This document shows positions 1-64,000 of a DNA stretch of 64,000 bases, in pieces. How positions within the stretch are numbered: position 1 is the stretch's first letter; each line of letters starts with the position of its first letter. The notes under the pieces were generated by a model. That model was given only the letters and a program-made list of their open reading frames with translations. It ran no database searches and was not told the DNA's origin. The DNA is from an uncultured Eubacteriales bacterium (GTDB lineage Bacteria > Bacillota > Clostridia > Christensenellales > UBA1242). Both the position numbers and the translations under genes were made by a program. The stretch covers positions 4,266-68,265 of the forward strand of contig CARTDZ010000001.1 in assembly GCA_949067325.1 (NCBI GenBank), given 5' to 3'.

Positions 1-1
1 A

Positions 2-319
2 AAGGATCTTGAAAACAATATCCTTTATGTCTCTCAAGGCGAAGATGACGAACTTTTCTCAGACGGACTTTATGCAAGTGGCTTCAACTGGATACCAGAA
101 TTGCCAGAAGAAAAAGTGTTTGACTGCCTTGCCAAATTTCGCTATCGACAACCAGACCAAAAAGTACGTGTGACAATACTTGATAAATCGCATATAAAAG
201 TTGATTTTGAAGAAAAGCAAAGAGCAATCACGCCAGGGCAGTTTGTTGTCCTTTATAAAGAAGATGGCCAATGCCTAGGCGGCGGAACGATTGATGAATA
301 TTATAAAAAGAAAAATTAA
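2..319 (+). CDS. mnmA: tRNA 2-thiouridine synthase MnmA, C-terminal fragment (5' end outside window)
   Basis: The frame is open from the window edge. [53 protein letters not shown] reads as the MnmA C-terminal barrel domain. Confidence 0.85.
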
Positions 320-456
320 ATTTTAAAATTTCGCTTGAAGCTTGTTCCTTCTCGCTTTCTCGATGCGTCAAAGCTTTTCCAAATGTCAAGCAACAAAAAT
401 AGATTTAAATTAATAATTTTTCAAAAAATGCCCAAACTACAACTAGGGAGGGAAAT

Positions 457-678
457 ATGATAGTAGCAAATTATATCGCACTTATTCTATTGCTCATTGG
501 CGGGCTTAACTGGGGGCTCGTGGGATTGTTTAGATTTAATCTCATTGACTGGATGTTTGGCTGGTGTCCAATCATTGCAAGAATAATCTATATCTTAGTA
601 TTGATTTCAGCAATCTATCTTATAGTGGCCGCTTGCATCGATGGCGGAATATTGTTTATGCCAAGAGCGAAAGTTTAA
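457..678 (+). CDS. DUF378-type small membrane protein
   Basis: 73 aa with two TM segments. The LIGGLNWGLVGLF motif is typical of DUF378. GGGAGGG RBS upstream. Confidence 0.7.
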   Translation: MIVANYIALILLLIGGLNWGLVGLFRFNLIDWMFGWCPIIARIIYILVLISAIYLIVAACIDGGILFMPRAKV

Positions 679-692
679 TCTTTCGCTTTTTT
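667..692 (+). terminator. rho-independent terminator
   Basis: GCGAAAG(667-673)/CTTTCGC(680-686) stem followed by T6. It overlaps the stop codon of the DUF378 gene. Confidence 0.6.
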
Positions 693-753
693 CATAATTC
701 GCTTTGAAATTCTAATAAAAGGTAGTATATTAAAAATAATAAGGAGGGGAATT

Positions 754-1230
754 ATGAATAATCAACTTTTATCAATGCAAGAATTTCTTGAAAAGAAGGC
801 AAAGTTCGCCTATGAAAAATTTAAAAAAGGCGAAAATTATATAACAATTTATTGTTTAGTTCAAAATGGTGACAAATTTGCTATAAAGTCTGTAAAAAGC
901 TTTGCGGGTGATAAAAGATATTTTTCACTTGCTAAAAATGAGTTTGTAGAAAATGAAAATATAGAACAAGTCGCACTTAAAACTATAAAAGAAGAATTGG
1001 GTTTAGAAGCTTCTTTCTCTCAAGAAATTTGCACAAAAAAATATAAACTCAAAATGAGCTATCTCTCTGAAACTTTTGAAGTGTCAGCTGTTGATTTTTA
1101 TGTGCTTTGCAAATATCACAAAAAATTAACACAAAGCATAGACAAAGCAGAACTAAGCCTTGATGAAATGCTGAAGGAAATCGCTCTTCCGCTTGAAGTG
1201 AAAAATTTTTTGCTCAATCAAAGCATTTAA
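754..1230 (+). CDS. hypothetical protein (possibly a degenerate Nudix-like fold)
   Basis: 158-aa ORF with an AAGGAGGGG RBS. The segment QVALKTIKEELGLEA resembles only the second half of a Nudix box; the G-x5-E and RE residues are missing. Confidence 0.5.
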   Translation: MNNQLLSMQEFLEKKAKFAYEKFKKGENYITIYCLVQNGDKFAIKSVKSFAGDKRYFSLAKNEFVENENIEQVALKTIKEELGLEASFSQEICTKKYKLKMSYLSETFEVSAVDFYVLCKYHKKLTQSIDKAELSLDEMLKEIALPLEVKNFLLNQSI

Positions 1231-1263
1231 TTTAAAATATGAAATTTTAATATAAAAAAACTA

Positions 1264-1292
1264 TTGACAAATCTAAATAGGGCATTTATAAT
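1264..1292 (+). promoter_or_regulatory. consensus sigma-A promoter
   Basis: TTGACA(1264-1269), 17-bp spacer, TATAAT(1287-1292), upstream of the 96-aa ORF. Confidence 0.55.
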
Positions 1293-1315
1293 AAAAAAAC
1301 GTAGGAGGAACAAAA

Positions 1316-1606
1316 ATGGAAGATAAAAACTTGCTTATGGAACGTTACCACAAACTTAGAGAAACTATGAAAGATATTCCAGAATACTGGAAGTCAAAAG
1401 AAATGTTTTCAATTTTCGAAGGCGCTTATATAAGCGAAAAAGGCAACACCCTTATTTTCAATGAACAATTTTTAGATGATCTCAATCTAATCAATAAAAA
1501 TCTTACACGCATTGAAAATAGGGTTGAAAAAGAACTGAGAGGTATTTGCAGAGCGGCTGTTAGCAGCACTGGCGTAACAGCAAATGGTATTGAAAACCAA
1601 CAATAG
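1316..1606 (+). CDS. hypothetical protein
   Basis: 96-aa ORF with an AGGAGG RBS, a consensus promoter upstream, and a hairpin plus T-run downstream (about 1617-1650). No family recognised. Confidence 0.6.
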   Translation: MEDKNLLMERYHKLRETMKDIPEYWKSKEMFSIFEGAYISEKGNTLIFNEQFLDDLNLINKNLTRIENRVEKELRGICRAAVSSTGVTANGIENQQ

Positions 1607-1668
1607 CAAAAAAATAAAAAGAGGCAAATTTACTTGCTTCTTTTTTTTGTTTTAGGTATAATAAAAAC

Positions 1669-2592
1669 ATGAAAGATTGTATTTTTTGCCAAATAATCAA
1701 AGGTGAAATTCCTAGCTACAAAATTTACGAAGACGAGTTTTCGCTTGCCTTTCTCGATATTTCAAATGACGCAAATGGCCACACCCTTGTTATACCAAAA
1801 AAGCATGTCACAAATGTTCTTGACGCTGATGATCAAACTTTGTCAAAGGTTATGCAAACCATCAAAAAAATTTCAAAGCACTATGTTGAAAATTGTGGGT
1901 TTGACGGTATGAATGTTTGCAACTGCAGTGGAGAGGCGGCTGAGCAGAGCGTTTTTCATCTCCATTTTCATATTATTCCAAGAAAGAAAGGTGACAATAT
2001 AAAAGCCTTTCCTTCTTTGCCAAAGAACAGCGAAAGTCTTGAAGAAATCTGTGAAAAGCTCAGAATAAAAGAAGAAGAGAGTAAAAAAGAAGAGGGTAAA
2101 AAAGAAGAGATAAAAGAAGAAGAGATTAAAGAAATTGACTTTAAAGATAACTCTAAAAATGTTGTTTTATATACTGACGGAGCTTGCTCTGGCAACCCTG
2201 GCATAGGCGGCTGGGGAGCAATCCTTCGCTGCAACGGTCGTGAGAAAGTCCTTTCTGGCGGAGAGGAGATGACTACAAACAACAAAATGGAGCTAATGGC
2301 AGTTATTCGCGGACTTGAGATAATAAAAGAGCCTTGCAAGGTTGATGTCTACAGCGACTCGGCTTATGTGGTCAATGCCTTCTTGCAAGACTGGATAGGC
2401 TCTTGGCAAAAGACCAATTTCAAAAATGGAACAGTTTTAAATATCGACCTTTGGAAACGTCTTAGCGCTCAAACTGAACGTCATGAGGTGACTTGGCATA
2501 AAGTCAAAGGCCACGCTGATAACGAACTCAACAATCGCTGCGACCAAATCGCTCGCGATGAAATAGCAAAAATAAAAGCCACACAAATTTAG
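1669..2592 (+). CDS. HIT-family nucleotide hydrolase fused to RNase HI
   Basis: N-terminal CIFCQII...HLHFHIIPR is a histidine triad (HxHxHxx). An EEESKKEEGKKEEIKEEEIKE linker follows. The C-terminal part carries RNase HI motifs LYTDGAC, NNKMELMA, YSDSAYV and KGHADNELNNRCDQIA (DEDD). It is one uninterrupted ORF. Confidence 0.85.
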   Translation: MKDCIFCQIIKGEIPSYKIYEDEFSLAFLDISNDANGHTLVIPKKHVTNVLDADDQTLSKVMQTIKKISKHYVENCGFDGMNVCNCSGEAAEQSVFHLHFHIIPRKKGDNIKAFPSLPKNSESLEEICEKLRIKEEESKKEEGKKEEIKEEEIKEIDFKDNSKNVVLYTDGACSGNPGIGGWGAILRCNGREKVLSGGEEMTTNNKMELMAVIRGLEIIKEPCKVDVYSDSAYVVNAFLQDWIGSWQKTNFKNGTVLNIDLWKRLSAQTERHEVTWHKVKGHADNELNNRCDQIARDEIAKIKATQI

Positions 2593-2603
2593 TGGCTTTT
2601 TTT
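2575..2603 (+). terminator. rho-independent terminator
   Basis: GCCAC(2578-2582)/GTGGC(2592-2596) stem followed by T7. It overlaps the stop codon. Confidence 0.55.
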
Positions 2604-2740
2604 AGTAAAAAACTTTCAACGTCTTTCAAAATCTTTCTATAAACTTTCAACAAATTTTTATAAAACACTCAATAAAACACTCAATAAAACTTTCAATAAA
2701 AACCCAAAAAAGTTATTCAAAAAAAGCTTTCAAAAAAATG

Positions 2741-3301
2741 TTAGTTGATGTTTATAAGGTTGTTAAATATGTTTTCATAAATGCTTGGGGCTTGGCTCTT
2801 CCATTTGTGAATAGCCTCGTTGGCACTTTGCCTTGAAGGCGCTTTTATCCTAAGCTCAAACATAGGTGTAGTTATAAGCGGCTCATAAATCTGCAAAATG
2901 ACATTATATGATCCATCATCATTTTTGGTGTAAGTGGCTGAGTATTCCTGTGACGACTTGACGGTGAGTCGGTTTGCTTTCAAATACTGAGAAATCTCTT
3001 CACGCGACGCAAGAGGGATACGTCTGTACAAATTTGACAAACATTCTCGTCCTTCATAAGAAATGTTGAAAAGCACCTTGCCTTGCTCTTCATTGCCAAT
3101 CCTATAAAGCAAATTCGACTCAACAAGGTTGTGAATAATAGCCTTGCAATCCATATAATTTTTTATCCAAGTGTTTTTGACAGAACAAATGTCAAGAATG
3201 GAATCTTCTGTCAAAGGTATCTCCATCTTGTCAATCACAAAAAGCATGATAAGTTTGTCAAGAACCACTTGTTCCTGCTCAGAAAGTATATTATTGCTCA
3301 T
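2741..3301 (-). CDS. DUF4364 family protein (putative regulator)
   Basis: MSNNILSEQEQVVLDKLIMLFVIDKMEIPLTEDSILDI...ESNLLYRI matches the DUF4364 N-terminal winged-helix-like pattern. The ORF extends to 3361, with alternative starts at 3319 and 3361. 3301 is preferred because a TTGCAA-17-TAAAAT promoter lies inside the longer versions. Confidence 0.65.
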   Translation of the reverse strand: MSNNILSEQEQVVLDKLIMLFVIDKMEIPLTEDSILDICSVKNTWIKNYMDCKAIIHNLVESNLLYRIGNEEQGKVLFNISYEGRECLSNLYRRIPLASREEISQYLKANRLTVKSSQEYSATYTKNDDGSYNVILQIYEPLITTPMFELRIKAPSRQSANEAIHKWKSQAPSIYENIFNNLININ

Positions 3302-3417
3302 TTCGATATATTTTAACATCTTTTTTCTAATCTTGCAAATTTTTTTAAGTCGACAACGCAATTTTGTTTGTTTTTTTGATAGTTTATGCTAAAATTAAGC
3401 AAAAGGAGTATTTCCAA

Positions 3418-4182
3418 ATGCAAAATCAAGAAATTCAAAGCTTTTTAGACTGCTGCGACGAACTTGCTTCATGCAAATTTTTAATAGCTGAACATAAAAT
3501 ACAAAAACTGCTCGCAACTCTTGCTTCAACTTCACCAGTATGTGAGCTTGTGGCAGATTGCCTTGAGCAATTCAATCGTGACCGCGAATTTATGCGCGCC
3601 TTTGTGCAAGATGAACGTGGTGTTTTTCATTGCTATATGCCAGATGAAGAATACAAAGTTATCTCTATAGTTTTTTGCGTACTGGCAGATGTAGATGCTG
3701 GCAAACTTGACTTTGGTGATTTTGTAAAAAGATTTTTCAGTGATGATGATCAAATGTCTCCATATGAAAATTTTGTAGACAAAATGGTTATTCCATTCAA
3801 AAATCTTATCAAAGAAGCTTTTGACTATGAAGAGGATAAGCAGGAAGACAAGAACGAAGAAAATTCAAACATCGTCCGCTTTCCAATCTATCGCCGTCCA
3901 GTGACTGAAGAGGGGCTTGGCAAAGTTTGCCATGATATTCAATCGCTCACAACTCAGATTTTGTCAGAACTCGATTCTTCACGCAAAAATGATAGTTATG
4001 TTGAAGAACTCAAAGCAATCTGCTATGCACTCGTTATGGGCTGCTCAGACAAAGACCTCGATATGATTTATGGCCTTGCTTTGGGTATGAAATATGCAAG
4101 CCGCAATTTCAAACCTATCAAATTTTTGGTAAGAGAAATAGTAGAAATCGTTTGTGAACTTTATGAAAATAATGACGACTAA
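3418..4182 (+). CDS. hypothetical Cys-rich acidic protein
   Basis: ATG at 3418 is preceded by an AAAGGAG RBS (the ORF track starts at 3364). No family recognised. Its stop codon overlaps the stop of the convergent ylbJ-like gene by 4 nt. Confidence 0.6.
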   Translation: MQNQEIQSFLDCCDELASCKFLIAEHKIQKLLATLASTSPVCELVADCLEQFNRDREFMRAFVQDERGVFHCYMPDEEYKVISIVFCVLADVDAGKLDFGDFVKRFFSDDDQMSPYENFVDKMVIPFKNLIKEAFDYEEDKQEDKNEENSNIVRFPIYRRPVTEEGLGKVCHDIQSLTTQILSELDSSRKNDSYVEELKAICYALVMGCSDKDLDMIYGLALGMKYASRNFKPIKFLVREIVEIVCELYENNDD

Positions 4183-5096
4183 AGTATGAGAACAAATAGA
4201 AAGGCAACAACGCAAGAAATGACAGCCTGAGTAAACTTTTGCAGTGCAAAAAGAAAGGCTGGCATTTTTATTTTGTCAAGCATGGTCAAAGATTGCAAGA
4301 TGGTAGAAATTCCACCAAAACTGATCACAAATGTAGAAGCAACTATCGCAAATCTTGATGAAAAAACAGTGGCAATGTCCATGCAGCCTTTTGTTATCTC
4401 AATCAACCCTTCACAAAGGGCAGCGACTGGGGCGGGCAAGAAAGCCAGCAGTGGCGCCATCGCCTTTATCACCACAAAAAATATAGCTATAATCACACCC
4501 ACAGACAAAATGCTTGCCGCCGAGTCGCTGACAATTTGCCCCAAATCAGCTTTTCTACTCAAATCAACCCTTGGCTCTGCTTCAATCTCTTTCGCTTTCA
4601 TCTTGCGATACAAAAATCCGTTCAAAAAAGCACCAATAATGTGTGACACGAAAATGATATATCCAGCGATAGCTCCATGCAGCATTCCAACTCCAACAGC
4701 GCCAATAATAAACATCGGGCCAGATGTCGAGCAAAAACTGCTCATTCTGAAAGCTTCACTTCGCGTTATCTTGCCGCTCAAATAAAGATCGGCAGTCATC
4801 TTTGCGCCAACAGGATAACCAGAAATGATACTCATAAAAAAAACATAACTTGCAACAGCTGGTGCTTTAAAAAACTTTTGCATAGGCCTTGAAAAAATTT
4901 TGCTGGCCTTTTCAATTCCGCCAAGCTCAGACAAAATTTTGGTGAAAAATATAAAGGGCAGAATAGCAGGCAAAACGTTAAAGGCCCAAGCAGATACGCC
5001 ATTCAAAGTTTCTTTGATATAAACGTCAGGAAAAATCACCATGTTTATAATGATGAATAGAATAAAAACAGTGAGAAAGGCCTTGTATTTTTTCAA
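4179..5096 (-). CDS. nucleoside-recognition (Gate) domain membrane protein, YlbJ-like sporulation membrane protein
   Basis: 305 aa and polytopic. The N-terminus ...LNGVSAWAFNVLPAILPFIFFTKILSELGG is typical of the YlbJ/SpmA-type Gate domain. It is shorter than B. subtilis YlbJ. Confidence 0.55.
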   Translation of the reverse strand: MKKYKAFLTVFILFIIINMVIFPDVYIKETLNGVSAWAFNVLPAILPFIFFTKILSELGGIEKASKIFSRPMQKFFKAPAVASYVFFMSIISGYPVGAKMTADLYLSGKITRSEAFRMSSFCSTSGPMFIIGAVGVGMLHGAIAGYIIFVSHIIGAFLNGFLYRKMKAKEIEAEPRVDLSRKADLGQIVSDSAASILSVGVIIAIFFVVIKAMAPLLAFLPAPVAALCEGLIEITKGCMDIATVFSSRFAIVASTFVISFGGISTILQSLTMLDKIKMPAFLFALQKFTQAVISCVVAFLFVLIL

Positions 5097-5113
5097 AAAT
5101 CACTCCAATATGT

Positions 5114-5143
5114 TTGACAAAATATTCAAAGAAAAGTTATAAT
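5114..5143 (+). promoter_or_regulatory. sigma-A type promoter of pta-ackA
   Basis: TTGACA(5114-5119), 18-bp spacer, TATAAT(5138-5143). Confidence 0.5.
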
Positions 5144-5215
5144 AAAAATGTTTTTAAGAAAACAAAGTTTTCCTTAAAATTCTATGAAAAAATTTTTAAT
5201 TTAAGAAGGTAATTT

Positions 5216-6190
5216 ATGAAAATAAATCAAATATATAAAAAGGCAAAAGCCCTTCAAAAAACAATAGTTTTTCCAGAAGCAGCCTTTAGTGATAGAACGC
5301 AACAAGCAGTCAAAATAATAAAAAATAAAAAGCTCGCAAAGGTTATCCTCGTAGGAGATGAAAGCGCAATAATCTTGCGCGACAAAGAGTTTGCAAACTT
5401 TACAATTTATAACCCTCAAACCTTTGAGCATAAGGACATTTTGGCTAAAACTCTTTATGAAAAAAGAAAGGCAAAAGGCATGACGCTCGAAGAAGCTCAA
5501 AAGCTAGTTCTTGATCCTTACTATTTCGCAACTCTTCTTGTTGAAGCAGGCTTCGCAGACGGTATGGTGGCAGGCGCTGAAGCTTCAACTGCAAACACAG
5601 TCAAGCCAGCTCTTCAAATTATAAAAGCCAAAAAGAAGGGCGGAGTGGTGTCTTCATGCTTCCTCGTTTACGGCAAAAACAAGTTTCTTAAAGACAAAAA
5701 CCTTGTCATCGCTGACTGCGGCGTGCTTCCAAATCCAAACGCTGACGAGCTTGCCCAAATCGCTTACGACGCCACTATGACTTATCAAAGTCTCGGCCTC
5801 AAAAATCCAAAAGTGGCATTCCTTTCATACTCAACGCACGGTAGCGCAAACGGCGAAGTTATCGAAAAAGTGCGCGAAGCGTATAAAATTTTCAAAAAAA
5901 CAGGAATTTGCTGCGATGGCGAAATCCAGTTTGACGCAGCTATGGTTAAACGCGTGGCTGATCAAAAATGTCCAGACAGCCCACTTGAAGGCGACGCAAA
6001 TATTCTCATCTTTCCAGATTTGAATGCAGGCAATATTTGCTATAAAACAATTCAATACATCGGCGGACTTAACGCAATCGGCCCAATCTTGCAGGGGCTA
6101 AACAAGCCAGTAAATGATCTTTCAAGAGGTTGCAGCGTTGAAGACATTGTGACAATCACTGCAGTGACCGCATTGCAAGCTCAACAATAA
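5216..6190 (+). CDS. pta: phosphate acetyltransferase
   Basis: 324-aa PTA_PTB family protein (...GMVAGAEASTANTVKPALQII..., ...SRGCSVEDIV...) directly upstream of ackA. Confidence 0.85.
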   Translation: MKINQIYKKAKALQKTIVFPEAAFSDRTQQAVKIIKNKKLAKVILVGDESAIILRDKEFANFTIYNPQTFEHKDILAKTLYEKRKAKGMTLEEAQKLVLDPYYFATLLVEAGFADGMVAGAEASTANTVKPALQIIKAKKKGGVVSSCFLVYGKNKFLKDKNLVIADCGVLPNPNADELAQIAYDATMTYQSLGLKNPKVAFLSYSTHGSANGEVIEKVREAYKIFKKTGICCDGEIQFDAAMVKRVADQKCPDSPLEGDANILIFPDLNAGNICYKTIQYIGGLNAIGPILQGLNKPVNDLSRGCSVEDIVTITAVTALQAQQ

Positions 6191-6217
6191 CATAGAAAAA
6201 ATTTTAGGAGGAATAGT

Positions 6218-7462
6218 ATGAAAAAGAAAAAGGAAATCGAAGTTAAAGAAGAAAAAAGCATGAAGATTTTGGTTATCAATGCAGGCAGTTCTTCACTTAA
6301 ATATCAACTTTTTGATATGAACGGCGAAAAGGTTGTCGCAAAAGGCAACTGCGAAAAAATAGGCCTCGAAGGCTCTTTCTTAAGCTACAAAACAGAAAAA
6401 GCAAACAAAAAAGTGGAAGTAAATATGAAAGACCATACTGCAGCACTCAAAGCAGTATTAAAGCTTCTTACTGACAAAAACGACGGCGTGCTTTCTTCTC
6501 TTGAAGAAATCTCAGCAGTAGGTCATAGAGTAGTGCAAGGCGGCTGGATCTTTGACAAATCAGTAGTGGTTGACGACAAAGTTCTCAAGGACCTTCAAAC
6601 ACTTAGCGACCTTTCACCACTCCATGCGTCAGCAAACCTTGCAGGTATCAAAGGCTGCCGCAAAGTAATGCCAAATGTACCTCATGTGCTTGTGTTTGAC
6701 ACCTCTTTCCACGCTTCTATGCCAGAAAAAGCTTTCATGTATGCTATCAAATATGAAGATTATGAAAAATACCACGTTCGCAAATATGGCTTTCATGGCA
6801 CAAGCCACCGCTTCGTAACAGGCGAAACAGCAAAACTTCTTGGCAAAAAACCAGAAGATGTCAACCTCATCGTACTCCACCTTGGCAATGGCTCTTCAAT
6901 CACAGCTGTTCAAAACGGCAAAAGTGTTGATACAACTATGGGTCTTACGCCACTTGAGGGCTTGATGATGGGAACTCGCTCTGGCGACCTCGACCCAACG
7001 GTTGTGACATACCTTGCAAACAAGAAAAAAATGACCGCTGACGAAGTTTTAAATTACCTCAACAAAGAAAGTGGCATCTACGGCATAAGCGGAGTTTCAA
7101 GCGATATGCGTGAGGTCAATGCTGAAATTGCAAAGGGCAACAAACGTGCCAGACTTGCTCTTGATATGCTCATCTATAGAGTAAGAAAATATGTCGGTGC
7201 ATATATGTTCGCTCTCGGCAGGGTGGACGCTATTGTCTTCACTGGCGGCCTTGGAGAAAACCAAGAGGATCTTCGCGAAGGTGTTCTAGACGGCCTAGAA
7301 AGCTATGGTATTGTGATCGACAAGAAAAAGAATCTTACTCTTCCACGCGGAACAGTAGAACAAATCAGCACAAAAAAATCAAAAGTAAAAGTTTTCAGAG
7401 TTCCAACTGATGAAGAACTTTTGATCGCAAGAGACACAAAAGAATTGGTTTTAAAAAAATAG
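6218..7462 (+). CDS. ackA: acetate kinase
   Basis: ILVINAGSSSLKYQLF, FHGTSH and the C-terminal VPTDEELLIARD are present. An AGGAGG RBS precedes 6218. A short Lys-rich N-terminal extension precedes an alternative ATG at 6260. Confidence 0.9.
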   Translation: MKKKKEIEVKEEKSMKILVINAGSSSLKYQLFDMNGEKVVAKGNCEKIGLEGSFLSYKTEKANKKVEVNMKDHTAALKAVLKLLTDKNDGVLSSLEEISAVGHRVVQGGWIFDKSVVVDDKVLKDLQTLSDLSPLHASANLAGIKGCRKVMPNVPHVLVFDTSFHASMPEKAFMYAIKYEDYEKYHVRKYGFHGTSHRFVTGETAKLLGKKPEDVNLIVLHLGNGSSITAVQNGKSVDTTMGLTPLEGLMMGTRSGDLDPTVVTYLANKKKMTADEVLNYLNKESGIYGISGVSSDMREVNAEIAKGNKRARLALDMLIYRVRKYVGAYMFALGRVDAIVFTGGLGENQEDLREGVLDGLESYGIVIDKKKNLTLPRGTVEQISTKKSKVKVFRVPTDEELLIARDTKELVLKK

Positions 7463-7535
7463 TCAAAAACACTTGACAAAAGCCTATAAAAACCATTATA
7501 CTTAAAAAGCAAGAATTTAAAGGAGGAAGACGAAA

Positions 7536-7727
7536 ATGGCAGTTCCAAAGGGGAAAGTTTCAAAAGCAAGAAGAAATTCAAGAAATTCAGCAAACTTTAA
7601 GGCAACAGCTCCAACACTTGTTGAATGTCCAAAATGTCACGAAATGAAAAAGCCTCACACAGTTTGTGCTAAATGTGGCACTTACAAAGGCCAAACAGTG
7701 ATTGAAAAAGAAAAAGCAGCAAAATAA
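7536..7727 (+). CDS. rpmF: 50S ribosomal protein L32 (Cys4 zinc-ribbon form)
   Basis: MAVPKGKVSKARRNSR...CPKCHEMKKPHTVCAKCG. Confidence 0.9.
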   Translation: MAVPKGKVSKARRNSRNSANFKATAPTLVECPKCHEMKKPHTVCAKCGTYKGQTVIEKEKAAK

Positions 7728-7794
7728 GCAAAAATATTTAGAAATTTGTTTCTCGTTGTTTGCAAAATATTTGCGACAATTTTCGCAAAAATCA

Positions 7795-7824
7795 AGCTTT
7801 CACACAATTTGTGAAGGCTTTTTT
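7795..7824 (+). terminator. rho-independent terminator after rpmF
   Basis: 10-bp stem AGCTTTCACA/TGTGAAGGCT with one G-U pair and a 5-nt loop, followed by T6. Confidence 0.65.
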
Positions 7825-8087
7825 AGTGCAATTTTTTGCATACTAGCCAAATATGTAGTGGTATGTCTGACATAATAGATACAAGATGTAGTATTTGGCA
7901 TCAAAACTCATTTTTTTAGTGAAAAGGCGAAAATCCTTTGTATTTTAAAGCTAAATTTGCTATTATATAAATATAAAAATTGATATACCAAATACAAAAG
8001 GTGGATTGATTTTTTACACAAAAGATTTTTGAAAATTTGACTTCATAAAAAAATAATAAAAAATTGGAGTAAGACTGGGAGTAAGAA

Positions 8088-9188
8088 ATGAAAATAGTAG
8101 TTGACGCTTTTGGAGGGGATAACGCTCCACTTGAAATAGTTGAAGGTTGCCTTATGGCACTAGACAAGCACAAAGACCTTGAACTTGTTTTGTGTGGTGA
8201 CGAAGGCAAGATAAATGAAATATTGAAAGACAAAAAAGGTTGGCAGGGACGAATTGAGATTTCTCATGCAAGCGACGTTATTTCAAATAGCGATCACCCA
8301 ACAGAGGCAATCAGAAAGAAAAAAGACAGTTCTCTTGTTCGAGCTTTTGACATTTTGAAAGATCGCGAAGATGTCATTGGTCTTGTCAGTGCTGGCAGCA
8401 CAGGAGCTGTGCTTGCTGGTGCAATTATGAAAATCGGCCGCATAAAAGGTATTTCACGTCCAGCTCTAGCACCAATTCTTCCAACAAAAAAGGAGAGCGA
8501 CGTCATCATAATCGACAGTGGCGCAAATGTCGACTGCAAACCTATCAATCTCCTTCACTTTGCGCTTATGGGTTCGTCTTATTATTCAATCATTTACAAC
8601 AAACCATCGCCACGCGTAGCCCTTCTCAACAATGGCTCTGAAGAAGGCAAGGGCAATGAGCTTGCAAAGGAAAGTTTTTCTCTTCTCAAATCAGCACCAA
8701 TAAACTTTATCGGCAACAAGGAAGGCGGTGACTTCATGAGCGGCGATGTTGACGTTATGGTGGCTGACGGATTTGCAGGAAATGCTCTCCTAAAAGGCAC
8801 TGAAGGCGCTGTGGGCGCAGTCGTTTCAATCCTCAAAAAAAGCATAAAATCACATTTCCTCAGCATGCTTGGCGCTATCTTTATGAAGAAAACGCTTAAA
8901 GAACTTAAAAACCGCATTGATATTTTAAGCAAACATGGTGGCAGTCCACTTCTTGGCTGCAAAAAACTGGTGGTGAAAAATCATGGCTCATGCAAGAGAT
9001 TAAATATAGCCTCTTCCATCGACCAAACAATTCTGCTTCACCAAAAACAACTCAACAAAAAAATTGAAGAAGCTTTAAGCACTCTTTCTTCAAGTGAAGA
9101 GGAAGGCACAAACAATGCAATCGCTTCTCAAAAAACACAAAACATGGCAAAAAAAAGTGACAACAAAGAGAGTGCAAGAGGGGAATAA
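8088..9188 (+). CDS. plsX: phosphate acyltransferase PlsX
   Basis: MKIVVDAFGGDNAP...VSAGSTGA... It carries a C-terminal hydrophilic extension of about 40 aa. Confidence 0.9.
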   Translation: MKIVVDAFGGDNAPLEIVEGCLMALDKHKDLELVLCGDEGKINEILKDKKGWQGRIEISHASDVISNSDHPTEAIRKKKDSSLVRAFDILKDREDVIGLVSAGSTGAVLAGAIMKIGRIKGISRPALAPILPTKKESDVIIIDSGANVDCKPINLLHFALMGSSYYSIIYNKPSPRVALLNNGSEEGKGNELAKESFSLLKSAPINFIGNKEGGDFMSGDVDVMVADGFAGNALLKGTEGAVGAVVSILKKSIKSHFLSMLGAIFMKKTLKELKNRIDILSKHGGSPLLGCKKLVVKNHGSCKRLNIASSIDQTILLHQKQLNKKIEEALSTLSSSEEEGTNNAIASQKTQNMAKKSDNKESARGE

Positions 9189-9190
9189 CT

Positions 9191-9844
9191 ATGAACAAAT
9201 CCAAAAACAATCCTTCTCTTGCAAATGCTCTTGGCTATGAATTCAAAAACAAAGATCTTCTTTCTCGTGCTTTGACGCATTCTTCATTTTCAAAAGAAAA
9301 TTATGAACGACTTGAATTTCTCGGCGACGGCATACTTGACTTCATAGTCGGCGATTACCTTTTCAGACAATCGCAGCAAGATGAAGGACAGCTTACCGTT
9401 TTAAGAAGCCATTTCGTTTCTGAAAACAATCTTTGCAAGATTTTTGACAGCCTTCAAATTGAAAAGTTTGTTATCACAGGCAAAAGTTATCAAGGCAGTT
9501 TGTCAAAGGCTATCAAAGCTGACATAGTTGAAGCAATTATCGCAGCTATTTATCTCGATGGCGAAAATGAAGGCCTAAAAAATGCTACAAAATTTGTAAA
9601 AAACCATTTTGCTCTTGAAACTTTTTCAAACATAGTCGATGACAATTATAAGTCGCGTCTGCAAGAGCTTGTTCAGGCAGGGTTTAAGTGCAAAATGCAG
9701 TACGTAACAGAAAAAACAGATTTCGGTTTTAAATCAACTTTCTTTATGGACGAAGACGCAATCGAAAGTGGCGAGGGTCAAAGCAAAATCGAGGCAGAGC
9801 AGCAGGCTGCAAAAAAATCAATTCAAAAACTGTTTAAAGTATAA
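9191..9844 (+). CDS. rnc: ribonuclease III
   Basis: ERLEFLGDGILD signature plus a C-terminal dsRBD. Confidence 0.9.
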   Translation: MNKSKNNPSLANALGYEFKNKDLLSRALTHSSFSKENYERLEFLGDGILDFIVGDYLFRQSQQDEGQLTVLRSHFVSENNLCKIFDSLQIEKFVITGKSYQGSLSKAIKADIVEAIIAAIYLDGENEGLKNATKFVKNHFALETFSNIVDDNYKSRLQELVQAGFKCKMQYVTEKTDFGFKSTFFMDEDAIESGEGQSKIEAEQQAAKKSIQKLFKV

Positions 9845-9896
9845 AAAGTCAATTTTTTTAAAATAACACACAAAGAAGAAATTAATAGAGGTAAAT

Positions 9897-12800
9897 ATGA
9901 TATTCAAAAAAATAGAAATGGTGGGTTTTAAATCTTTCGCAGACAGAACTGTGATTGATTTTGACAACAATTTTACAGCAATTGTTGGGCCAAACGGCTG
10001 CGGCAAAAGCAATGTCTCAGACGCAATACGTTGGGTGCTCGGCGAGCAAAGTCCAAAATCGCTGCGTGGCTCTTCTATGCAAGACGTCATCTTCAACGGA
10101 ACAGAAAAACGAAAAAGTCTTTCTTACTGCGAAGTGACTTTGACTTTTGACAACACAACTCGCTTCTTCAATTTTGATTATGACGAACTTGCTATCACAA
10201 GAAAGCTTTATCGCTCAGGCGAAAGCGAGTATCTTATCAACCGCAACACCTGCCATCTTCGTGATATCACAAACCTTCTGTATAATAGCGGTCTCGGCAA
10301 AAATGGTTATTCGGTTGTAGGGCAGGGCAAGGTCACTGAAATCGTGGATTCCAAGCCAGAAGACCGTCGTGCAATGTTTGAAGACGCGGCAGGCATTGCC
10401 AAATACAAAAAAGACAAGGTTGATGCTGAACGCAAGCTCGAGCGCACTCGCGACAACCTTACACGAATAAAAGATATACTTTCAGAAATAGAAAGACAAA
10501 TGGGGCCTCTCAAAAAGCAAGCAGAAAACGCAAAAAAATATCTTGAATATAAAGGCCAGCTTAAAGACCTTGAAATAAATGCCTACATATATCAATATGA
10601 AAACGCAAACAATGTCAAAAATCAGATAGGCGTAAGACTTAAGGCGGTAGAGGAAGAACTTGCTCTTCGTGAACAAGACTTCAAAAAAACAAGCGACGAA
10701 TATGATAAAAATATGCTCGACCTATCAAACTTTGACAAGCTTCTTGCAAGCATAAACGATCAAATACTTTCGCTTACCGTTTCGCTTGAAAAGCAAGAAG
10801 GTGAAACAAAAATCGCACGCGAACGAATTAATTTCACCCTAAAAGAAAACGACAGGCTCAATCTTGACCACACAAACGCTCAGACAGCTCTTTCTGCTTG
10901 CCAAAAAGAACAACTTGCAAAGGAAGGCGAACTTTCATCTCTGACAGAAGCACTTGACACACTTGAAAAATCTTTTACAGAACTTTCTGACGCTTACTCA
11001 GCCCTTGCAAACGATCTGTCTTTAAGCGAAAATGAAGCGGGTGCTTCACAACAAAAGATCATCGAAACTTTAGGCTCGCTTTCAGACATAAAAAGCAGTG
11101 TTTCAAGACTGTCGGCTGAACGCGATCTGCTTTCTGGCAATCTTTCAAACCTTGAAATTGACCAAAAAAATCTTAAATTAAAGGTTGAAGAATGTCAAAA
11201 AGACATAGATGAAACAACACAAAGTGTAAAAGCGCAAGAAGAGGAAATTCTTGAACTTAAAAACCAAAACCAAAGCCTTTCAAGCAAGGTTTATCTTGAC
11301 GAGCGTCGCCTTAAAGAAATTGAAACACAAAAAGCCAATCTTATCACTCAAATCAAGGTCTACGAAAACCGCAAAAAACTTCTTACTGACCTTCAAACAG
11401 ATTATGAAGGCTATTCTTATGCAATCAAAAAAATCCTTAAAGAAGGTGAGCGCAACAATGCAATCGGCAAAAATATAGTCGGTGTTATTGCTTCGCTTAT
11501 CAAAGTGCCTGAAAAGTTTGAAACTGCTATTGAAGTCGCTCTTGGCGGCGCTGTTCAAAATATTGTAACCTTTGATGAAGATGGCGCAAAAGAGCTTATA
11601 AAATTCCTCAAAGAAAACAGCTTCGGTCGTGCGACTTTCCTTCCAATAACCTCAATGAAACGTCGTGACCTCGATAGACGTGCAGTGGAAGGCAAGCAGG
11701 GCTGCTACGGCATTGCCAGCGACCTTGTAGACTATGACAAAAAAATCGACAACGTGGTCAGCAATCTCCTTGGCAGCACGGTTATTGTGGACAACCTTTC
11801 AACAGCTGTAAACATGGCAAAACAGGGTGGATACGCTTATCGTATTGTTACTCTAGATGGTGATATCGTCAACCCACAAGGCTCACTCACTGGCGGCAGC
11901 AAAAAGAATGAGGTGGCAAATCTCATGGGGCGTCAAAGAGAGATCGAAACGCTTGGCGATGAGATTATCAAACTTACAGCCAAAGAAAACAACCTTGCAA
12001 AAGAACATCAAACAGGCCTTGAAGCTTTGTCAGAACAAAACAAAACGCTAGCTGCTTTGCAAGAGAAATTAAATTCTAAAAATGTTGAACTTGCCAAAGA
12101 TAAAGAAAAGCTTGAAAGGTTGAAAATCATACTTGAAGAACTTGAAGACAACCTAAAGGTCGCTTTAGATGAAGGCCAAACTGTTTCAAACAAGCTCAAG
12201 CTCATTGGCGACGAACTTTCTCGCTCTGAAAAGATAGAAAGCGCTTTGAGTGGCAATCGTGTTGACGCAGACGAGCTTATCAAAGAAAAACGCGAAAAGA
12301 ATGAAAGGCTAAGAAAAGAAAGAGACAAACTTAGTGACAACATCATGTCAGTAAAAGTTGAAATGGCTTCAACTCGCCAAAAAATCTCTTCTGTCAAACT
12401 TGAACTTGAACGTCTGGCAAATGAAAATGGTCGCCTAAGCTTGCTTATTGAAAATCTCAAAGAGCAAATCGCAAAAAATGATGAGTTTATAGCTGCCGCA
12501 GAAGATATGATCAAGTCAAAACTGGCTTCAGCTCCAACTTCTGCCAAAAAGCAAGAGCTTGAAAGTGCCGTGGCAAAGCGTAACCAAATTGACGCAAGCA
12601 AAGAGGGGATTTCTGCTGCGATTAAAGAGCTTGACGTACGCAAATCACAGCTGATGGAAGATATTTCTCGCCTAAATGACCGCAAGTTTAGAGAAGAGAT
12701 GAACTTATCAAAAGTTGATACAGAGCTTGAACAAATGCAAGAACGCATTTATGAAGAATATTCGCTCATCTACTCAAGCTGTCTTGAATTTAGAAGACCG

Positions 12801-13475
12801 GATTTTGACATAGATGTCGCAATGCCAGAAATAAATCGTCTCAAAAAGGCAATAAATGCTCTTGGCTATGTCAATGTCAACGCTATTGAAGATTGCAAAG
12901 TGCTTTACGAACGTTATGAAGATATGAACAGTCAAGCCCAAGACCTTGACAAAGCTCAAGAGGATCTTCTTAAAATCATAAAAGACCTTTCACAAATCAT
13001 GGTTGAAAAGTTTAACAACGAGCTTGAACGCATAAACGAAAGCTTTAAGATTACATTTAGAGAACTCTTTGGTGGTGGAACAGCAAGACTTACTCTCAGC
13101 GACGAAGAAAATCCGCTCGAATCAGGCGTTGAAATCTTGGCACAGCCTCCAGGAAAGAAAATTCAGAACATGACCCTTTTGTCAGGTGGTGAAAAATCTT
13201 TGACAGCAATGGCTGTTATCTTCGCAATCCTTCGCATAAAACCACTTCCATTCTGTCTTTTCGACGAAGTGGAAGCCGCACTCGACGACTCAAACGTTGA
13301 AATTATCGATAAGTATTTGACAAAACTTTGCACTGAAACGCAATTTATTCTCATTACTCACAAAAAGCCTACCATGGAATACGCTCAATCTCTCTTTGGT
13401 GTAACAATGGAAGAAAAGGGTGTGTCAAAAATTGTATCGGTAAAACTCGCTGACGCTATTAAAAATGCACAATAA
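9897..13475 (+). CDS. smc: chromosome segregation protein SMC
   Basis: 1192 aa. Walker A GPNGCGKSN, long coiled coils, a hinge, LSGGEKSL and Walker B LFDEVEAALD. Confidence 0.95.
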   Translation: MIFKKIEMVGFKSFADRTVIDFDNNFTAIVGPNGCGKSNVSDAIRWVLGEQSPKSLRGSSMQDVIFNGTEKRKSLSYCEVTLTFDNTTRFFNFDYDELAITRKLYRSGESEYLINRNTCHLRDITNLLYNSGLGKNGYSVVGQGKVTEIVDSKPEDRRAMFEDAAGIAKYKKDKVDAERKLERTRDNLTRIKDILSEIERQMGPLKKQAENAKKYLEYKGQLKDLEINAYIYQYENANNVKNQIGVRLKAVEEELALREQDFKKTSDEYDKNMLDLSNFDKLLASINDQILSLTVSLEKQEGETKIARERINFTLKENDRLNLDHTNAQTALSACQKEQLAKEGELSSLTEALDTLEKSFTELSDAYSALANDLSLSENEAGASQQKIIETLGSLSDIKSSVSRLSAERDLLSGNLSNLEIDQKNLKLKVEECQKDIDETTQSVKAQEEEILELKNQNQSLSSKVYLDERRLKEIETQKANLITQIKVYENRKKLLTDLQTDYEGYSYAIKKILKEGERNNAIGKNIVGVIASLIKVPEKFETAIEVALGGAVQNIVTFDEDGAKELIKFLKENSFGRATFLPITSMKRRDLDRRAVEGKQGCYGIASDLVDYDKKIDNVVSNLLGSTVIVDNLSTAVNMAKQGGYAYRIVTLDGDIVNPQGSLTGGSKKNEVANLMGRQREIETLGDEIIKLTAKENNLAKEHQTGLEALSEQNKTLAALQEKLNSKNVELAKDKEKLERLKIILEELEDNLKVALDEGQTVSNKLKLIGDELSRSEKIESALSGNRVDADELIKEKREKNERLRKERDKLSDNIMSVKVEMASTRQKISSVKLELERLANENGRLSLLIENLKEQIAKNDEFIAAAEDMIKSKLASAPTSAKKQELESAVAKRNQIDASKEGISAAIKELDVRKSQLMEDISRLNDRKFREEMNLSKVDTELEQMQERIYEEYSLIYSSCLEFRRPDFDIDVAMPEINRLKKAINALGYVNVNAIEDCKVLYERYEDMNSQAQDLDKAQEDLLKIIKDLSQIMVEKFNNELERINESFKITFRELFGGGTARLTLSDEENPLESGVEILAQPPGKKIQNMTLLSGGEKSLTAMAVIFAILRIKPLPFCLFDEVEAALDDSNVEIIDKYLTKLCTETQFILITHKKPTMEYAQSLFGVTMEEKGVSKIVSVKLADAIKNAQ

Positions 13476-13616
13476 TTAAAAATGCACAATAACAAAAAAT
13501 CACAATAAAATATAAATCAAACAAATTAAAAAGGCAAACTTCAAAAATTGTATAACGCAAATATTAAAACTGAAATAGACAGCAAACAGCTCTAAAACCA
13601 AAAAAGGAATGAAATT

Positions 13617-14513
13617 ATGGGTATCTTTAAAAAAATAGGTGATGCGCTCAAAAAAACACGTGAGGCATTTTCACGCAAAGTTGACGCGCTTTTAAGCCAT
13701 GGCGAACTTGACGACGATTTTTTTGATGAATTGACAGATATTCTTATATCCTGCGACATCGGTGTACGTACAAGCATGGACCTTGTTGATAGTCTTCGTG
13801 TTCGTGCAAGAAAAACCAAGATAAGAAATGCTGAAGATGTACGCAACGAACTTAAAAATATTCTTCGTGAAGAGTTTGATGCATTGAAGCAAATTGATAT
13901 AAAGTATCCTGCTATAATAACCATAATCGGCGTAAACGGGGTTGGCAAAACCACAACGATTGGCAAACTGGCTTCATATTTTAAAAGTCAAAAAAAGGAA
14001 GTTACTCTTGTGGCAGGCGACACTTTTAGAGCAGCAGCTTCAAGCCAACTCAATGAGTGGGCAGAGCGTACAAAAACTCGTATCATCAAGCACGCGGAAG
14101 GTGCAGACGCAGCAGCCGTAGTGTTTGATGGTATAACTTCTGCAAAAGCAAAAGGCACAGATGTTCTTTTGGTTGACACTGCTGGAAGATTGCACACCAA
14201 AACAAATCTGATGGAAGAACTCAAAAAGATAGACAGGATTATCAATCGTGAATATCCAGAGGCAAACAAATACAATTTTATTGTGCTTGACGCCACAACA
14301 GGCCAAAACGCACTCTCTCAAATCAATGCTTTCAAAGAATTCGTGTCAATCGATGGCATAATCTTGACCAAGCTTGACGGCACTGCAAAAGGGGGAGTTG
14401 TGGTCGCTATTGAAAAGGATTATGGTCTTCCAGTGGCTTTTGTAGGCACTGGCGAGGGCGTGGCAGATCTTGACCTTTTTGATAGCAATGAGTTTGTCGA
14501 CAATCTTTTTTAA
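13617..14513 (+). CDS. ftsY: signal recognition particle receptor FtsY (short, NG-domain form)
   Basis: GVNGVGKTTTIGKLA, DTAGRL and TKLDGTAKGG motifs. Confidence 0.9.
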   Translation: MGIFKKIGDALKKTREAFSRKVDALLSHGELDDDFFDELTDILISCDIGVRTSMDLVDSLRVRARKTKIRNAEDVRNELKNILREEFDALKQIDIKYPAIITIIGVNGVGKTTTIGKLASYFKSQKKEVTLVAGDTFRAAASSQLNEWAERTKTRIIKHAEGADAAAVVFDGITSAKAKGTDVLLVDTAGRLHTKTNLMEELKKIDRIINREYPEANKYNFIVLDATTGQNALSQINAFKEFVSIDGIILTKLDGTAKGGVVVAIEKDYGLPVAFVGTGEGVADLDLFDSNEFVDNLF

Positions 14514-14594
14514 GATAATGCTATTATGCATGACATAATAGTCTGACTAGTGCTAAAAACGAGCTAGTATATTATAAAAACATAACCAATTTTG

Positions 14595-14628
14595 AAAATG
14601 TGACCAATAAGCTTGGCCACATTTTTTT
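14595..14628 (+). terminator. rho-independent terminator after ftsY
   Basis: AAAATGTGACC/GGCCACATTTT stem with one mismatch, followed by a T-run. Confidence 0.55.
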
Positions 14629-14712
14629 ATCAACTTTTTTAAGTGTCCAAGCAAAAAATGACAAAATTCAACATATATAAGCCTAAGAAGTTTTTTCTTG
14701 GAGGTTGTGGTT

Positions 14713-15411
14713 GTGATATATGAAAGTCTGTCAGCGTTTGCAAGTAAGCTTTGTCTTTTTACTTCGTTTGTCAACACAGCCCAAGGCTTTCCTCCACCTC
14801 TTTCAAAAGAAGAAGAGCTCATGTGGCTTAAGAAAAAAGAGGAGGGAGATAAAGAGGCCAGAAGTGTGCTTATAAGTCGCAATCTGCGTCTTGTTTCTCA
14901 CATTGTAAAAAACTATTCCTTTTCGCTTGAGGCTGACGACCTTATTTCTGTTGGTACTATTGGGTTGATAAAGGCTGTCGATACCTTCAAAATGGACAAA
15001 AATGTTTCGCTTGCGACTTATGCAGCTCGTTGTATAAACAATGAAATTCTTATGTTAATTCGTGCAAACAAAAAATACAAAGGTCAGGTGTCGCTCAATT
15101 CAAGTTATACTCCAAAGTCTGATAGTGACGAACTTGAACTTGAAGACATCATTCCAGCGGGTGAAGAATATGATGTTGAAAAACTGGTTGAAACAGATTG
15201 TCTTGTTGAAGATGTTATCAAAATTATGAAGAAAGAACTTACTCCAATGGAATTTGAAATCATTTGCTACTGCTTTGGCCTTTGTGGGCATGAACGCAAA
15301 ACTCAGCGTGAAATTGGCAAGATTTACAATCTGTCACGCTCTTACATTTCGCGCATCGAAAGTCGTGCAATAAATACCATAAAAAAATATTATGACAAAG
15401 ACAATAAATAA
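14713..15411 (+). CDS. sigK: sporulation sigma factor, pro-sigma-K-like
   Basis: This is a sigma-70 family protein (NLRLVSHIV, LISVGTIGLIKAV, ATYAARCINNEILM, LSRSYISRIESRA). It has a short hydrophobic pro-sequence before FPPPLSKEEE. Pro-sequence length and the AAR/RSY residues resemble SigK, and there is no spoIIGA upstream as expected for sigE. GTG at 14713 lies 8 nt after GGAGG(14700-14704); the ORF track starts at TTG 14698. Confidence 0.7.
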   Translation: MIYESLSAFASKLCLFTSFVNTAQGFPPPLSKEEELMWLKKKEEGDKEARSVLISRNLRLVSHIVKNYSFSLEADDLISVGTIGLIKAVDTFKMDKNVSLATYAARCINNEILMLIRANKKYKGQVSLNSSYTPKSDSDELELEDIIPAGEEYDVEKLVETDCLVEDVIKIMKKELTPMEFEIICYCFGLCGHERKTQREIGKIYNLSRSYISRIESRAINTIKKYYDKDNK

Positions 15412-15516
15412 CGCAATTTGTAGGATTTTGTTTTATGTAGGTTTTAAATTCACAGAATAACCATATAAAGATCAAAAAAAATATTTAAAAATTTATAAAA
15501 AAATAATCAAAATCCT

Positions 15517-15545
15517 TTTACATTTTCGCTTAAAATGGCTATACT
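15517..15545 (+). promoter_or_regulatory. sigma-A type promoter
   Basis: TTTACA(15517-15522), 17-bp spacer, TATACT(15540-15545). Confidence 0.5.
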
Positions 15546-15569
15546 TACTCTAAGTAGGAGTATTTACAA

Positions 15570-16934
15570 TTGGATAAACAAGCATTTCACAGAGTTGTCG
15601 AAAAACTTATTTTACCTCTCTTCACTGGCTCTTTTATTGATGGTGAAGAGGTTTCGTCATCTCGTGACAGCGAAGTGGCTTATGGCAAACAAAACTCACT
15701 TCTTATCAAGCCAAACAAACTTGCTGATTATCGTTTGGTTTTAAAACGCGGCCAGCCATTTAAAATGTCTGAGATCAATCTGCTTAAAACTATTATAAGC
15801 GAATTTAATACAATTGCCGAACTTAATCTTGAAAATGAGAACTACAAAAAAACTCTTCAAGACCAAGCTATTGAAAAGGCTATATGCTTGAGTGTTTCTG
15901 ATGGCGAAACAGCGATTACTATGCAGGGGATTATTTCTGAGCTTAACAAGTGGGCTTCTCGCACTTACGAGGGCAAAAAGGTTGAGCTTGGAATAATTAT
16001 AAATCAAGCAGTCAATTGCAGCGAAGATGAACAAATTCATTTCTCAAAAGTTATGACACGCGATTTCTTTGCCCTTCTTTCTGATGGCAAAGGCTCCTAT
16101 ATCGAATTTGATAAAAATGGTTTTTTGCTTGGCTATGTTCAGTCTACAAAAACTCGTCAGCCTCAAACAATCACCCCATATATGTTTGAAAATGTTGCGG
16201 CTTTTTGCAATGAGAAAAAAATTGGCATAACCCTCACTGAAAATGGTGACATTCTTATTTTTAGAAACAAATCTCTCATGTTTTCAAAACGCTTGGGTGT
16301 TTGGAATGTCTATTCTCATGATGAGATTATTCAATTGCTTTCAAACAGAGGCAATTATTCACTCAAAGATATTCGTCGTTCAATTTACTATACCGCTCTT
16401 GACGTTTCTTATGGCTATAGCGGCGGTTGCCTGATTTACCTCAACAAAGATACTGCTGAGCAGGCTTTGACGCATATCAACGCACATGACATTTTGGACG
16501 AGCGATATTATGAAATCAAAAGGAAGCAGGAAATTGCCAACGCGAGCAAGTTATACAATCTTCATTTTCTATCGCAAGTTGAAGAAATGTTCAAAGTGCC
16601 ATATCAACAATTTTTGGTAGAACAAAAATGCTACAAGTCACAATGTATTCGCAAAATTATCAACGGCAAAAATTTTCATGAACTTTCAAGAAAGCTTCGT
16701 CAAGAACTGGTTGCAATGGACGGGGCAACGGTTGTCGACAGCGACGGAACAATTATCGCAGTGGGCGCAATTTTGAAGATAGAAGCTGGCAGCGAGGGTG
16801 GTGGACGTCACGCAGCAGCAAGCACGCTTGCAAAGTATGGTATATCAATCAAAATTTCTCAAGACGGCCTTTTGAAAGCTTTCTATTATGACAAAAAGTC
16901 AAACAAAGTAAAAACTCTTTTCACAGTTGGCTAA
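15570..16934 (+). CDS. orphan protein with a C-terminal diadenylate-cyclase (DAC/DisA_N)-like region
   Basis: TTG start with AGGAG 9 nt upstream. The C-terminus reads MDGATVVDSDGTIIAVGAIL...GGGRHAAAS...ISIKISQDG, i.e. a DGA motif plus an RHR-like motif. The N-terminal ~280 aa are unassigned. Confidence 0.6.
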   Translation: MDKQAFHRVVEKLILPLFTGSFIDGEEVSSSRDSEVAYGKQNSLLIKPNKLADYRLVLKRGQPFKMSEINLLKTIISEFNTIAELNLENENYKKTLQDQAIEKAICLSVSDGETAITMQGIISELNKWASRTYEGKKVELGIIINQAVNCSEDEQIHFSKVMTRDFFALLSDGKGSYIEFDKNGFLLGYVQSTKTRQPQTITPYMFENVAAFCNEKKIGITLTENGDILIFRNKSLMFSKRLGVWNVYSHDEIIQLLSNRGNYSLKDIRRSIYYTALDVSYGYSGGCLIYLNKDTAEQALTHINAHDILDERYYEIKRKQEIANASKLYNLHFLSQVEEMFKVPYQQFLVEQKCYKSQCIRKIINGKNFHELSRKLRQELVAMDGATVVDSDGTIIAVGAILKIEAGSEGGGRHAAASTLAKYGISIKISQDGLLKAFYYDKKSNKVKTLFTVG

Positions 16935-17101
16935 AAAGTTTAAGTTTAACCTCAAATTTAAATAGCTGCAAGTTTGTTTATTTTAAAACAATTTTCGCAG
17001 CTTTTTTTACAGTTTTTTCACAGCTTTTTTGAAGCTTTATTTATAATCCATCTTTTTAAGTCCGCAAGCGATGTGTATCAAAGTTGTTTTCTTTAAAAAA
17101 C

Positions 17102-17131
17102 TTGACTTTAACCAAAGAAATATGATAAAAT
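17102..17131 (+). promoter_or_regulatory. extended -10 promoter of rnpB
   Basis: TTGACT(17102-17107), 18-bp spacer, TGaTAAAAT(17123-17131). Confidence 0.5.
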
Positions 17132-17140
17132 AAAACTGTT

Positions 17141-17471
17141 AGTTAAGCAGACAGTCGCATCTTTTTATAAGATGAGGAAAGTCCGAGCTTCAAGAGAACT
17201 GGGTGCTGGTTAACGGCCAGTGAAGGCGACTTCAAGAATAGTGCAACAGAAATAAACCGCCTAGCTTTTGCTAGGTAAGGATGGAAAGGTGGTGTAAGAG
17301 ACCACCGATTGGTTGGAGACAGCCAATGCTCTGTAAACTCCACCTGAAGCAAGGCCAAAAAGGCAATAGGGCTTGTTCTCTCCCGCCTTTTAACGTGCCG
17401 CTTGAACCTTTTGGCAACAAAAGGTCTAGATAGATGACTGTCAAATACAGAACTCGGCTTATAGCTTAACT
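17141..17471 (+). ncRNA. rnpB: RNase P RNA, bacterial class A
   Basis: Conserved blocks GAGGAAAGTCCGAGC, AGTGCAACAGAAA, GTAAACTCCACCTGAAGCAAG and ACAGAACTCGGCTTA are present. P1 pairs AGTTAAGC(17141-17148) with GCTTAACT(17464-17471). Confidence 0.9.
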
Positions 17472-17487
17472 AATCAATCAAAAACAA

Positions 17488-17537
17488 AGTCTTCTAAAAT
17501 TGAAAGCAAAAATCAAAAAATTTTAGAAGGCTTTTTT
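17488..17537 (+). terminator. rho-independent terminator after rnpB
   Basis: About 13-bp stem GTCTTCTAAAATT/AATTTTAGAAGGC with one G-U pair, followed by T6. Confidence 0.6.
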
Positions 17538-17571
17538 GATTAAATTTGTCTTTTTTGTCAATAAACAAGTC

Positions 17572-18798
17572 ATGACGAAGAAAGAATATATCGAAAAATT
17601 AACAAACCTTATCATAAATCGTGTGCGTTTTCATGCACCAATTGTGACAGATGAGGAAGTAGATTTTGCACTTTTGGAGGTGGTGGGTATCGACCCTGCC
17701 TTGCCACTTTTCAAGTTTGAAAAGCCTCTCGACAGCCTTTTTTATGCAGCTTTTTGCAAAGCAAAAGAAGAGGTTGAGTTTAATCTTCTTTTGACCTCAA
17801 AGCCACTGGTAAGCGATAGACGAATTAAAGAAATGAAAAATACACTTGTTCTCTTAGAAGAAGAAATGGGGTCAATTCTTCACGCTTCCATAGAAGCACT
17901 AAACATAAATTACCGCTCGCACACAAAGTTTACGAGTGAAATCAATGAGGATTATATAGCTTTAAACGGCCAAAAAATCACACTCGACTATATACCATAT
18001 TACCTTTACAAAAAGGGCAGCAATAGCAGCGTAATGTATGAAATAAGCGAGTTTATCTTAAATGGGAAAAACTTTCTTCTTTCTCTTACAAACCCTTACA
18101 AACAAAACAGAACTCTTGAATTTGAAATAAATGTCATTCTTCCTCGCGGCTATTATATCTTCCATAACGACGGCGAAAGCGTAGAAATACAAAATCTTTG
18201 CAACAAAGATAAGGCGTACTTTAACTACAACCTAAAAGGCGCAAAATTCAACTTTTCATGCGTTAGCGGCCTTGAAAGCAGCACTCATGCTTGTATAAAC
18301 TTGAAACTCAAAATCGACCTTCGTCCACTTGAGCAAAAGAAGTTGTATTTCAACTATGGCGAAAACAAATATGTCTTTGATAGCCCTCGCGAAGCATTAA
18401 ACTTCTTCAAAATGTCGCAGACAAAAATGAACGAAATTTTTGATTTGCAGGTGCAAACAAAAGACAAAAAATTTGACGACCTTTTCAATCGCTACATTCC
18501 CCAAAATATCTGGCTTTCATGGCTAAAAAACACCATTGATGAGGAAAGTGAAAATTTTTATCTAAAAACGCGTGAAAATATAGCCAAAAATATAGATGGC
18601 TCAATGCAGATAAATGAAGGTTTTGAAGGACTTAAAGAAGTGCGTTTCTTCCGTAATTTAGGGTGGAAGAGGGTTTTTATTGTGCAAAGCGAAAACCGTT
18701 ATCTTTTTGCAAACAAAGTCAAATATTTCAACTTCACACTTCTTACAAAAGAAATTTTTTCAAAAAACAAAGAAATTTATTTGTCTTTTGGTTCTTAA
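17572..18798 (+). CDS. hypothetical protein
   Basis: 408-aa ORF from ATG 17572 (alternative TTG at 17536). Neither start has a clear SD. No family assigned with confidence. Confidence 0.55.
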   Translation: MTKKEYIEKLTNLIINRVRFHAPIVTDEEVDFALLEVVGIDPALPLFKFEKPLDSLFYAAFCKAKEEVEFNLLLTSKPLVSDRRIKEMKNTLVLLEEEMGSILHASIEALNINYRSHTKFTSEINEDYIALNGQKITLDYIPYYLYKKGSNSSVMYEISEFILNGKNFLLSLTNPYKQNRTLEFEINVILPRGYYIFHNDGESVEIQNLCNKDKAYFNYNLKGAKFNFSCVSGLESSTHACINLKLKIDLRPLEQKKLYFNYGENKYVFDSPREALNFFKMSQTKMNEIFDLQVQTKDKKFDDLFNRYIPQNIWLSWLKNTIDEESENFYLKTRENIAKNIDGSMQINEGFEGLKEVRFFRNLGWKRVFIVQSENRYLFANKVKYFNFTLLTKEIFSKNKEIYLSFGS

Positions 18799-18819
18799 TC
18801 GTGCTATACTCATCTTGAA

Positions 18820-20088
18820 ATGGAAAATATCAAACGCATTCCTTTGGCAGAGCGTATGAGGCCAACAAGCTTTGACGACTTTGTAGGGCAGGAGCATATT
18901 GTAGGCAAAAATTCTCTTCTCGTGCGAGCTATCAAGTTTGGCACACTTGGCAGCTGCATTTTTTATGGCCCGCCAGGAACAGGCAAAACCACGCTTGCAA
19001 ATATCATCGCAAACAGCATGAAGGCAAACTTTGTCAGACTTAATGCCGTTACAAGTGGAGTGGCTGACGCAAAAAAGATTATCGAAGAGGCAAGGGCAAA
19101 CAAGGCAATGTTTGGCACTGATACCTTCCTTATGCTTGACGAATGTCATCGTTGGAACAAGGCTCAATCTGATTGCGTACTTCAAGCTATTGAAGAAGGC
19201 TCAATTTTCTTCATTGGCTCGACAACAGAAAATCCTTATACCTCAATGACGAGGGCAATAGTTTCAAGATGTAGAATATTTGAATTCAAACCTCTTTCAT
19301 CAAAAGATATCGTCAGGTCACTCAAACGCGCTTTGTCTGACAGCGAAAAAGGTCTTGGTCATATGCCAGTTGAAATAACTGACGACGCACTTGAATATTT
19401 TGCGTTTGCCTGCGCTGGCGACAATCGCAATGCACTAAACTCTCTTGAACTTGCAGTCATGACATCAAAAATAGGCAAGGACAAAAAGATACATATAACT
19501 CGCGAGGAAGCAGTTCAGTCAACCGATCGAAAAGCTCTTTCGCTTGACGAAAATATGTTTTATGATATGCTTTCAGCTTTCTGCAAAAGTATTCGTGGCA
19601 GTGACAGTGACGCCGCTCTTTACTATAGCACGCGTCTAATAAATGCAGGTTGTGACCCAATGATTATCGCTCGCCGCCTTGTTGCACATACTTCAGAGGA
19701 TATTGGCATGGCCGACAGCAACGCTCTTCTTCTTGCCACAAGCGCTATGTACGCTCTTGAAAAAATGGGGCAGCCAGAGGGTCTTATTCCGCTCTCTCAT
19801 GCAATAATCTACGCTTGCGAGGCTGAAAAATCCAACTCGGTCATCACAGCAATGCACTTGGCAGAAAATGATGTCGAAAATTGTCCTGACAATCGCGTGC
19901 CAAATCATCTCAAAAATCACCCAAGCACAAACGGTGACGGTCATGGCAAATACAAATATCCGCACGAATATGGCGGCTATGTAAAACAACAATATCTGCC
20001 TGACAGCTTAAAAGATCATGTGTATTATACGCCTAGCAACAATGGCCGCGAGAAAAATTTGGTAAGAAAAAAATTTAGAAACGACTAA
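18820..20088 (+). CDS. rarA: replication-associated recombination protein A (AAA+ ATPase)
   Basis: PLAERMRP...FVGQEHIVG, Walker A GPPGTGKTT, LDECHRWNK, and the C-terminal MgsA domain (YDMLSAFCKSIRGSD...YPHEY). Confidence 0.9.
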   Translation: MENIKRIPLAERMRPTSFDDFVGQEHIVGKNSLLVRAIKFGTLGSCIFYGPPGTGKTTLANIIANSMKANFVRLNAVTSGVADAKKIIEEARANKAMFGTDTFLMLDECHRWNKAQSDCVLQAIEEGSIFFIGSTTENPYTSMTRAIVSRCRIFEFKPLSSKDIVRSLKRALSDSEKGLGHMPVEITDDALEYFAFACAGDNRNALNSLELAVMTSKIGKDKKIHITREEAVQSTDRKALSLDENMFYDMLSAFCKSIRGSDSDAALYYSTRLINAGCDPMIIARRLVAHTSEDIGMADSNALLLATSAMYALEKMGQPEGLIPLSHAIIYACEAEKSNSVITAMHLAENDVENCPDNRVPNHLKNHPSTNGDGHGKYKYPHEYGGYVKQQYLPDSLKDHVYYTPSNNGREKNLVRKKFRND

Positions 20089-20263
20089 ATTTTAAAACAC
20101 AAAAAAACAACTTAAAAATATAACCATTTAAAAAAATTGAAAAGTTAAAAATTTAAAAATCTTAAAATCGTAAAATCTTAAAAAATTTAAAATTTAAAAT
20201 TTAAAATGAGAAAAATAACTTTAAAAAATTAAAACAAAAACACAAAATTAAGGAGAAAACAAA

Positions 20264-21286
20264 ATGTTTGGACATAGAAGTGACGGAAAAAAGGTTAAGG
20301 GTATGAATATAATTGACAAAGCAGGCCCATTTTTTATGCCGCAGCGAATTGACGCTGTCAATTATACTACGGTCAAGGTAAAATGCGACAGCATTGACGA
20401 ATTTATTCAAAAAGAACGCCGCCTTGGAAATTCCTATAGCTATATGCACATTATCATCGCTATGCTTGTGCGAGTGCTTTATACACGCAAAAAACTCAAT
20501 AGGTTTATTATGCGTGGCACAACTTATCAGCGAAACTATATAAGCGTGTCAATGGATATCAAAAAGAAGCTTGATGATGAAGGGGAAGATGTAACTCTCA
20601 AGTTCTATTTCACTGGCAGAGAGTCAATCGCTGAAGTGAAAAAGATTGTCGATGACGAAATCGCTAAAAACCTTAAAACAGATGAAGTTCACCAAACCAC
20701 CAAGGTGGCAGGCAAGTTTTGCGCACTTCCTGACTTCTTATTCCGCTGGGCAATGGCTATCGTAAACTTCCTCGACAGACATGGAATGCTTCCAAAAGCT
20801 ATCATAAAAGCAAGCCCATTTCACACAAGCGTTTTTCTCACAAACCTCAAGTCAATCAAACTAGGTTATATTTATCACCACCTTTACAATTTTGGCACAA
20901 CAAGCATGTTTGTCGCCATGGGCAAAGAGGCGATTGAGCCTTGGGTTGAAAATAACAAAGACTTAAAACTTGCAAAAGTTCTTTCTCTTGGCATGAGCCT
21001 TGATGAACGCGTGGCCGACGGCTTCTATATGGGCAAAAGCTTGAGACTTTGCAAAGATATTCTTTCAAACCTTGACATTTTGAATGAAAGCCTGCCTGAT
21101 GACGGAACAATACCTAAAAAATTCCTCAAGAAAAAACCAAAAAGCACAAAAGTCAAAAAAGTCAAAAAGCCAAAAGCTAGCAAAAAAGAAAAAGTTAAAA
21201 AGTCAAAATCTGACAAGCCTAAAAAGATAAAACCACTCAAAAACAAAGAAAAACACGACAAAAAAGTCAAAAAATCACAAGAATAA
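20264..21286 (+). CDS. 2-oxoacid dehydrogenase E2 / CAT-like acyltransferase-fold protein with a poly-Lys tail
   Basis: The catalytic-domain-like core has no lipoyl domain. The active-site region reads SLDERVADGFY at 21002-21022, where DHRxxDG is expected. The last ~55 aa are roughly half Lys. Confidence 0.65.
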   Translation: MFGHRSDGKKVKGMNIIDKAGPFFMPQRIDAVNYTTVKVKCDSIDEFIQKERRLGNSYSYMHIIIAMLVRVLYTRKKLNRFIMRGTTYQRNYISVSMDIKKKLDDEGEDVTLKFYFTGRESIAEVKKIVDDEIAKNLKTDEVHQTTKVAGKFCALPDFLFRWAMAIVNFLDRHGMLPKAIIKASPFHTSVFLTNLKSIKLGYIYHHLYNFGTTSMFVAMGKEAIEPWVENNKDLKLAKVLSLGMSLDERVADGFYMGKSLRLCKDILSNLDILNESLPDDGTIPKKFLKKKPKSTKVKKVKKPKASKKEKVKKSKSDKPKKIKPLKNKEKHDKKVKKSQE

Positions 21287-21297
21287 TTTTGCTTTTT

Positions 21298-21357
21298 GCT
21301 GTCAAATGTGATATAAAAGTAAAAACTGCTGTCAAATGTGATATAAAAGTAAAAACT
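21298..21357. repeat. perfect 30-bp tandem duplication
   Basis: GCTGTCAAATGTGATATAAAAGTAAAAACT occurs at 21298-21327 and again at 21328-21357. Confidence 0.9.
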
Positions 21358-21436
21358 TCTAAAAAAGCACATCAATACATAATGAAAAATCAAAATGAGC
21401 GCTTTAAATCATTTGAAAGTAAAAAGAGGTGAATTT

Positions 21437-21727
21437 ATGAAAACGATTTTATACTTTGTTTTGTCAGTGATCTCTATAGTTTATCTTCTCTGCCTTGCTT
21501 ATCTCAACATCAATCCTGAAGTTGCAGGCACAATAGGCACAATCCTTGGCTATGTCGCAAAATATGGCGGGCTGGTTATTATTCTCGCCTTTGCAGCCAT
21601 CAACTTTTTTGGAAATCCTTTCAAAATCGCCTTCTTTATACTTTTGGTCGTTGTCGCAATACTTTATATTGTCACAGCAATTATACCTGGACCATTTCAG
21701 TCACTATTTGGTATTATCACAGGCTAA
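21437..21727 (+). CDS. small membrane protein (3 predicted TM)
   Basis: ATG at 21437 follows an AAGAGGTG RBS (the ORF track starts at 21395). The protein is hydrophobic; no family recognised. Confidence 0.6.
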   Translation: MKTILYFVLSVISIVYLLCLAYLNINPEVAGTIGTILGYVAKYGGLVIILAFAAINFFGNPFKIAFFILLVVVAILYIVTAIIPGPFQSLFGIITG

Positions 21728-21748
21728 TAAAATTTTTAAGGGGGCAAA

Positions 21749-24265
21749 ATGACAAAATTTTTGCTGATTGATGGAAACAATATCGCGAACAGGGCTTTTT
21801 TTGCCCTGCCTTTTTTGACTAATAAAGAAGGCACGCCAACAGGAGCAGTTTATGGCTTTGCAAACGTTTTGATCAAAATGATTTTGCAAGAAAAGCCAAC
21901 GCATATCGCAGTCGCTTTTGACCATTCGCGAAAAACTTTTAGAAATGAAATTTATAGTCAGTATAAAATGCAAAGAAAGGAGACAAATCCTGAGCTTATT
22001 TCGCAATTTCCAATAATAAAACAAATGCTCCAAGAGATGGGCATCAAAACTTTTGAGTTTGAAAATATTGAAGCTGACGACATTATTGGCACTCTTTCAA
22101 AAAGTGACTGCTGTCAAGGCTTTCAAAAAATAATCCTATCTGGTGATCGTGACCTTTTTCAACTTATTGACAAAAACACTGTCATTTATATGCCTCAAAA
22201 CAAAACAAGCGAGGTCAAAAAGATAACTCTTGACAATCTCAAAGAAAATTTTGGCGTTGAAAAGCCAGAGCAGGTGATTGAACTCAAAGGGCTTATGGGT
22301 GACACCTCTGACAATATATCAGGTGTCAAAGGCGTGGGCGAGAAGACAGCAATCAGTCTTATCGAAACTTATGGCTCAGTGGCAGGGGTGTATTCACATA
22401 TTGACGAAATAAAAGGCAAACTTCAAGAAAAGCTTGCTCTTTCAAAAGACGACGCTTTTATGTCAAAAACTCTTGCAACGATCAAAACTGACTGCGAGCT
22501 AGATTTTGATTTGTCTTCTTGCGCCACTTCTTTTCCTTTTTCTATGAAGGTTTATGACTTTTTCAAAAAATATGATTTTTCTTCACTTTTAAAAAACAAT
22601 TCACTCTTTTCAACTGAAGTGTCACAAGAAAAAGTCAGAAAAAAATCACAACAAATTTCAATTGATAGTCATGTTCTTGACCAATTAACTTCAACAAACC
22701 ATCAAATCTTTGCATATAACCTTCAAACAATGCAATTCGCTTTTGGCGACGATAAAGTTTATTTCTTAAGCCAAAATTATGATATGTTTGGCAGCAATTT
22801 GACGTTTGAAGAGGTTTGTCAAGGCCTAAAACCTCTTTTCGAAAACAAAAACATCACGAAACTCACTTTTTCAGCCAAAAGTGATATGCACACTCTTGAA
22901 AAACTTGGCATAAAACTTGAAAGCTATTTTGATCTTTCGCTTGCAAATTATTGCATAAGTGCAGGGCTAAAAAATCAAGGTCAAGATATAACACCAGACG
23001 AATATTTTGAGTATTATGAGCTTTATCAAAAGCAGATGAAAGAGCTTAATGTCACACATATCTATAATGAAATTGAATTGCCTCTTATAAACATTTTGAA
23101 AGAAATGGAAGAAAACGGCTTCAAGGTCAATGAGAAAAAAATTGACGAGCTTTCCTCATCTTTTGCACAAAGGCTTGACCTTTTAAGCAAGGAGATTTTT
23201 GCAGAGGCAGGGGAAGAGTTTAACATAAATTCGCCAAAACAAGTGGCCACAATACTTTTTGACAAACTAGGCATCAAATCCTACAACAACAAAAAACACT
23301 CCACAAGCGTAGGTGTGCTTGACGAGCTTCGTTTTATTCCAATTGTTGACAATATCCTAAAATATCGCAAGCTTGCAAAACTTAAAAACACCTATGTTGA
23401 TGTTTACAAAAATATCTGCCTCTCTTCTGGGCCAATTATTCATACAACTTTCAATCAGGCTCTCACAAGCACAGGCAGGCTATCAAGCAGTGAGCCAAAT
23501 CTGCAAAACATTCCAACGCGCGACGATGAGGGCAGAGAACTTCGCAAACTCTTCATCTCAAAGTTTGAAGGCGGCAAAATTCTCTCTGCAGACTACAATC
23601 AAATCGAACTTCGTCTGCTAGCTGATATGTCAGGTGAAGAAAATCTTATCGAAGCCTACAACAACAATCAAGACATTCACACTCTCACAGCTTCGCAAAT
23701 TTTTGGGATAAACCTTCAAGCCGTCACCGCTGATATGCGTCGTGAGGCTAAGGCAGTCAATTTTGGCATAATCTACGGCATAAGTGACTATGGTCTTTCG
23801 CAGAATATAAAAAGCTCAGTGGCAAAAGCCAAGGCATATATCGAGAGTTATTTTACTCGCTATCCACGCGTGAAAGAATTTATGAACACAAATGTAGAAA
23901 GTGCAAAGAAGGAAGGCCTTATCAGAACCAAATTCGGCCGCGTGCGAAAAATACCTGAAATAAACAGTGCAAAATATCAAACTAGAAGTTTTGGCGAGCG
24001 AGTTGCTATGAATATGCCTCTTCAAGGCACAGCTTCAGATATAATAAAAATCGCAATGCAAAAAGTGGCAAAATCCTTCAAAGAGCACTCGCTAAAAAGT
24101 CAGCTTATCCTGCAAATACATGACGAACTTATTGTCGATGTTTTCAAAGGTGAAGAAGAAATTGTCTCTCGTATCGTTACTCAAGAAATGCAAAATGTGA
24201 CTTCACTTAAAGTTCCGCTCGTGGTCAGTGTGGGTATAGGCGAAAGCCTTTATGATTGCAAATAA
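21749..24265 (+). CDS. polA: DNA polymerase I
   Basis: 5'-nuclease domain (LLIDGNNIANRAFF, GDRDLFQL) plus pol motifs DYNQIELRLLA, RREAKAVNFGIIYG and QIHDELIV. The middle domain lacks an obvious DxE ExoI motif. Confidence 0.95.
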   Translation: MTKFLLIDGNNIANRAFFALPFLTNKEGTPTGAVYGFANVLIKMILQEKPTHIAVAFDHSRKTFRNEIYSQYKMQRKETNPELISQFPIIKQMLQEMGIKTFEFENIEADDIIGTLSKSDCCQGFQKIILSGDRDLFQLIDKNTVIYMPQNKTSEVKKITLDNLKENFGVEKPEQVIELKGLMGDTSDNISGVKGVGEKTAISLIETYGSVAGVYSHIDEIKGKLQEKLALSKDDAFMSKTLATIKTDCELDFDLSSCATSFPFSMKVYDFFKKYDFSSLLKNNSLFSTEVSQEKVRKKSQQISIDSHVLDQLTSTNHQIFAYNLQTMQFAFGDDKVYFLSQNYDMFGSNLTFEEVCQGLKPLFENKNITKLTFSAKSDMHTLEKLGIKLESYFDLSLANYCISAGLKNQGQDITPDEYFEYYELYQKQMKELNVTHIYNEIELPLINILKEMEENGFKVNEKKIDELSSSFAQRLDLLSKEIFAEAGEEFNINSPKQVATILFDKLGIKSYNNKKHSTSVGVLDELRFIPIVDNILKYRKLAKLKNTYVDVYKNICLSSGPIIHTTFNQALTSTGRLSSSEPNLQNIPTRDDEGRELRKLFISKFEGGKILSADYNQIELRLLADMSGEENLIEAYNNNQDIHTLTASQIFGINLQAVTADMRREAKAVNFGIIYGISDYGLSQNIKSSVAKAKAYIESYFTRYPRVKEFMNTNVESAKKEGLIRTKFGRVRKIPEINSAKYQTRSFGERVAMNMPLQGTASDIIKIAMQKVAKSFKEHSLKSQLILQIHDELIVDVFKGEEEIVSRIVTQEMQNVTSLKVPLVVSVGIGESLYDCK

Positions 24266-24339
24266 ATAATTTTTTGTAATGTTTTTCAAATTAGTTGACT
24301 TAGTCCTTGCAAAAAGGCTATAATAAAAGTGGTGATGTA

Positions 24340-24756
24340 ATGCAAAACAAAAGAAAGATGGGGATTGATTATGGAGACAAGCGGATAGGCATAGCTCTTT
24401 CCGACGCACTTTGTATCATTTCCAGCCCTTATGAGGTCTACCAAAACAAGGGGGAAGCTGACGCACTTTCACACATTGAAAAGCTCATAAAAGAGTACAA
24501 TGTCGATACTATTGCAATGGGGCTGCCTCTGAATATGGACGGCACTGAGGGCGAGCGTGCAAAAATCCACCGCCAGTTTGGTGAAAAACTAGCAAGCCAA
24601 ACAAAGGTAAAAGTCGTTTATGTTGATGAACGCTTAACCTCGGCCGAAGCTGAAGAAATCCTGATTTCAAGCGGGGTGCGAAGGGAAAAGCGAAAGGAAA
24701 TCATTGACAAAATATCGGCACAAATCATTTTGCAAACTTACATGAACAATTTATAA
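24340..24756 (+). CDS. ruvX: Holliday junction resolvase-like protein RuvX/YqgF
   Basis: MGIDYGDKRIGIALSD and DERLTS motifs. ATG at 24340 is preferred because the 24307 start lies inside a TTGACT-18-TATAAT promoter. Confidence 0.85.
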   Translation: MQNKRKMGIDYGDKRIGIALSDALCIISSPYEVYQNKGEADALSHIEKLIKEYNVDTIAMGLPLNMDGTEGERAKIHRQFGEKLASQTKVKVVYVDERLTSAEAEEILISSGVRREKRKEIIDKISAQIILQTYMNNL

Positions 24757-24772
24757 AAAGGGGATTATTATT

Positions 24773-25234
24773 ATGGCAGAGAAAAAAGAACAAGTACAGC
24801 AAAACGTTGACCTTCTTGATGTGCTTCTTGATCAAGAAAACAAAGATCCAATCGTATTGATGGACGAAAAAGGCAAACAACTCACTTTTGAACAAGTTGC
24901 GGTTATTCCTTATGGCGTAGAAGACGCAAACAAAAGCCTTTACTGCGTTTTGAAGCCAATGGACAAGATTGATGGCATTGCAGACGATGAAGCAATCGTT
25001 TTCCTTTGCGACGAAGATGCAAACGGCAACACAATCTTGCGTGTTGAAGAAAATGAAGAAGTTGCAATTGCTGTATTTGATAAATATTATGACCTTCTTG
25101 AAGAGGCAACAAAAAAATCAAAGACAGAAAAGAAAACAACCGCAGCAAAAAAGACTGCAACAAAAACTTCAACTGCTGCAAAGAAACCAGCATCAAAAAC
25201 GGCTGGAAAAACTGCAGGAAAGCCAAAAAAGTAA
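24773..25234 (+). CDS. DUF1292 domain protein with an A/K/T-rich basic tail
   Basis: The DUF1292 core reads ...LTFEQVAVIPYG...LYCVLKPMD...IVFLC. The tail KKTTAAKKTATKTSTAAKKPASKTAGKTAGKPKK is histone-H1-like in composition. Confidence 0.8.
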   Translation: MAEKKEQVQQNVDLLDVLLDQENKDPIVLMDEKGKQLTFEQVAVIPYGVEDANKSLYCVLKPMDKIDGIADDEAIVFLCDEDANGNTILRVEENEEVAIAVFDKYYDLLEEATKKSKTEKKTTAAKKTATKTSTAAKKPASKTAGKTAGKPKK

Positions 25235-25434
25235 AAAGCTAAAAAAATTGTAAAAAAAAAGAAACAAAATAACAGCAAAATAAAGTCTCGCTTTTTTCGC
25301 GGGATTTTGTTTTTTCTCAAACTTAAAGACAATAAAATTGTCAAAATAAATCATATTTCTAAGTATATTTTCTTCCTTTTTGGAGCAAGCTATAAGTACA
25401 AGGCGTGTTGCCTTGAAAAAAGGAGGGGGAAACT

Positions 25435-25560
25435 ATGTTCGGAAAAAATGCTAAACAATCAAAGTCTTCAAAGAACGCTAAAAACGCTAAATCAAACGTT
25501 GAAGCATCAAACGAAGCAAAGGGTTGTGGCTCAAGAACTACAAAAAATAGTTCTAAATAG
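25435..25560 (+). CDS. candidate small hydrophilic protein (41 aa)
   Basis: It is not in the ORF track (under 60 aa). An AAAGGAGGGGG RBS lies 4-5 nt before the ATG. The product is MFGKNAKQSKSSKNAKNAKSNVEASNEAKGCGSRTTKNSSK, and a hairpin plus T-run follows. Confidence 0.4.
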   Translation: MFGKNAKQSKSSKNAKNAKSNVEASNEAKGCGSRTTKNSSK

Positions 25561-25574
25561 TTTTCAACTAATCG

Positions 25575-25610
25575 AAAAAAGAAGGCAATCAATCAGATAC
25601 CTTCTTTTTT
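25575..25610 (+). terminator. rho-independent terminator
   Basis: AAAAGAAGG/CCTTCTTTT stem with a 14-nt loop, followed by a T-run. Confidence 0.55.
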
Positions 25611-25885
25611 TGTGGCGTTGCCACTTTTTTTAAATTTTGTTTTGCACAAATCCTCAAATTAAAGAATTTTATGTGGCGTCGCGTGGCGTCGCGTGGAGTT
25701 GCCACTTTTTTTTAAATTTTATTTTTCTTAAATTCTCAATTTTAAAAATTTTATGTGGCGTCGCGTGGAGTTGCCACTTTTTTTTAAATTTTATTTTTCT
25801 TAAATTCTCAATTTTAAAAATTTTATGTGGCGTTGCGTGGCGTTGCCACTTTTTTTTAAATTTCGTTTTGTCACAATTATTTTAA
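25611..25885 (+). repeat. tandem array of 4 hairpin+T8 modules (60/82/72/about 60 bp)
   Basis: Units start at 25611, 25671, 25753 and 25825. Each has (A)TGTGGCG..GCCAC, then T7-8, then an AT-rich tail. Unit 2 equals unit 3 plus an internal 10-bp GCGTGGCGTC duplication. Confidence 0.9.
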
Positions 25886-25915
25886 ACTTTACAAAACTCG
25901 TCTTGGAAAAATTTG

Positions 25916-26647
25916 TTATACCAAAAGTGAAGAAGTGAGTTTTGATAGGGTGAAAGTGAGTGTGCCGCGTTCGTGCGAAGCTGACAAAGTGATATTGCCG
26001 TCTTTGTCAAAAGTTTTGGTTGAAACTTCGTCATCAAAAGTTATTTGGCCGATGTTTGAAGTGAAATTGTTTGAAAGGTAGGTTACACTTGACAAAGTCA
26101 CTCTAAAATTGTATTTATACAAATTGCCAGCCTTGCCAAGATACAAAACATTGTCACTTTTTATGCTTGTGCTTTGAATTTGGTCATAAGTTCCACTGCA
26201 AAGTGTTTTGTAAGATGCTGCATTGTCACTTGAAGAGTATTCAATAAGATAAGTCACTTTTGAAACGTCGTCATAATCTGCTGAAATGAAATTCATTTCA
26301 CTGGCCATAGCGTACATCATGCTAGAAGGGGCTTCTTCCTCAAACAGAGCGGTGTAACTGCCAGAAGTTGCTTGTGAGACATTTATTTTTATATTTGCCT
26401 CTTTTGATACTATCCTGTTTGAAGAATGTATCCAGCATAAAAAGTTTGAGCCAACATAGCTTTGAGCAGACAAAACCACTTCGCTTCCTTCTATAAAAGA
26501 TTTTTCACTTCCGCCAGAAGCTTTGCCCAAAAGTTCGTTGCTTGAAAGGGTGGTTATGCTAAAATATTGCGGATCATTGCAACCAACCAAAGCGATGGCA
26601 GGCACGAGAGCAAGAGAGCAAAACAAAATTTTATTAAACTTCTTCAT
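25916..26647 (-). CDS. lipoprotein, possibly with a divergent InlB B-repeat-like domain
   Basis: The signal peptide has a lipobox (ALVGC). GSEVVLSAQSYVGSNFLCWIHSSNRIV...YTALFEE resembles the InlB B-repeat pattern. Confidence 0.7.
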   Translation of the reverse strand: MKKFNKILFCSLALVPAIALVGCNDPQYFSITTLSSNELLGKASGGSEKSFIEGSEVVLSAQSYVGSNFLCWIHSSNRIVSKEANIKINVSQATSGSYTALFEEEAPSSMMYAMASEMNFISADYDDVSKVTYLIEYSSSDNAASYKTLCSGTYDQIQSTSIKSDNVLYLGKAGNLYKYNFRVTLSSVTYLSNNFTSNIGQITFDDEVSTKTFDKDGNITLSASHERGTLTFTLSKLTSSLLV

Positions 26648-26798
26648 AAAAGCCTCCTTGAAAGTATTTCAATAGTAGTATTATCAATAATTTTCTTTTA
26701 TTTGTCAAATTATTTAAAGTTAAACATGAAAAACAACAAATTTTTTTGAGTATTTTTAAAACCCTTGCATAGAATATCTTTGAAAAAGGAGTTTTATT

Positions 26799-27560
26799 AT
26801 GTGGGAATTTTCCTTAAACGTGAAATCGGACAAGGCAGAAGTGGCAGACTTTCTGTTTGAAAACATCAAAAAAAATTGTCAGTTTATGAATGGTATTGTC
26901 ACTGAACATGAAGAAAATGGCTATATATCAATTCTTGTCGCCGCCCCAGAAGATTTTTGCGGCCAAGTACAGTCGCTTTTGGAACGTTTGATCACACAAA
27001 TCATTTGTACTGATTTTAAATATGAATTTTTGGAGCGCAATTTAAAAATACCCATGCACGACAAAATTGGTATGACAGCTTTTAAAAAAGCACTACTTAA
27101 TTTTGACCGCGAAACAGACAAATTTTTAGTGCTGAAAAATCTAAACCTCGCAAGTTCGCTCTATCTCGATAGCTTCTATGATTTTCGTTTGACTTCGCTT
27201 AAAGCCAAGTGGACTGAACTTGTCTCGCTTGCCAATGAAAATCGTGTCTATCTCATAAGCAATGATGCTTTTGTTGATCTTTTAAAATTCCTAATTGACA
27301 ACATTGAAATCTGCGAAGATGAAATTGATGTGGTTGAAAATGAAGAGGGCTACAAAATATTTCTCGAAGACCAAACAGACCCGTTTTATAAAAATGTGGT
27401 TTTCAACGAAGAAGATCTTGTTTCATCTATAATCGACCTTGCACCTCAAAAAATCAATCTTTATTGTCATGGCCAAACAGGAGCTATCAGTTTGCTCGAA
27501 AAAATCTTTGATGAACGCATAAACGTTTGCACAGATACAACTTTGGTTAAAAAATTGTAA
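26799..27560 (+). CDS. YtxC-like putative sporulation protein
   Basis: 253 aa, immediately upstream of the thrS T-box, as ytxC is in Bacillus. The sequence-level call is weak and rests mainly on synteny. Confidence 0.5.
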   Translation: MWEFSLNVKSDKAEVADFLFENIKKNCQFMNGIVTEHEENGYISILVAAPEDFCGQVQSLLERLITQIICTDFKYEFLERNLKIPMHDKIGMTAFKKALLNFDRETDKFLVLKNLNLASSLYLDSFYDFRLTSLKAKWTELVSLANENRVYLISNDAFVDLLKFLIDNIEICEDEIDVVENEEGYKIFLEDQTDPFYKNVVFNEEDLVSSIIDLAPQKINLYCHGQTGAISLLEKIFDERINVCTDTTLVKKL

Positions 27561-27567
27561 AAATCAC

Positions 27568-27597
27568 TTGACAATTTATTTTGCAAAGTGATAAAAT
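27568..27597 (+). promoter_or_regulatory. extended -10 promoter of the thrS leader
   Basis: TTGACA(27568-27573), 18-bp spacer, TGaTAAAAT(27589-27597). Confidence 0.55.
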
Positions 27598-27599
27598 GA

Positions 27600-27811
27600 T
27601 ACTAATGCAAGAGCAGAAAGACAAGTAGCCTCACATATAATGCGCAGAGAAGGGTTGGTTGGTGAAAAACCTTGATTGTAGTGACAAGCGAAACCACTTG
27701 CTGCGATGACGGCTGACAATTTTTTAAAGTGGCACTTTTTGTGCAATTAAGGTGGAACCGCGGTTTAAAAAAATATAATCGTCCTTAAGAGAAAGTCTTA
27801 AGGACTTTTTT
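27600..27811 (+). promoter_or_regulatory. T-box riboswitch leader, Thr (ACC) specifier
   Basis: Stem I has AGAGA and a GGTGAAA distal loop. The specifier loop reads GAA-ACC-A (ACC at 27693-27695). The T-box sequence AATTAAGGTGGAACCGCG is at 27745-27762. The terminator is GTCCTTAAGA/TCTTAAGGAC plus T6 (27781-27811). Confidence 0.85.
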
Positions 27812-27916
27812 GTGTGCTTTAAGCGCTTTCTACTTGAAAACTTAGCCAAAAGCTTTAACAAAAAAATGTTAAAAAAAAATTAAAAAAAATGTTAAAAAAG
27901 AAAAGGAGAAATTATT

Positions 27917-29686
27917 ATGAAAATTGAAAAACAAATAGACCAGCAGCTTATAAACTCTCGTCACTCGCTCGCTCATGTGCTTGCAAAGGCAATTGTCGCA
28001 CTTTATCCAGAAGCAAAACTCACAATCGGCCCAGCGATAGACGATGGTTTTTATTATGATATCGATCTTGACCATTCAATCACTGCTGATGAATATCAAG
28101 CAATAGAAGACAAGATGAAAGAAATCATCAACAAGGGCGAAAATTTCACAAAGAAGGTCGTTTCAAAAGAAGAAGCACTTTCTCTTTTCAAAGGCAACGA
28201 ATATAAAACTGAGATAATCAACGAGCTTCCAGCAGGGGAAGAAGTTTCGCTTTACTATACTGGCGATGACTTTTTTGACCTTTGCCGCGGCCCTCATGTT
28301 GAAAGCACAAGAAGTCTTCAAAATTTTGGCTACAAAATTCACAGCGTAAATGGTGCGTATTGGCGTGGCAACGAAAAAAACAAAATGCTTCAACGCGTTT
28401 ATGTATATGCTTTCAAAACTAAGAAAGAACTCGCTGAATACATCGCAAAGGTGGAAGACGCAAGAAAGCGTGACCACAACAAACTTGGAAGAGAACTTGA
28501 AATTTTTACAACAGTAGACAGCATAGGTCAAGGCTTGCCAATTTTGCTTCCAAGAGGGGCAAGGATAATCCAAACTCTTCAAAGATTTGTCGAAGACGAA
28601 GAAGAAAAACGTGGCTGGCTTTTGACAAAAACTCCATTTATGGCAAAAAGTGATCTTTACAAAATTTCAGGCCACTGGGATCATTACAAAGATGGTATGT
28701 TTGTGCTTGGCGACGAGGCAAAAGATAAAGAGGTTTTTGCGCTGCGTCCAATGACGTGTCCATTTCAGTATCAAGCATATCTCAACAAAGCCCGTTCCTA
28801 CAAAGATCTTCCACTTCGCTACAACGAAACTTCAACACTTTTTCGCAATGAAGCAAGTGGTGAAATGCATGGCCTTATAAGAGTAAGACAATTTACAATT
28901 TCAGAAGGTCACCTCATATGCACACCTGAACAAATGGAAGAAGAATTTAAAAAATGTCTCGAACTTGCAATTTTTATGCTTAAAACCTTGGGATTGTATG
29001 AAGATAGCTCATATAGATTTTCGCAGTGGGACCCAAATAATAGAGAAAAATATGAAGGCACAAAAGAGCAGTGGGAAAAAGCTCAAGCCTCAATGCAAAA
29101 AATACTTGACCATCTGCAAGTTCCATATGAGATTGGCATAGGAGAAGCAGCTTTTTATGGCCCAAAACTTGACATACAAATCAAAAACGTTTTTGGCAAA
29201 GAAGACACTTTGATAACTATTCAAATAGACCAAATGTTGGCTGAAAAATTTGGCATGGAATACACAGACAAAGACGGCGAAAAGAAAACACCATATATCA
29301 TTCATAGAACAAGCCTTGGCTGCTATGAAAGAACACTTGCTTATCTTATCGAAAAGTATGCTGGTGCATTTCCTCTTTGGCTTGCGCCTGAGCAGGTGAG
29401 AGTTTTGACGCTTACTGATCGCTCAAACGCTTACGCTGAAAAAATAACTGCCTCACTTCAAGAAAAAGGCCTTCGTGCTGAGTGCGACACCAGAAATGAA
29501 AAGATTGGCTATAAAATAAGAGAAGCAATGAACATGAAACTTCCTTACCTTATCATAGTCGGTGACGAAGAAGAAAAGTCAAACACAATCTCAATTCGCG
29601 GACGCGGCTTTGAAAACAAGTCAGGCCTTAAGCTTGACGACTTTATCGCAAGACTTGAAGAAGAAATCAAAACAAAAAAGCGCTAG
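27917..29686 (+). CDS. thrS: threonine--tRNA ligase (no N-terminal TGS domain)
   Basis: The protein starts directly at the editing domain (RHSLAHVLAKA...GPAIDDGFYYD). Class II motifs and the anticodon-binding domain are present. 589 aa. Confidence 0.95.
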   Translation: MKIEKQIDQQLINSRHSLAHVLAKAIVALYPEAKLTIGPAIDDGFYYDIDLDHSITADEYQAIEDKMKEIINKGENFTKKVVSKEEALSLFKGNEYKTEIINELPAGEEVSLYYTGDDFFDLCRGPHVESTRSLQNFGYKIHSVNGAYWRGNEKNKMLQRVYVYAFKTKKELAEYIAKVEDARKRDHNKLGRELEIFTTVDSIGQGLPILLPRGARIIQTLQRFVEDEEEKRGWLLTKTPFMAKSDLYKISGHWDHYKDGMFVLGDEAKDKEVFALRPMTCPFQYQAYLNKARSYKDLPLRYNETSTLFRNEASGEMHGLIRVRQFTISEGHLICTPEQMEEEFKKCLELAIFMLKTLGLYEDSSYRFSQWDPNNREKYEGTKEQWEKAQASMQKILDHLQVPYEIGIGEAAFYGPKLDIQIKNVFGKEDTLITIQIDQMLAEKFGMEYTDKDGEKKTPYIIHRTSLGCYERTLAYLIEKYAGAFPLWLAPEQVRVLTLTDRSNAYAEKITASLQEKGLRAECDTRNEKIGYKIREAMNMKLPYLIIVGDEEEKSNTISIRGRGFENKSGLKLDDFIARLEEEIKTKKR

Positions 29687-29837
29687 GCTCGCACTAAACA
29701 ACAAACGTCTATTTCTTTTCACTTAACAAAAAATTGTCAAATTTTGGCGAAATAGTTTTAAAATAAACAATAAATTTGTATTTAAGCAATCAAATCGTTT
29801 TGAAAAGATAGAAAATTATGTTAGACTTGGAGGTGAA

Positions 29838-29912
29838 ATGGCAAATACAATTCTGCTTGCAATTGCAGCCATATTCTTTACATTCATTTTTGTGTTTATA
29901 TTAAAAAAATAG
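29838..29912 (+). CDS. candidate 24-aa hydrophobic micro-protein
   Basis: GGAGGTGAA RBS followed by ATG. The product is MANTILLAIAAIFFTFIFVFILKK. It ends 15 nt before yajC. Speculative. Confidence 0.25.
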   Translation: MANTILLAIAAIFFTFIFVFILKK

Positions 29913-29927
29913 GGAGGTTTAAAAAAA

Positions 29928-30386
29928 ATGGGAGTAACTCAAATCATTTTAATAGTTTTGGTTTTGCTTTTGATGATTGCATATCCAATACTCGTTACTG
30001 CAAGAAACAAAAAAGAAAATCAAAAACTTACAGAGCAAACAAATTCAATCAAAAGGGGCGACAAGGTTCTCACTACCGCTGGCGTTTATGGCACAGTTGT
30101 AGATCTTCAACTTGAAAACGACAAAAAAATCGTAACAATTGAAACAGGCACAGCCAACAAAAAGGGCTATATTTCAGTTGACGCTTATGCAATTTACACA
30201 ATTTTTAAGGACGAACAATCACAGCCTCAAGCAACTGCAAAAGAAGAGCCAAAGGCTGAAGAAAAAAAAGAAAGCAAAATTGAAACAAACAATGAAACAA
30301 AACTTGATGAAATTTTGCCAGCAGCAGACACAACTTCTGACATTGAAGCTCAAGTAAGCGGCAAAAAAAACACGCTCAAAAAATAA
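29928..30386 (+). CDS. yajC: preprotein translocase subunit YajC with a long C-terminal extension
   Basis: One TM followed by RGDKVLTTAGVYGTVVDL, the YajC core. The acidic/basic tail is about 60 aa. Confidence 0.8.
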   Translation: MGVTQIILIVLVLLLMIAYPILVTARNKKENQKLTEQTNSIKRGDKVLTTAGVYGTVVDLQLENDKKIVTIETGTANKKGYISVDAYAIYTIFKDEQSQPQATAKEEPKAEEKKESKIETNNETKLDEILPAADTTSDIEAQVSGKKNTLKK

Positions 30387-30395
30387 GTAAAAAAA

Positions 30396-30420
30396 GAGGT
30401 GACCAATGGTCACTTTTTTT
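30396..30420 (+). terminator. rho-independent terminator after yajC
   Basis: GGTGACC/GGTCAC stem with an AAT loop, followed by T7. Confidence 0.65.
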
Positions 30421-30475
30421 CATATTTTGTCTTTTCTTCACATATTTGTAGTTATTGAAAGCGGAGGCAAAAGTT

Positions 30476-30919
30476 ATGAAAGCTAAAGTAAAAAAAGCCA
30501 AAATAAAATCTGTAAAAAAAGAAAAAGCTTCTTCAAACGGCACAGCAAAACTCATCTCGTCAATTGTTAAGGGCAGTTTGATAGCACTTTGCTTTACCTT
30601 GGTAGGAATTTTGATTTTTGCTTTTGTGCTAAAATTTACCAATATTCCAGAAAGTGTTATCTCACCAGTAAATCAGGTTATAAAAGGCGTAAGCGTCTTT
30701 ATGGGCGTATTTTTAGGCCTCAAAAAAACAAAAGAAATGGGGCTTGTTCGCGGCCTTTTGATAGGTTTTATTTATACTCTTGTGGCATTTTTGACTTTCA
30801 GTATTTTAAATGGCAGCTTCGCGTTTGATAAACGCCTCCTAAATGACACCTTGTTTGGCAGTGTTATGGGTGCGATTTGTGGCATAATTTGTGTAAATAT
30901 CAAAAAAACTTCAAACTAA
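30476..30919 (+). CDS. membrane protein, TIGR04086/YrzE-like
   Basis: ATG at 30476 lies 8 nt after GGAGG. A Lys-rich N-terminus is followed by 4 TM segments. Its position next to secDF matches yrzE-type genes. The family call is tentative. Confidence 0.5.
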   Translation: MKAKVKKAKIKSVKKEKASSNGTAKLISSIVKGSLIALCFTLVGILIFAFVLKFTNIPESVISPVNQVIKGVSVFMGVFLGLKKTKEMGLVRGLLIGFIYTLVAFLTFSILNGSFAFDKRLLNDTLFGSVMGAICGIICVNIKKTSN

Positions 30920-31071
30920 ATAGAAAAATCAATTGACAATTCTCCTAAAAAAAACTAAAATATTTCTTGAATGTTTCTTTGCCCTAAAAAAATAAAAAAA
31001 TATTTATACTTTTACTATTTTAGGCAATAATTCAACTGAAATATTTTTAAAACGTTTTAAAGGGGAATTTA

Positions 31072-32457
31072 ATGGCTAAAAAGCGTTCAATAATAAAATT
31101 TGTAATCGTGGCTATTTTGGCGGCTATTGGCATTGTTTTATGCTGTGGCCCAATTCCAATCGCAGGCACAGATTATGTTTACAACGGCTTTGCAAATTCA
31201 ATTTCGCTTGGGCTTGATCTCTCAGGCGGACTTTCTGTTGTCTATGATTGTGAGGCCACCAAACAAGGCACTGACCTAAACACTGCAATCGACGCGACAG
31301 TGAACAGACTTTCAGACATACTTTACTCAGAAGGTTACAGCGAGGCCACAGTCAAAAGACAAGGCTCAAACCGCATAAGAATTGAAGTGCCATCAGCCAA
31401 AGAAAGCGATGATATTTTCACATTCCTAGAAAATCCTCGTGAACTTACAATGACCCTTACAAAAGGTGAGGTGAGCGAAGAAAACATCACAGGCGACGAT
31501 ATCACTGAAGTTTTTGCAAGCTACAACTCTCAAGACCACCAGTATGGCGTAACTATTCGCTTTACAAACGAAGGAGCTTCAAAGTTTGCATCGCTTACAA
31601 AAAAAGCTTCAACATCAACTAGCAAAAATATTTATATTTACTTGGGTGAAGTTCAAGGTGAGCCTTGGAACACTCTCACTTGTGAAAATGAAATAAGAGA
31701 CGGCGCAACATTTATCTCAGGCGGCTCGCTCAATTCACAAAAAGCGGCAGAAGAATACGCCTTTTCAATTATGTCAGGCACTTTCAATGTCAAACTTACG
31801 CTTGTTGAAAACAGTGTCATTTCAGCAACGCTTGGCCGCAATGCTCTCACTCTTGGTCTCATCGCAGGTGCAGTTGCACTTCTTCTCGTTATGATTATCA
31901 TGGCATGGCGCTATGGCCTTTTTGGCGTGCTTGCTGATTTCGCACTTGTTATCTACATGATTTTGATGCTCTTCTTCCTTCAAGCAATACCATTTGTTCA
32001 ACTTACTCTGCCAGGTATTGCAGGTATAATCCTTTCACTTGGCATGGCCGTTGATGGCAATGTTATCATCTTTGAACGTATAAGAGAAGAATATGCTTCA
32101 GGCAAAAAAATACCTTTTGCAGTAAAATCAGGCTTCAAAAAAGCATTCTGGCCTATTTTTGACTCAAACCTTACCACAATTGTGACTTCAATCATTCTCT
32201 ACATCTTAGGCACAGCTGCAATCAAAGGCTTTGCAATCACTTTGCTTCTAGGCATACTCCTTTCAATGTTTACAACTCTTGTGGTGACAAGATTTTTGGT
32301 TAAATGGTATCTGCCACTCAACAGCACCAATCCAAAACCAGTTCGCCTTTATCGCAAAGAGGGCGTAGAGGTGGTTGATGAGCCTGCCAGCGTAGAAATC
32401 CTTTCAACGCAAGAAGAAAATACAACTCCTGAAAACTTGACAGGAGGTGAGGCATAA
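31072..32457 (+). CDS. secD: protein translocase subunit SecD
   Basis: N-terminal TM, a periplasmic-type domain, and a C-terminal 5-TM block (LPGIAGIILSLGMAVDGNVIIFERIREE). Confidence 0.9.
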   Translation: MAKKRSIIKFVIVAILAAIGIVLCCGPIPIAGTDYVYNGFANSISLGLDLSGGLSVVYDCEATKQGTDLNTAIDATVNRLSDILYSEGYSEATVKRQGSNRIRIEVPSAKESDDIFTFLENPRELTMTLTKGEVSEENITGDDITEVFASYNSQDHQYGVTIRFTNEGASKFASLTKKASTSTSKNIYIYLGEVQGEPWNTLTCENEIRDGATFISGGSLNSQKAAEEYAFSIMSGTFNVKLTLVENSVISATLGRNALTLGLIAGAVALLLVMIIMAWRYGLFGVLADFALVIYMILMLFFLQAIPFVQLTLPGIAGIILSLGMAVDGNVIIFERIREEYASGKKIPFAVKSGFKKAFWPIFDSNLTTIVTSIILYILGTAAIKGFAITLLLGILLSMFTTLVVTRFLVKWYLPLNSTNPKPVRLYRKEGVEVVDEPASVEILSTQEENTTPENLTGGEA

Positions 32458-33512
32458 TGAAAAACTATAAAAAATCAAAGTTTTCAGTTGATGGACTTAT
32501 CGAAAATTCAAAATTCAACTATTGCAAAAATCTAAAATGGTTTTTGATAGCTCCGCTCGTGATTATTCTCGTGGGCATAATTCTGCTTTCGACAGTGGGC
32601 TTCAATCTTGGTATAGATTTCACAGGCGGCTCAATCATAACAGTTTACGCAAATGACGAGGGGATAATAACCGACGCAAAAGTTTACGACATCTCAAAAA
32701 ATGACCAGTATGAAGAGATGAAAAACCGAATTGCAAAGGTGTTTGCGCAAGAACAATTCAATGGCATAAGCGTTGATATTTATAGAACATCTTCTATGAA
32801 TATCTCAAATCTTGTAAAAGAAGGCAAGGCAATTCAAATTCAATATCAAAACAGAGATGGCGAAGATGGAAGCCAAATCGCTGCCACAAACAAACTTATT
32901 CGTGAGGCACTTCAACAAGAATTTGGCTATACAACCTTTGATTATGAAGCTGCAGTTTCATCACCAGAAGTTGTAACACCAACCGCTAGCGGCGAGCTTC
33001 TTATGAACGCCTTTATCGCAATGATAGTTGCCATCGCTTTCATTCTCATTTATGTGGCCTTCCGCTTTGAAATCACAAGCGGCCTTGCAGCAATCCTTGC
33101 ACTTTTCCATGACCTCATGATCATGACAAGCCTTGTTCTTATCTTCAGAATTGAAATCAACAGCTCATTCGTAGCCGCACTTGTCACAATTCTCGGCTAT
33201 TCAATCAACAACACAATCGTCATCTTTGATCGCATACGTGAAAATGTAAAGTCTGGCAAATTTGTCAAAGCAAACAATATGACGCTTGCAAACGCTTCTG
33301 TAAAAGAAACTATGACCCGATCATTCTACACAACTCTCACCACTGTTATCACAATCGCAATGGTGGCAATAATCGGCGTAAATGATATTCGTGAGTTTGC
33401 TCTTCCAATTCTCTTTGGTATAATCGCAGGCTTCTATTCTTCAGTGTTTATAACTCCGGGCCTTTGGTCAATAGCCTACAAACCAAAAAAGAAAAAAGCG
33501 GCAAAAGCGTAA
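32457..33512 (+). CDS. secF: protein translocase subunit SecF
   Basis: GIDFTGGS and LGYSINNTIVIFDRIREN motifs. Its start overlaps the secD stop. Confidence 0.9.
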   Translation: MKNYKKSKFSVDGLIENSKFNYCKNLKWFLIAPLVIILVGIILLSTVGFNLGIDFTGGSIITVYANDEGIITDAKVYDISKNDQYEEMKNRIAKVFAQEQFNGISVDIYRTSSMNISNLVKEGKAIQIQYQNRDGEDGSQIAATNKLIREALQQEFGYTTFDYEAAVSSPEVVTPTASGELLMNAFIAMIVAIAFILIYVAFRFEITSGLAAILALFHDLMIMTSLVLIFRIEINSSFVAALVTILGYSINNTIVIFDRIRENVKSGKFVKANNMTLANASVKETMTRSFYTTLTTVITIAMVAIIGVNDIREFALPILFGIIAGFYSSVFITPGLWSIAYKPKKKKAAKA

Positions 33513-33532
33513 ATAAACCGATCAAACAAATT

Positions 33533-33565
33533 AAAAAATCATGACGCAAATTGTCATGATTTTTT
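33533..33565. terminator. bidirectional terminator between secF and the ABC exporter
   Basis: ATCATGAC/GTCATGAT 8-bp stem flanked by A6 and T5. Confidence 0.7.
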
Positions 33566-33580
33566 GTTTTTTTTCAAAAG

Positions 33581-35335
33581 TTAAATATCTTCATTTTTAT
33601 ATAAATTTTTGTATTCTGTGCAGCTTTGCATAAGTTTTTTGTGTTTCCCTTCAGCATAAACTTCGCCATCTTTTATGAAAATAATATTGTCAGCGTCTTG
33701 TATGGTTGACAATCTGTGAGCCACAATGACAATTGTCTTTTCGCCACCAAGAGAGGAAATAACACTTTTGATCTTTGTCTGATTTTCGTTGTCAAGGCTG
33801 CTTGTTGCTTCGTCAAAAAGCAGGATAGGGGTGTTTCTTAAGAGAGCTCTAGCGATGGCAAGCCTTTGTTTTTGTCCGCCAGAAAGAACAATTCCATTTT
33901 CGCCCAAAATTGTATCATAACCTTTTTCTTGCTCAACAATAAAATCATGAAGTTGTGCCTTTTTGCATGCCTCAACAATTTCTTCGTCACTCGCTTCAGG
34001 TTTTACAAGCCTTAAGTTTTCTTTAAAAGAAAAGTTGAAAATGTATGGCTCTTGCGGAACAATTGAAATATTGTTTCTTATGCTGTCTTTGTCAAGTGTT
34101 GAAAGCTCTTTGCCGCCAATATATATTCCGCCGCCACTGATTTCATAAAGTTTTGATATGAGCTTGATTATTGTGCTTTTGCCGCCACCACTTTCGCCAA
34201 CAATACCAACGGTGGAGTTTGGTTTGATTTTAAATGAAACCTTTTTCAAAACTTCCTTGCCTTCATTGTATGAAAATTCAACATCTTTAAATTCAATTTC
34301 TTTTGCCGAAGTTGTGTCCAAAACTTCATCACCAAAACTTTCAAAACCAAATTTAAATCCATTTAAGATTTTGTTTATTCGCTCAGCTGACAGCTCTGCA
34401 TTTTTCAAAATTTCTTTTATATTGATGACCCAGTACAACAACCTCGTTACACTGCCTTTAAACATATACATGGTCAATGCTCCGACAGGGTCAATATTTT
34501 CAATTTTGATTAAAACAATTATTAAAATTATAAACACAAAATCCAATAAATGGCTAAGCCACGTTTCTCCACTTCTTATAAAATAAGAATTTCTAAAAGT
34601 TCTGATTTTATAATTTTTTAAGTCGGCTTGAATTTCATCAGTTTTTTGCAGCAAACCTTCTTCCATGTTCAAAACTCTCACATCTCGCACGCCTCTGACA
34701 AGTTCGCTGACCGTAGAAATCTGTTTGTCTTGTTTCTCTTTGATGGTTCTTTGTCGTTTATAGTTGTATTTTATTCTAAAATGTTTGACAACATACATAA
34801 TCACTATTTCAGCAACAATAAAAAGTGCTAGCCAAATATTTAATGTAAAAACATAGACCAAAAAACCGATTTTTGCAAAAATCAAAGTTAAACTATCGGT
34901 AAGTTGAGAGAAAGAGTTGACAACAGCATTCATATCGTTGTTGATTGTCTGAATAAAAGTGCCACTATTGGCAGTGTCAAAGTTTTTGGTTTTGAGTTTC
35001 ATTGTCTTTTCGTTTAATTTATGAAACATATTAGCCGCAATATTTTGAGTGATTTTTTGAAAAACCAATCCCCAGCTTAAAAGATAAAATAATTCTTGCA
35101 AAAAATATGCACCAAACAAAAATAAAGCAGTCCAAAAAAGCGAATGTTCGTTAAATATAGAGATAGAATTGACAATTTTGGCAGAAAGCATAGGGAAAAG
35201 TATACCTAAACCGCTGGCACAAAGTGACAAAACAGCTACGTAAACAAAACCCCATTTATATGGCCCAATAAACTTTCTCATACTCCACAAATTTTTGTAG
35301 CCATTGTTGACTTTTTTATTATCTTCTTTGTTCAA
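33581..35335 (-). CDS. ABC exporter, fused permease/ATPase (MsbA/type I exporter-like)
   Basis: A 6-TM domain followed by Walker A GESGGGKST, LSGGQKQR and Walker B LLFDEATSSLD. TTG start with an AAGGAG RBS. Confidence 0.85.
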   Translation of the reverse strand: MNKEDNKKVNNGYKNLWSMRKFIGPYKWGFVYVAVLSLCASGLGILFPMLSAKIVNSISIFNEHSLFWTALFLFGAYFLQELFYLLSWGLVFQKITQNIAANMFHKLNEKTMKLKTKNFDTANSGTFIQTINNDMNAVVNSFSQLTDSLTLIFAKIGFLVYVFTLNIWLALFIVAEIVIMYVVKHFRIKYNYKRQRTIKEKQDKQISTVSELVRGVRDVRVLNMEEGLLQKTDEIQADLKNYKIRTFRNSYFIRSGETWLSHLLDFVFIILIIVLIKIENIDPVGALTMYMFKGSVTRLLYWVINIKEILKNAELSAERINKILNGFKFGFESFGDEVLDTTSAKEIEFKDVEFSYNEGKEVLKKVSFKIKPNSTVGIVGESGGGKSTIIKLISKLYEISGGGIYIGGKELSTLDKDSIRNNISIVPQEPYIFNFSFKENLRLVKPEASDEEIVEACKKAQLHDFIVEQEKGYDTILGENGIVLSGGQKQRLAIARALLRNTPILLFDEATSSLDNENQTKIKSVISSLGGEKTIVIVAHRLSTIQDADNIIFIKDGEVYAEGKHKKLMQSCTEYKNLYKNEDI

Positions 35336-35434
35336 AATTTTCTCCTTGTCTTCACGTGCTTTTATTTTAACATATATTTATACGCAATTCAATAAAAAAA
35401 CCAAAATTTTGCCAACTTTATTTTTTAAATTTGC

Positions 35435-35463
35435 TTGATTATTTTTTATATACATGCTATAAT
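35435..35463 (+). promoter_or_regulatory. extended -10 promoter of rpsB-tsf
   Basis: TTGATT(35435-35440), 17-bp spacer, TGcTATAAT(35455-35463). Confidence 0.55.
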
Positions 35464-35469
35464 ACTAAA

Positions 35470-35639
35470 GTCATTGAAGACAAATTTGCACTCTCGTCAA
35501 ATTCAAAGGCCGTTGCCAAAAACGCTAAGCCGGCAAAAACGATACCGCTAGCTTAGAAAAAAGAGGATTTCTCTTGTGGTTGCCTTTGGAGCAAAGAAAG
35601 GCGAGGGGAAGGACAAAAACAAAAAGGAGGAAAAACAAA
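35470..35639 (+). promoter_or_regulatory. long structured 5' leader of rpsB (candidate r-protein autoregulatory leader)
   Basis: This ~170-nt UTR is locally GC-richer than its surroundings. It contains the hairpins CTAAGCCGG...CCG(cta)GCTTAG, AGAG-gattt-CTCT and GCCTTT-ggagcaaag-AAAGGC. Confidence 0.3.
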
Positions 35640-36545
35640 ATGTCAGTTATCTCAATGAAACAACTTTTAGAGGCAGGTGTTCACTTTGGTCACCAAACTA
35701 GAAAGTGGAACCCTAAGATGAAAAAATATATCTTCACTGCAAGAAATGATATTCACATCATCAACCTCGAAGACACTTCTGTGCAAGTAGACAAAGCATA
35801 CTCTTTTGTACGCGACGTCATTGCAACAGGCAAAAACATTCTCTTTGTCGGCACAAAAAAGCAGGCACAAGAGGCTGTAAAAGAAGAGGCAGAACGCTGC
35901 GGAATGTTCTACATCAACACTCGTTGGCTTGGTGGCTGCCTTACAAACTTCAAGACAATCAAGTCTAGAATTGAACGTCTTAACAAACTCAACCAAATGG
36001 AAAAGGTTGGCGAGTTTGACCTTCTTCCAAAAAAGGAAGTTACTCTTCTTAAGGCAGAACGCGACAAACTTGAGAAAAACCTTGGCGGTATCAAAGAAAT
36101 GAGAGACCTTCCAGGCGTGGTTTTTGTGGTTGACCCAACTTGTGAACATATTTGCGTTCATGAATGTAAGGTGCTTGGCATACCAATGGTTGGCCTTGTA
36201 GACACAAACGGCAACCCAGACGGTATCGACTGCGTAATTCCAGGAAACGACGACGCAATCAGATCAGTTAAGCTCATCGCTTCAGCAATCGCAGACGCAG
36301 TTATCGAAGCAAGAGAAGGCGTTTCTATGAAGAAAGAAGAAGCGGCTGAAGAGGAAGAAATCGACATCGAAAAAGCACTTGCTGAAACAAAACCAAACCT
36401 TGAAATCGCAGAAGCAGGCGAAGAAAAACGCAAAAAGACTGCAAGAAAAAAGCCAGCTCCAAAAAAGAAAGCTGAACCAAAAGCTGAAGCTAAAACTGAA
36501 AACAAAGCAGAAGCAAAAGAAGCAGCTCTTCAAGAAAACAAATAA
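35640..36545 (+). CDS. rpsB: 30S ribosomal protein S2 with a ~70-aa K/E/A-rich C-terminal tail
   Basis: [30 protein letters not shown] at 35640 follows AAAGGAGG (the ORF track starts at 35574). Confidence 0.95.
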
Positions 36546-36595
36546 TCAAAATTGATTTATAAAATAATTAAATTGAATAATAAAGGAGAATTATT

Positions 36596-37252
36596 ATGAG
36601 TTTCACAGCAAAAGACGTTGCAGAACTTAGAGCAAGAACAAACGCAGGCATGATGGACTGCAAAAAAGCACTCACTGAATGTGATGGCGACTTTGAAAAA
36701 GCAGCACTTTGGCTTCGCGAAAAAGGCATCGCTGCAGCAGCAAAAAAACAATCAAGAATTGCCTCTGAAGGTATCGTTACATCTTATATCCACATGGGAG
36801 GTAAGATTGGCGTTCTTGTAGAAATCAACTGCGAAACAGACTTCGTTGCAAAAACAGATGCTTTCGTTCAACTTGGCAAGGATATTGCTATGCAAATTGC
36901 AGCAGCAAACCCAAAATATGTCAGAATTGAAGAAGTGCCAGCTGAAGACGTTGAAAAAGAAAAAGAAGTACTTCGCGTTCAAGCCGCAAACGAAGGAAAA
37001 CCAGCTCAAATCATCGAAAAAATGGTTGAAGGAAGAGTTAAAAAGTTCTATCAAGACGTTTGCCTTATGGAACAAACTTATGTAAAAGACCAAAGCATGA
37101 CTATTTCTCAATACATCAACGAAATGATCTTGAAAATTGGCGAAAAAATCACAGTTCGTCGTTTCACTCGTTACGAAATGGGTGAAGGCCTTGAAAAAAG
37201 ACATGACGACCTTGCAGCTGAAGTTGAAAAACAAATGAAGGGCAACAACTAA
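36596..37252 (+). CDS. tsf: elongation factor Ts (short form)
   Basis: [23 protein letters not shown]...LREKG. Confidence 0.95.
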
Positions 37253-37350
37253 TTTGCCCAAACTATTGTGGTTTGACAACAAAAGCAAAAAAAATGTTTA
37301 ACAAATTGATAAAAAAGTCGGGGTTTTCTCCGTCTTTTTTCTTTTGACTA

Positions 37351-37379
37351 TTGACAAAATGATGTATATAATATATAAT
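37351..37379 (+). promoter_or_regulatory. perfect consensus sigma-A promoter of the 950-aa ORF
   Basis: TTGACA(37351-37356), 17-bp spacer, TATAAT(37374-37379). A second TTGACT lies at 37344. Confidence 0.6.
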
Positions 37380-37414
37380 TTTAAAGAAATAATTATATAC
37401 TTTTGGAGGAATAA

Positions 37415-40267
37415 ATGGCAAGAGCGTCAAGACAAGCCTTAATCAATGCGGCAACACCAAACTTAAAAAGTCAAAGCAGTGAAATTTACAACTTCATAAG
37501 GTCAAGTGGTGTATATTTTCAAAACAAACTCAAAGATATCAAAGGCATTCTCAAAGCCCACTTTTGTCTTACTCAAGATGAGGTTGAAGCTCAAATTCTC
37601 AAAATCTGCCAAAGCATGGACAAAACTGCAACGCTTCAACTTTTCGATATTATTGAAGAATTTTCAAAAAACGATATCAAAAATAGGGTGGAAATCAATT
37701 CCTCAAATGTTGAATGGCTTGCAAGTCGTCACAGCTTCGCTTTGACACTTCTTGATAATATACTCGAAATTTTTCACAACGAAACAGACAAGCTTAGTGA
37801 AGAACTTATTGATTGCATTCGCGAGGCAAGAAGAGTGAACATTGATCCTTTCAAGTTTGCAACAAAAACAAATTTGCGATTTGCCTCTTTTGACAAATTT
37901 CAAGAAACTTTAAACGCTCTCACAGTCACAAAGTATGCCTCTCTTGGCGATAAGTCAATCATCAAAACTCAAGAATTTAGCACCTTGATAGAACAATGCA
38001 CAACTCTTGCTTCTAGATTAAAAGCTGAGACTGTTGAAAATATTTTGGATCTTCTTTCAGATTTCGTATATGACAAAAATTCAAAGTCATATCTTGCAGA
38101 CGTAGGCAGAATGCTAAAAGTTTGTCCTTCACTTCTTCTTATCGATGAAGAGACATTTCTTGACACGCTTGCCACAATTGAGCAAGAATTCATTCAAAAA
38201 CGCAATATGACAAGGCTTGAGGTTGTCTCTCGCATTGCAAGAACACCTTCAATTTTGGCTACTTCAACCAAAGTAATAGAAGCTACGCAATCAAGCCTTG
38301 AAAAACAAATCACCAAACTTCTTGCAAAGTCAAAGCTTGTCAAATCTGACGAACGTTCAATCATGTCACAAACTATTGCCAACAATATTGTTTTCAATCT
38401 TGACAACTTCACTCAACTTACTTCAATCAAAGCGGCTGACAACTTTGGTCAAATGGCTGACACGCTAGAACACTTCCTTGGCACTGACAACGCAATTTCT
38501 TGTATGCAAAATCTCTCAATTCTCAAACGCGATCCTGCCGTTGTATCTTATGTGCTTGCAGTGCTTTCAGCTGACAAAGATAGCGAAATTTTAAGAGCGG
38601 ATTTTGTCAACAATCCAACCAAATATTTTGAAAATTATGAAGGGGCTTCATCTTCAACGACTGGAATGGAAATTGAAAGAACTAGACGTGAAAAATTGAC
38701 GTTCAAAGTTGAAAAATTGCCAGAAATCAAAGTTGACGAAGAGCAATTGTTGGAACTCTATCGAAAAATAGACAGGTCAAAACGTGACGAGGTGCAAAAA
38801 CTTCTTGCCAAGGCTCAGCAAGACTTCCTTGAAAAGAAAAGAGCAGCAGAAGAGGCTGCCTTGCGTGAAAAACAAGAAAGAAAGGCTGAAAAAGAACGTC
38901 AAAAAGAAGAAGAACGCCAAAAACGTTTGGAAGCAAAGCGAAAAGCTGACGAAGAAGCTAGAAAAAAGAAGGAAGAAGCAGCCGCAGCTAGAGCCGCTAC
39001 GCTTAAAGCCTTGCAAAATACTCAATCAAGCGGTGAGGTTGATATTGAACAACAGATAAAAACCAAACTACGCAAGTTGACCAATTATTACAAACCTATC
39101 AAAAGCAAGAATGACAATTCAAGAGATATACAAAAGCTTCCAAAACTTATCGAAAATGTTTATGGCCCAATTTATGATCTTTTGAAAAAATACAAAAAAG
39201 ATAAAATAGCTGACCTTACTTCAGTGCAAGAACTTTGTATGCTGGCCACAAGAGTTAAAAATATTGATCAATTTCAGCTTGACAATCTCGAAAAAGTCTT
39301 TATGATGCATAGCATTCTTGTCGACATAATAGATAACAGCAAAATTGAAGATATTATCAACTACTTAAACAGTGAAATAAAAATAGAAGGTCCAGATGCA
39401 GACATATTTGATGTTACAGACATGTCAGCACTGCAATTGCTTGACGATTTTATAAGACCAATTATTCTTGAAGATAGCAAAATCCTCTTAGACCTTATGG
39501 ACAAATGCAAATTTGTGCAAGGTGATGGTTTTAGATTTAACGAAACATATTATCTTATAGCAATAAGAAGCCACCTTGTATCCAATTTAGAAGAAATCGA
39601 AAATGCCGCAAAAGAACACCTTTCAAAAGAAGAAGTTGAAAAATATTTTGCCAGCGAAAATGTAAGAATAGAAAAAGAAAAGATAGACAAATCAATTTCA
39701 CAAAAATCGTTTATCAATCCAATGTTGAATGTCTCACTGCTTCTTCAAGCTTATATTCAACCAGCACTTTTATATCTATTATATAGAACAAATGAAGAAG
39801 GCTATTATCAACCAAAAAACCAAAAGATAAAATATTTGTTGGAAAAAGTGTACAAAAAGCCACTTTCACCTTTCAAACCAAAAGATATAAACCAAACTGA
39901 TTTCGAAAATTACTCTTACTATTTATCAAACTGCCAAATACTAGAGACGCTCGAAAGTTTTATAATCGCCATAGGCAATATAAATCAATCTATGCAAGGC
40001 ATCGAAGTGAAAGATGGCTATGTTTACTTCTTCTCTGGCCAGATCATAAGTGATGAAAATATAGAGCACGCCATGGTGAAGGGTAGGCTAAAAATTAATG
40101 ATGACGATATAAGAACCCTTCTTCCAGCCTTCAAAAAATATTTCGATATCAATGGTTTAGGTTTATATGATCCAAGATTTATAAGTGGCACGGACAATGG
40201 AAAAGAATTTTTACATGTAAACGAAATGCTTGTTGAATCTTATAATGCCGAACAAAATTGCAAATAG
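37415..40267 (+). CDS. large hypothetical protein (950 aa) with a central charged coiled-coil
   Basis: GGAGG RBS. The uninterrupted ORF has helical-looking N- and C-terminal halves joined by KRAAEEAALREKQERKAEKERQKEEERQKRLEAKRKADEEARKKKEEAAAARAA. No catalytic motif recognised. Confidence 0.8.
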   Translation: MARASRQALINAATPNLKSQSSEIYNFIRSSGVYFQNKLKDIKGILKAHFCLTQDEVEAQILKICQSMDKTATLQLFDIIEEFSKNDIKNRVEINSSNVEWLASRHSFALTLLDNILEIFHNETDKLSEELIDCIREARRVNIDPFKFATKTNLRFASFDKFQETLNALTVTKYASLGDKSIIKTQEFSTLIEQCTTLASRLKAETVENILDLLSDFVYDKNSKSYLADVGRMLKVCPSLLLIDEETFLDTLATIEQEFIQKRNMTRLEVVSRIARTPSILATSTKVIEATQSSLEKQITKLLAKSKLVKSDERSIMSQTIANNIVFNLDNFTQLTSIKAADNFGQMADTLEHFLGTDNAISCMQNLSILKRDPAVVSYVLAVLSADKDSEILRADFVNNPTKYFENYEGASSSTTGMEIERTRREKLTFKVEKLPEIKVDEEQLLELYRKIDRSKRDEVQKLLAKAQQDFLEKKRAAEEAALREKQERKAEKERQKEEERQKRLEAKRKADEEARKKKEEAAAARAATLKALQNTQSSGEVDIEQQIKTKLRKLTNYYKPIKSKNDNSRDIQKLPKLIENVYGPIYDLLKKYKKDKIADLTSVQELCMLATRVKNIDQFQLDNLEKVFMMHSILVDIIDNSKIEDIINYLNSEIKIEGPDADIFDVTDMSALQLLDDFIRPIILEDSKILLDLMDKCKFVQGDGFRFNETYYLIAIRSHLVSNLEEIENAAKEHLSKEEVEKYFASENVRIEKEKIDKSISQKSFINPMLNVSLLLQAYIQPALLYLLYRTNEEGYYQPKNQKIKYLLEKVYKKPLSPFKPKDINQTDFENYSYYLSNCQILETLESFIIAIGNINQSMQGIEVKDGYVYFFSGQIISDENIEHAMVKGRLKINDDDIRTLLPAFKKYFDINGLGLYDPRFISGTDNGKEFLHVNEMLVESYNAEQNCK

Positions 40268-40296
40268 CAATTAAAAAGCCAAAGCCTAAAAAATGA

Positions 40297-40324
40297 AAAG
40301 CAGAGAAAATCTGCTTTTTCTTTT
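40297..40324 (+). terminator. rho-independent terminator after the 950-aa ORF
   Basis: AAAGCAGA/TCTGCTTT stem with a GAAAA loop, followed by a T-run. Confidence 0.55.
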
Positions 40325-40428
40325 ATCATTTATTAGACCTTTTTAGCATAAATTTTTATGATAAGAAGGCCAAATCATTTGCAAATTCTATCGTTTTATT
40401 GTAAACTATCATGGAAGGAGAAAATTTT

Positions 40429-40995
40429 ATGAATGAAATGGTAGATGAAATTATGCTTTCTTGTCAAGAAGAGCTTGAAAAAGCTATCAATCACCAAAAA
40501 AATGAATATATGGTTATTCGTGCTGGGAGGGCAAATCCTCATATCTTAGACAAAGTCTCTATCGACTATTATGGCGTGCCAACTCCAATCAAAAACATGG
40601 CAAGTATAACCGTGCCAGAAGCAAGAATGCTTGTCATTTCAGTTTGGGACGCATCTCAAGTCAAAAATGTTTCAAAAGCAATTGCAATGGCTGACCTTGG
40701 CGTAACTCCAAATGACGACGGCAAAGTTATCAGACTTACTTTTCCAATTTTGACAGAAGAACGTCGTCGCGAAATCGTCAAAACAGTCAAGAAAATCGCA
40801 GAAGAAACCAAAATCACTGCTCGTGGTGCAAGAAGAGACGCTCTCTCAATGCTCAAAGATCTTCAAAAGGAAGGTACGCTTTCAGAAGATATGCTTGCTT
40901 CACTTGAAGATGATGTTCAAAAACTTATTGATGACGCAATTGTAAAAATTGAAGAAAACTGCAAACTTAAAGAAAAAGAAATTATGGACGTGTAG
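40429..40995 (+). CDS. frr: ribosome recycling factor
   Basis: ...MVIRAGRANPHILDKVSIDYYGVPTPI...LTEERRREIVK. ATG at 40429 follows GGAAGGAG. Confidence 0.9.
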   Translation: MNEMVDEIMLSCQEELEKAINHQKNEYMVIRAGRANPHILDKVSIDYYGVPTPIKNMASITVPEARMLVISVWDASQVKNVSKAIAMADLGVTPNDDGKVIRLTFPILTEERRREIVKTVKKIAEETKITARGARRDALSMLKDLQKEGTLSEDMLASLEDDVQKLIDDAIVKIEENCKLKEKEIMDV

Positions 40996-41011
40996 AAAAA
41001 AGGATCTTTTT

Positions 41012-41710
41012 ATGCAAAAACTTCTCTCAAACTTGCCACTTCATATTGGGATCATTATGGACGGAAATGGTAGATGGGCAACAAGACGTGGCCTTCCTCG
41101 CAATCTTGGCCATAAGGAAGGAATGAGGGCTGTGGAACGAACTATTGATGCTCTTATCAAGTTTGGTATAAAAGTTGTCACCTTTTTTGCTTTTTCAACT
41201 GAAAACTGGAAGAGAAGCAAAGAAGAAATCGAAGGCATTTTTGCTTTGGTTCGAGATTACCTCAACACAAACTCAAATTATTTCAGCGAAAAGGGTGTAA
41301 AGGTTCGTTCAATGGGTGACCTTGACAAGTTTCCAAAAGACCTCACTTCAGCCCTTGAAAATGCTAAAGAAGAAACAAAACACAACGACAAATTAGTTTT
41401 AAATCTGGCTCTAAATTATGGCGGACGCGATGATATAACTTATTCTGTCAACAAACTTATAAAAAGCGGCAAAAAGGCAATAACTGAAAAGGACATTCTT
41501 GACAATCTTTATTCAGAAGGTTTGCCAGAACCTGATCTGATAATAAGAACAAGCGGAGAACAACGCATTTCAAACTTTATGATCTATCAGGCCGCGTATA
41601 GTGAATATTATTTCACCAAAACATATTGGCCTGACTTTGATGAAAAATGTTTGAAAAAGGCACTTATTGCTTTTCAAAAACGCGAAAGACGCTATGGAGG
41701 AATAAAATGA
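41012..41710 (+). CDS. uppS: undecaprenyl diphosphate synthase
   Basis: HIGIIMDGNGRWA, FAFSTENWKR and RTSGEQRISNF motifs. The internal ATG at 41012 is preferred over 40949, which overlaps frr. Confidence 0.9.
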   Translation: MQKLLSNLPLHIGIIMDGNGRWATRRGLPRNLGHKEGMRAVERTIDALIKFGIKVVTFFAFSTENWKRSKEEIEGIFALVRDYLNTNSNYFSEKGVKVRSMGDLDKFPKDLTSALENAKEETKHNDKLVLNLALNYGGRDDITYSVNKLIKSGKKAITEKDILDNLYSEGLPEPDLIIRTSGEQRISNFMIYQAAYSEYYFTKTYWPDFDEKCLKKALIAFQKRERRYGGIK

Positions 41711-42666
41711 AAAATAGACTTATGACATCTTTAGGTATAGTTTTAGTCTTAGCCCTTGCATTTGTTTTAAAAATTTATGTAAGCGACTATTTCTTTGACG
41801 CTCTTCTTTTGACTGTGGCGTGTTTCTGCGCTTACGAGATGTCTCGTCTACTCACAAAAATGGGCAAATACCATGAAAAATGGGTGGTATATATTTTTCC
41901 AGCCATTTTTGCGTTGGTCTTGCTTTTAAGTGCAGGTTTTGATAGCGAATATTCTATCACTTTTGCAATACTCACTTGCATTGGCTTGATAGCACTTGCT
42001 TTTTTGGCAGTATTTCTTATAAACATTATTTTCGCAAGAAAAAGCGAAAAAGAAATAAGATATAGAAAACTTCAAAAGACTGTAAAAACCTATTCACTTG
42101 ACAAGGCCTTGAACACAATCGTAGCTCTTGTATATCCAAGCTTTATGTTTATATTTATGCTCGTTTTAAATCATATCGACGATTTTTCAACGACTTTTAA
42201 AAATGTTTCAGCTTTTGAAGGCTGGCTTTCATTTGTAGCTTTGCTTTTCGCTTTTCTTATTCCTATCTTCAGCGACACTTTTGCTTTTCTTACAGGAAGT
42301 GTAATAGGCGGCAAAAAGCTTTACCCAAAGGTTAGTCCTAAAAAGACAATTTCTGGTGCTGTTGGAGGAATGGTTTTCACAGTCCTTCTTTCGGTCGCAA
42401 TTTATTTTATCCTAAACTCAATTCAAACCTTTTATTTTGTGTTTAGTGCAACAGGCTTTGCTTTTTGGAAGATTATGCTTATCGCTTTCTTTGGTTCTAT
42501 TGTTTCACAATGTGGCGACCTCTTCGAGTCGCTCCTAAAACGCCACGCCGACGTCAAAGATGCTGGCCGCATCTTGCCTGGGCACGGCGGAATGCTTGAC
42601 AGGTTTGATTCCTACGTCTTTGTTGCGCCTTTTCTCATGCTTAGCTTTATTTTTGTTTTGATTTAA
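41707..42666 (+). CDS. cdsA: phosphatidate cytidylyltransferase
   Basis: ESLLKRHADVKDAGRILPGHGGMLDRFDS signature. Its ATG overlaps the uppS stop (ATGA). Confidence 0.85.
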   Translation: MKNRLMTSLGIVLVLALAFVLKIYVSDYFFDALLLTVACFCAYEMSRLLTKMGKYHEKWVVYIFPAIFALVLLLSAGFDSEYSITFAILTCIGLIALAFLAVFLINIIFARKSEKEIRYRKLQKTVKTYSLDKALNTIVALVYPSFMFIFMLVLNHIDDFSTTFKNVSAFEGWLSFVALLFAFLIPIFSDTFAFLTGSVIGGKKLYPKVSPKKTISGAVGGMVFTVLLSVAIYFILNSIQTFYFVFSATGFAFWKIMLIAFFGSIVSQCGDLFESLLKRHADVKDAGRILPGHGGMLDRFDSYVFVAPFLMLSFIFVLI

Positions 42667-42770
42667 TCTTTCAAAACTAAAAAACAAAATTTGCAAATAA
42701 AATTAATATAACAAAACCTGTCAATCAAAAAACTTACAAAAGATATAATTTTTCAATTTTGTGAGGTCAA

Positions 42771-44165
42771 ATGTTTGTTCTTTACATCATTTTAGCAGTT
42801 TTAATACTACTTTTTATGGTTCTTATTCACGAACTAGGTCATTATATTATTGGCCGTCTTTTAAATTTCAAAATTACCGAGTTCTCAATAGGATTTGGCA
42901 AAGCTATATTTTCAAAAACCAACAAACGAGGCGAAAAAATCTCACTTCGTATTTTTCCGCTTGGTGGTTATTGCGCCTTTGCAGGTGAGGGTGATGACGA
43001 AAATCTTGACAATAGCCAAGAGGCTGGCGGGATAAAAACAGACGAAAACTCTGCAAACTCAAAAGACAAAAATATTGCCAAAAAAATTGAAATAAAAGAG
43101 AGCAAGCTTAGCCAAAAAGTTGACGATGAACACTTACAATCAAAAAACAAAACAAAAGAAAAAGTTGAAAAGGCAGAAAACTGTGAAGAGAAAAACATAG
43201 CTAAAAATGAAGGCAATTCTAAAAACTTTGGCCAGAAGCCTGTCAGAAATAAAAAAGAACTTCTTTTCAACGAGCAGCCTGCATGGAAAAGAATTCTTGT
43301 CTTTCTTGCGGGTGTGACTTTCAACTTCGTTACTGCCATCATCTTTTCGCTCATCTTGCTTTGTTCAATAGGGTATGATATACCTCAAGTCACCAAATAT
43401 GATCCTCTCGCAAAACACGTGGCAAGCGAAACCTATGAGTATAATCATGACGCAAGCGAAACCTCTCTTCAAGAAGGCGATGTCATTTATTCAATAAACG
43501 GCCGCAAAATAGATTTTGCTTATGGCAACACTTTTGAAGAAATAATAAAGATCGAACAAGCCAAACTTATCGCATGGGTAAAAGAAAATAAAGATGCAGA
43601 TTTCTCTCAATATCCAGCTATGAATTTTGTCGTAGCTAGAAATGGCGAAAGAATAGAAGTGCCAGTGTCTTTCTTCAAGATTGTTCAAGAAAAAACTACA
43701 ACTGACGAAAGCGGCCAGCAGATCACAAAAACTGAAACCGCTTATTCGCTAGGCATCTACGCAAAGGCCTATAGGCATAGTTTTTTAGAAGCTCTTCAAA
43801 GAGCAATACCATTCTCTTTTGGTCTTGCTTGGGTAGTTCTTAAAAGTTTGTGGCTGCTTATTACCTTCCAGCTGGGCGTAGAAGCAATAGGTGGGCCAAT
43901 CACAACCATAACAACCATCGCAACAGTGACACAGGCAAGTGCGGCAAACTTACTTGTGCTTATACCTCTCATATCGGCAAACCTTGCCATTTTCAACCTG
44001 CTGCCAATTCCAGCGCTCGATGGCTCTCATGTGCTTTTTACAACAATCGAATGGATACGCAAAAAACCAATAAACCGCAAAATTGAAAACATGATACACA
44101 CCATTGGCCTAGCAGTTTTGTTCGGTCTTGTCATACTGGTTGACATTTTGCATTTCCTGTTGTAA
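42771..44165 (+). CDS. rseP: RIP zinc metalloprotease RseP/RasP (M50) with a low-complexity insertion
   Basis: HELGHY, a PDZ-like LQEGDVIYSINGRKI and NLLPIPALDGSH are present. A ~95-aa D/E/K/N-rich insert follows the first TM region (about nt 42987-43266). Confidence 0.85.
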   Translation: MFVLYIILAVLILLFMVLIHELGHYIIGRLLNFKITEFSIGFGKAIFSKTNKRGEKISLRIFPLGGYCAFAGEGDDENLDNSQEAGGIKTDENSANSKDKNIAKKIEIKESKLSQKVDDEHLQSKNKTKEKVEKAENCEEKNIAKNEGNSKNFGQKPVRNKKELLFNEQPAWKRILVFLAGVTFNFVTAIIFSLILLCSIGYDIPQVTKYDPLAKHVASETYEYNHDASETSLQEGDVIYSINGRKIDFAYGNTFEEIIKIEQAKLIAWVKENKDADFSQYPAMNFVVARNGERIEVPVSFFKIVQEKTTTDESGQQITKTETAYSLGIYAKAYRHSFLEALQRAIPFSFGLAWVVLKSLWLLITFQLGVEAIGGPITTITTIATVTQASAANLLVLIPLISANLAIFNLLPIPALDGSHVLFTTIEWIRKKPINRKIENMIHTIGLAVLFGLVILVDILHFLL

Positions 44166-44174
44166 AATATAGCC

Positions 44175-45701
44175 ATGGAACTTCTCGACAAAATCAACAA
44201 ACAATTTGACAATAAATACAAATTTTTAAAACTTTTTGACGTGGTCTATGATACAAACGCACTTATCTGCACCATCTGCTTTCTCTATCCTTACCAAATG
44301 ACAGATGTGGGCAGCGAGATGAGAGGTGAATTGGAGACCTTTGTCAAAGAGTTTTTTTCGCTTAACTGCGATGTGCGAGTAAAGTTTAAAAAAAGCTTTC
44401 TTGATGAAAAACTTATCAAAATCGAAGTCAAAAACTTCTTTGAAAAATATCATAAGTCTCTTGTGCCTTTTATAAATGTTGACAACATAACGTCTTCTTA
44501 CAAAGACTATGACGTTGAGGTAAATGTTGGCCTTAATCAAGATGTTCTCTCAATGCTCGATGAAGGCGAGCTTAAAGCGGAACTCCACAAATTTCTGTCA
44601 AATCGCTTTATTGCAAACTTTGCAATAAGTCTTGTTGAACTTGGCGAAACACTGCCAACTGAAATAGACGTTGAAGACCTGCTGCCAGAAGCTCGACCAA
44701 CTGTCGAACGCTATGAAATGATCATTGACAGCGTCCTCTTCGGTGGTGACATCGCTCCAAAGCCAGAATACATAAAAAACAACAAAAAGCCTAAAAACTC
44801 AGTCATTCTTGGCGGCACAATCTCTGCTTTTACACGCAAGAGCTTTATCGCTAAAAAGGGGAGATACGCAGGACAAGAACGAATTTATTATTCCTTCTCA
44901 CTCAAAGATGACGCGAGTGTAGATGTTATCTATTTCTGTTCAAAAGCAAACGAGAAAAAAATGGAAACTCTTTCTGATGGCATGAGCATAATTTGCGTCG
45001 GCGACTTGGTAAGAGGTCTGAATGGTAACCTTACATATCAAATAAAAAAGCTTTCTCTTGCCACAGCCAAAAAAGTTGAAGTGATTGTAAATGCACCAAG
45101 CGGTCGCCATAAGCAAGTGGTATTTGCAGAGCCTATCGAAACTCAGTCACAATCAAACCTATTTGAAGACAAGCCAACCTACAATGACAACATTATGAAC
45201 AATTCTTTTGTCGTCTTTGATATCGAGACTACAGGGCTTGACCCAGAAAGCTGCGAAATCACTGAAATAGGTGCTGTAAAAATAGTTGGCGGTGTTATAA
45301 AAGAACGCTTTGCTTCCTTCGTCAAACCAAATGGAAAAATACCTAAAGAAGTGCAAGAGCTTACTCACATAACTGACGAAATGGTTGCAAACGCACCAAG
45401 CATTGAGTATGTCATACGCGACTTTTATGATTTCACTCGTGGAAGCATTATAAGCGGCTACAACATAATCGGTTTTGATATGAAATTCATCACAAAAGCA
45501 GGCAAAAATTATGGCCTCAAATTTGATAATGACCTGCTTGATACGCTCATAATCGCTCGCACAAGCGGCCTGAGAGTTTCAAATTTCAAACTCGGCACTG
45601 TTGTAAACGCTTTGGGCATAACTCTAGACGGCGCACACAGAGCTTACAACGACGCTCACGCCACAGCACAAGTGCTGCTTGCTCTTTCAAAGAAAAAGTA
45701 A
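44175..45701 (+). CDS. PolC-like N-terminal/OB region fused to a DEDDh 3'-5' exonuclease (no polymerase or PHP domain)
   Basis: ExoI FVVFDIETTGL, ExoII GYNIIGFDMKFI and ExoIII HRAYNDAHATA are present. The upstream segment VILGGTISAFTRKSF...YYSFSLKDDASVDVIYF...MSIICVGDLV reads like the PolC OB domain. The gene lies between rseP and rimP. Confidence 0.7.
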   Translation: MELLDKINKQFDNKYKFLKLFDVVYDTNALICTICFLYPYQMTDVGSEMRGELETFVKEFFSLNCDVRVKFKKSFLDEKLIKIEVKNFFEKYHKSLVPFINVDNITSSYKDYDVEVNVGLNQDVLSMLDEGELKAELHKFLSNRFIANFAISLVELGETLPTEIDVEDLLPEARPTVERYEMIIDSVLFGGDIAPKPEYIKNNKKPKNSVILGGTISAFTRKSFIAKKGRYAGQERIYYSFSLKDDASVDVIYFCSKANEKKMETLSDGMSIICVGDLVRGLNGNLTYQIKKLSLATAKKVEVIVNAPSGRHKQVVFAEPIETQSQSNLFEDKPTYNDNIMNNSFVVFDIETTGLDPESCEITEIGAVKIVGGVIKERFASFVKPNGKIPKEVQELTHITDEMVANAPSIEYVIRDFYDFTRGSIISGYNIIGFDMKFITKAGKNYGLKFDNDLLDTLIIARTSGLRVSNFKLGTVVNALGITLDGAHRAYNDAHATAQVLLALSKKK

Positions 45702-45942
45702 AATTTCAAAAAAACTGCTACAAAAATTTCAATTTGAAAGATCTTGCAATGATATAAAAAACTATAAAAATAAGAAAATAAAAATCATCAAATTTTGTAA
45801 ATTTAAATTCAAAAAAATATTTTAAAAATATAAAAAGCAAGTCAAAAAAAATAATAAGCAAGAATTTGGCAAAATTAAGAAAAAAACAAACAAAAAATTT
45901 GCAAAAAATTAACAAAAAATTTGCAAAATTTACTTAAAAATC

Positions 45943-45971
45943 TTGCTTTTTATTTTATTTTAGGTTATAAT
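45943..45971 (+). promoter_or_regulatory. sigma-A promoter of the rimP-nusA-infB operon
   Basis: TTGCTT(45943-45948), 17-bp spacer, TATAAT(45966-45971), preceded by about 220 bp of extremely A/T-rich DNA. Confidence 0.5.
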
Positions 45972-45986
45972 ATTTATAACTTGACA

Positions 45987-46013
45987 GGGAGGAGGCAAAA
46001 AAGGCCTCCTCCT
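45987..46013 (+). promoter_or_regulatory. leader hairpin (SD-like / anti-SD arms) upstream of rimP
   Basis: GGGAGGAGGC(45987-45996) pairs with GCCTCCTCC(46004-46012) and is followed by TTGTGTT. A second small hairpin GTGTT-aagac-AACAC lies at 46015-46029, and the real RBS GGAGGTG at 46035-46041. Confidence 0.45.
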
Positions 46014-46047
46014 TGTGTTAAGACAACACTTATGGAGGTGCAAAAAT

Positions 46048-46509
46048 TTGGCAAAAGTCAAGCAAATTTGCGAAGAAAAAGTATGCCCAGTTATTGAGGA
46101 AATGGGTTACGACGTCGTAGAAGTAGAATACGCAAAAAAATCAGATGGAATGAATTTGACATTCTACATTGACTGCGATAAAGGCATCGATCTTGCCGAT
46201 TGTGAAAAAGTGGCAAAAGTAATAGACCCGCTTTTAGACGAACTCAATCCAACCGACGACCAGCCTTATATCATGAACGTAAGTTCTCAAGGCCTTGATC
46301 GCCCACTCAAAACTGAACGCGATTTTAAAAGAAATCTTGGCAAGGAAATCGAAATTGTCCTTTTCGCCAAAATTGACGGCAAGAAAAACTTTAAAGGCGT
46401 CTTAAAAAGTTATGATGAAAAAAGCGTAACCATCACAACGGCAAAAGAAGAAGACCTTGCACTAGAACGCCAAAAGATTGCGCACATCGTGCCAATAATC
46501 AAATTTTAA
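46048..46509 (+). CDS. rimP: ribosome maturation factor RimP
   Basis: ...VCPVIEEMGYDVVEVEY...LTFYID... TTG at 46048 lies 6 nt after GGAGGTG (the ORF track starts at 46015). Confidence 0.85.
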   Translation: MAKVKQICEEKVCPVIEEMGYDVVEVEYAKKSDGMNLTFYIDCDKGIDLADCEKVAKVIDPLLDELNPTDDQPYIMNVSSQGLDRPLKTERDFKRNLGKEIEIVLFAKIDGKKNFKGVLKSYDEKSVTITTAKEEDLALERQKIAHIVPIIKF

Positions 46510-46531
46510 AAGAATTTAAGGAGAAATTAAA

Positions 46532-47713
46532 ATGATAAACAAAGATTTTTTTCAAGCACTTGAAGACCTTGAAACTGAAAAGAAAATAAATAAGGAGACT
46601 TTTATTGAAACTCTTGAGCAAGCTCTTACTTCAGCCTACAAAAAAATGTATGGCGAAGCAAAGTCTGCAATGGTCAAACTTAGCCCAGAGAAAAACACAA
46701 TCAGAGTTTTCTCTTACAAAACAATCGTAGACGAAGTGACTGATCCAGACAAGGAAATCTCACTCAAAGAAGCAAAACTCATCAAAAAGTCTTTCAAACT
46801 AGGTGACCAAGTGCTTAGCGAAGAGGCAACAAAAGACTTTGGCCGTATTGCAGCTCAAACTGCAAAACAAGTTGTTATGCAAAAGCTGAAAGAAATGGAA
46901 AGAGAAATTGCAATCAGCGAACTTGCTGAAAAAGAAGACGAACTTATGACAACAATCATAAAACGCATTGACAACGGCACAGTTTATGTTCAACTTTCTT
47001 CTTCAAACACTGAAGGCGTAATGCTTCCTTCTGACCAAATACCAGGTGAAAAATATAACGTCGGTGATCGTATCAAAGTTTATGTGAAAAAGATAAAGGA
47101 TTCATTCAAAGGCCCACAAATTCAAGTTACTCGAAGCAATATTGGTTTTGTTCGCAAACTTTTCGAACTTGAAATTCCAGAAATTTCAAGCGGCGACGTA
47201 AAAATCAAAAACATCTCACGTGACGCGGGCAACAGAACAAAAGTTGCAGTTTTCACTGACAAGCCAAACCTTGATCCAATCGGCACTTGCGTTGGCTTCC
47301 GTGGACAACGTATTGACACTATCGTTTCAGAACTTAACGGCGAAAAAATTGACCTCATTGAATACAGCGAAGATCCACTTGAATATATCGCGCGTGCTTT
47401 AAGCCCAGCCCAAGTCCTTTCAGTTGAAACAAACGAAAGCCTTATGGCTTCAAGAGTTATTGTGCCAGACGACAAACTTTCACTTGCAATTGGCAGAAAC
47501 GGACAAAATGTTCGTCTCGCAGCAAGACTTACAGGCTGGAAGATAGAAGTTAAGCCAGAAAGTTCAGTTTCAGCATCACAAACAGACACAAGCAAAGATT
47601 ATGAACTTACTGAACTTGCCGATGACGCTTTTGACAATCTTGAGGAACTTGAAGAACTTGACGAACTTACAGAACTTGAGCCAATAGACTTTTCTGACGA
47701 ACCAAACGCATAG
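46532..47713 (+). CDS. nusA: transcription termination/antitermination factor NusA
   Basis: NTD, S1 and two KH domains (GTCVGFRGQRI, AIGRNGQNVRLAARLTGWKI), with an acidic C-terminal tail. Confidence 0.95.
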   Translation: MINKDFFQALEDLETEKKINKETFIETLEQALTSAYKKMYGEAKSAMVKLSPEKNTIRVFSYKTIVDEVTDPDKEISLKEAKLIKKSFKLGDQVLSEEATKDFGRIAAQTAKQVVMQKLKEMEREIAISELAEKEDELMTTIIKRIDNGTVYVQLSSSNTEGVMLPSDQIPGEKYNVGDRIKVYVKKIKDSFKGPQIQVTRSNIGFVRKLFELEIPEISSGDVKIKNISRDAGNRTKVAVFTDKPNLDPIGTCVGFRGQRIDTIVSELNGEKIDLIEYSEDPLEYIARALSPAQVLSVETNESLMASRVIVPDDKLSLAIGRNGQNVRLAARLTGWKIEVKPESSVSASQTDTSKDYELTELADDAFDNLEELEELDELTELEPIDFSDEPNA

Positions 47714-47722
47714 GAGGTAGTT

Positions 47723-47986
47723 ATGAAAAATGAAAGGCTAAGAATGTGCGTTTCATGCCGCGAAATGAAAGACAAAAAACTTCTTGTGCGTGTGGTGAAA
47801 GACAAAGATGGCCTCATCAGCGTCGACCCAACAGGCAAAAAAAACGGCAGAGGTGCATATATTTGCAAAGATAAGACCTGCTTTGAAAAGCTTAAAAAAC
47901 AAAAGGGCCTAAACAAGGCCTTTAAGTGCAATATAAGCGACGAAATCATCGCATCTTTAGAGGAGGAAATTCTTGGACATAACTAA
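47723..47986 (+). CDS. ylxR: YlxR/RnpM (DUF448) RNA-binding protein
   Basis: RMCVSCREMKDKKLLVRVV...GRGAYIC. Confidence 0.85.
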   Translation: MKNERLRMCVSCREMKDKKLLVRVVKDKDGLISVDPTGKKNGRGAYICKDKTCFEKLKKQKGLNKAFKCNISDEIIASLEEEILGHN

Positions 47987-48254
47987 AGCAAAAGGCTATC
48001 TCAACATCGCTCACAAAGCTGGCTATCTCATAATAGGCAGTGACAATTTGAAAGGTTATGACAAAAAACTTTACCTCGTCCTTATCGACAAAACCGCTGG
48101 CAAAAACAGCAACAAAATTTCTTCCACTTTGACAGAAAGGGGAGTGACACTTAAAATAATAGAAAATTTACCAGAACTTGTAAGCATAAAAAACTGCAAA
48201 ATTGTAGGTGTAAAAAATAAGCAACTAAGCGAAAAAATCTTGGAAAATTTGTAA
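47973..48254 (+). CDS. ylxQ: L7Ae-family RNA-binding protein YlxQ
   Basis: 93 aa, located between ylxR and infB, with ...LNIAHKAGYLIIGSDN... Confidence 0.8.
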   Translation: MDITKAKGYLNIAHKAGYLIIGSDNLKGYDKKLYLVLIDKTAGKNSNKISSTLTERGVTLKIIENLPELVSIKNCKIVGVKNKQLSEKILENL

Positions 48255-48289
48255 AATAACCAAACATATAAAAAATTAAGGAGAAAAAT

Positions 48290-50824
48290 TTGGCTAATCA
48301 ATTAAACAATCTTAAAACAATTCATGACTTGCAAAAAGAAGGTGTCATAAACGAAGCTCTTCGCAAGGTTAGGGCAGCAAAAAGCGAAGTTGAAACATTT
48401 GCAAAACGTCTTTTAGATCGCAGGCGCGCAATTGACGACGAAAATGCTAGGGCAGAAGCTAAAAAAGCTCAAGCTCAGGCTCAAAATGAAGCTATGCAAG
48501 CGAAAACGGCAGAAAAAGAGGTTGATATCTCAGTGAAAACTGAACAAACCCCTGTCTTTTCTAATGGCGCAAATACAAAAAACAATTTTCGCTCATTCAA
48601 CCAAAACAGCCAAATTCAAAGGTCAAACAATCCAAGATTTCAAAATCAAAACGCCACTTCACGTCAGGGTGGAACATTCCAAAATGGCCAACGTCCAAAT
48701 GCAAACAACCGCTTTCAAAATCAACAAGGCGGCCAACGCAATGGTCAGGGGCTTGGCAACAGGCCTCAAATGGGTGCAAAACGTCCTGCAAACTTTGTGT
48801 CTACAAAGGGCAACAATTTTCGCTCTTTTGCATCAAATGATTTGTCAGAACTTGAGGTAAAAACAGACCGCAATTTTGCTCAAAAAACAAAAAATGCACA
48901 AAAGCACAACTCTGCAAATATTGATGAACGCAAATCTCAAACTCGTCGTCAGCAAAATGACAATCGTCGAGTAACTTTTATTGAAGACGAAGATGGAATT
49001 CAAGAAGTAAGCTATGGCTCACGAAAGAGCGTTCTCAAAAAGAAAAAAGAAACCGTAGTTGTCGCTCCAGCAGTTACTCATGCGGTGTTTACATCAAAAG
49101 AAATTTCAGTCAAAGATTTCAGCGAAAAAATAGGCAAGCCAGTCACAGAAATCGTTAAAAAACTTATGCTTGTCGGCACTATGGCCACAATCAATTCAAA
49201 TATTGACTTTGAAACGGCCGAACTTATTGCAGCTGACTTTGGCATAACGCTAGAACTTAAAGCTGCAAAATCTTTTGAAGAAAAACTTATCGAAAGTGCA
49301 GCCGAAGACGATGAAGCCTCTCTTATAAAGAGACCTCCTGTGGTAACTGTCATGGGTCACGTCGACCACGGAAAAACTTCTCTCCTCGACGCTTTCAGAA
49401 AGACTGACGTCGTTGCAGGCGAAGCGGGCGGTATAACTCAAAAAATTGGTGCTTATCAAATTGAATTTAACGGCGAAAAAATTACTTTTATTGACACGCC
49501 AGGCCACGCAGCTTTTACAGCTATGCGTGCTAGAGGTGCAAAAAGTACTGATATCGCAATTCTTGTCGTTGCAGCTGATGACGGAATTATGCCTCAAACT
49601 GTTGAAGCTATCGATCATATCAAAGCTGCTGGCGTTCCAATGATTGTTGCAATCAACAAAATGGATAAACAAGAAGCAAACCCAGACCGCATAAAGCAAC
49701 AGCTCACTGAACATGGAATTTTGCCTGAAGAATGGGGTGGAGATGCAATCTGCGTTCCTATTTCAGCCAAAACAGGAATGGGACTTGACCAACTCAAATC
49801 AACAATTCTGCTCGTGGCAGAAATGGCAGAACTTAAAGCCAATCCAAACAAAATGGCAACAGGTGTTGTTATTGAGGCAGAACTTGACAAAAATAGAGGC
49901 CCAGTTGCAACAATTCTTGTGCAAAATGGTACTCTTCGGGTTGGAGATTCAATCATGTCAGGTATAACTTATGGCAAGGTTAGGGCAATGTTCAACGACG
50001 TTGGCAAGTCAGTCAAAGTCGCTCCACCTTCAACTCCAGTATCGGTTTTGGGACTAGGTGAAGTGCCATTTTCAGGTGATCAAGTTTATGCAGTTGAAGA
50101 AACACTTTCAAAACAAGTCATTCAAGAACGTATTGATAAGATTAAAAAAGAACGCGCAATGCAAAGCAGCGGTGTAACCCTTGACAACTTTATGAACAAA
50201 GTTCAAGAAGGCACACTTAAAAACCTTAACATAATCTTGAAGGCAGATTCAATGGGTTCTGTTGAAGCTGTTAAAAATGCCATTCTTGTTATCCGTAATG
50301 AAGAAGCAAAGGTCAACATTGTTCATAGCGGTGCGGGCGCAGTTACTGAATCAGACGTTATCCTAGCGCAAACAACAGGTGCTATTATAATCAGCTTCAA
50401 CCTTAAAACAATAGCCAAAGTTGATGTTTTGGCTGAAAAACTTAAAGTTCAAATCAAAGATTACAAGATCATATATGAAGTTGTTGATGATGTAACAGCT
50501 GCAATCAATGGTATGCTCAGCGTTAAGTATCAAGAAGTTTATATTGGAAACGCTGAAGTGCGAGTAGTTTTCAAACTTTCAACTGCTGGCAAGGTTGCAG
50601 GAAGTTATGTCAAAGATGGCAAATTAACAAGAAACGCTATTGTTAAAGTCAAACGCGGCGACGAAGAGATTGGCGTAACAAGCATCGAATCACTCAAAAT
50701 TGTCAAAGATGAAAAGGCAGAAGTTGCCAAAGGTTTTGAATGCGGTGTCAAGCTTCGCGATAATATTGACTTTAAAGAAGGCGATATTTTGGAATGCTAT
50801 GTCAAAGAAGTCATAAAAAGATAG
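48290..50824 (+). CDS. infB: translation initiation factor IF-2
   Basis: TTG start after AAGGAG. A Q/N/G-rich N-terminal region is followed by the G domain ([21 protein letters not shown]) and domains II-IV. Confidence 0.95.
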
Positions 50825-50827
50825 AAG

Positions 50828-50875
50828 GAGGGAGGAATTTTTAGCATAAGAAAGCTTATTCCTCTTTCTTATTTT
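50828..50875 (+). terminator. hairpin plus T-rich tract immediately after the infB stop (terminator/attenuator-like)
   Basis: GAGGGAGGAAT(50828-50838) pairs with ATTCCTCTTTC(50858-50868), including two G-U pairs that only work on the + strand RNA. TTATTTT follows. Confidence 0.4.
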
Positions 50876-50896
50876 ACTCATAAGGATTTTATAGGT

Positions 50897-50988
50897 GGCG
50901 GAAGTCCAAACTTTGCTAGATGCAAAGTTTGTTCCTGCTGCCGAGGCAGCAGGAACTGCGAAAGCTTGCAGCTTTCGCGACTTCCGCC
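50897..50988 (+). ncRNA. 92-nt perfect four-way-junction element (unknown function; strand not determinable from pairing)
   Basis: The closing stem pairs 50897-50906 with 50979-50988. It encloses three hairpins (50907-50931, 50932-50955, 50958-50978). There are 39 Watson-Crick pairs, no mismatches, and 2 unpaired junction nt. Confidence 0.5.
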
Positions 50989-51054
50989 AAAAGCTGTCGC
51001 CTTCGTCTAAGCCTTTTCTTAAAATCAAACAAAAACTATAAAAGGAGAAACATT

Positions 51055-51432
51055 ATGTCAAATCGAATAGAAAGAGCCAATAGTGAAGTTCAAAGATGCA
51101 TTGCGCAAATCTTAACTACCAAAATGAGTGATCCTCGTTTAAGTCCATTTCTTTATGTCAGCGAAGTTAAGCTTACCCCTGATTTTAAATATTGCAAAAT
51201 CAAAGTCGCTCTTGATAGTGATGACAAAGCCTATCTCAAGCAAAATCTTGAAGTTCTGCAAAAGTCAGAAGGCTTTATCAAACGTGAACTATCGAAAATT
51301 GTCGATATGCCATCAATGCCAAAACTTGTTTTTGAACTTGACAAAGGCACTAGTGCAACAATCAGGGTAAACGAACTTTTAAAAAACCTTAATATTCCAA
51401 AACTGGAAGAAGAGGAGGGCGAAGATGAATAA
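51055..51432 (+). CDS. rbfA: ribosome-binding factor A
   Basis: MSNRIERANSEVQRCIAQIL...VSEVKLTPDFKYCKI. ATG at 51055 follows AAAGGAG (the ORF track starts at 50920, inside the structured element). Confidence 0.9.
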   Translation: MSNRIERANSEVQRCIAQILTTKMSDPRLSPFLYVSEVKLTPDFKYCKIKVALDSDDKAYLKQNLEVLQKSEGFIKRELSKIVDMPSMPKLVFELDKGTSATIRVNELLKNLNIPKLEEEEGEDE

Positions 51433-52432
51433 AAATGACAAAAAAATTTTGCAAAAGATAAAAAAAGAAATCAAGGCGGCAAAAAATATTGCCATCTTTT
51501 GTCATAGAAGCCCTGATATGGACTGCCTTGGCTCAATGTTTGCTCTTGGCGAAGCGCTCGAAAGAATAGGTAAGAAAGTAACAAGATTTAGTGCTGATAA
51601 ATTATCAATTGACCATAAGGCTCTCTTTGACGAAAAAGCAGTTATGACAGAAAAACAAAATGCCGACAACTTTGACCTTTTTATATCTGTTGATGTTGCA
51701 ACAGGAAAAATGCTTGATAAATTTGAAGACTATTTCACAAATTTTCCACTAACTATAAAAATTGATCACCACAATGCGGGTGAAAAAGACAGCTATGCAC
51801 TTCTAAACTATGTTGACAGTCAAAAGTCCTCTTGTTCAGAAATTATATTTGAGCTTATTGAAGCCTTAAAAATCAAAATCACACCTACAATTGCTACATA
51901 TCTTTACGCAGGTCTTTCAGCTGACACCAACTCTTTTATAAATACTAACACAAACTTAAATTCCTTCCAAACAGGTTGCAAACTTTTAAAGCTCTCAGCA
52001 GATATCCATAAAGTCAATGAGGCAGAATATAGACTTGTTACTCGCACTTCAATTGCAATGAAAAAAGTATTATACAACAATTTGCAAATCTTTAAGGAAG
52101 GCTTTGCAATCTGTCTTATCTCAAAAGAAGATTTAACCAAAAATAAAGCAGACAAATCAGATTGTTCAACCTTTAGCAGCGAAATGCTTGCAATAGAAGG
52201 GGTAAACATCAGTTGCAACATTACAGAACATGAAAACAAAAAATATTCTCTTTCATTTCGTTCACGCAAAGGTTTTAATGTAAATGGAATTGCCAAAACT
52301 TTCGGCGGTGGCGGTCATATCGAAGCTTCAGGTGCAAGAATAGAAAATTGCACTGAAGAACAAGTTGTAAAAATGGTCGCAAAAGCCATTCGCGAAAACT
52401 TAAAAAATCTGAAAAGTCAGGAAAGAGTATGA
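51425..52432 (+). CDS. nrnA: DHH-family phosphoesterase (NrnA-like nanoRNase/pAp phosphatase)
   Basis: CHRSPDMDCLGS, IDHHNAG and the DHHA1 motif GGGGH. Confidence 0.8.
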   Translation: MNKNDKKILQKIKKEIKAAKNIAIFCHRSPDMDCLGSMFALGEALERIGKKVTRFSADKLSIDHKALFDEKAVMTEKQNADNFDLFISVDVATGKMLDKFEDYFTNFPLTIKIDHHNAGEKDSYALLNYVDSQKSSCSEIIFELIEALKIKITPTIATYLYAGLSADTNSFINTNTNLNSFQTGCKLLKLSADIHKVNEAEYRLVTRTSIAMKKVLYNNLQIFKEGFAICLISKEDLTKNKADKSDCSTFSSEMLAIEGVNISCNITEHENKKYSLSFRSRKGFNVNGIAKTFGGGGHIEASGARIENCTEEQVVKMVAKAIRENLKNLKSQERV

Positions 52433-53277
52433 ACAGCTGCATAATATTACTCAACAAACCTCGCGGACTTTCTTCCAACACCTGTGTCAATATTGTCAAG
52501 CGGGCAGTGGGTGCAAAAAAAGCAGGCCACTTAGGCACACTTGACGTGCTTGGCGAGGGACTTCTTCCAATAACAATCAACAAAGCCACTCAGCTCTTTG
52601 ACTTCTATCTTCAAAAAGACAAAGTCTATCAAACAACATTTCGCTTTGGTCAAACAACTGATACCCTCGACCTCGAAGGCGAGATAACGTTAAAAAACGA
52701 TAAAATGGTTACAAAAGAAGAATTGTTAAAAATTCTTCCGTCTCATTGCGGAAAAATATCTCAAATGCCACCAATTTATTCGGCTAAAAAAATAAAAGGT
52801 CAAAAAGCTTATGACCTTGCAAGAGCAGGGCAAGAAGTCAACCTTAAACCTAAAGAAGTCGAAATCTACTCAATTGACCTTATAGCCAATGACAATCCAA
52901 ATGAGTTTACCTTTCGCGTAGCCTGCTCAAGCGGCACATATATCCGTTCGCTTTGTCGTGATATGGCTGCAAGTTTGTCAACATATGGTGTTATGCTCAA
53001 CATAATACGCACAAAATGTGGTGATTTTGACTTAAAAGACGCCTCTACTTTGGAGGAAATCAAACAAGGCAATTTCAAAACAATATCTCTTGAAAGCTTA
53101 TTCAAATCGGCAAAAATAGTTTTCAACAAAAAGGAAACTGATCTTCTTTTAAATGGCGTAAATATTTCTACTGATCTCAAAAATGGTGACTACAATGCTT
53201 ATGCTGATGAAGGTGAATATCTTGGCTTGGTCACCATAGAAAACAACAGGATCAAATTTAAATTTAGATTTGTTTAA
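52429..53277 (+). CDS. truB: tRNA pseudouridine(55) synthase TruB
   Basis: LLNKPRGLSS...GHLGTLDVLGEGLLP. Confidence 0.9.
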   Translation: MNSCIILLNKPRGLSSNTCVNIVKRAVGAKKAGHLGTLDVLGEGLLPITINKATQLFDFYLQKDKVYQTTFRFGQTTDTLDLEGEITLKNDKMVTKEELLKILPSHCGKISQMPPIYSAKKIKGQKAYDLARAGQEVNLKPKEVEIYSIDLIANDNPNEFTFRVACSSGTYIRSLCRDMAASLSTYGVMLNIIRTKCGDFDLKDASTLEEIKQGNFKTISLESLFKSAKIVFNKKETDLLLNGVNISTDLKNGDYNAYADEGEYLGLVTIENNRIKFKFRFV

Positions 53278-53282
53278 TTTTT

Positions 53283-53334
53283 CAAAGAAATCATATCTAA
53301 AAAAAGATAACCAAAGAAATCATATCTAAAAAAA
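53283..53334. repeat. 23-bp direct repeat x2 (29-bp period)
   Basis: CAAAGAAATCATATCTAAAAAAA occurs at 53283-53305 and 53312-53334. Confidence 0.8.
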
Positions 53335-53436
53335 TAACAAAAAATATAACAATAATATAACAAAAAAGTCAACCAAGAAAAAGCAACCCCAAAAAACATA
53401 ACCAAAAAACAAAACAAGACAAAAAAGGAGAAAAAC

Positions 53437-54306
53437 ATGAGTGCTATATTTGGCTCATCAGGCTGTGGCAATGAGTTTTATGAAAAAGGCCATAAGACCA
53501 TTTTGGAAGTTCCAAAATTCATCAAAGATTACGGACTTGACGCTTATGAATATTCTTTCGGTCATGGTTATCAAATGTCAACGTCTCTTGCTGAAAAAGC
53601 TGGCAAACTTTTCAAAGAAGAGGGGATCAAGCTTTCTCTTCACGCACCTTTTTATATCAACTTTGCAAACCCAGATGAAGTTATGTATCAAAAAAGCCAA
53701 AACTATCTTAGAACAGGCATAAAATTTTTGAAAGCTTTTGGAGCTGACAGACTTGTTTTTCACGCGGCTTCCTGCGGCAAACTTTCACGCGACGAAGCAT
53801 TGGCACTCACTTATAAACGTATTGAAGAAACAATGCAAAATTTTGAAAAAGAAGGCTTCTTTGAAAACGATGACAATATTCTACTTTGCCCTGAAACCAT
53901 GGGCAAAACTATGCAGATTGGCACATATAAAGAAATCATCGACCTCTGCACGCTTAGTCCACGCCTTGTTCCAACTTTTGATTTTGGTCACATCAACGCT
54001 CTCGGTCAAGGCACGCTTAAAACTTCAGATGACTTCAAACGCGTCATTGACTACAGCATTGAAAAACTAGGACTAGAAAAAACAAATTCTTCTCATGTCC
54101 ATTTTTCAAAAATCCAATATGGCGAAAAAGGTGAGATCAGACATCTCAATTTTGATGACAAGATTTATGGGCCAAACTTTGAGCCTTTTGCAGAACTTCT
54201 TGCAAACTACAATCTTTCCATGCGAATAATTTGTGAAAGTATGACCGATATGCCAAAAGACGCACTTGCAATGAAAAAAATCTATCACAAAATGCTAGAC
54301 AAATAA
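53437..54306 (+). CDS. endonuclease IV-like / xylose-isomerase-like TIM-barrel protein
   Basis: LSLHAPFYINFANPD, LVFHAAS, CPETMGK, FDFGHINA and HVHFSKIQYG are spaced like the Nfo metal-ligand motifs. Confidence 0.6.
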   Translation: MSAIFGSSGCGNEFYEKGHKTILEVPKFIKDYGLDAYEYSFGHGYQMSTSLAEKAGKLFKEEGIKLSLHAPFYINFANPDEVMYQKSQNYLRTGIKFLKAFGADRLVFHAASCGKLSRDEALALTYKRIEETMQNFEKEGFFENDDNILLCPETMGKTMQIGTYKEIIDLCTLSPRLVPTFDFGHINALGQGTLKTSDDFKRVIDYSIEKLGLEKTNSSHVHFSKIQYGEKGEIRHLNFDDKIYGPNFEPFAELLANYNLSMRIICESMTDMPKDALAMKKIYHKMLDK

Positions 54307-54378
54307 AGCTTTTTATGATAAAATAACAAAGTAAATAAAAATTACCAAATCTATCAATATTAAAGGAGAAAAATAATC

Positions 54379-54939
54379 ATGGTTACAGCAGGCGAATTTA
54401 GAAAAGGTGTTACATTTGAAATGGAAGGTGCAGTTTACTCAATCGTAGATTTTATGCACGTAAAACCAGGCAAAGGCTCACCATTTGTTAGGGCAAAAAT
54501 CAAAAACGTTATGACAGGTCAAGTGAAAGACATGACTTTCAACCCATCAGACAAATTTCAAGTGGCAATTATTGAAAAGAAAGAAATGACTTATCTTTAT
54601 AATGATGGCGGAATTTACTATTTCATGGATAGTGAAACTTATGATCAAATTCCACTCAACAAAGATTCTGTCGAAGACGCACTCAACTTTGTCACTGAAA
54701 ATATGAACTGCACAATGTATTTCTACAAAGGCAATCCATTTTCAGTTTATCCTCCAACTTTTGTTGAACTTGAAATCATTGATTGCGAACCTGGCGTTCA
54801 AGGCGATACTTCAAAATCAACAACAAAACCAGCCAAGGTTGAAACAGGCTATGTGCTTAACGTTCCACTCTTTGTCAACGTAGGTGAAAGAATAAGAATT
54901 GACACTCGCGACGGCAGCTATATGGAAAGAGTAAAGTAA
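54379..54939 (+). CDS. efp: elongation factor P
   Basis: [41 protein letters not shown]. Confidence 0.95.
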
Positions 54940-54967
54940 ACCGAAAATTTTTAAAATTGCAATTTCA

Positions 54968-55037
54968 ATCAAATACTTTAAATCAAATCACATTCGATCA
55001 AATCACATTCGATCAAATCACATTCGATCAAATCACT
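54968..55037. repeat. 15-bp tandem repeat, about 4.7 copies (ATCAAATCACATTCG)
   Basis: Perfect copies lie at 54982-54996, 54997-55011 and 55012-55026, with degenerate flanking copies. Junctions create three GATC sites. Confidence 0.85.
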
Positions 55038-55076
55038 TAAAAACAGGATTTTCAAAAACAAAAAACAAAATTAGGC

Positions 55077-55107
55077 AAAGCGGGCAAAATTTTCAGCCTG
55101 CTTTTTT
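55077..55107 (+). terminator. rho-independent terminator after efp
   Basis: AAAGCGGGC/GCCTGCTTT stem with one G-U pair and a 10-nt loop, followed by a T-run. Confidence 0.55.
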
Positions 55108-55291
55108 GTTTGTAAACAATAACTCATAAGCACACCAAATTTTGTAAGCACGCTCAAAACTTTATTTTATTTTCAAAAACTCCTTGCATTTTTTGTCCAA
55201 TTTTATCATTTTTTTATCGTTCATAATCTCTCACATACGTTCTTTTTAGGACAAGCACAAGCATAGCATAATGCAAGGGGAGGAAAATCTC

Positions 55292-56203
55292 ATGCTCGAC
55301 AAAATCTTGCCAAAAGAAATTTATAATGTTCTGGCTGAAAAAGTGAGTTTCAACGCACTCAACGAAATCCGTTTGCGTGCGGACAAGCCTATTGTTTTGT
55401 CTGTGGGCGGGCAGAGATACTTCCTAGGCGAAAAAGGTATGACAGGCAATTTGAAAGACGCTATCATTCCTTCTCGCGTCATGATTGAAGATATGGTTTT
55501 TCGCGCAAGTGAATGTTCAATTTACTCTGTCAATGAGCAGATAAAAAAAGGTTTTATAGTGACAAAAGGCGGTGTTCGACTTGGACTTGGTGGAGATATG
55601 ATCGAAGAGAAAGGCCAAATCAAAACAATGACCAATTTTTCAAGTATAAACATAAGAATTCCACACGAAATAAAAAACTGTTCGCTTCCAGTCTTCAATC
55701 AAATACTTCGCGATGAAAAAGTTTGCAACACACTTATCATTTCACCTCCAGGTGCGGGTAAAACAACTTTTTTAAGAGACTTTATCTGCCAGCTTTCAGA
55801 ACGCAACTACGCTTTCAACGTGCTTGTGCTTGACGAACGCGGCGAACTTGATCTTGGCAAAAATCCAAGCAGTATTGGCAATTTTGCAGACAAAATCTCT
55901 TTCGCTCGCAAAAAAATAGGGTTTGAAAATGGTATTCGTTCGCTCAGCCCAAACCTCATCGTCACTGATGAACTTGGCGAGGAAGAAGACCTTGATGCTG
56001 TGCGTTATGCAGTCAATTGCGGCGTAAACATCTTGGCTTCAGCACATTGCGACAGCATGGAGAACTTTATAAAAAAGCCTTCCTTTTCAAAGATAATAGA
56101 AGAAAAAGTCTTTTCTCGCTTCGTCCTTCTATCAATGCGAAATGGCCCAGGCACAATAGAAGGCGTTTACAACGAAAACTTCTCACGCGTGACCAAATAT
56201 TAA
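55292..56203 (+). CDS. spoIIIAA: stage III sporulation protein AA (ATPase)
   Basis: Walker A SPPGAGKTT and Walker B VLVLDE. ATG at 55292 follows GGGGAGG. It is the first gene of the 8-gene operon. Confidence 0.9.
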   Translation: MLDKILPKEIYNVLAEKVSFNALNEIRLRADKPIVLSVGGQRYFLGEKGMTGNLKDAIIPSRVMIEDMVFRASECSIYSVNEQIKKGFIVTKGGVRLGLGGDMIEEKGQIKTMTNFSSINIRIPHEIKNCSLPVFNQILRDEKVCNTLIISPPGAGKTTFLRDFICQLSERNYAFNVLVLDERGELDLGKNPSSIGNFADKISFARKKIGFENGIRSLSPNLIVTDELGEEEDLDAVRYAVNCGVNILASAHCDSMENFIKKPSFSKIIEEKVFSRFVLLSMRNGPGTIEGVYNENFSRVTKY

Positions 56204-56213
56204 GGAGGTTTAA

Positions 56214-56711
56214 ATGATCAAATACATTCTTATGGCGGTTCTATTTTTTATCGCATTATCAATAGGTGCGATCATGTCTGGCAAATATCGCCGTCGTGCA
56301 AACTTCTTCAAAGCACTTGTGCTTATCTGTCAAAAACTTAACGTTGAAATTTCATTTTCTCGTGAAAGATTAAAAACACTTCTCACTTCTTTTGATGACA
56401 AAACCAAAGCTCAGCTTTGCGGCTTGACTGAAAATTATCTCTCTTTTATCGAAAAGGAAAGTCCGCTCGACAAACAGTCACTTTTTAAAGGTATTACTTT
56501 TCTTAAAGAAGAAGAAAAGGACCTCATCTTTCTCTTCTTTCGTTCGCTTGGTCGAAGCGACGTTGACAGTCAATCAAAAGAACTCAAAAACTTTGAAACT
56601 CGTTTTGATGACATGGTCTCTTCTGCCGTCAAAGACAACAAAAAATATGGTGCAATGTCAATGAAGCTTGGCATAGTGGCAGGGCTGGCCGCAATAATAC
56701 TTCTCATCTAA
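56214..56711 (+). CDS. spoIIIAB: stage III sporulation protein AB
   Basis: N-terminal TM, with size and position as in spoIIIAB. Confidence 0.8.
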   Translation: MIKYILMAVLFFIALSIGAIMSGKYRRRANFFKALVLICQKLNVEISFSRERLKTLLTSFDDKTKAQLCGLTENYLSFIEKESPLDKQSLFKGITFLKEEEKDLIFLFFRSLGRSDVDSQSKELKNFETRFDDMVSSAVKDNKKYGAMSMKLGIVAGLAAIILLI

Positions 56712-56724
56712 AAAGGAGGCAAAA

Positions 56725-56919
56725 ATGGGGGTTGAAATTATCTTTAAAATAGCAGGCATTGGTATTTTGACAGCCATTGTCGGCCAAATCCTCAAACAAA
56801 CAGGCAAGGAAGAAATTTCGACACTTGCCACTTTGGCAGGCATAATCATCGTTATTTGCATGGTGCTAGGCCAAATAGGTGACTTGTTTAATATGCTAAA
56901 ATCACTTTTCAGCTTTTAA
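56725..56919 (+). CDS. spoIIIAC: stage III sporulation protein AC
   Basis: MGVEIIFKIAGIGILTAIVGQILKQTGKEE closely parallels B. subtilis SpoIIIAC. Confidence 0.85.
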   Translation: MGVEIIFKIAGIGILTAIVGQILKQTGKEEISTLATLAGIIIVICMVLGQIGDLFNMLKSLFSF

Positions 56920-56997
56920 AGCAACCAAACAAAAGAGGAAAGTAAGCAAAACAAAAAAGCAAAAGTCGGCTTACATAAAAGAAGAAAGGAAAAGCGG

Positions 56998-57390
56998 TTG
57001 GAGATCATATTCAAAATTTTGGCTATCGCGCTTATAACTTCAGTGGCAACACTCATAGTCAGACCAGTGCGAAGCGACTTTGCAATTATGATAGCTTTGA
57101 CTGGGGGAATAATAATTCTCGTCATGGTGCTATCATTTTTGACAGGCATTTTTGACACCATAAAAAATGTGGTCGAAACCACAGGCGTCTCATCTGGCCT
57201 TTATGCTCTCATACTCAAAATTGTAGGAATAGGCTATCTTGTCGAATTCACGGCAGGCATTTGCTCAGAAACAGGCAACACAAATCTAGGCGACAAAGTC
57301 CTTCTTGGCGGCAAAATAGTCATTATGGTTATGGCTCTTCCAATCGTGACAAGCATTCTTCAAATTATCATGGAGATATTGCCAAAATGA
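56998..57390 (+). CDS. spoIIIAD: stage III sporulation protein AD
   Basis: TTG start. ...ILKIVGIGYLVEFTAGICSETG...GKIVIMVMALPIV parallels SpoIIIAD. Confidence 0.85.
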   Translation: MEIIFKILAIALITSVATLIVRPVRSDFAIMIALTGGIIILVMVLSFLTGIFDTIKNVVETTGVSSGLYALILKIVGIGYLVEFTAGICSETGNTNLGDKVLLGGKIVIMVMALPIVTSILQIIMEILPK

Positions 57391-58631
57391 GACCAAAAAG
57401 AAAAATTCCAAAAAAATATTTTGTCATCTATTCGCTTCTAGCAATCTTTCTCATTCTTTTTGTCGCGCCTCTTCTATCCTTTACTTTATCACCAACTCAA
57501 ACTGTATCAGCTGCAAACGACAACCTTACACAAGATGAGATTATGGAAGAAATAGGCTCGTCAGTCGACGACCAGCTTGGCAATCTAGATTTCTCTTCAA
57601 TAGAGGATATTCTCTCTTCCTTTGACAAAAATGCTCAGGAAATTTTTGGCGGAAACAACTTTCTCAAAAAAGTTCAGTCAATCATAAATGGCGACTTCGC
57701 ATCATCTTCAACTTCACTTTGGGGTGCTTTGTTTTCACTGTTTTTTGACGAACTTCTCTCAATGCTGCCAATCATATCTGCAGTCATTGCAGTTTCAATA
57801 CTTGGCGGTATGCTTCAAGGGCTAAGACCAAACTCAAACGGCAAATCAATATCAAATCTTATCCACTTTGTGACCTATGGAATAATCGTCGTCTTACTTC
57901 TCACAATCGTTACAAAAATGATAGGGGTGACTACCAATACAATAACCTCCATCAAAGCACAAATGGACGCAATCTTTCCAATCCTTCTCACGCTGCTGAC
58001 GGCAGTTGGTGGCAGCGTTTCAGTTTCAGTCTATCAGCCTGCAATGGCACTTCTTACAGGTGCAATCCTCAATCTTTTCACTTATGTTCTTCTTCCAATA
58101 TTCATCTTCTCAACAGTGTTTAGCGTTGTTTCAAACCTCTCAAACTCAATCAAACTTGACAAGTTTACCTCCTTTTTCAACAGCACTTTCAAATGGCTTA
58201 CAGGTCTTATCTTCACAGTTTTTACCGCCTTTCTCTCAATTCAGGGGATAGCCGCAGGTGCAGTCGACGGCGTGTCTATAAGAACAGCCAAATACGCAAT
58301 CCGCTCATACGTGCCAATCCTTGGCTCATACCTGTCTGACGGCATGAGCATAATCCTTGCCAGCTCAACACTTATCAAAAATGCAGTCGGGGCAGGCGGA
58401 CTTCTTCTACTTGTAGCCACAATCCTCTCGCCACTTATTCAACTTATCATGTTTATGCTTGTCTTAAAGCTTATTGCAGGCATAGTAGAGCCTCTTGGCA
58501 ATGGCCAAATAGCCAACTTTGTCAGCAGTCTGTCAAAAAGTCTGGTCCTTCTCATCGTCATCATCATAGGCGTAGCGTTTATCTACTTCATTATGCTTGG
58601 GCTTGTGATGTGTTCAGCAAATATAGTCTAA
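57387..58631 (+). CDS. spoIIIAE: stage III sporulation protein AE
   Basis: The ATG overlaps the spoIIIAD stop (ATGA). A signal/TM segment is followed by a polytopic SpoIIIAE core. The ORF-track start at 57261 would overlap spoIIIAD. Confidence 0.85.
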   Translation: MRPKRKIPKKYFVIYSLLAIFLILFVAPLLSFTLSPTQTVSAANDNLTQDEIMEEIGSSVDDQLGNLDFSSIEDILSSFDKNAQEIFGGNNFLKKVQSIINGDFASSSTSLWGALFSLFFDELLSMLPIISAVIAVSILGGMLQGLRPNSNGKSISNLIHFVTYGIIVVLLLTIVTKMIGVTTNTITSIKAQMDAIFPILLTLLTAVGGSVSVSVYQPAMALLTGAILNLFTYVLLPIFIFSTVFSVVSNLSNSIKLDKFTSFFNSTFKWLTGLIFTVFTAFLSIQGIAAGAVDGVSIRTAKYAIRSYVPILGSYLSDGMSIILASSTLIKNAVGAGGLLLLVATILSPLIQLIMFMLVLKLIAGIVEPLGNGQIANFVSSLSKSLVLLIVIIIGVAFIYFIMLGLVMCSANIV

Positions 58632-58645
58632 AAGGAGGGGCAAAA

Positions 58646-59146
58646 ATGTTTTCAACTCTTTCGACATGGATTATCTCAATTGCAGGCATAATCTGCGTTT
58701 CGGTGATAGTCGAACTTATCCTTCCAAGCGGTGCAATGAATAGATATATAAAAGGTATCTTCGCTTTTATTATCATTCTCGTCATTATCCTGCCAGTGCC
58801 AAAACTCCTAAAGTCCAAACTTGACCTTTCAGAAATACTCGACTACGGGCAAATAGAAGTCGATGAAAATTATCTCTATCAGCTCAACCTCGACAAGCTA
58901 AATTATTTAAAAGAAGAACTTGAAACCCAAACCCAAACCCTTGGCTACAAAAATGTGGTCATCTCAATAAACGCAGACATATTTAGTTCAGCCTTTCAAA
59001 TCAAGTCGATATATGTCGACTTAAGTCAGATAGGCATAAGCGAAAATGCACCGCATAAAAATATTATTGAAATCAGACAAGACATCTCATCAGTCATCAC
59101 AAAACAAATCAAAATAGAGGAGGAAAAGATATATTTCAATGAATAA
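58646..59146 (+). CDS. spoIIIAF: stage III sporulation protein AF
   Basis: ATG follows AAAGGAGGGG. Two N-terminal TM segments; operon position fits. Confidence 0.7.
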   Translation: MFSTLSTWIISIAGIICVSVIVELILPSGAMNRYIKGIFAFIIILVIILPVPKLLKSKLDLSEILDYGQIEVDENYLYQLNLDKLNYLKEELETQTQTLGYKNVVISINADIFSSAFQIKSIYVDLSQIGISENAPHKNIIEIRQDISSVITKQIKIEEEKIYFNE

Positions 59147-59675
59147 ATTATCAGAAAAGCTGTCGCAAGCATGGGACAAGCTCAAAAAAACAAAACACTT
59201 TGAAATTTATATAGCGCTTTTCTTCGCGCTGCTCGTTCTCATAGTATATTTTGCTGCATTTAAGGGCGGAGGAGATAAAAATGCTTCAACAAATATCGAC
59301 ACATCAAATCAAAATTTTTCCACTTCGTCGGAATATGTTGGATACCTTGAGAATAAACTTGAAAGTGTATTAGGACAAGTCAAGGGTGCAGGCAACGTCG
59401 ACATAATCATAACTCTTGAAAAGGGCTTCGAGTACGTCTACGCTACAGAGGAAGAAACAAAAACAACTTCAAACGGAGGAAAAGTCACTTCAAGCACAAT
59501 CATCATGCAAGACGGCAAGCCAGTGCTTGAAAAAGAAATCTTTCCAGTCGTGCAAGGAATTGTGATTGTCAGCAGCGGTGCAAATGATGTGTCAGTAAAA
59601 ATGAATTTGCTGAGTGCGATACAAACGGTTGTAAAAGTCGACAACTCAAAGATAACAATCCTAGCAGGAAAATAA
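59139..59675 (+). CDS. spoIIIAG: stage III sporulation protein AG
   Basis: One TM followed by a ring-building-motif-like C-terminal domain (...GAGNVDIIITLE...VQGIVIVSSGA). Confidence 0.75.
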   Translation: MNKLSEKLSQAWDKLKKTKHFEIYIALFFALLVLIVYFAAFKGGGDKNASTNIDTSNQNFSTSSEYVGYLENKLESVLGQVKGAGNVDIIITLEKGFEYVYATEEETKTTSNGGKVTSSTIIMQDGKPVLEKEIFPVVQGIVIVSSGANDVSVKMNLLSAIQTVVKVDNSKITILAGK

Positions 59676-59698
59676 AAAGAAATATTAAGGAGAATATT

Positions 59699-60178
59699 AT
59701 GAAAAAGAGAACAAAAATCATCATTTTATCAGCAATGGTACTGCTTTTGGGCGTGACAGGCTATCTCAATGTTGTATTAAACAACTCAATCACAAATAGT
59801 GGCAATCAAAACGACACAACTCCAACATTAAGTTACTTCGCTTCATATCGCAATGAAAGAGAATCAACTCGTGATCAAGAAATGCTCTATTATGACGCAA
59901 TCATCGCAAGCTCAACTTCATCAGAAGCAGCAGTAAAAGCAGCAGAAGAGGGCAGACTTAACCTCGTAAGACAAATGGATAAAGAGCTTGTAGTAGAAGG
60001 TCTTATCAAAGCCAAAGGTTTTGCAGACTGCGTAGTGACAATTTCAGATCAAAACGTAAACGCGGTTGTAAAAGCAAAACAACTCAACTCATCAGAAGTT
60101 GCATCAGTAGTGTCAATCATTCAAAACCAATTGGGAATAGGCTCAATTGAAAATATTAAAATTATTCCTATAGAATAA
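59699..60178 (+). CDS. spoIIIAH: stage III sporulation protein AH
   Basis: N-terminal TM and the last position in the operon. ...EGLIKAKGFADCVVTISDQNVNAVV. Confidence 0.7.
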   Translation: MKKRTKIIILSAMVLLLGVTGYLNVVLNNSITNSGNQNDTTPTLSYFASYRNERESTRDQEMLYYDAIIASSTSSEAAVKAAEEGRLNLVRQMDKELVVEGLIKAKGFADCVVTISDQNVNAVVKAKQLNSSEVASVVSIIQNQLGIGSIENIKIIPIE

Positions 60179-60229
60179 TTGCCAAACCTAGTCAAAATGT
60201 GCTATACTACAAAAGAATAGGAGTTTTAT

Positions 60230-60607
60230 ATGGCAAAATCTAAAAATCAAGTTACACATAAGGGCAGAGTGGATATCGACAGAGATATCCTTCTTTCCAT
60301 TATCAACCTCGCAGCAAAAGAAATCAATGGCGTTGAAAGTTTGACAAATCAATATCTGCCGTGGTACAAAAAACTTATCAAACAAAAAAGTGAAGGCGTA
60401 AATATAAAGTTCGACACAAACAGTTCACTCAAAGTCGATGTTTACATCAAAGTTTACATCGGTTATAGCGTGCCAGATATTGCCTACAAAGTTCAAGAAA
60501 ACATCAAAAACAGCCTTAACTCAATGGTCGGCCTCAAACCAAACAAAATCAACGTCCATGTCTACGGCGTGGTTTGCGACAAAGCTGAAGCAGGAGAAAA
60601 CGCATGA
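60230..60607 (+). CDS. Asp23/Gls24 family stress protein
   Basis: DIDRDILLSIINLAAKEINGVESL... and a position upstream of nusB, as in Clostridia. Confidence 0.8.
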   Translation: MAKSKNQVTHKGRVDIDRDILLSIINLAAKEINGVESLTNQYLPWYKKLIKQKSEGVNIKFDTNSSLKVDVYIKVYIGYSVPDIAYKVQENIKNSLNSMVGLKPNKINVHVYGVVCDKAEAGENA

Positions 60608-60987
60608 GACGCGACGCACGAGAAACAGCTTTCAAAGTCATCGTCTCACATCTTTTCTCAAGTCAGCCAGAAATTGAAAACTTTTATAGCGACTTAAAAA
60701 AAGATGAAGACAAACTCTTTGCACAGCAGCTTGTCCAAACATTTTTGACAAACAAAGAAGAACTTGATACAATTATCAGCCAAAACTTGACAGGTTATGA
60801 AAAAGACCGCATTTACAAACTCGACCTTGCACTTTTGTACCTTGCTATAGCTGAAATAAATTACATAAACACACCATTTCAAATAGCCATAAACGAAGTG
60901 TGCGAATTGGCAAAAAAATATTCAACCTCAAAAAGCAGCCGCTTTATAAACGGAGTGCTTTCATCGGTGATTAAAAAACAAAAATAG
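60604..60987 (+). CDS. nusB: transcription antitermination factor NusB
   Basis: RRDARETAFKVI...ELAKKYSTSKSSRFINGVL. Confidence 0.9.
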   Translation: MRRDARETAFKVIVSHLFSSQPEIENFYSDLKKDEDKLFAQQLVQTFLTNKEELDTIISQNLTGYEKDRIYKLDLALLYLAIAEINYINTPFQIAINEVCELAKKYSTSKSSRFINGVLSSVIKKQK

Positions 60988-60997
60988 TAGAGAAATT

Positions 60998-62176
60998 ATG
61001 AGAGCGATAACTGTAAGCCAGTTAAACACATACATCAAAAACATCTTTGATGCTGAGGAACTTCTCCATCACATAGAGGTCATTGGAGAAGTTTTTGGCG
61101 TTTCGCTTTCTCGCAATGTTATCTATTTCACTTTAAAAGATGAAAACGCCTCTCTGCCTTGCGTATGTTTTTATCCAGCGTTTTTCAGCCAGCTCGAAGA
61201 AGGCAAAAGCGTAGTGCTGACTGGCTCACCAAACTTCTACGTCAAAGGCGGCAAGCTAAGTTTCAACGTGTCAAAAGTTGAGGCGGCAGGTCAAGGCAGA
61301 CTGTATGAAGAGTTTTTGAAAATGAAAGAAAAGCTTGAAAAGGAAGGCCTATTCGACCAAGCCCACAAAAAGCCTCTTCCAAAACAAATCAAAAGAATAG
61401 GTGTGATCACTTCAAAAGAAGGCGCAGTCCTTCAAGATATAAAAAACATAACTTGGCGTCGCAATCCTTCAGTCGATCTTGTGTTATACTCAACCAAAGT
61501 GCAAGGCAAAGACGCTGAAAAAGAAATTGCTCACGCAATTGAAATGATGGGCAACTATCCAAATATTGACGTGATAATTGTCGCTCGCGGCGGCGGAAGC
61601 CTTGAAGACTTAAACGCTTACAATACTGAGCTTGTCGCTCGTGCAACCTTCAACTGCCCAAAACCAATCGTCTCAGCAGTGGGGCATGAAACTGACTTTA
61701 CAATCATCGACTTTGTGAGCGACCTAAGAGCGCCAACGCCTTCAGCGGCAGCTGAGCTTCTGACAATCAACGCTGAAGAAAAGCGTGAAGAGATGACAAG
61801 ACTTCTCTCAAGATTTATTATAGCTACAAACAACTTCTACGCTACAAAACTTGGCCAAACAATAGAAAAACACGACAAAATCAAATCAGCTTTGGAGACA
61901 GTCTATATAAAAGAAAAGTTTGCCTTTCAAAGACGCAGCTTAAACTTCTTAAAAACAGCACAAAACTTTCTTCAAGAAAAATATTATGCGCTTGGCCTTA
62001 ATGAAACTGGCCTGAACAAACTTGACCCTTCAAAAATCCTAAGTCAAGGCTACGCAAAAATAGAACAGCAAAACAGGCCAATAAGCAAGAGGGGAGAAGT
62101 AGAGCTTGACAAACAAATAAAAATAATCTTTAGCGACGGAGATATACTCGCAAAACCAATCAAGGAGGAAAAATGA
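60998..62176 (+). CDS. xseA: exodeoxyribonuclease VII large subunit
   Basis: VSQLNTYIKNIFD..., an OB fold, GVITSKEGAVLQDI, RGGGSLEDL and VGHETDFT. Confidence 0.9.
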   Translation: MRAITVSQLNTYIKNIFDAEELLHHIEVIGEVFGVSLSRNVIYFTLKDENASLPCVCFYPAFFSQLEEGKSVVLTGSPNFYVKGGKLSFNVSKVEAAGQGRLYEEFLKMKEKLEKEGLFDQAHKKPLPKQIKRIGVITSKEGAVLQDIKNITWRRNPSVDLVLYSTKVQGKDAEKEIAHAIEMMGNYPNIDVIIVARGGGSLEDLNAYNTELVARATFNCPKPIVSAVGHETDFTIIDFVSDLRAPTPSAAAELLTINAEEKREEMTRLLSRFIIATNNFYATKLGQTIEKHDKIKSALETVYIKEKFAFQRRSLNFLKTAQNFLQEKYYALGLNETGLNKLDPSKILSQGYAKIEQQNRPISKRGEVELDKQIKIIFSDGDILAKPIKEEK

Positions 62177-63885
62177 GAATAACAAAACTAGTAGGTGAAA
62201 GATTAAAAGAAGCACCATCTGATGCGCAAGTCAAAAGTCACATTTTGCTGATACGAGCAGGTTTTATCAAACAGGTGGGCAACGGTATTTATACACTTCT
62301 TCCACCAGCACAACGCATCAGCAAAAAAATCCAACAAATTATTCGCGAAGAAATGGACGCTCTTGATGGCCAAGAGGTGCTTTTTCCTGTCGTTATGCCA
62401 AAGGAAATGTGGGAAAAAAGTGGCCGCTACTATTCAATAGGTGAAGAAATGGTCAGGTTTAAAGATCGCGCCAATCGCGATATGCTTCTGGGCATGACGC
62501 ACGAAGAAGCCGCAGTCTCAACCTGCCAAAATATTGTCAAAAGTTATGACCAACTTCCTTGCATGGTTTATCAAATTCAAACAAAATTTCGTGACGAAGC
62601 TAGACCACGCGCTGGCCTTATTCGCGTAAAAGAATTCACTATGAAAGATGCCTACTCATTCCATACCTCTGACGAAGACCTCGAAAACTACTACAACAAA
62701 GTCTATGAAGGCTACAACAAAATCTTCAGCCGCGTGGGCATGAAAAACTTTATCTCAGTCAAGTCAGATACTGGCATGATGGGCGGCAAGTACGCTCATG
62801 AATTTATGCTCCTCACAGATATAGGCGAGGATAGCATTGTTATCTGCGACCACTGCGGATATAAGGCAAATATGGAAGTCGCAACCTCAACACAAAGCCA
62901 AACAAACTTTGATGACGCACCAATGGCTGAAGTTTATACTGGCAAAGCCAAGTCAATCGATGAAGTCTGTGCATTTCTAAACATTTCACCAAAACAAACC
63001 ATCAAAGCAGTCTGCTATTGCATAGTTGGCGACAATAAACATACAGTCATTGCCTTCACTCGTGGCGACCGCGAAATAAACGAAGCCAAACTCAAACGCC
63101 TGCTTGGCAAAGACATAGCAGTCAAAGACCTCGATGAAAGCAGCCTTGTCAAAGGCAATATAGGCTGCGTAGGGCTTGAAAACGACGATTTTATTATCGT
63201 CTATGACAGCAGCTTAAAAAATGCTTGCGGCATGGTTACTGGCGCAAACAAAGAAGATTATCACATCACAGGCCTCAACATAAATCGCGACACCAATGCA
63301 AAGGAGTTTTTTGACATAACCAAAGTTAGTGAAGGTGAAAGCTGCTCAATTTGCGGCAAACCATTATCAATAAAAAGAGGCATCGAAATTGGAAATATCT
63401 TCCAACTTGGCACAAAATACACCAAATCAATGGGCATGACTATAACAATGCCTGATGGCAGCCAAATGTATCCAATCATGGGCTGCTATGGTATAGGTGT
63501 AGGCCGCTGTATAGCCTCAATTGCTGAAGAATGCTCTGACGCAAAAGGTCTTGTCTGGCCAATGAGCGTCGCACCATGGCACATCTACCTCTGCCCACTA
63601 AGAAATGATGATGAAAATGTCAACCAAACAGCAGAAGAACTTTATACTTCTCTCTCAAAAAAATATGAAGTGCTTTATGATGACCGCAAATGCTCAGCAG
63701 GCATAAAACTTACTGATAGTGAGCTTATGGGCATACCAGTCCGTGTCGTAATAAGCCCAAGAAGCCTAGCTGCAAACCAAGCTGAAATAACTCTTCGCGA
63801 AAGCGGTGAAAAAATTATGACTGACCTATCAACTCTCGAACAAACCCTTGACAAAATAATAAAGGAGGCATCATGCAAAAACTAA
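62173..63885 (+). CDS. proS: proline--tRNA ligase (bacterial type with INS editing domain)
   Basis: 570 aa. ...MTHEE..., FRDEARPRAGLIRVKEFTMKDAYSF, and GCYGIGVGR. Its start overlaps the xseA stop and its 3' end overlaps xseB by 13 nt. Confidence 0.95.
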   Translation: MRITKLVGERLKEAPSDAQVKSHILLIRAGFIKQVGNGIYTLLPPAQRISKKIQQIIREEMDALDGQEVLFPVVMPKEMWEKSGRYYSIGEEMVRFKDRANRDMLLGMTHEEAAVSTCQNIVKSYDQLPCMVYQIQTKFRDEARPRAGLIRVKEFTMKDAYSFHTSDEDLENYYNKVYEGYNKIFSRVGMKNFISVKSDTGMMGGKYAHEFMLLTDIGEDSIVICDHCGYKANMEVATSTQSQTNFDDAPMAEVYTGKAKSIDEVCAFLNISPKQTIKAVCYCIVGDNKHTVIAFTRGDREINEAKLKRLLGKDIAVKDLDESSLVKGNIGCVGLENDDFIIVYDSSLKNACGMVTGANKEDYHITGLNINRDTNAKEFFDITKVSEGESCSICGKPLSIKRGIEIGNIFQLGTKYTKSMGMTITMPDGSQMYPIMGCYGIGVGRCIASIAEECSDAKGLVWPMSVAPWHIYLCPLRNDDENVNQTAEELYTSLSKKYEVLYDDRKCSAGIKLTDSELMGIPVRVVISPRSLAANQAEITLRESGEKIMTDLSTLEQTLDKIIKEASCKN

Positions 63886-64000
63886 GTTATGAAGAAGCGG
63901 CTGCAAGCCTCGACAAAATCATCAGCCAGCTCGAAAGTGGCAATCTGACAATGCAGCAGGCTCTTGAAGCCTTTGAGCAGGGCAAAATACTTGCTCAAAC
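63873..64000 (+). CDS. xseB: exodeoxyribonuclease VII small subunit (3' end outside window)
   Basis: AAAGGAGG RBS followed by MQKLSYEEAAASLDKIISQLESGNLTMQQALEAFEQGKILAQ, a typical XseB N-terminus. Confidence 0.8.
   Translation, partial: MQKLSYEEAAASLDKIISQLESGNLTMQQALEAFEQGKILAQ

Follow-up and report, generated by a model that had tools for sequence, protein, structure and literature searches.

A HIT-RNase HI fusion protein of gut Clostridia and its probable origin from a hit-rnhA operon

Introduction

Hint proteins are obligate homodimers of the HIT superfamily, and the physiological role of the bacterial Hint/Hit proteins is poorly defined. HIT chemistry consists of an attack on the alpha-phosphate of AMP-X, in Hint and aprataxin alike. 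The known substrates of Hint enzymes are P-N and acyl-adenylate compounds, and not AppN, the pyrophosphate-linked form found in adenylated nucleic acid.

Aprataxin (APTX) grips a nick with a zinc finger, which contributes to a composite HIT-Znf DNA-binding surface, and with an N-terminal alpha-1 wedge helix that carries His166 and Trp167 in the human protein (PMC6043908). Type 1 RNase H leaves single embedded ribonucleotides uncut (PMC5224475), and is thus not the maker of the RER junction that aprataxin repairs. Fusions of RNase H to other enzymes have been described in Mycobacterium smegmatis. RnhC joins RNase HI to an acid phosphatase as "two autonomous catalytic domains" (PMC5224475), with a variable linker and two functions that dissociate in vivo (PMC7466739). 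This fusion (MSMEG_4305) was attributed by Czubat et al. to neutral persistence and drift (PMC7466739). RnhD combines RNase HII with a (p)ppGpp synthetase, and its RNase H activity reportedly required the full-length protein (PMC5224475).

Here we compare these systems with a gene for a HIT-RNase HI fusion protein located in a 64-kb stretch of clostridial DNA (64,000 nucleotides, hereafter the window).

Results

An earlier note, made from the DNA alone, had described a single polypeptide in which a HIT nucleotide hydrolase is joined to RNase HI. One ORF of 307 aa does encode both domains, and Pfam HIT and RNase_H are both matched in it. The features of the locus are as follows.

1616..1645, + strand: terminator-like hairpin with a 12-bp stem and a T-run, closing the upstream 96-aa ORF
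1634..1662, + strand: promoter-like element with -35 TTGCTT (1634-1639), a 17-nt spacer and a perfect -10 TATAAT (1657-1662)
1669..2592, + strand: HIT-RNase HI fusion ORF, 307 aa, ATG start, TAG stop
1669..2073, + strand: HIT module, assigned to the Hint branch, aa 1-135, equal to a complete stand-alone Hit protein
1678..1689, + strand: CxxC motif (C4, C7), invariant
1957..1980, + strand: histidine triad HLHFHIIP (H97, H99, H101 invariant), preceded by Hint-type Q93-S94-V95
2062..2130, + strand: 15-nt repeat in 4.5 tandem copies, coding for the E/K-rich stretch of the linker
2074..2151, + strand: interdomain linker, aa 136-161, predicted to be disordered and hypervariable across the family
2152..2583, + strand: RNase HI module of the E. 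coli type, aa 162-305, including a basic protrusion
2176-2178 (D170), 2290-2292 (E208), 2356-2358 (D230), 2512-2514 (H282) and 2542-2544 (D292), + strand: RNase HI catalytic codons
2574..2604, + strand: intrinsic terminator, a 9-bp hairpin with the TAG stop in its loop, then a T-run
2741..3361, - strand: convergent DUF4364 gene, the neighbour at every locus examined, whether fused or a hit-rnhA pair

The N-terminal module is matched by Pfam HIT (PF01230) at aa 11-107 (E 2e-26; 92.9 bits, cut-off 21.5). Stand-alone Hit proteins (134-135 aa) stop exactly where this module stops, and the module keeps their C-terminal helix, which ends "...SLEEICEKLRIKE". The triad region reads AEQSVFHLHFHIIP, a HxHxHxx motif with a preceding Gln-Ser equivalent to Q106 and S107 of Hint1. 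The intact triad announced by the earlier note was located at exactly nt 1957-1980 with all three His present, and these are invariant in 121 sequences, among which conservation of Q93 and V95 is 90% or higher; in alignment A3, S94 never varies. A PDB sequence search returned 1Y23 (2e-30), HINT1 (7e-15) and HinT (2e-11) as solved relatives, followed at greater distance by FHIT (1e-6), Ap4A phosphorylase (3e-4) and GalT (0.07); the closest of these relatives are multi-chain entries. On sequence grounds the module belongs to the Hint branch, with B. subtilis Hit and HINT1. By analogy with Gram-positive Hit, the invariant C4 and C7 would form a candidate zinc site together with H46 (nt 1804-1806), likewise invariant. 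The NCBIfam HinT equivalogs score below their cut-offs (NF007965, purine nucleoside phosphoramidase, 51 bits against 206; NF045834, Mycoplasma HinT, 96.8 against 130), so that annotation pipelines call the protein just "ribonuclease HI". A defence role, with the module as the Thoeris accessory HIT protein ThsC, was considered and rejected: PADLOC gave a generic HIT-family match alone (E 3e-16), and the gene is surrounded by housekeeping genes, with none for the SIR2 or TIR proteins (ThsA/ThsB) beside which ThsC is encoded.

The C-terminal module is matched by Pfam RNase_H (PF00075; aa 163-298, E 3e-38) and by the NCBIfam RNase HI equivalog NF001236 (aa 162-305; 194.5 bits, cut-off 160). The domain is complete and carries all of the DEDD residues (D170, E208, D230, D292), as had been claimed, and H282 in addition; the five are invariant in the 121 family members and align with the catalytic residues of E. 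coli and Chlorobium RNase HI (E. coli D10, E48, D70, H124 and D134). In sequence searches the E-value was 8e-46 for 3H08 and about 1e-40 for E. coli RNase HI, and the predicted fold was superposed on 3H08 by Foldseek with a target TM-score of 0.92-0.94, an rmsd of 1.4-1.6 A and 51% identity. The basic protrusion is present but is 3 residues shorter than in the family consensus. Because an in-frame internal start codon is absent, RNase HI can be produced here only as a fusion; no second copy of hit or rnhA was found within the 64-kb window.

The E/K linker of the earlier note lies at about aa 136-161 (26 aa) and consists mostly of the 15-nt tandem repeat, which reads as a lineage-specific expansion. 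Strand 1 of RNase H follows the triad at a distance of 62 aa, compared with a family median of 44 (range 34-95). In the AlphaFold monomer model, pLDDT falls below 50 over aa 139-161 and pTM is 0.49; a member with a short linker (P0019) reached a pLDDT of 91.7 with a pTM of just 0.55. AlphaFold predicts no interdomain packing for the monomer, a dimer or substrate-induced arrangement being outside the reach of such a run, and the word autonomous is therefore a default reading and no demonstration.

The TATAAT element ends just 6 nt 5' of the ATG, and a Shine-Dalgarno sequence is absent. The fusion transcript looks leaderless if the promoter-like element acts as its sequence suggests, and the hairpin at 1616..1645 would shield the gene from transcription upstream. 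The same promoter arrangement is seen in the nearest fused homologue (L094), and more distant members possess an AGGAG ribosome-binding site. The hairpin at 2574..2604 has a predicted energy of -10.9 kcal/mol (z -3.9), and hairpins with an embedded stop likewise occur in L087, L092 and L094. The surrounding housekeeping neighbourhood is kept (mnmA..DUF378..fusion<DUF4364..<Gate-pta-ackA-rpmF-plsX-rnc-smc). The DUF4364 gene is a constant neighbour. A NUDIX gene was discarded as a partner, being found upstream in L094, degenerate in the source sequence and unconserved across the family.

At least 279 clusters of proteins, drawn at 90% identity, have the two-domain architecture (E<=1e-90 against a two-domain profile), and HIT and RNase_H are both carried by 120/120 clusters among the matches listed. 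In the closest relatives, hit and rnhA are separate genes that lie adjacent at the same chromosomal site, with junctions that range from a 4-nt overlap to a 23-nt gap. The stand-alone Hit encoded at this site, directly 5' of a separate rnhA, is 66-75% identical to the HIT module. The hit-rnhA junctions of the split pairs are as follows.

L095/L096: GTGA overlap
L105: ATGA overlap
L104: 2-nt gap
L102/L103: 11-nt gap
L097-L099: 23-nt gap

Overlaps of the hit stop codon with the rnhA start codon are a sign that the two are translationally coupled, and in L102 the two genes are still adjacent despite a rearranged wider neighbourhood. The hit and rnhA frames differ by one, so that a single 1-nt deletion would fuse them; in the junction alignment the length difference is 2 nt and falls within an A-rich tract. 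Since the closest relatives carry split, adjacent hit-rnhA genes at the same site, the fusion can be seen as a small-indel derivative of an operon. The switch between the fused and split states has probably taken place more than once, counts of fusion and fission events being drawn from NJ trees with bootstrap values below 50%. Beyond these relatives, a HIT gene lay within 10 kb at 0/80 more distant rnhA loci among the matches listed, all of which are ordinary and unfused, and an adjacent rnhA was found at 0/70 evaluable more distant hit loci. As judged from these sequences, the linkage is specific to a narrow clade of gut Clostridia and the genes are unlinked outside it.

Several other proposals on origin and architecture were abandoned. 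An origin without a hit-rnhA pair, drawn from those 80 loci, was overturned by the presence of such pairs in the closest relatives. A single origin had been read from an RNase H tree in which the fused proteins formed one clade versus 171 unfused, with split-pair rnhA not included; once added, the split-pair rnhA genes nest among the fused subclades with weak support. Apparent reverse-order RNase H-HIT fusions (about 300 aa, two matched stretches) were found with HMMs and Pfam to be tandem or triple RNase H. Finally, an ancestral mtaB-hit-rpsU arrangement holds for P0169 and one other locus, not generally.

Discussion

We consider it probable, at roughly 65%, that a hit-rnhA operon gave rise to a vertically inherited in-frame fusion whose product comprises two autonomous enzymes tethered in a 1:1 ratio. 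Under this explanation, hit (encoding a Hint-type nucleoside-5'-monophosphate-X hydrolase) and rnhA would be neighbouring housekeeping genes that form a tight, translationally coupled operon in one narrow clade of uncultured gut Clostridia, and small indels at the A-rich junction would merge the two genes into one and possibly separate them again. The protein may thus unite an autonomous AMP-X (phosphoramidate or acyl-adenylate) hydrolase with an RNA:DNA-hybrid endonuclease, the two enzymes being made 1:1 and kept together. Each module matches a full-length stand-alone enzyme, and both active sites are complete and invariant. As Hint proteins are obligate homodimers, the fusion protein is probably a dimer, which should display two RNase HI heads. 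Selection for such a lasting pairing may act on joint expression, on co-localisation or on a substrate common to both enzymes. Gene pairs that are adjacent, coupled and repeatedly fused classically point to a tie in function or to physical contact, and pure independence of the two enzymes may therefore understate the biology.

It might be objected that a sequencing or assembly frameshift has fused two genes in the source sequence, as only a small indel in the A-rich junction separates the fused from the split state and two genes are truly present in close relatives. However, the identical 307-aa ORF occurs in three assemblies besides the source (NCBI MAG GCA_948551495.1 and two independent Logan assemblies), and the whole subclade P0001-P0005 is fused with differing linkers (71-97% identity, P0001 being the 97%-identical relative; NJ bootstrap 94). 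In addition, the 26 in-frame codons of the linker are too long for a one-base slip, and the ancestral rnhA start codon is absent from the fusion gene. The reading frame is genuine, and the chance of an artefact is negligible. The earlier note had allowed that relatives with two separate genes might reveal an assembly error; such relatives exist, but their split genes lie side by side at this very locus under translational coupling, which explains the fusion and exposes no mistake. It is also unlikely that the pairing is a historical accident, in which hit landed beside rnhA in the ancestor of the clade and harmless fusions persist neutrally with no functional tie. The hypervariable linker, the presence of both states within the clade, modules indistinguishable from stand-alone enzymes and the absence of linkage outside the clade (at rnhA loci among the matches listed and at evaluable hit loci) agree with this, as does a published RNase HI fusion put down to drift (PMC7466739). 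Yet the pair stays adjacent even where the neighbourhood is rearranged (L102), overlapping stop and start codons point to translational coupling, and neither active site has decayed across at least 279 fused clusters. We regard it as very unlikely that the HIT module simply serves RNase HI, either as a dimerisation scaffold that renders it bivalent and more avid or processive, or as a nucleotide sensor (of Ap4A or another adenylylated alarmone) that adjusts RNase H activity during stress, although Hint proteins are homodimers and the closest solved HIT relatives are multi-chain. An RNase H joined to an alarmone enzyme is, moreover, already known in RnhD (PMC5224475). A mere scaffold would need no invariant triad or Q-S-V motif, however, and no interdomain contact is predicted that could carry a signal. 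Hit and rnhA are also commonly found as two separate genes within this clade, so that covalent dimerisation cannot explain the existence of the pair.

The aprataxin-like role put forward in the earlier note did not find support: the HIT module is assigned to the Hint branch, it possesses neither a zinc finger nor a wedge helix, and its partner is a type 1 RNase H. Such a coupling is possible but unsupported, and we think it quite unlikely. It would have RNase HI bind and cut hybrids (Okazaki primers, R-loops) and leave 5'-phosphate RNA ends, which a ligase would abortively adenylate and from which the Hint module, tethered or co-expressed, would strip the 5'-AMP, or might remove another 5'-nucleotidyl adduct or cap instead; RNase HI would supply the nucleic-acid grip, as the zinc finger does in APTX. 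The pairing is kept across the clade both as an operon and as a fusion, the active sites of HIT and RNase HI are both invariant, the attack on the alpha-phosphate of AMP-X is common to Hint and aprataxin, and no bacterial counterpart of aprataxin was found in the literature searched. Contrarily, none of the 53 matches in the PDB at E<=10 is an APTX chain, Pfam places no C-terminal C2H2 zinc finger after the HIT module, which is followed by the linker and RNase HI, and the HIT core starts as early as residue 4 (MKDCIFC...), leaving no N-terminal extension for an alpha-1 wedge helix. The RER junction is made by RNase H2 rather than by type 1 RNase H, the tether is flexible with no composite site predicted, and the known Hint substrates are not pyrophosphate-linked. 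If the clade-wide operon and its repeated fusion did nevertheless reflect a true biochemical partnership, in which a Hint enzyme brought to RNA:DNA hybrids by RNase HI cleared 5'-adenylyl, other 5'-nucleotidyl or cap adducts from RNA-DNA ends, which we equally doubt, bacteria would possess a functional analogue of aprataxin from another HIT branch, and their Hint proteins a first nucleic-acid substrate.

The origin of the HIT-RNase HI protein from an operon is a new finding. The architecture had been taken to be uncharacterised, and indeed no paper on a HIT-RNase HI pairing, nor any report of a Hint protein with a nucleic-acid-processing partner, was found in the literature searched. Sources label the protein solely "ribonuclease HI", a name that leaves the HIT half invisible in databases. 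The pair is adjacent, coupled and fused in hundreds of gut Clostridia lineages, and this offers a guilt-by-association lead from Hint to RNA:DNA-hybrid metabolism. Were the modules merely co-expressed, they would still constitute a clean natural case of operon/fusion conversion by single indels.

Among known systems, Hint proteins (1Y23, Bartonella Hit-like 3LB5, HINT1 and E. coli HinT) match the N-terminal 135 aa over their full length, and share with them HxHxHxx, the preceding Q-S-V, the ribose-binding Asp of AFLDI and the CxxC motif; stand-alone clostridial Hit (134-135 aa) is up to 75% identical. Whereas these proteins stand alone, the HIT module described here is covalently bound to RNase HI. 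Similarly, E. coli-type RNase HI (3H08 from Chlorobium tepidum, 1RNH/2RN2 from E. coli) shows the same DEDD residues, His and basic protrusion, but here it lacks its own start codon and forms the C-terminal half of a fusion. Aprataxin (APTX/Hnt3) resembles the fusion in HIT fold, triad chemistry and association with RNA-DNA junctions, yet it acts downstream of RNase H2 and the partner in the fusion is RNase HI. NitFhit (1EMS, E 4e-9), a classic "Rosetta stone", also consists of a HIT domain that is fused in some lineages while the partner gene is separate elsewhere, although it is eukaryotic, of the Fhit branch and joined to a nitrilase. RnhD likewise joins an RNase H to a nucleotide- or alarmone-metabolising enzyme; it differs by its type 2 RNase H and RelA/SpoT-type partner, and the interdependence of its domains is not suggested for HIT-RNase HI. 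There is a likeness in design to mycobacterial RnhC (MSMEG_4305/Rv2228c), in which a variable linker connects RNase HI with a phospho-hydrolase of small molecules within one lineage (PMC5224475, PMC7466739), although RNase HI is N-terminal there and the CobC-type acid phosphatase partner has another fold and chemistry. With two complete domains, a variable linker and restriction to one lineage, HIT-RNase HI falls into the RnhC-like bifunctional class, which is a functional class and not one of homology. Unlike RnhC, the HIT-RNase HI family has a two-gene operon precursor that is directly visible.

Results

Architecture of the fusion gene

A single ORF joins a HIT module, a linker and RNase HI, and the gene description in the earlier note (one ORF, intact triad at 1957-1980, complete RNase HI domain with its catalytic residues) was accurate. 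The features of the gene and the window are as follows.

1669-2592, + strand: HIT-RNase HI fusion, single ORF, 307 aa
aa 11-107 of the fusion: HIT domain PF01230 (Pfam, E 2e-26)
aa 163-298 of the fusion: RNase H domain PF00075 (Pfam, E 3e-38)
1957-1980, + strand: histidine triad HLHFHIIP, exact position confirmed
2062-2130: 15-nt tandem repeat, 4.5 copies, encoding the E/K-rich stretch
1616-1645: terminator-like hairpin closing the ORF upstream of the fusion
1634-1669 region: promoter-like element (TTGCTT -35, 17-nt spacing, TATAAT), ending 6 nt ahead of the ATG
Fusion 3' end: hairpin (9 bp, -10.9 kcal/mol, z -3.9) with T-run, the stop codon within the loop
754-1230, + strand: divergent NUDIX-like ORF, 158 aa (Pfam NUDIX 14.6 bits, under cut-off)
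17139-17477, + strand: bacterial class A RNase P RNA (Rfam RF00010, 290 bits, match over the full model)

The 64-kb window contains no tRNA gene that ARAGORN could detect.

Against the RNase HI equivalog of NCBIfam the fusion protein scored 194.5 bits, above the cut-off of 160; the scores for the named HinT models all stayed below theirs. RNase HI residues D170, E208, D230, H282 and D292 are all present and, like HIT residues C4, C7, H46, H97, H99 and H101, are invariant in an alignment of 121 members. By sequence, the family retains two complete, conserved active sites and each module corresponds to a full stand-alone enzyme. The best solved relative of the HIT module is B. subtilis Hit (1Y23, 2e-30), and other solved Hint-type relatives include a Bartonella Hit-like protein, human HINT1 (7e-15) and E. 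coli HinT (2e-11), while FHIT scored merely 1e-6 and no aprataxin chain occurred among the solved-structure matches even at E<=10; these matches place the module on the Hint branch. The RNase H module is an RNase HI of the canonical E. coli type: its sequence matches reach 8e-46 for 3H08 and about 1e-40 for the E. coli enzyme, and the Foldseek alignment has a target TM-score of 0.92 at 1.4-1.6 A. Foldseek returned no solved chain covering both domains.

The window's linker repeat is lineage-specific, and 62 aa separate the triad from RNase H strand 1, compared with a family median of 44 (range 34-95). AlphaFold2 modelled the domains confidently, with linker residues 139-161 below pLDDT 50 and a pTM of 0.49; the fused homologue P0019, which has a short linker, reached a pLDDT of 91.7 and a pTM of just 0.55. 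A fixed interdomain arrangement was predicted for neither protein. Models and family sequences indicate a disordered, fast-evolving linker. At the HIT/RNase H junction of the P0019 locus (L087, about 6400-6420) we noted an A8 run (AAAATAAAAAAAAT); speculatively, this slippage-prone run could drive fused/split switching or truncated products. No internal in-frame start precedes the RNase H module in the window's lineage, so that its RNase HI would be made solely as the fusion.

The fusion gene appears to be transcribed on its own. The perfect TATAAT 6 nt before the ATG, the -35 element at 17 nt and the absence of a Shine-Dalgarno sequence suggest that, within the window's subclade only, the mRNA is leaderless; elsewhere in the family an ordinary AGGAG ribosome-binding site precedes the gene. 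The arrangement of 1634-1669 recurs at the nearest fused homologue locus (L094, about 7940-8003).

Reality and spread of the fusion

NCBI MAG GCA_948551495.1 and two independent Logan assemblies encode an identical protein, and at least 279 clusters at 90% identity match the two-domain profile at E<=1e-90, a threshold attainable by two-domain proteins only. Both Pfam domains, with full-length coverage, were found in all 120 best clusters (53-97% identity). The fusion is real. Its family comes from human-gut, mouse-gut and other metagenomes, where its sole database names are 'ribonuclease HI [Clostridia / Clostridiales bacterium]'. Among the best 150 matches to 1.84 billion representatives of 50%-identity clusters, only P0165 had this architecture, so the family is one narrow clade. 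Our literature search turned up no publication describing HIT and RNase H as a fusion or an operon.

Other architectures were observed among these 150 representatives: 44 (within P0166-P0313) have two RNase H domains in tandem in one polypeptide of about 290-360 aa, and three carry triple RNase H domains, e.g. P0167 (509 aa), with multiple domains Pfam-confirmed for P0167 and P0168. Another HIT fusion, P0255 (442 aa), has a Hint-type domain at aa 307-410 after some 300 N-terminal residues without a Pfam match.

Origin from a gene pair

The main new result of this analysis is the operon origin of the fusion, which junctions and gene order trace to a translationally coupled hit-rnhA pair. A search with the HIT module only recovered stand-alone Hit proteins of 134-135 aa, up to 75% identical and closer to the window's module than most fused members, whose C-terminal end is the exact end of the fused HIT module. 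Their genes occupy the fusion's chromosomal site (scpAB..mnmA-DUF378..[ ]..<DUF4364..<Gate-pta-ackA-rpmF-plsX-rnc-smc), each directly followed by a separate rnhA (145-150 aa product). The hit/rnhA junctions at these split loci are as follows.

L095/L096: GTGA stop/start overlap
L105: ATGA overlap
L104: 2-nt gap
L102/L103: 11-nt gap
L097-L099: 23-nt gap with ribosome-binding site

Because the hit and rnhA frames are offset by one, a 1-base deletion near the hit end would merge both. When aligned, the split L104 junction and that of its nearest fused relative, L087, differ by 2 nt in length and by substitutions within a tract rich in A. An NJ tree of the two concatenated domains nests the four split pairs among fused subclades, and parsimony requires at least three fused/split state changes, a count that the bootstrap supports (<50%) leave tentative; the window's subclade is all fused (bootstrap 94).

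The hit-rnhA linkage is clade-specific. No hit gene lay within 10 kb of rnhA at 80 more distant rnhA loci among the matches listed, and at the 70 evaluable hit loci of greater distance (identity 62% or lower) rnhA was never adjacent. Linkage is likewise missing in two close relatives (64% identity): P0169 lies in mtaB-hit-rpsU, and the gene for P0445 has a terminator after it. In the P0169 lineage (L090, 1-1424), a radical-SAM (MtaB-like) gene overlaps the hit start by 4 nt, with rpsU next, so hit is translationally coupled to different partners across lineages. RNase H-like ORFs on the opposite strand, 2.3-3.0 kb upstream of two distant hit genes (L150, L160), are probably coincidental.

A convergent DUF4364 gene (window 2741-3361, - strand) lies just downstream of the fusion, and DUF4364 is convergent downstream of the fusion or pair at every locus examined (window, L084, L087, L092, L094, L095, L097, L102, L104), including L102 despite its different wider neighbourhood. 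Insertions before DUF4364 were seen in L094 (Y1 transposase, PF01797, 8979-9434, - strand) and L104 (997-aa ORF without a Pfam match, 6995-9988, + strand). Upstream, L094 has a bona fide NUDIX gene (7461-7973) 28 bp from the fusion, to which the window's 158-aa ORF is 26% identical (E 7e-10); the Nudix box of the latter looks degenerate, and family members do not consistently carry this neighbour.

Discussion

The fusion probably works as two enzymes that are autonomous, one a Hint-type hydrolase of AMP-X and the other an endonuclease of RNA:DNA hybrids, which would be made in a 1:1 ratio and held together by the tether. Because Hint proteins form homodimers, the fusion would be expected to be dimeric with two RNase HI heads. 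On hybrids, RNase HI leaves RNA ends with a 5'-phosphate.

The earlier note proposed an aprataxin-like role, correctly citing that APTX repairs abortive ligation arising in ribonucleotide excision repair (PMC6043908). Three points make this a weak analogy: the HIT module does not resemble aprataxin in sequence; the zinc finger and wedge helix that form aprataxin's DNA-binding surface (PMC6043908) are absent; and the partner is a type 1 RNase H, which needs roughly four ribonucleotides in a row and leaves a single embedded one uncut (PMC5224475). A surviving version, in which RNase HI would bind the nucleic acid for the HIT active site, gains some indirect support from the persistence of the pair as both operon and fusion, and we consider it improbable.

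Fusion and operon offer a sound comparative-genomics lead; they do not demonstrate a new repair system. Two kinds were already known: RNase H within multidomain proteins, and HIT in 'Rosetta stone' fusions such as NitFhit. The closest studied precedent is the mycobacterial RNase HI-acid phosphatase RnhC/MSMEG_4305/Rv2228c: it is described as having 'two autonomous catalytic domains' (PMC5224475), and it has a highly variable linker and functions that dissociate in vivo, its fusion being ascribed to drift by its authors (PMC7466739).

Follow-up and report, generated by a model that had tools for sequence, protein, structure and literature searches.

A polymerase-less PolC derivative with a DEDDh exonuclease occupies the polC position in uncultured Clostridia

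PolC is an antibiotic target and is seen as the hallmark and essential replicase of the Firmicutes; its N-terminal domain (NTD) consists of two KH-like subdomains. Departures from the complete enzyme have been described, in that 16% of clostridial PolC proteins are without the nuclease and in some Clostridia only DnaE1 is present (PMC3919608), and the same work discusses a contact between the PolC NTD and the clamp loader, which has been proposed only. For B. subtilis there is a report that the PolC DnaQ domain complements the proofreading of DnaE3 in trans, and where Pol I is absent its nuclease domain is replaced by stand-alone FEN-like 5'-3' exonucleases (PMC12926913). A polymerase-less derivative of PolC is described neither in that recent survey of bacterial polymerases nor in the 2013 survey of the C-family polymerases, and our literature searches found no description of one. 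Because the recent survey drew on complete genomes and its queries were cut back to the polymerase domain (PMC12926913), it would have missed the family of proteins reported here.

The DNA that we analysed, hereafter the window, is a stretch of 64,000 nucleotides from an uncultured Eubacteriales bacterium, in which an ORF with an ATG start codon encodes a protein of 508 amino acids (Table 1). The gene starts 9 nt after the stop codon of rseP and ends 313 nt before rimP, within the order rpsB-tsf-(950-aa ORF)-frr-uppS-cdsA-rseP-(508 aa)-rimP-nusA-ylxR-L7Ae-infB-rbfA-nrnA-truB; it is the only gene between rseP and rimP, as a preliminary description made from the sequence alone had said. That description also took rseP-proS-polC-rimP-nusA as the expected order, of which the downstream part, rimP-nusA, held, whereas rseP-proS-polC proved to be the Bacillus order, the clostridial reference being rseP-ispG-polC-rimP; proS is present in the window, at 62173-63885. 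The motifs that it quoted, FVVFDIETTGL, GYNIIGFDMKFI and HRAYNDAHA, together with the OB-like strings, were every one recovered in the translation. Four independent assemblies, two of them NCBI MAGs and two from Logan, contain the identical 508-residue protein in the same gene order, and the arrangement is therefore no assembly artefact; GCA_948551495.1 and GCA_948709845.1 are carriers of the identical protein. No regulatory RNA and no obvious terminator or promoter was detected above background near the gene. A phage origin of the protein was considered and dropped, a tblastn search with its N-terminus against 50,697 phage records giving 0 matches.

Table 1. Features of the 508-residue protein, its gene and the flanking genes in the window
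Feature	Position	Strand	Evidence
rseP (M50 site-2 protease), upstream flank of the polC slot	42771..44165	+	PF02163, E 4e-57; synteny in 57 species
Whole gene, 508-aa NTD-OB-Exo protein, polymerase-less PolC derivative	44175..45701	+	ORF list
PolC-type NTD, two tandem alpha/beta subdomains, aa 1-160	44175..44654	+	AF2 model; hhalign
NTD-OB linker, low confidence, aa 161-181, ending in invariant R179-Y180	44655..44717	+	
OB fold, homologous to the PolC OB domain, aa 182-298	44718..45068	+	hhalign; family OB HMM; Foldseek
OB-Exo linker, partly disordered, aa 299-340	45069..45194	+	pLDDT; family alignment
QSNLF (aa 326-330), conserved QxxLF island, candidate sliding-clamp-binding motif	45150..45164	+	Conservation in 229 sequences
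DEDDh 3'-5' exonuclease domain, aa 341-505	45195..45689	+	PF00929; PRK00448; PDB 2p1j
Catalytic D349	45219-45221	+	
Catalytic E351	45225-45227	+	
Catalytic D435	45477-45479	+	
Catalytic H488	45636-45638	+	
Catalytic D493	45651-45653	+	
rimP, downstream flank of the polC slot	46015..46509	+	RimP_N and RimP_C Pfam matches (identical gene, locus L001); synteny
nusA, next after rimP	46532-47713		

The AF2 model of the protein (mean pLDDT 86) contains an NTD in which the topology helix-strand-strand-helix-strand occurs twice, at pLDDT values of about 85-92. Confidence is lower in the two linkers, falling below 50 at residues 163-174 of the first, whose terminal R179 and Y180 are the same in every sequence of both alignments (A1 and A2), and to 44 at residues 300-309 and 60 at residues 320-329 of the second. 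When the whole model was compared with the PDB using Foldseek, the first match was a PolC chain, 9qpc_A, with an E-value of 5e-19 over 387 alignment columns, compared with about 165-175 columns for the matches confined to the nuclease.

The exonuclease domain was matched by PF00929 (RNase_T) with an E-value of 2e-34 and a score of 120 bits against a cut-off of 24, and its five catalytic residues are kept in 229 of the 229 family members described below, bearing out the earlier proposal that the C-terminal 165 residues form a complete DEDDh exonuclease. The closest sequence of solved structure is 2p1j, the exonuclease domain of T. maritima PolC (E 1.4e-30), followed by the full-length PolC 9qpc. 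Among the NCBIfam models, the best match of the exonuclease was to positions 417-586 of the PolC model PRK00448 (146 bits, against a cut-off of 873), other DEDD families reaching 141 bits at most and TIGR00573 scoring 95 against a cut-off of 71.5. The closeness of the 146 and 141 bits would suit an ordinary exonuclease of the DnaQ family that had acquired an unrelated N-terminal region and lay beside rimP by coincidence, and so would the behaviour of the N-terminal part in simpler searches: Pfam gave only OB hints, all below threshold, and a family profile of residues 1-335 had 0 matches to PDB sequences. The same profile, searched against 1.84 billion representative proteins, found 457 matches at E<=1e-3, the best 150 of which are proteins of about 505-545 residues or fragments of such proteins, with none of PolC length.

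Profile-profile comparison (hhalign) argues strongly the other way. The NTD alignment of the 229 family members, set against 84 PolC NTDs, gave a probability of 97% and an E-value of 9e-11 over 140 collinear columns, compared with an E-value of 0.15 in the reversed-sequence control; with small alignments the match of the NTD by itself was weak (E 0.01). The N-terminal profile matched the N-termini of 14 clostridial PolC proteins over 269 collinear columns (probability 95%, E 2e-8), and the OB part alone matched the PolC OB domain with a probability of 95% and an E-value of 1.5e-8. An HMM of the OB fold built from the 229 sequences recognized 229 of 260 PolC proteins at E<1e-3, the best at 4e-14, and always in the position directly upstream of the PHP domain. 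In structural terms, the isolated OB model superimposed on PolC 3f2b_A over 104 columns with an rmsd of 2.0 Å, PolC having both the lowest rmsd and the highest TMq among the OB matches listed. The preliminary description had seen a PolC-like pattern in the first 190 residues or so, and a PolC OB domain at residues 200-300 approximately, and both perceptions are upheld by these comparisons; its own reservation, that the N-terminal region might have no similarity to PolC, does not hold. A closer kinship of the family NTD to the NTDs of nuclease-less PolC proteins was also considered and dropped, the differences in score being too small. The NTD, OB fold and exonuclease are all homologous to those of PolC and stand in PolC order. 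With these collinear matches and their clean reversed controls, with a multi-domain match to PolC as the best in the PDB and with positional orthology on both flanks, an ordinary DnaQ-family enzyme placed here by chance is a very improbable reading.

The remaining parts of PolC are missing. Pfam found neither the PHP domain (PF02811), nor the Pol III alpha domains (PF07733 and PF17657), nor HhH in the protein, and tblastn searches with the PHP-N segment and the polymerase of PolC detected no trace of either in the window or in about 60 family loci, in keeping with the earlier remark that PHP, palm and fingers are lacking. There is no PHP sequence on either side of the nuclease, the linker being unlike PHP-N by hhalign and the protein ending three residues after the domain. 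In PolC the OB fold and the exonuclease are separated by about 110-120 residues (a linker plus the PHP-N half), and in 95% of the 229 family members by a linker of 47-55 residues. A vestigial origin of this linker (HKQVVF...QSNLF) from the first PHP strands was considered and dropped, hhalign finding nil similarity. Beyond the nuclease, the C-terminal tail is of only 2-12 residues across the family, so that there is no epsilon-like segment for docking on a PHP domain, an observation that counts against the explanation that we prefer below. The score against PRK00448 is below its cut-off, as is that against TIGR01405 (136 against 1043 bits), and from the former it follows that the protein cannot polymerise DNA. 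Classified by its sequence, it is not a PolC and is a member of the DnaQ/DEDDh superfamily, having both the DEDDh fold and all five of the catalytic residues by which that superfamily is recognized. Because the protein contains no polymerase, another enzyme must copy the chromosome in these bacteria.

A first search for homologues returned 120 clusters, all of 505-524 residues apart from one of 468, and the family now stands at no fewer than 229 full-length clusters (a lower bound), with 25-78% identity to the window protein. Its architecture is uniform, all 229 members sharing the same start, the same end and similar linker lengths, and the mean pairwise identity is 0.51 for the exonuclease, 0.36 for the OB fold and 0.26-0.32 for the NTD. 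As judged from these alignments, all three modules are maintained under strong purifying selection, with the catalytic site intact. When one genome was scanned for each species, members of the family turned up in about 57 species, including uncultured Clostridia, MAGs assigned to 'Christensenellaceae', and Ca. Onthoplasma, Coproplasma, Scatosoma and Gallimonas; assemblies with the gene include CAKVNK01 (on a 582-kb contig), DBFWLO01, CALVYP01, CAJFTM01, DVHK01 and CAJFNH01; all the named members come from MAGs, and in the NCBI records they are called 'exonuclease domain-containing', 'ribonuclease H-like domain-containing' or 'hypothetical protein'. The conservation in relatives that the preliminary description proposed to look for is therefore that of a single fixed architecture in many species.

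This spread also bears on the suggestion that the gene is a functionless, decaying remnant of polC, a pseudogene or a product of faulty assembly. The gene does sit exactly at the place of polC with two thirds of PolC missing, and in poor assemblies polC can indeed be found broken (loci L095 and L096). However, the gene and its context are identical in the four assemblies, the clusters keep their start, end and linker lengths down to 25% identity, the catalytic residues are 100% conserved, and no fragment of PHP or polymerase lies downstream in about 60 loci, rimP in the window following so closely. Mis-assembly across a real polC, which the preliminary description had entertained, fails against the independent assemblies and the dozens of species alike. 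The remnant or pseudogene reading is effectively refuted, and we give it almost no weight.

In the roughly 57 species, the family gene is in every case followed by rimP-nusA(-infB) wherever the contig reaches that far, and upstream of it lies rseP, or ispG, or rseP-ispG. Unrelated genes have been inserted between the family gene and rimP in four species; those at loci L038 and L039 are on the opposite strand. In reference Clostridia, including one Christensenellales MAG, the order is ...frr-uppS-cdsA-dxr-rseP-ispG-polC-rimP-nusA..., with a polC encoding 1340-1480 residues, and polC was found in that slot at loci L063, L065, L072, L085, L087, L088, L100, L101 and L102. The assignment of the gene to the canonical polC position, first made for the window, thus extends to all these species. 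Because reference Clostridia carry polC in exactly this slot, the 508-residue gene is polC itself, cut down in place, and the positional orthologue of polC.

The linker between the OB fold and the exonuclease is variable and of low confidence, apart from one island with the pattern QxxLF. In the 229 sequences, Q326 is conserved in 97%, position 329 is L in 80% and one of L, F, I or M in 98%, and position 330 is F (89%) or, less often, L (7%); on either side of the island, conservation is only 20-30%. Clamp-binding motifs follow the consensus QL[S/D]LF, in its general form QxxLF, and the extreme C-terminus of PolC in B. subtilis is QLSLF (PMC12309361); in E. coli epsilon the clamp motif QTSMAF adjoins the nuclease domain and binds the clamp (PMC3642679). 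The clostridial PolC proteins that we collected end in NQL[ST]LF, an end that has been lost in the 508-residue protein, which has no QLSLF-type motif at its C-terminus and finishes in ...LALSKKK. From its pattern of conservation, the island in the linker looks like a binding motif for the sliding clamp (DnaN).

The best explanation of these results, to which we give a probability of about 0.6, is that the gene is an in-place descendant of polC without PHP and polymerase and that its product is a 3'-5' exonuclease tethered at the fork and proofreading in trans. In this history polC has lost the whole of the PHP domain, the polymerase core, HhH and the C-terminal clamp motif, and has kept the NTD, the OB fold and the DEDDh exonuclease. 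The product would be active as a 3'-5' exonuclease and recruited to replication forks, with the PolC-type NTD perhaps contacting the clamp loader, as proposed for PolC, the OB fold binding single-stranded DNA, and the newly fixed QxxLF in the flexible OB-Exo linker binding the beta sliding clamp, for which E. coli epsilon offers a parallel. At the fork it would excise wrongly inserted 3' nucleotides in trans, serving the C-family polymerase that replicates the chromosome; the candidates for this partner are DnaE1 by itself, a PolC that lacks the exonuclease, or another PolC encoded elsewhere. From the sequence, then, the likeliest function is proofreading in trans, by a 3'-5' exonuclease tethered to the replisome or to the clamp. 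Two of the options offered in the preliminary description, a stand-alone trans-acting proofreader and a clamp- or tau-interacting fragment of PolC, we favour treating as mutually compatible.

A protein with a DEDDh nuclease, an OB fold and a clamp motif could equally act in mismatch repair or recombination instead of replication. It might then be an accessory exonuclease, like ExoI or ExoX, working on leftover clamps or on mismatch-repair or gap intermediates, with a complete PolC elsewhere in the genome doing the proofreading. The combination of an OB fold with a DEDDh nuclease is also the logic of exonucleases for single-stranded DNA, the model of the nuclease domain matches ExoI, ExoX and the nuclease domain of DinG well in Foldseek, and a review finds clamp motifs common among repair proteins. 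Non-canonical sites for PolC exist in other Clostridia, as in a relocated clade with a shortened NTD that adjoins purL (loci L055, L079 and L080). Against an accessory repair role, the family gene stays at the polC slot, in a block of replication and translation operons, in all the species examined, and no second PolC was linked to any genome bearing the family. In addition, we know of no role for the PolC NTD outside PolC, which also counts against this role, and we consider it unlikely, although deserving of some weight.

The identity of the polymerase that a trans-acting proofreader would serve was approached through the variants of PolC found elsewhere. No PolC PHP or polymerase sequence was found by tblastn within 10 kb of the family gene in about 60 loci, and there is no polymerase at the ends of the contig that carries the window. 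With the polymerase core of a Christensenellales PolC as the query, we found cleanly nuclease-deleted PolC proteins of about 1218 residues, encoded at a non-canonical site (ftsY-UPF0182-polC), and others in which every DEDDh residue is replaced, encoded at the canonical site. None of the nuclease-deleted, nuclease-dead or relocated PolC proteins was linked to a genome carrying the 508-residue family. Apparent 'half PolCs' of 850 residues were rejected, being frameshifted polC genes at the canonical locus in poor assemblies (L095 and L096).

Three arrangements may be envisaged, and the weights that we attach to them are judgements and not the results of computation. Genomes with DnaE1 only, in which the 508-residue protein would serve as an epsilon-like subunit, are a real possibility, if a minority one. 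A complete PolC elsewhere, with the 508-residue protein as an accessory, is a tentative alternative, and a nuclease-less PolC elsewhere, which would amount to a functional fission of PolC, is somewhat more doubtful. The boldest form of the first arrangement, which we put forward as speculation, would be that the PolC polymerase is gone from a whole group of gut Clostridia, Christensenellales-like lineages among which are Ca. Onthoplasma, Coproplasma, Scatosoma and Gallimonas, and that DnaE1 is their sole replicase, the NTD-OB-Exo protein with its internal clamp motif being all that is kept of PolC and acting as the epsilon-like subunit. If this were true, the protein would represent an independent and recent re-invention of the separate proofreader, caught in the middle of a transition from PolC plus DnaE1 to DnaE1 only.

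In dozens of uncultured gut species, polC has been trimmed in place to a conserved gene whose product keeps the proofreading module and has no capacity for polymerisation. The family offers a natural experiment on the role of the enigmatic PolC NTD, here kept with the nuclease but without the polymerase, on proofreading in trans in the uncharacterised clostridial system of replication by PolC and DnaE1, and on the way in which lineages pass between replisomes with two polymerases and replisomes with one.

Among the known systems, PolC itself (PRK00448 / TIGR01405) has the NTD, OB fold and DEDDh nuclease in the same order and occupies the same slot, (rseP-)ispG-X-rimP-nusA, whereas the 508-residue protein is without both halves of PHP, without palm, thumb, fingers and HhH and without the C-terminal QLSLF, and compares in length with about 1400-1450 residues for PolC. 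The exonuclease-less and exonuclease-dead PolC proteins of Clostridia (Timinskas et al. 2013; P0485/P0430 and P0415/P0425) show the complementary loss of PolC domains in the same class of bacteria: they keep NTD-OB-PHP-polymerase, with the nuclease lost or inactive, and the 508-residue protein is the reverse. The exonuclease-dead forms themselves occupy the canonical polC slot. Together, the exonuclease-defective PolC proteins and the present family indicate that the two modules of PolC, polymerase and nuclease, need not stay together. The FEN-like exonucleases resemble the 508-residue protein in that a nuclease function persists as a separate protein after its polymerase has gone, but they differ in polymerase family and in nuclease fold, and they process Okazaki fragments and do not proofread.

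The remaining comparison is with E. coli DnaQ (epsilon), a separately encoded DEDDh proofreading nuclease, as the 508-residue protein putatively is. Epsilon carries its QTSMAF beside the nuclease, and the QxxLF of the family lies about 15 residues before the nuclease, so that the motif is C-terminal to the nuclease in epsilon and N-terminal to it in the 508-residue protein. The long C-terminal segment by which epsilon docks on the PHP domain of alpha is absent from the 508-residue protein, epsilon has neither NTD nor OB fold, and the two have independent origins, the 508-residue protein deriving from PolC. By analogy, the protein would work most like a stand-alone proofreader of the epsilon type, with another origin and other docking modules.

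The window and three reference loci with polC in its canonical slot (L100, L101 and L102) share a long conserved gene block, rpsB-tsf-pyrH-frr-uppS-cdsA-dxr-rseP-ispG-polC-rimP-nusA-ylxR-L7Ae-infB-rbfA-nrnA-truB, which spans 35574-53277 in the window and there lacks pyrH, dxr and ispG. The interval that pyrH occupies in reference Clostridia holds a 950-aa ORF, which contains a long Lys/Glu-rich stretch and gave no match in Pfam. This ORF is also carried by L001, a contig of the identical strain, and is absent from the relatives L005 and L007, in which frr directly follows tsf.

The species bearing the polymerase-less PolC derivative fall into two groups, with either rseP directly upstream of its gene or ispG in the upstream position. 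Between the 510-aa gene and rimP, a few species carry inserted genes that are unrelated and lie on the opposite strand; for the pair L038 and L039, one insertion consists of two paralogous repeat proteins (617 and 629 aa) and the other of a GGDEF/EAL-like protein (1061 aa).

Several PolCs from other genomes depart from the usual arrangement. The exonuclease domain is cleanly excised from those of L097 and L098, which keep the NTD, OB, PHP and polymerase regions and are encoded at a non-canonical site, downstream of ftsY and a UPF0182 gene. The full-length PolCs of L100 and L101 retain the domain, yet all of its DEDDh catalytic residues are replaced; these nuclease-dead proteins occupy the canonical ispG-polC-rimP slot. 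A well-populated clade, with over 120 clusters at an identity of at least 68%, is missing about half of the NTD, and its gene lies away from ispG and rimP in all three loci, L055, L079 and L080, preceded by purL in L079 and apparently also in L055. The polC of L095 and L096 stands at the canonical locus and is broken immediately past the exonuclease domain; because many neighbouring genes in L095 are likewise split, assembly frameshifts are the likely cause.

Coordinates of the features described, in the window and in loci from other genomes
Feature	Position	Strand	Remark
HIT/DcpS_C + RNase H protein, 307 aa	window 1669-2592	+	Pfam domains
950-aa ORF	window 37415-40267	+	between tsf and frr
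proS	window 62173-63885	+	between xseA and xseB
Inserted genes, 510-aa gene to rimP	L038 11470-15378	-	
Inserted gene, 510-aa gene to rimP	L039 11460-14645	-	
PolC, ~1345 aa, short NTD	L055 664-4704		also L079, L080
polC as two predicted ORFs, 565 aa and 853 aa	L096 6215-10562; L095 6217-10610		
PolC, 1218 aa, without exonuclease domain	L097 8001-11657; L098 8001-11657		
Full-length PolC, 1414-1416 aa	L100 10001-14245; L101 10001-14251		

Elsewhere in the window, the joining of HIT/DcpS_C to RNase H in a single protein is an unusual fusion. Both here and in L089, proS is flanked by the genes for the large and small subunits of exonuclease VII and overlaps each by a few bases. In Bacillus, proS adjoins rseP and polC, whereas in the window it is not beside rseP and the polC slot.

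Follow-up and report, generated by a model that had tools for sequence, protein, structure and literature searches.

Between infB and rbfA in the genome of an uncultured gut Clostridia species lies a short, GC-rich piece of DNA that is predicted to fold into a four-way junction free of imperfect pairs, and it raises the question of whether this is a functional RNA structure, a mobile element or the debris of replication. The species is represented by the MAGs GCA_948551495.1 and GCA_948709845.1 and by several Logan assemblies. The sequence analyzed here, a 64-kb stretch taken as a whole, will be called the window, while the terms element and junction are used for nucleotides 50896–50989 of its + strand. 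The gene order around the element is nusA, ylxR, an ORF of 93 aa, infB, the element, rbfA, a gene for a DHH/DHHA1 protein, and truB. The element is thus found on the sense strand between two co-oriented operon genes, namely infB (IF2, 844 aa; 48290–50824, +) upstream and rbfA (125 aa, Pfam RBFA; 51055–51432, +) downstream, and it lies 66 nt upstream of the rbfA start.

The junction and its setting in the operon

Upon re-reading the sequence, the letters at 50897–50988 proved to be exactly those described in the first-pass annotation. The perfect four-way junction reported there stands, with the amendment that its closing stem comprises 11 rather than 10 bp, an extra pair being formed by T50896 and A50989, which brings the total to 40 pairs instead of 39. 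All 40 are Watson-Crick pairs, with 0 mismatches and 0 G-U pairs, and they are distributed over the closing stem and three hairpins on the + strand. The 5' arm of the closing stem (T plus GGCGGAAGTC, 50896–50906) pairs with the 3' arm (GACTTCCGCC plus A, 50979–50989). Hairpin 1 (50907–50931) is made up of CAAACTTTGC and GCAAAGTTTG on either side of the 5-nt loop TAGAT, and has 10 bp; hairpin 2 (50932–50955) consists of TTCCTGCTGC and GCAGCAGGAA around the loop CGAG, with 10 bp, or 11 if G50931–C50956 is included; and hairpin 3 (50958–50978) is formed by GCGAAAGCT and AGCTTTCGC around the 3-nt loop TGC, with 9 bp. Two unpaired junction nucleotides, CT, are located at 50956–50957. The pairing of G50931 is ambiguous in that it may be assigned to hairpin 1 or hairpin 2, resulting in 10+10 or 9+11 bp, respectively. 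By eye, three of the four helices appear to have a GC(G)RAAGY-like core in common.

Using RNAfold, the four-way junction was returned as both the minimum free energy (MFE) and the centroid structure, at -68.8 kcal/mol (z = -8.91), and none of 200 dinucleotide shuffles was as stable. It was retained when the full 251-nt spacer was folded, on either strand, and also with DNA parameters (-43.5 kcal/mol, z = -10.8). No other 120-nt fold of the window is as stable (-66 kcal/mol versus -43 for the next), and the junction also surpasses the RNase P RNA region. In total, 10 distinct hairpins with perfect stems of 9 bp or longer were discovered in the 64 kb, three of which stand side by side in the junction; the corresponding raw hits numbered 14 in the real window versus 0–6 in block-shuffled sequence. 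This confirms that the observed junction is real and far beyond chance. It is also, as had been noted, GC-richer than its surroundings (approximately 54% GC against 37.5% for the window). We further uphold the earlier statement that neither the acting strand nor the choice between DNA and RNA can be decided from a single copy.

The element can be read without a stop in four of its six frames. The sole ORFs over the region, 48 aa on the + strand and 112 aa on the - strand, have no Pfam match, and a ylxP/DUF503 gene was therefore rejected. In Bacillus, ylxP (DUF503, approximately 90 aa) sits between infB and rbfA, and it had been suggested that the element occupies this slot. In fact it replaces nothing: no loss of ylxP/DUF503 has taken place, and the spacers of relatives are just short. 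The 48-aa ORF (50895–51041) could be taken for a small protein gene, as it has a GTG start with AAGGA 8 nt upstream and ends 14 nt before the rbfA start, but that codon lies hidden within the 11-bp closing stem, in a structure of -69 kcal/mol. In addition, the ORF belongs to no Pfam family, the six-frame peptides of the element found no match among 5.8 billion protein clusters, and gene callers skipped the ORF in 7/7 contigs of the species. Since the nested palindromes account for the sequence better than coding constraint does, this reading is barely credible and was rejected.

Membership of known RNA classes was likewise negative. ARAGORN located no tRNA or tmRNA in the window, and the element gave no match to the Rfam tRNA clan even at E values up to 10; with stems of 9–11 bp and loops of 3–5 nt it is, as previously proposed, not tRNA-like, a tRNA being a cloverleaf that combines a 7-bp acceptor stem and arms of 4–5 bp with a 7-nt anticodon loop, a T-loop and a conserved core. 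Within the spacer no Rfam match reached gathering level, the best sub-threshold hits of a search to E 10 scoring 10–18 bits against thresholds of 38–95. The element fits no Rfam family, Y RNA and leader elements included, and the earlier opinion that it is not a known ribozyme (hammerhead, twister-sister or hairpin) agrees with this result. Nine related spacers compared with Rfam also returned nothing.

Two further assignments were tried and rejected. Beyond the closing stem one reads AAAAGCTG (+ strand) or CCTATAAAATCC (- strand); since there is no U-tract after the junction on either strand, it is not an intrinsic terminator, and the terminator scan was blank at this site. As a candidate MITE the element possesses an 11-bp terminal inverted repeat, but its flanks, ending in TTTTATAGG on the left and beginning with AAAGCTGTC on the right, carry no direct repeat.

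The hairpin at 50827–50869 (+), directly after infB, is terminator- or attenuator-like and is a neighbor of the junction, separate from it. Here a Shine-Dalgarno-like arm (GGAGGGAGGAA) is paired with its complement (TTCCTCTTTCT), with G-U pairs and a U-rich tail, and the hairpin is common to the related loci L008–L010 and L035. From approximately 50870 to 51035 (+) the spacer cannot be aligned to those of the closest relatives. This stretch comprises the junction together with approximately 26 nt upstream and 46 nt downstream; its edges are not sharp, and no target-site duplication was seen. Within the spacer, TTTTATAG (50887–50894, +) is the perfect complement of CTATAAAA at 51036–51043, and the region of the latter (51036–51047, +) overlaps the good Shine-Dalgarno sequence, AAGGAG (51042–51047), that precedes the rbfA start. 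Judging by their complementarity, the two segments could possibly form an outer helix around the insertion; this helix is absent from the RNAfold MFE structure. A promoter scan and manual reading revealed no convincing promoter in the infB-rbfA spacer of the window, so that transcription of rbfA probably depends on read-through from infB. The E. coli operon has a partial terminator (t3) between infB and rbfA, is processed by RNase III at two sites, and yields less rbfA than infB mRNA (PMC6511841). The window itself encodes an RNase III with a dsRBD (rnc) near 9.3 kb.

Distribution and copy number

The element was carried by seven independent contigs of the same species, which derive from different samples and specify identical RbfA proteins, and it is therefore not an assembly artifact. 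It is fixed in the species. The sole change within the junction across these contigs is an A/T SNP affecting the hairpin 2 loop (position 50944). The strains diverge by up to 0.65%; at this divergence only about 0.5 stem substitutions are expected, so that the finding of zero says nothing on constraint.

For comparison we used 80 loci of related species, several Logan and ENA contigs, and 30 loci from metagenome collections. In the 80 genome loci, spacers between infB and rbfA were as short as 9 nt and as long as 547 nt (median 58) and could not be aligned between species. The junction is absent from the five closest other loci (L008, L009, L010, L088 and L089; RbfA 81–85% identical), the spacers of which measure 58–105 nt; L088 and L089 are near-identical to each other. 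The alignment of L008–L010 contains the shared hairpin after infB, a short stretch of AT-rich sequence and the ribosome-binding site, but not the junction. Similar sequence was not found at the same position in approximately 80 further related species, most of which have spacers too short for a junction. On these comparisons, the element is a lineage-specific insertion of roughly 130–165 nt, seen in one species only. Because the closest relatives lack it, the element is dispensable for the operon and a conserved cis-regulatory leader or ncRNA family is not supported; the first-pass annotation, which had offered a new structured ncRNA as one hypothesis, had itself named absence from close relatives as refuting it.

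No other copy was detected in the 64-kb window on either strand, using a 20-mer with up to 3 mismatches, a repeat finder and a covariance model with filters off. Nothing similar was present in 706 kb of related DNA, and neither the window nor the relatives contained a donor sequence. BLAST searches of phages and plasmids gave short partial matches only; these never extended over more than one third of the query, and most were no better than chance. Pattern scans of IMG/VR produced two GC-rich chance hits, which were read and rejected, and then none, and a pattern scan of JGI metagenomes for the element found none. Within the 64-kb window and the 706 kb of related loci searched, the evidence leans towards an element of single or low copy number.

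These results bear on the idea that the element is a selfish or mobile nested palindrome (comparable to a MITE, a REP element or the GC-rich hairpins that invade AT-rich organelle genomes) or a scrap of foreign DNA in a permissive spacer, with any effect on the operon being incidental. An insertion relative to all relatives, GC-rich within AT-rich intergenic DNA, bounded by perfect 11-bp terminal inverted repeats and without wobble pairs, would suit such an origin, as would the failure to find a donor nearby and a symmetry at the DNA level by which both strands fold equally well. We consider it unlikely, if deserving of serious attention, since the element is single in 64 kb even with the filters-off covariance model, has no counterpart in the related DNA, and met nothing related in IMG/VR or the JGI metagenomes and only short, mostly chance-level partial matches in phages and plasmids. 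Furthermore, no target-site duplication is visible, no transposase gene is called among the neighboring operon genes, and despite its four open frames no translation of it occurs among the 5.8 billion protein clusters.

A second junction in the same spacer

The window and 86 related loci, amounting to 551 kb, were scanned strictly for four-way junctions, admitting Watson-Crick pairs only, with minimum lengths of 5 bp for each of three abutting hairpins and 6 bp for the closing stem. Exactly two were discovered, one in the window and the other in locus L022, with 0 in shuffled sequence. Both are situated in the infB-rbfA spacer, which represents 1.1% of the scanned DNA, and no junction was found in any other intergenic region of the 551 kb. 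A relaxed scan allowing G-U pairs and short stems gave 196 hits versus 141 in shuffles; since it was swamped by noise, the strict scan alone was used. The 30 extra loci from metagenome collections contained no further junction.

L022 is a water-deer gut Clostridia MAG (JAGAKV01), the RbfA of which is 66% identical to that of the window. Its junction is composed of the closing arms AATAATTGAAAGAA and TTCTTTCAATTATT, enclosing the hairpins GTTTAC-ATT-GTAAAC, AGTAAGC-ATTC-GCTTATT and CAAACAT-TCT-ATGTTTG. The -10 box of a strong promoter-like site (TTGAAA-16-TATAAT, 11/12 matches) shares nucleotides with the closing stem, after which comes a T-run. The same scan, applied to later loci, revealed a near-copy in L097, a Logan contig with an RbfA 90% identical to that of L022. 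The two junctions differ at 4/68 paired versus 5/10 loop positions (Fisher p = 0.0012), the paired changes being one compensatory exchange of A-T to G-C, one G-U to A-U, and one A-T to A-C. This conservation of stems over loops, together with the compensatory change, speaks for selection of such a junction at this site.

In the sister lineage L099/L100 (88%), the closing stem is kept and encloses a plain 22-nt loop. More distant members of the L022 clade combine a promoter with a closing stem around a single small inner hairpin; the 5' arm of this stem constitutes the -10 region and its 3' arm abuts the Shine-Dalgarno sequence. In this clade, a simple leader hairpin appears to have been elaborated into a junction, the stems of which are being maintained. 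Hairpins are indeed habitual in the infB-rbfA spacers of the group. One type is found directly after infB; another consists of a sigma-70-like promoter, a closing stem and a small inner hairpin beside the Shine-Dalgarno sequence.

The L022/L097 junction resembles that of the window in its spacer and its topology, a closing stem and three abutting hairpins, with loops of 3/4/3 nt versus 5/4/3 nt and almost entirely Watson-Crick pairing. Unlike it, the L022/L097 junction is AT-rich (25–30% GC), measures 78 nt and is not significantly similar in sequence, and its closing stem overlaps a promoter -10 box and is followed by a T-run, whereas no promoter-like site adjoins the element of the window. 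A covariance model of the window's junction gave L022 a score of 20.6 bits for the minus and 13.8 bits for the plus strand. Homology to the L022/L097 junctions was not supported by component shuffling (P = 0.07 for the minus and 0.34 for the plus strand), and since many junction-free lineages lie between L022 and the species of the window, the two are probably independent. As the L022 junction is not detectably homologous, its evidence of selection transfers by analogy only.

A combined view would be that perfect four-way-junction RNAs arose independently, at least twice, in the rbfA leader of uncultured gut Clostridia, the shape itself being under selection, for example as a binding site by which RbfA, IF2 or an RNase senses the state of ribosome assembly, or else that both junctions belong, as highly diverged members, to a new class of site-specific mobile elements made of nested palindromes that insert into this spacer in either orientation. 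We hold this to be rather improbable. The best covariance-model score on L022 was on the opposite strand, an observation that bears on the notion of mobile elements in either orientation.

Alternatively, the element could be neutral debris of replication error, a quasi-palindrome left by successive template switches in a fast-evolving spacer and neither selected nor mobile. Template switching makes perfect stems in a single event and can also repair existing ones, so that stems which are all perfect are what would be expected just after it (PMC8794818). The great plasticity of this spacer in length and sequence would agree with such an origin, and so would the L022 clade, where a simple hairpin of the L099 kind has seemingly been elaborated into three inner hairpins. 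Four perfect helices with two unpaired nucleotides between them would nevertheless call for many unselected events; the element is much richer in GC than local spacer DNA, no significant similarity to it that might point to a template or a source of duplication is seen in the flanks, and in the analogous L022/L097 junction the stems are conserved over the loops. We therefore regard neutral debris as a distinctly unlikely explanation.

Perhaps the symmetry serves a function in DNA, as a cruciform or junction-like structure or as a palindromic array for binding proteins in transcription, replication or recombination. The strand-symmetric pairing, the very stable DNA fold, the GC(G)RAAGY-like core seen by eye in three of four helices, and the overlap of the L022 closing stem with a -10 box could all be read in this way. 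Stems of 9–11 bp with loops of 3–5 nt are, however, poorly extruded from duplex DNA, no recombinase or other candidate partner is called among the neighboring operon genes, and the element of the window has no promoter-like site beside it. It is also not known to match any dif, parS or att type site, and we find this function quite improbable.

It is very improbable, too, that the operon transcript releases a trans-acting small RNA or a protein-binding decoy, such as a tRNA or rRNA mimic which binds IF2, RbfA or TruB for feedback. The fold is compact and self-contained, it lies amid genes for proteins that handle tRNA and rRNA, and a second lineage has a junction in the corresponding position. 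Yet the element is not conserved even in close relatives, has neither a promoter nor a terminator of its own, and displays no T-loop, anticodon or other recognizable protein-binding motif.

A proposed role and its known counterparts

The explanation which we prefer, tentatively and with less than even confidence, is that the rbfA leader has recently gained, in this element, an RNA structure which acts in cis as a nuclease barrier or processing module. It would be transcribed as a part of the nusA-infB-rbfA-nrnA-truB mRNA through read-through of the leaky terminator-like hairpin after infB, and the transcript would fold into the four-helix junction (approximately -69 kcal/mol) and act in cis. 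The junction could then block 3'-to-5' exonucleases arriving from downstream, thereby protecting the infB mRNA, and following a nearby endonucleolytic cut its structured 5' end might shield the rbfA-nrnA-truB segment from 5'-to-3' decay. Two coaxial stacks of approximately 20 bp each would offer a possible entry site for RNase III. The net effect would be that the stability of the rbfA-nrnA-truB mRNA is uncoupled from that of the infB mRNA. A putative role as RNase III target or stabilizer is the most plausible functional class.

Several observations were counted against this cis-acting reading, among them the absence of the element from the closest relatives and the fact that the evidence of selection comes from a junction related by analogy only. 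RNase III normally needs approximately 20 bp, or about two turns, of continuous dsRNA. The helices of the junction are singly 9–11 bp, none of them long enough for the enzyme, and in the model approximately 20 bp is attainable only by coaxial stacking across the junction. Moreover, 0 G-U among 40 pairs is unusual for an RNA shaped by selection, and is equally compatible with a palindrome formed at the DNA level or with a very recent origin.

As to its origin, the perfect stems may have been produced by recent palindrome-making at the DNA level, through replication template switching, or the element may have arrived as foreign DNA. We infer that the perfection of the stems, free of G-U pairs and mismatches, is best explained by youth, there having been too little time for these to accumulate. 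The spacers of neighboring relatives have 12–35% GC; the 54% of the element argues against an origin from local spacer DNA, and a high GC content would also fit imported DNA.

If the element acts as proposed, an operon can gain a very stable module for RNA processing or stability in one or a few mutational steps, and this one would have been caught while its stems are still perfect, a natural snapshot of an RNA structure at its birth. That the stems of the second, independent junction are conserved, with a compensatory change, hints that the rbfA leader repeatedly recruits such structures. Were it merely a selfish or neutral palindrome, its interest would be local. In either case, cataloguing it as a conserved ncRNA family is unwarranted.

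Among known systems, the REP/BIME stabilizers of the E. coli malE-malF type are similarly GC-rich, stable palindromes between operon genes, dispensable and varying in presence by lineage, and co-transcription and an exonuclease block, as with these, would be expected for the element. REPs are single imperfect hairpins of 20–40 nt, with copy numbers in the tens to hundreds and an association with RAYT transposases, whereas the element has four perfect helices in a 94-nt junction, a single known copy, no RAYT among the neighboring operon genes and no GTAG or CGTC end tag. The bacterial MITEs that fold as RNA and undergo processing upon co-transcription (Correia of Neisseria, ERIC, pneumococcal BOX and RUP, and bcr1 of B. 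cereus) are also small non-coding insertions with terminal inverted repeats, and share with it a strong predicted RNA structure in an operon spacer and, by modeling, a possible RNase III target. These are multi-copy, with target-site duplications and one long imperfect hairpin; the element has a cloverleaf-like junction, no visible duplication and no second copy in the window or related loci.

The t3 and processing sites of the E. coli metY-nusA-infB-rbfA operon are found in the same operon and in the same kind of position (PMC6511841), but the counterpart of t3 in the window is the separate hairpin at 50827–50869, and the junction is without a U-tract. Like the 5' stem-loop stabilizers of the ermC/aprE type in Firmicutes, the element places a stable structure ahead of a coding region and may shield the mRNA from 5'-to-3' decay, and relatives carry a promoter and then a stem-loop directly in the infB-rbfA spacer; the ermC/aprE type, in contrast, comprises single hairpins at a mapped 5' end, while the element is a four-way junction. 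By analogy, we would describe it as a lineage-specific structured operon-spacer element that lies outside Rfam and is probably akin to intercistronic palindromic stabilizers and to co-transcribed MITEs.

Stable folds, repeats and RNA genes elsewhere in the window

The sole Rfam match at gathering level in the window was the bacterial class A RNase P RNA (17139–17477, 290 bits), and no tRNA genes were found across the whole 64 kb. Unusually stable local folds were located at 14041–14160 and 14381–14500, both long hairpins, and upstream of nusA at 45961–46080, where a pair of perfect hairpins includes GGAGGAGGC-AAAAAAG-GCCTCCTCC. Between convergent ORFs, positions 25601–25898 hold four tandem units, two of them identical, at spacings of 82, 72 and 72 nt (mostly about 72). 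Within each unit there are GTGGCGT(C/T)GC repeats together with a GTGGC-GTT-GCCAC hairpin that has T8 after it, which makes the units look like stacked intrinsic terminators. A short tandem array of the 15-nt unit ACATTCGATCAAATC lies in an intergenic region downstream of the efp-like gene (54975–55034).

Structured infB-rbfA spacers in related Clostridia

Among the infB-rbfA loci fetched from related uncultured Clostridia (L-numbers), a second four-way junction, which is AT-rich, was discovered in the spacer of another lineage, represented by the water-deer gut locus L022 (2751–2828) and the contig L097 (473–550). The closing stem of this junction and the -10 box of a promoter-like site (TTGAAA-16-TATAAT) overlap. 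The stems are conserved relative to the loops (p = 0.0012), and one compensatory change was identified in them. The same closing stem occurs in the sister lineage, L099/L100, where it encloses a plain 22-nt loop. Contig L096, which shares 99% RbfA identity with L022, breaks off or switches to unrelated sequence (1–60) midway through the junction of the L022 type; this is probably an assembly break at the palindromes.

The spacers of L030, L107/L108, L140/L141, L143/L146 and L099 share a leader layout directly 5' of rbfA. It combines a sigma-70-like promoter with a stem, whose 5' arm includes the -10 box and whose 3' arm adjoins the rbfA Shine-Dalgarno sequence, and with a single small inner hairpin, which is variable and GC-richer. 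The -10 arm of this stem would be present in RNA only when the transcript reads through from infB. Two distant relatives, L074 (about 2920–2990) and L083 (about 2780–2860), both with long infB-rbfA spacers, have in common a hairpin-rich motif around GCATAATACACCA...ATAT...GTGTTATGC, for which a comparison with Rfam returned no match.

A hairpin after the infB stop codon

Directly 3' of the infB stop codon, at 50827–50869, lies a conserved hairpin which is also found in the related loci L008, L009, L010 and L035. A Shine-Dalgarno-like arm (GGAGG/AGAGGAA) is paired with a TTCCTCT arm resembling the Shine-Dalgarno complement; G-U pairs are present and the tail is U-rich. This hairpin resembles a terminator or an attenuator and may correspond to t3, the partial terminator upstream of rbfA in the E. 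coli operon.
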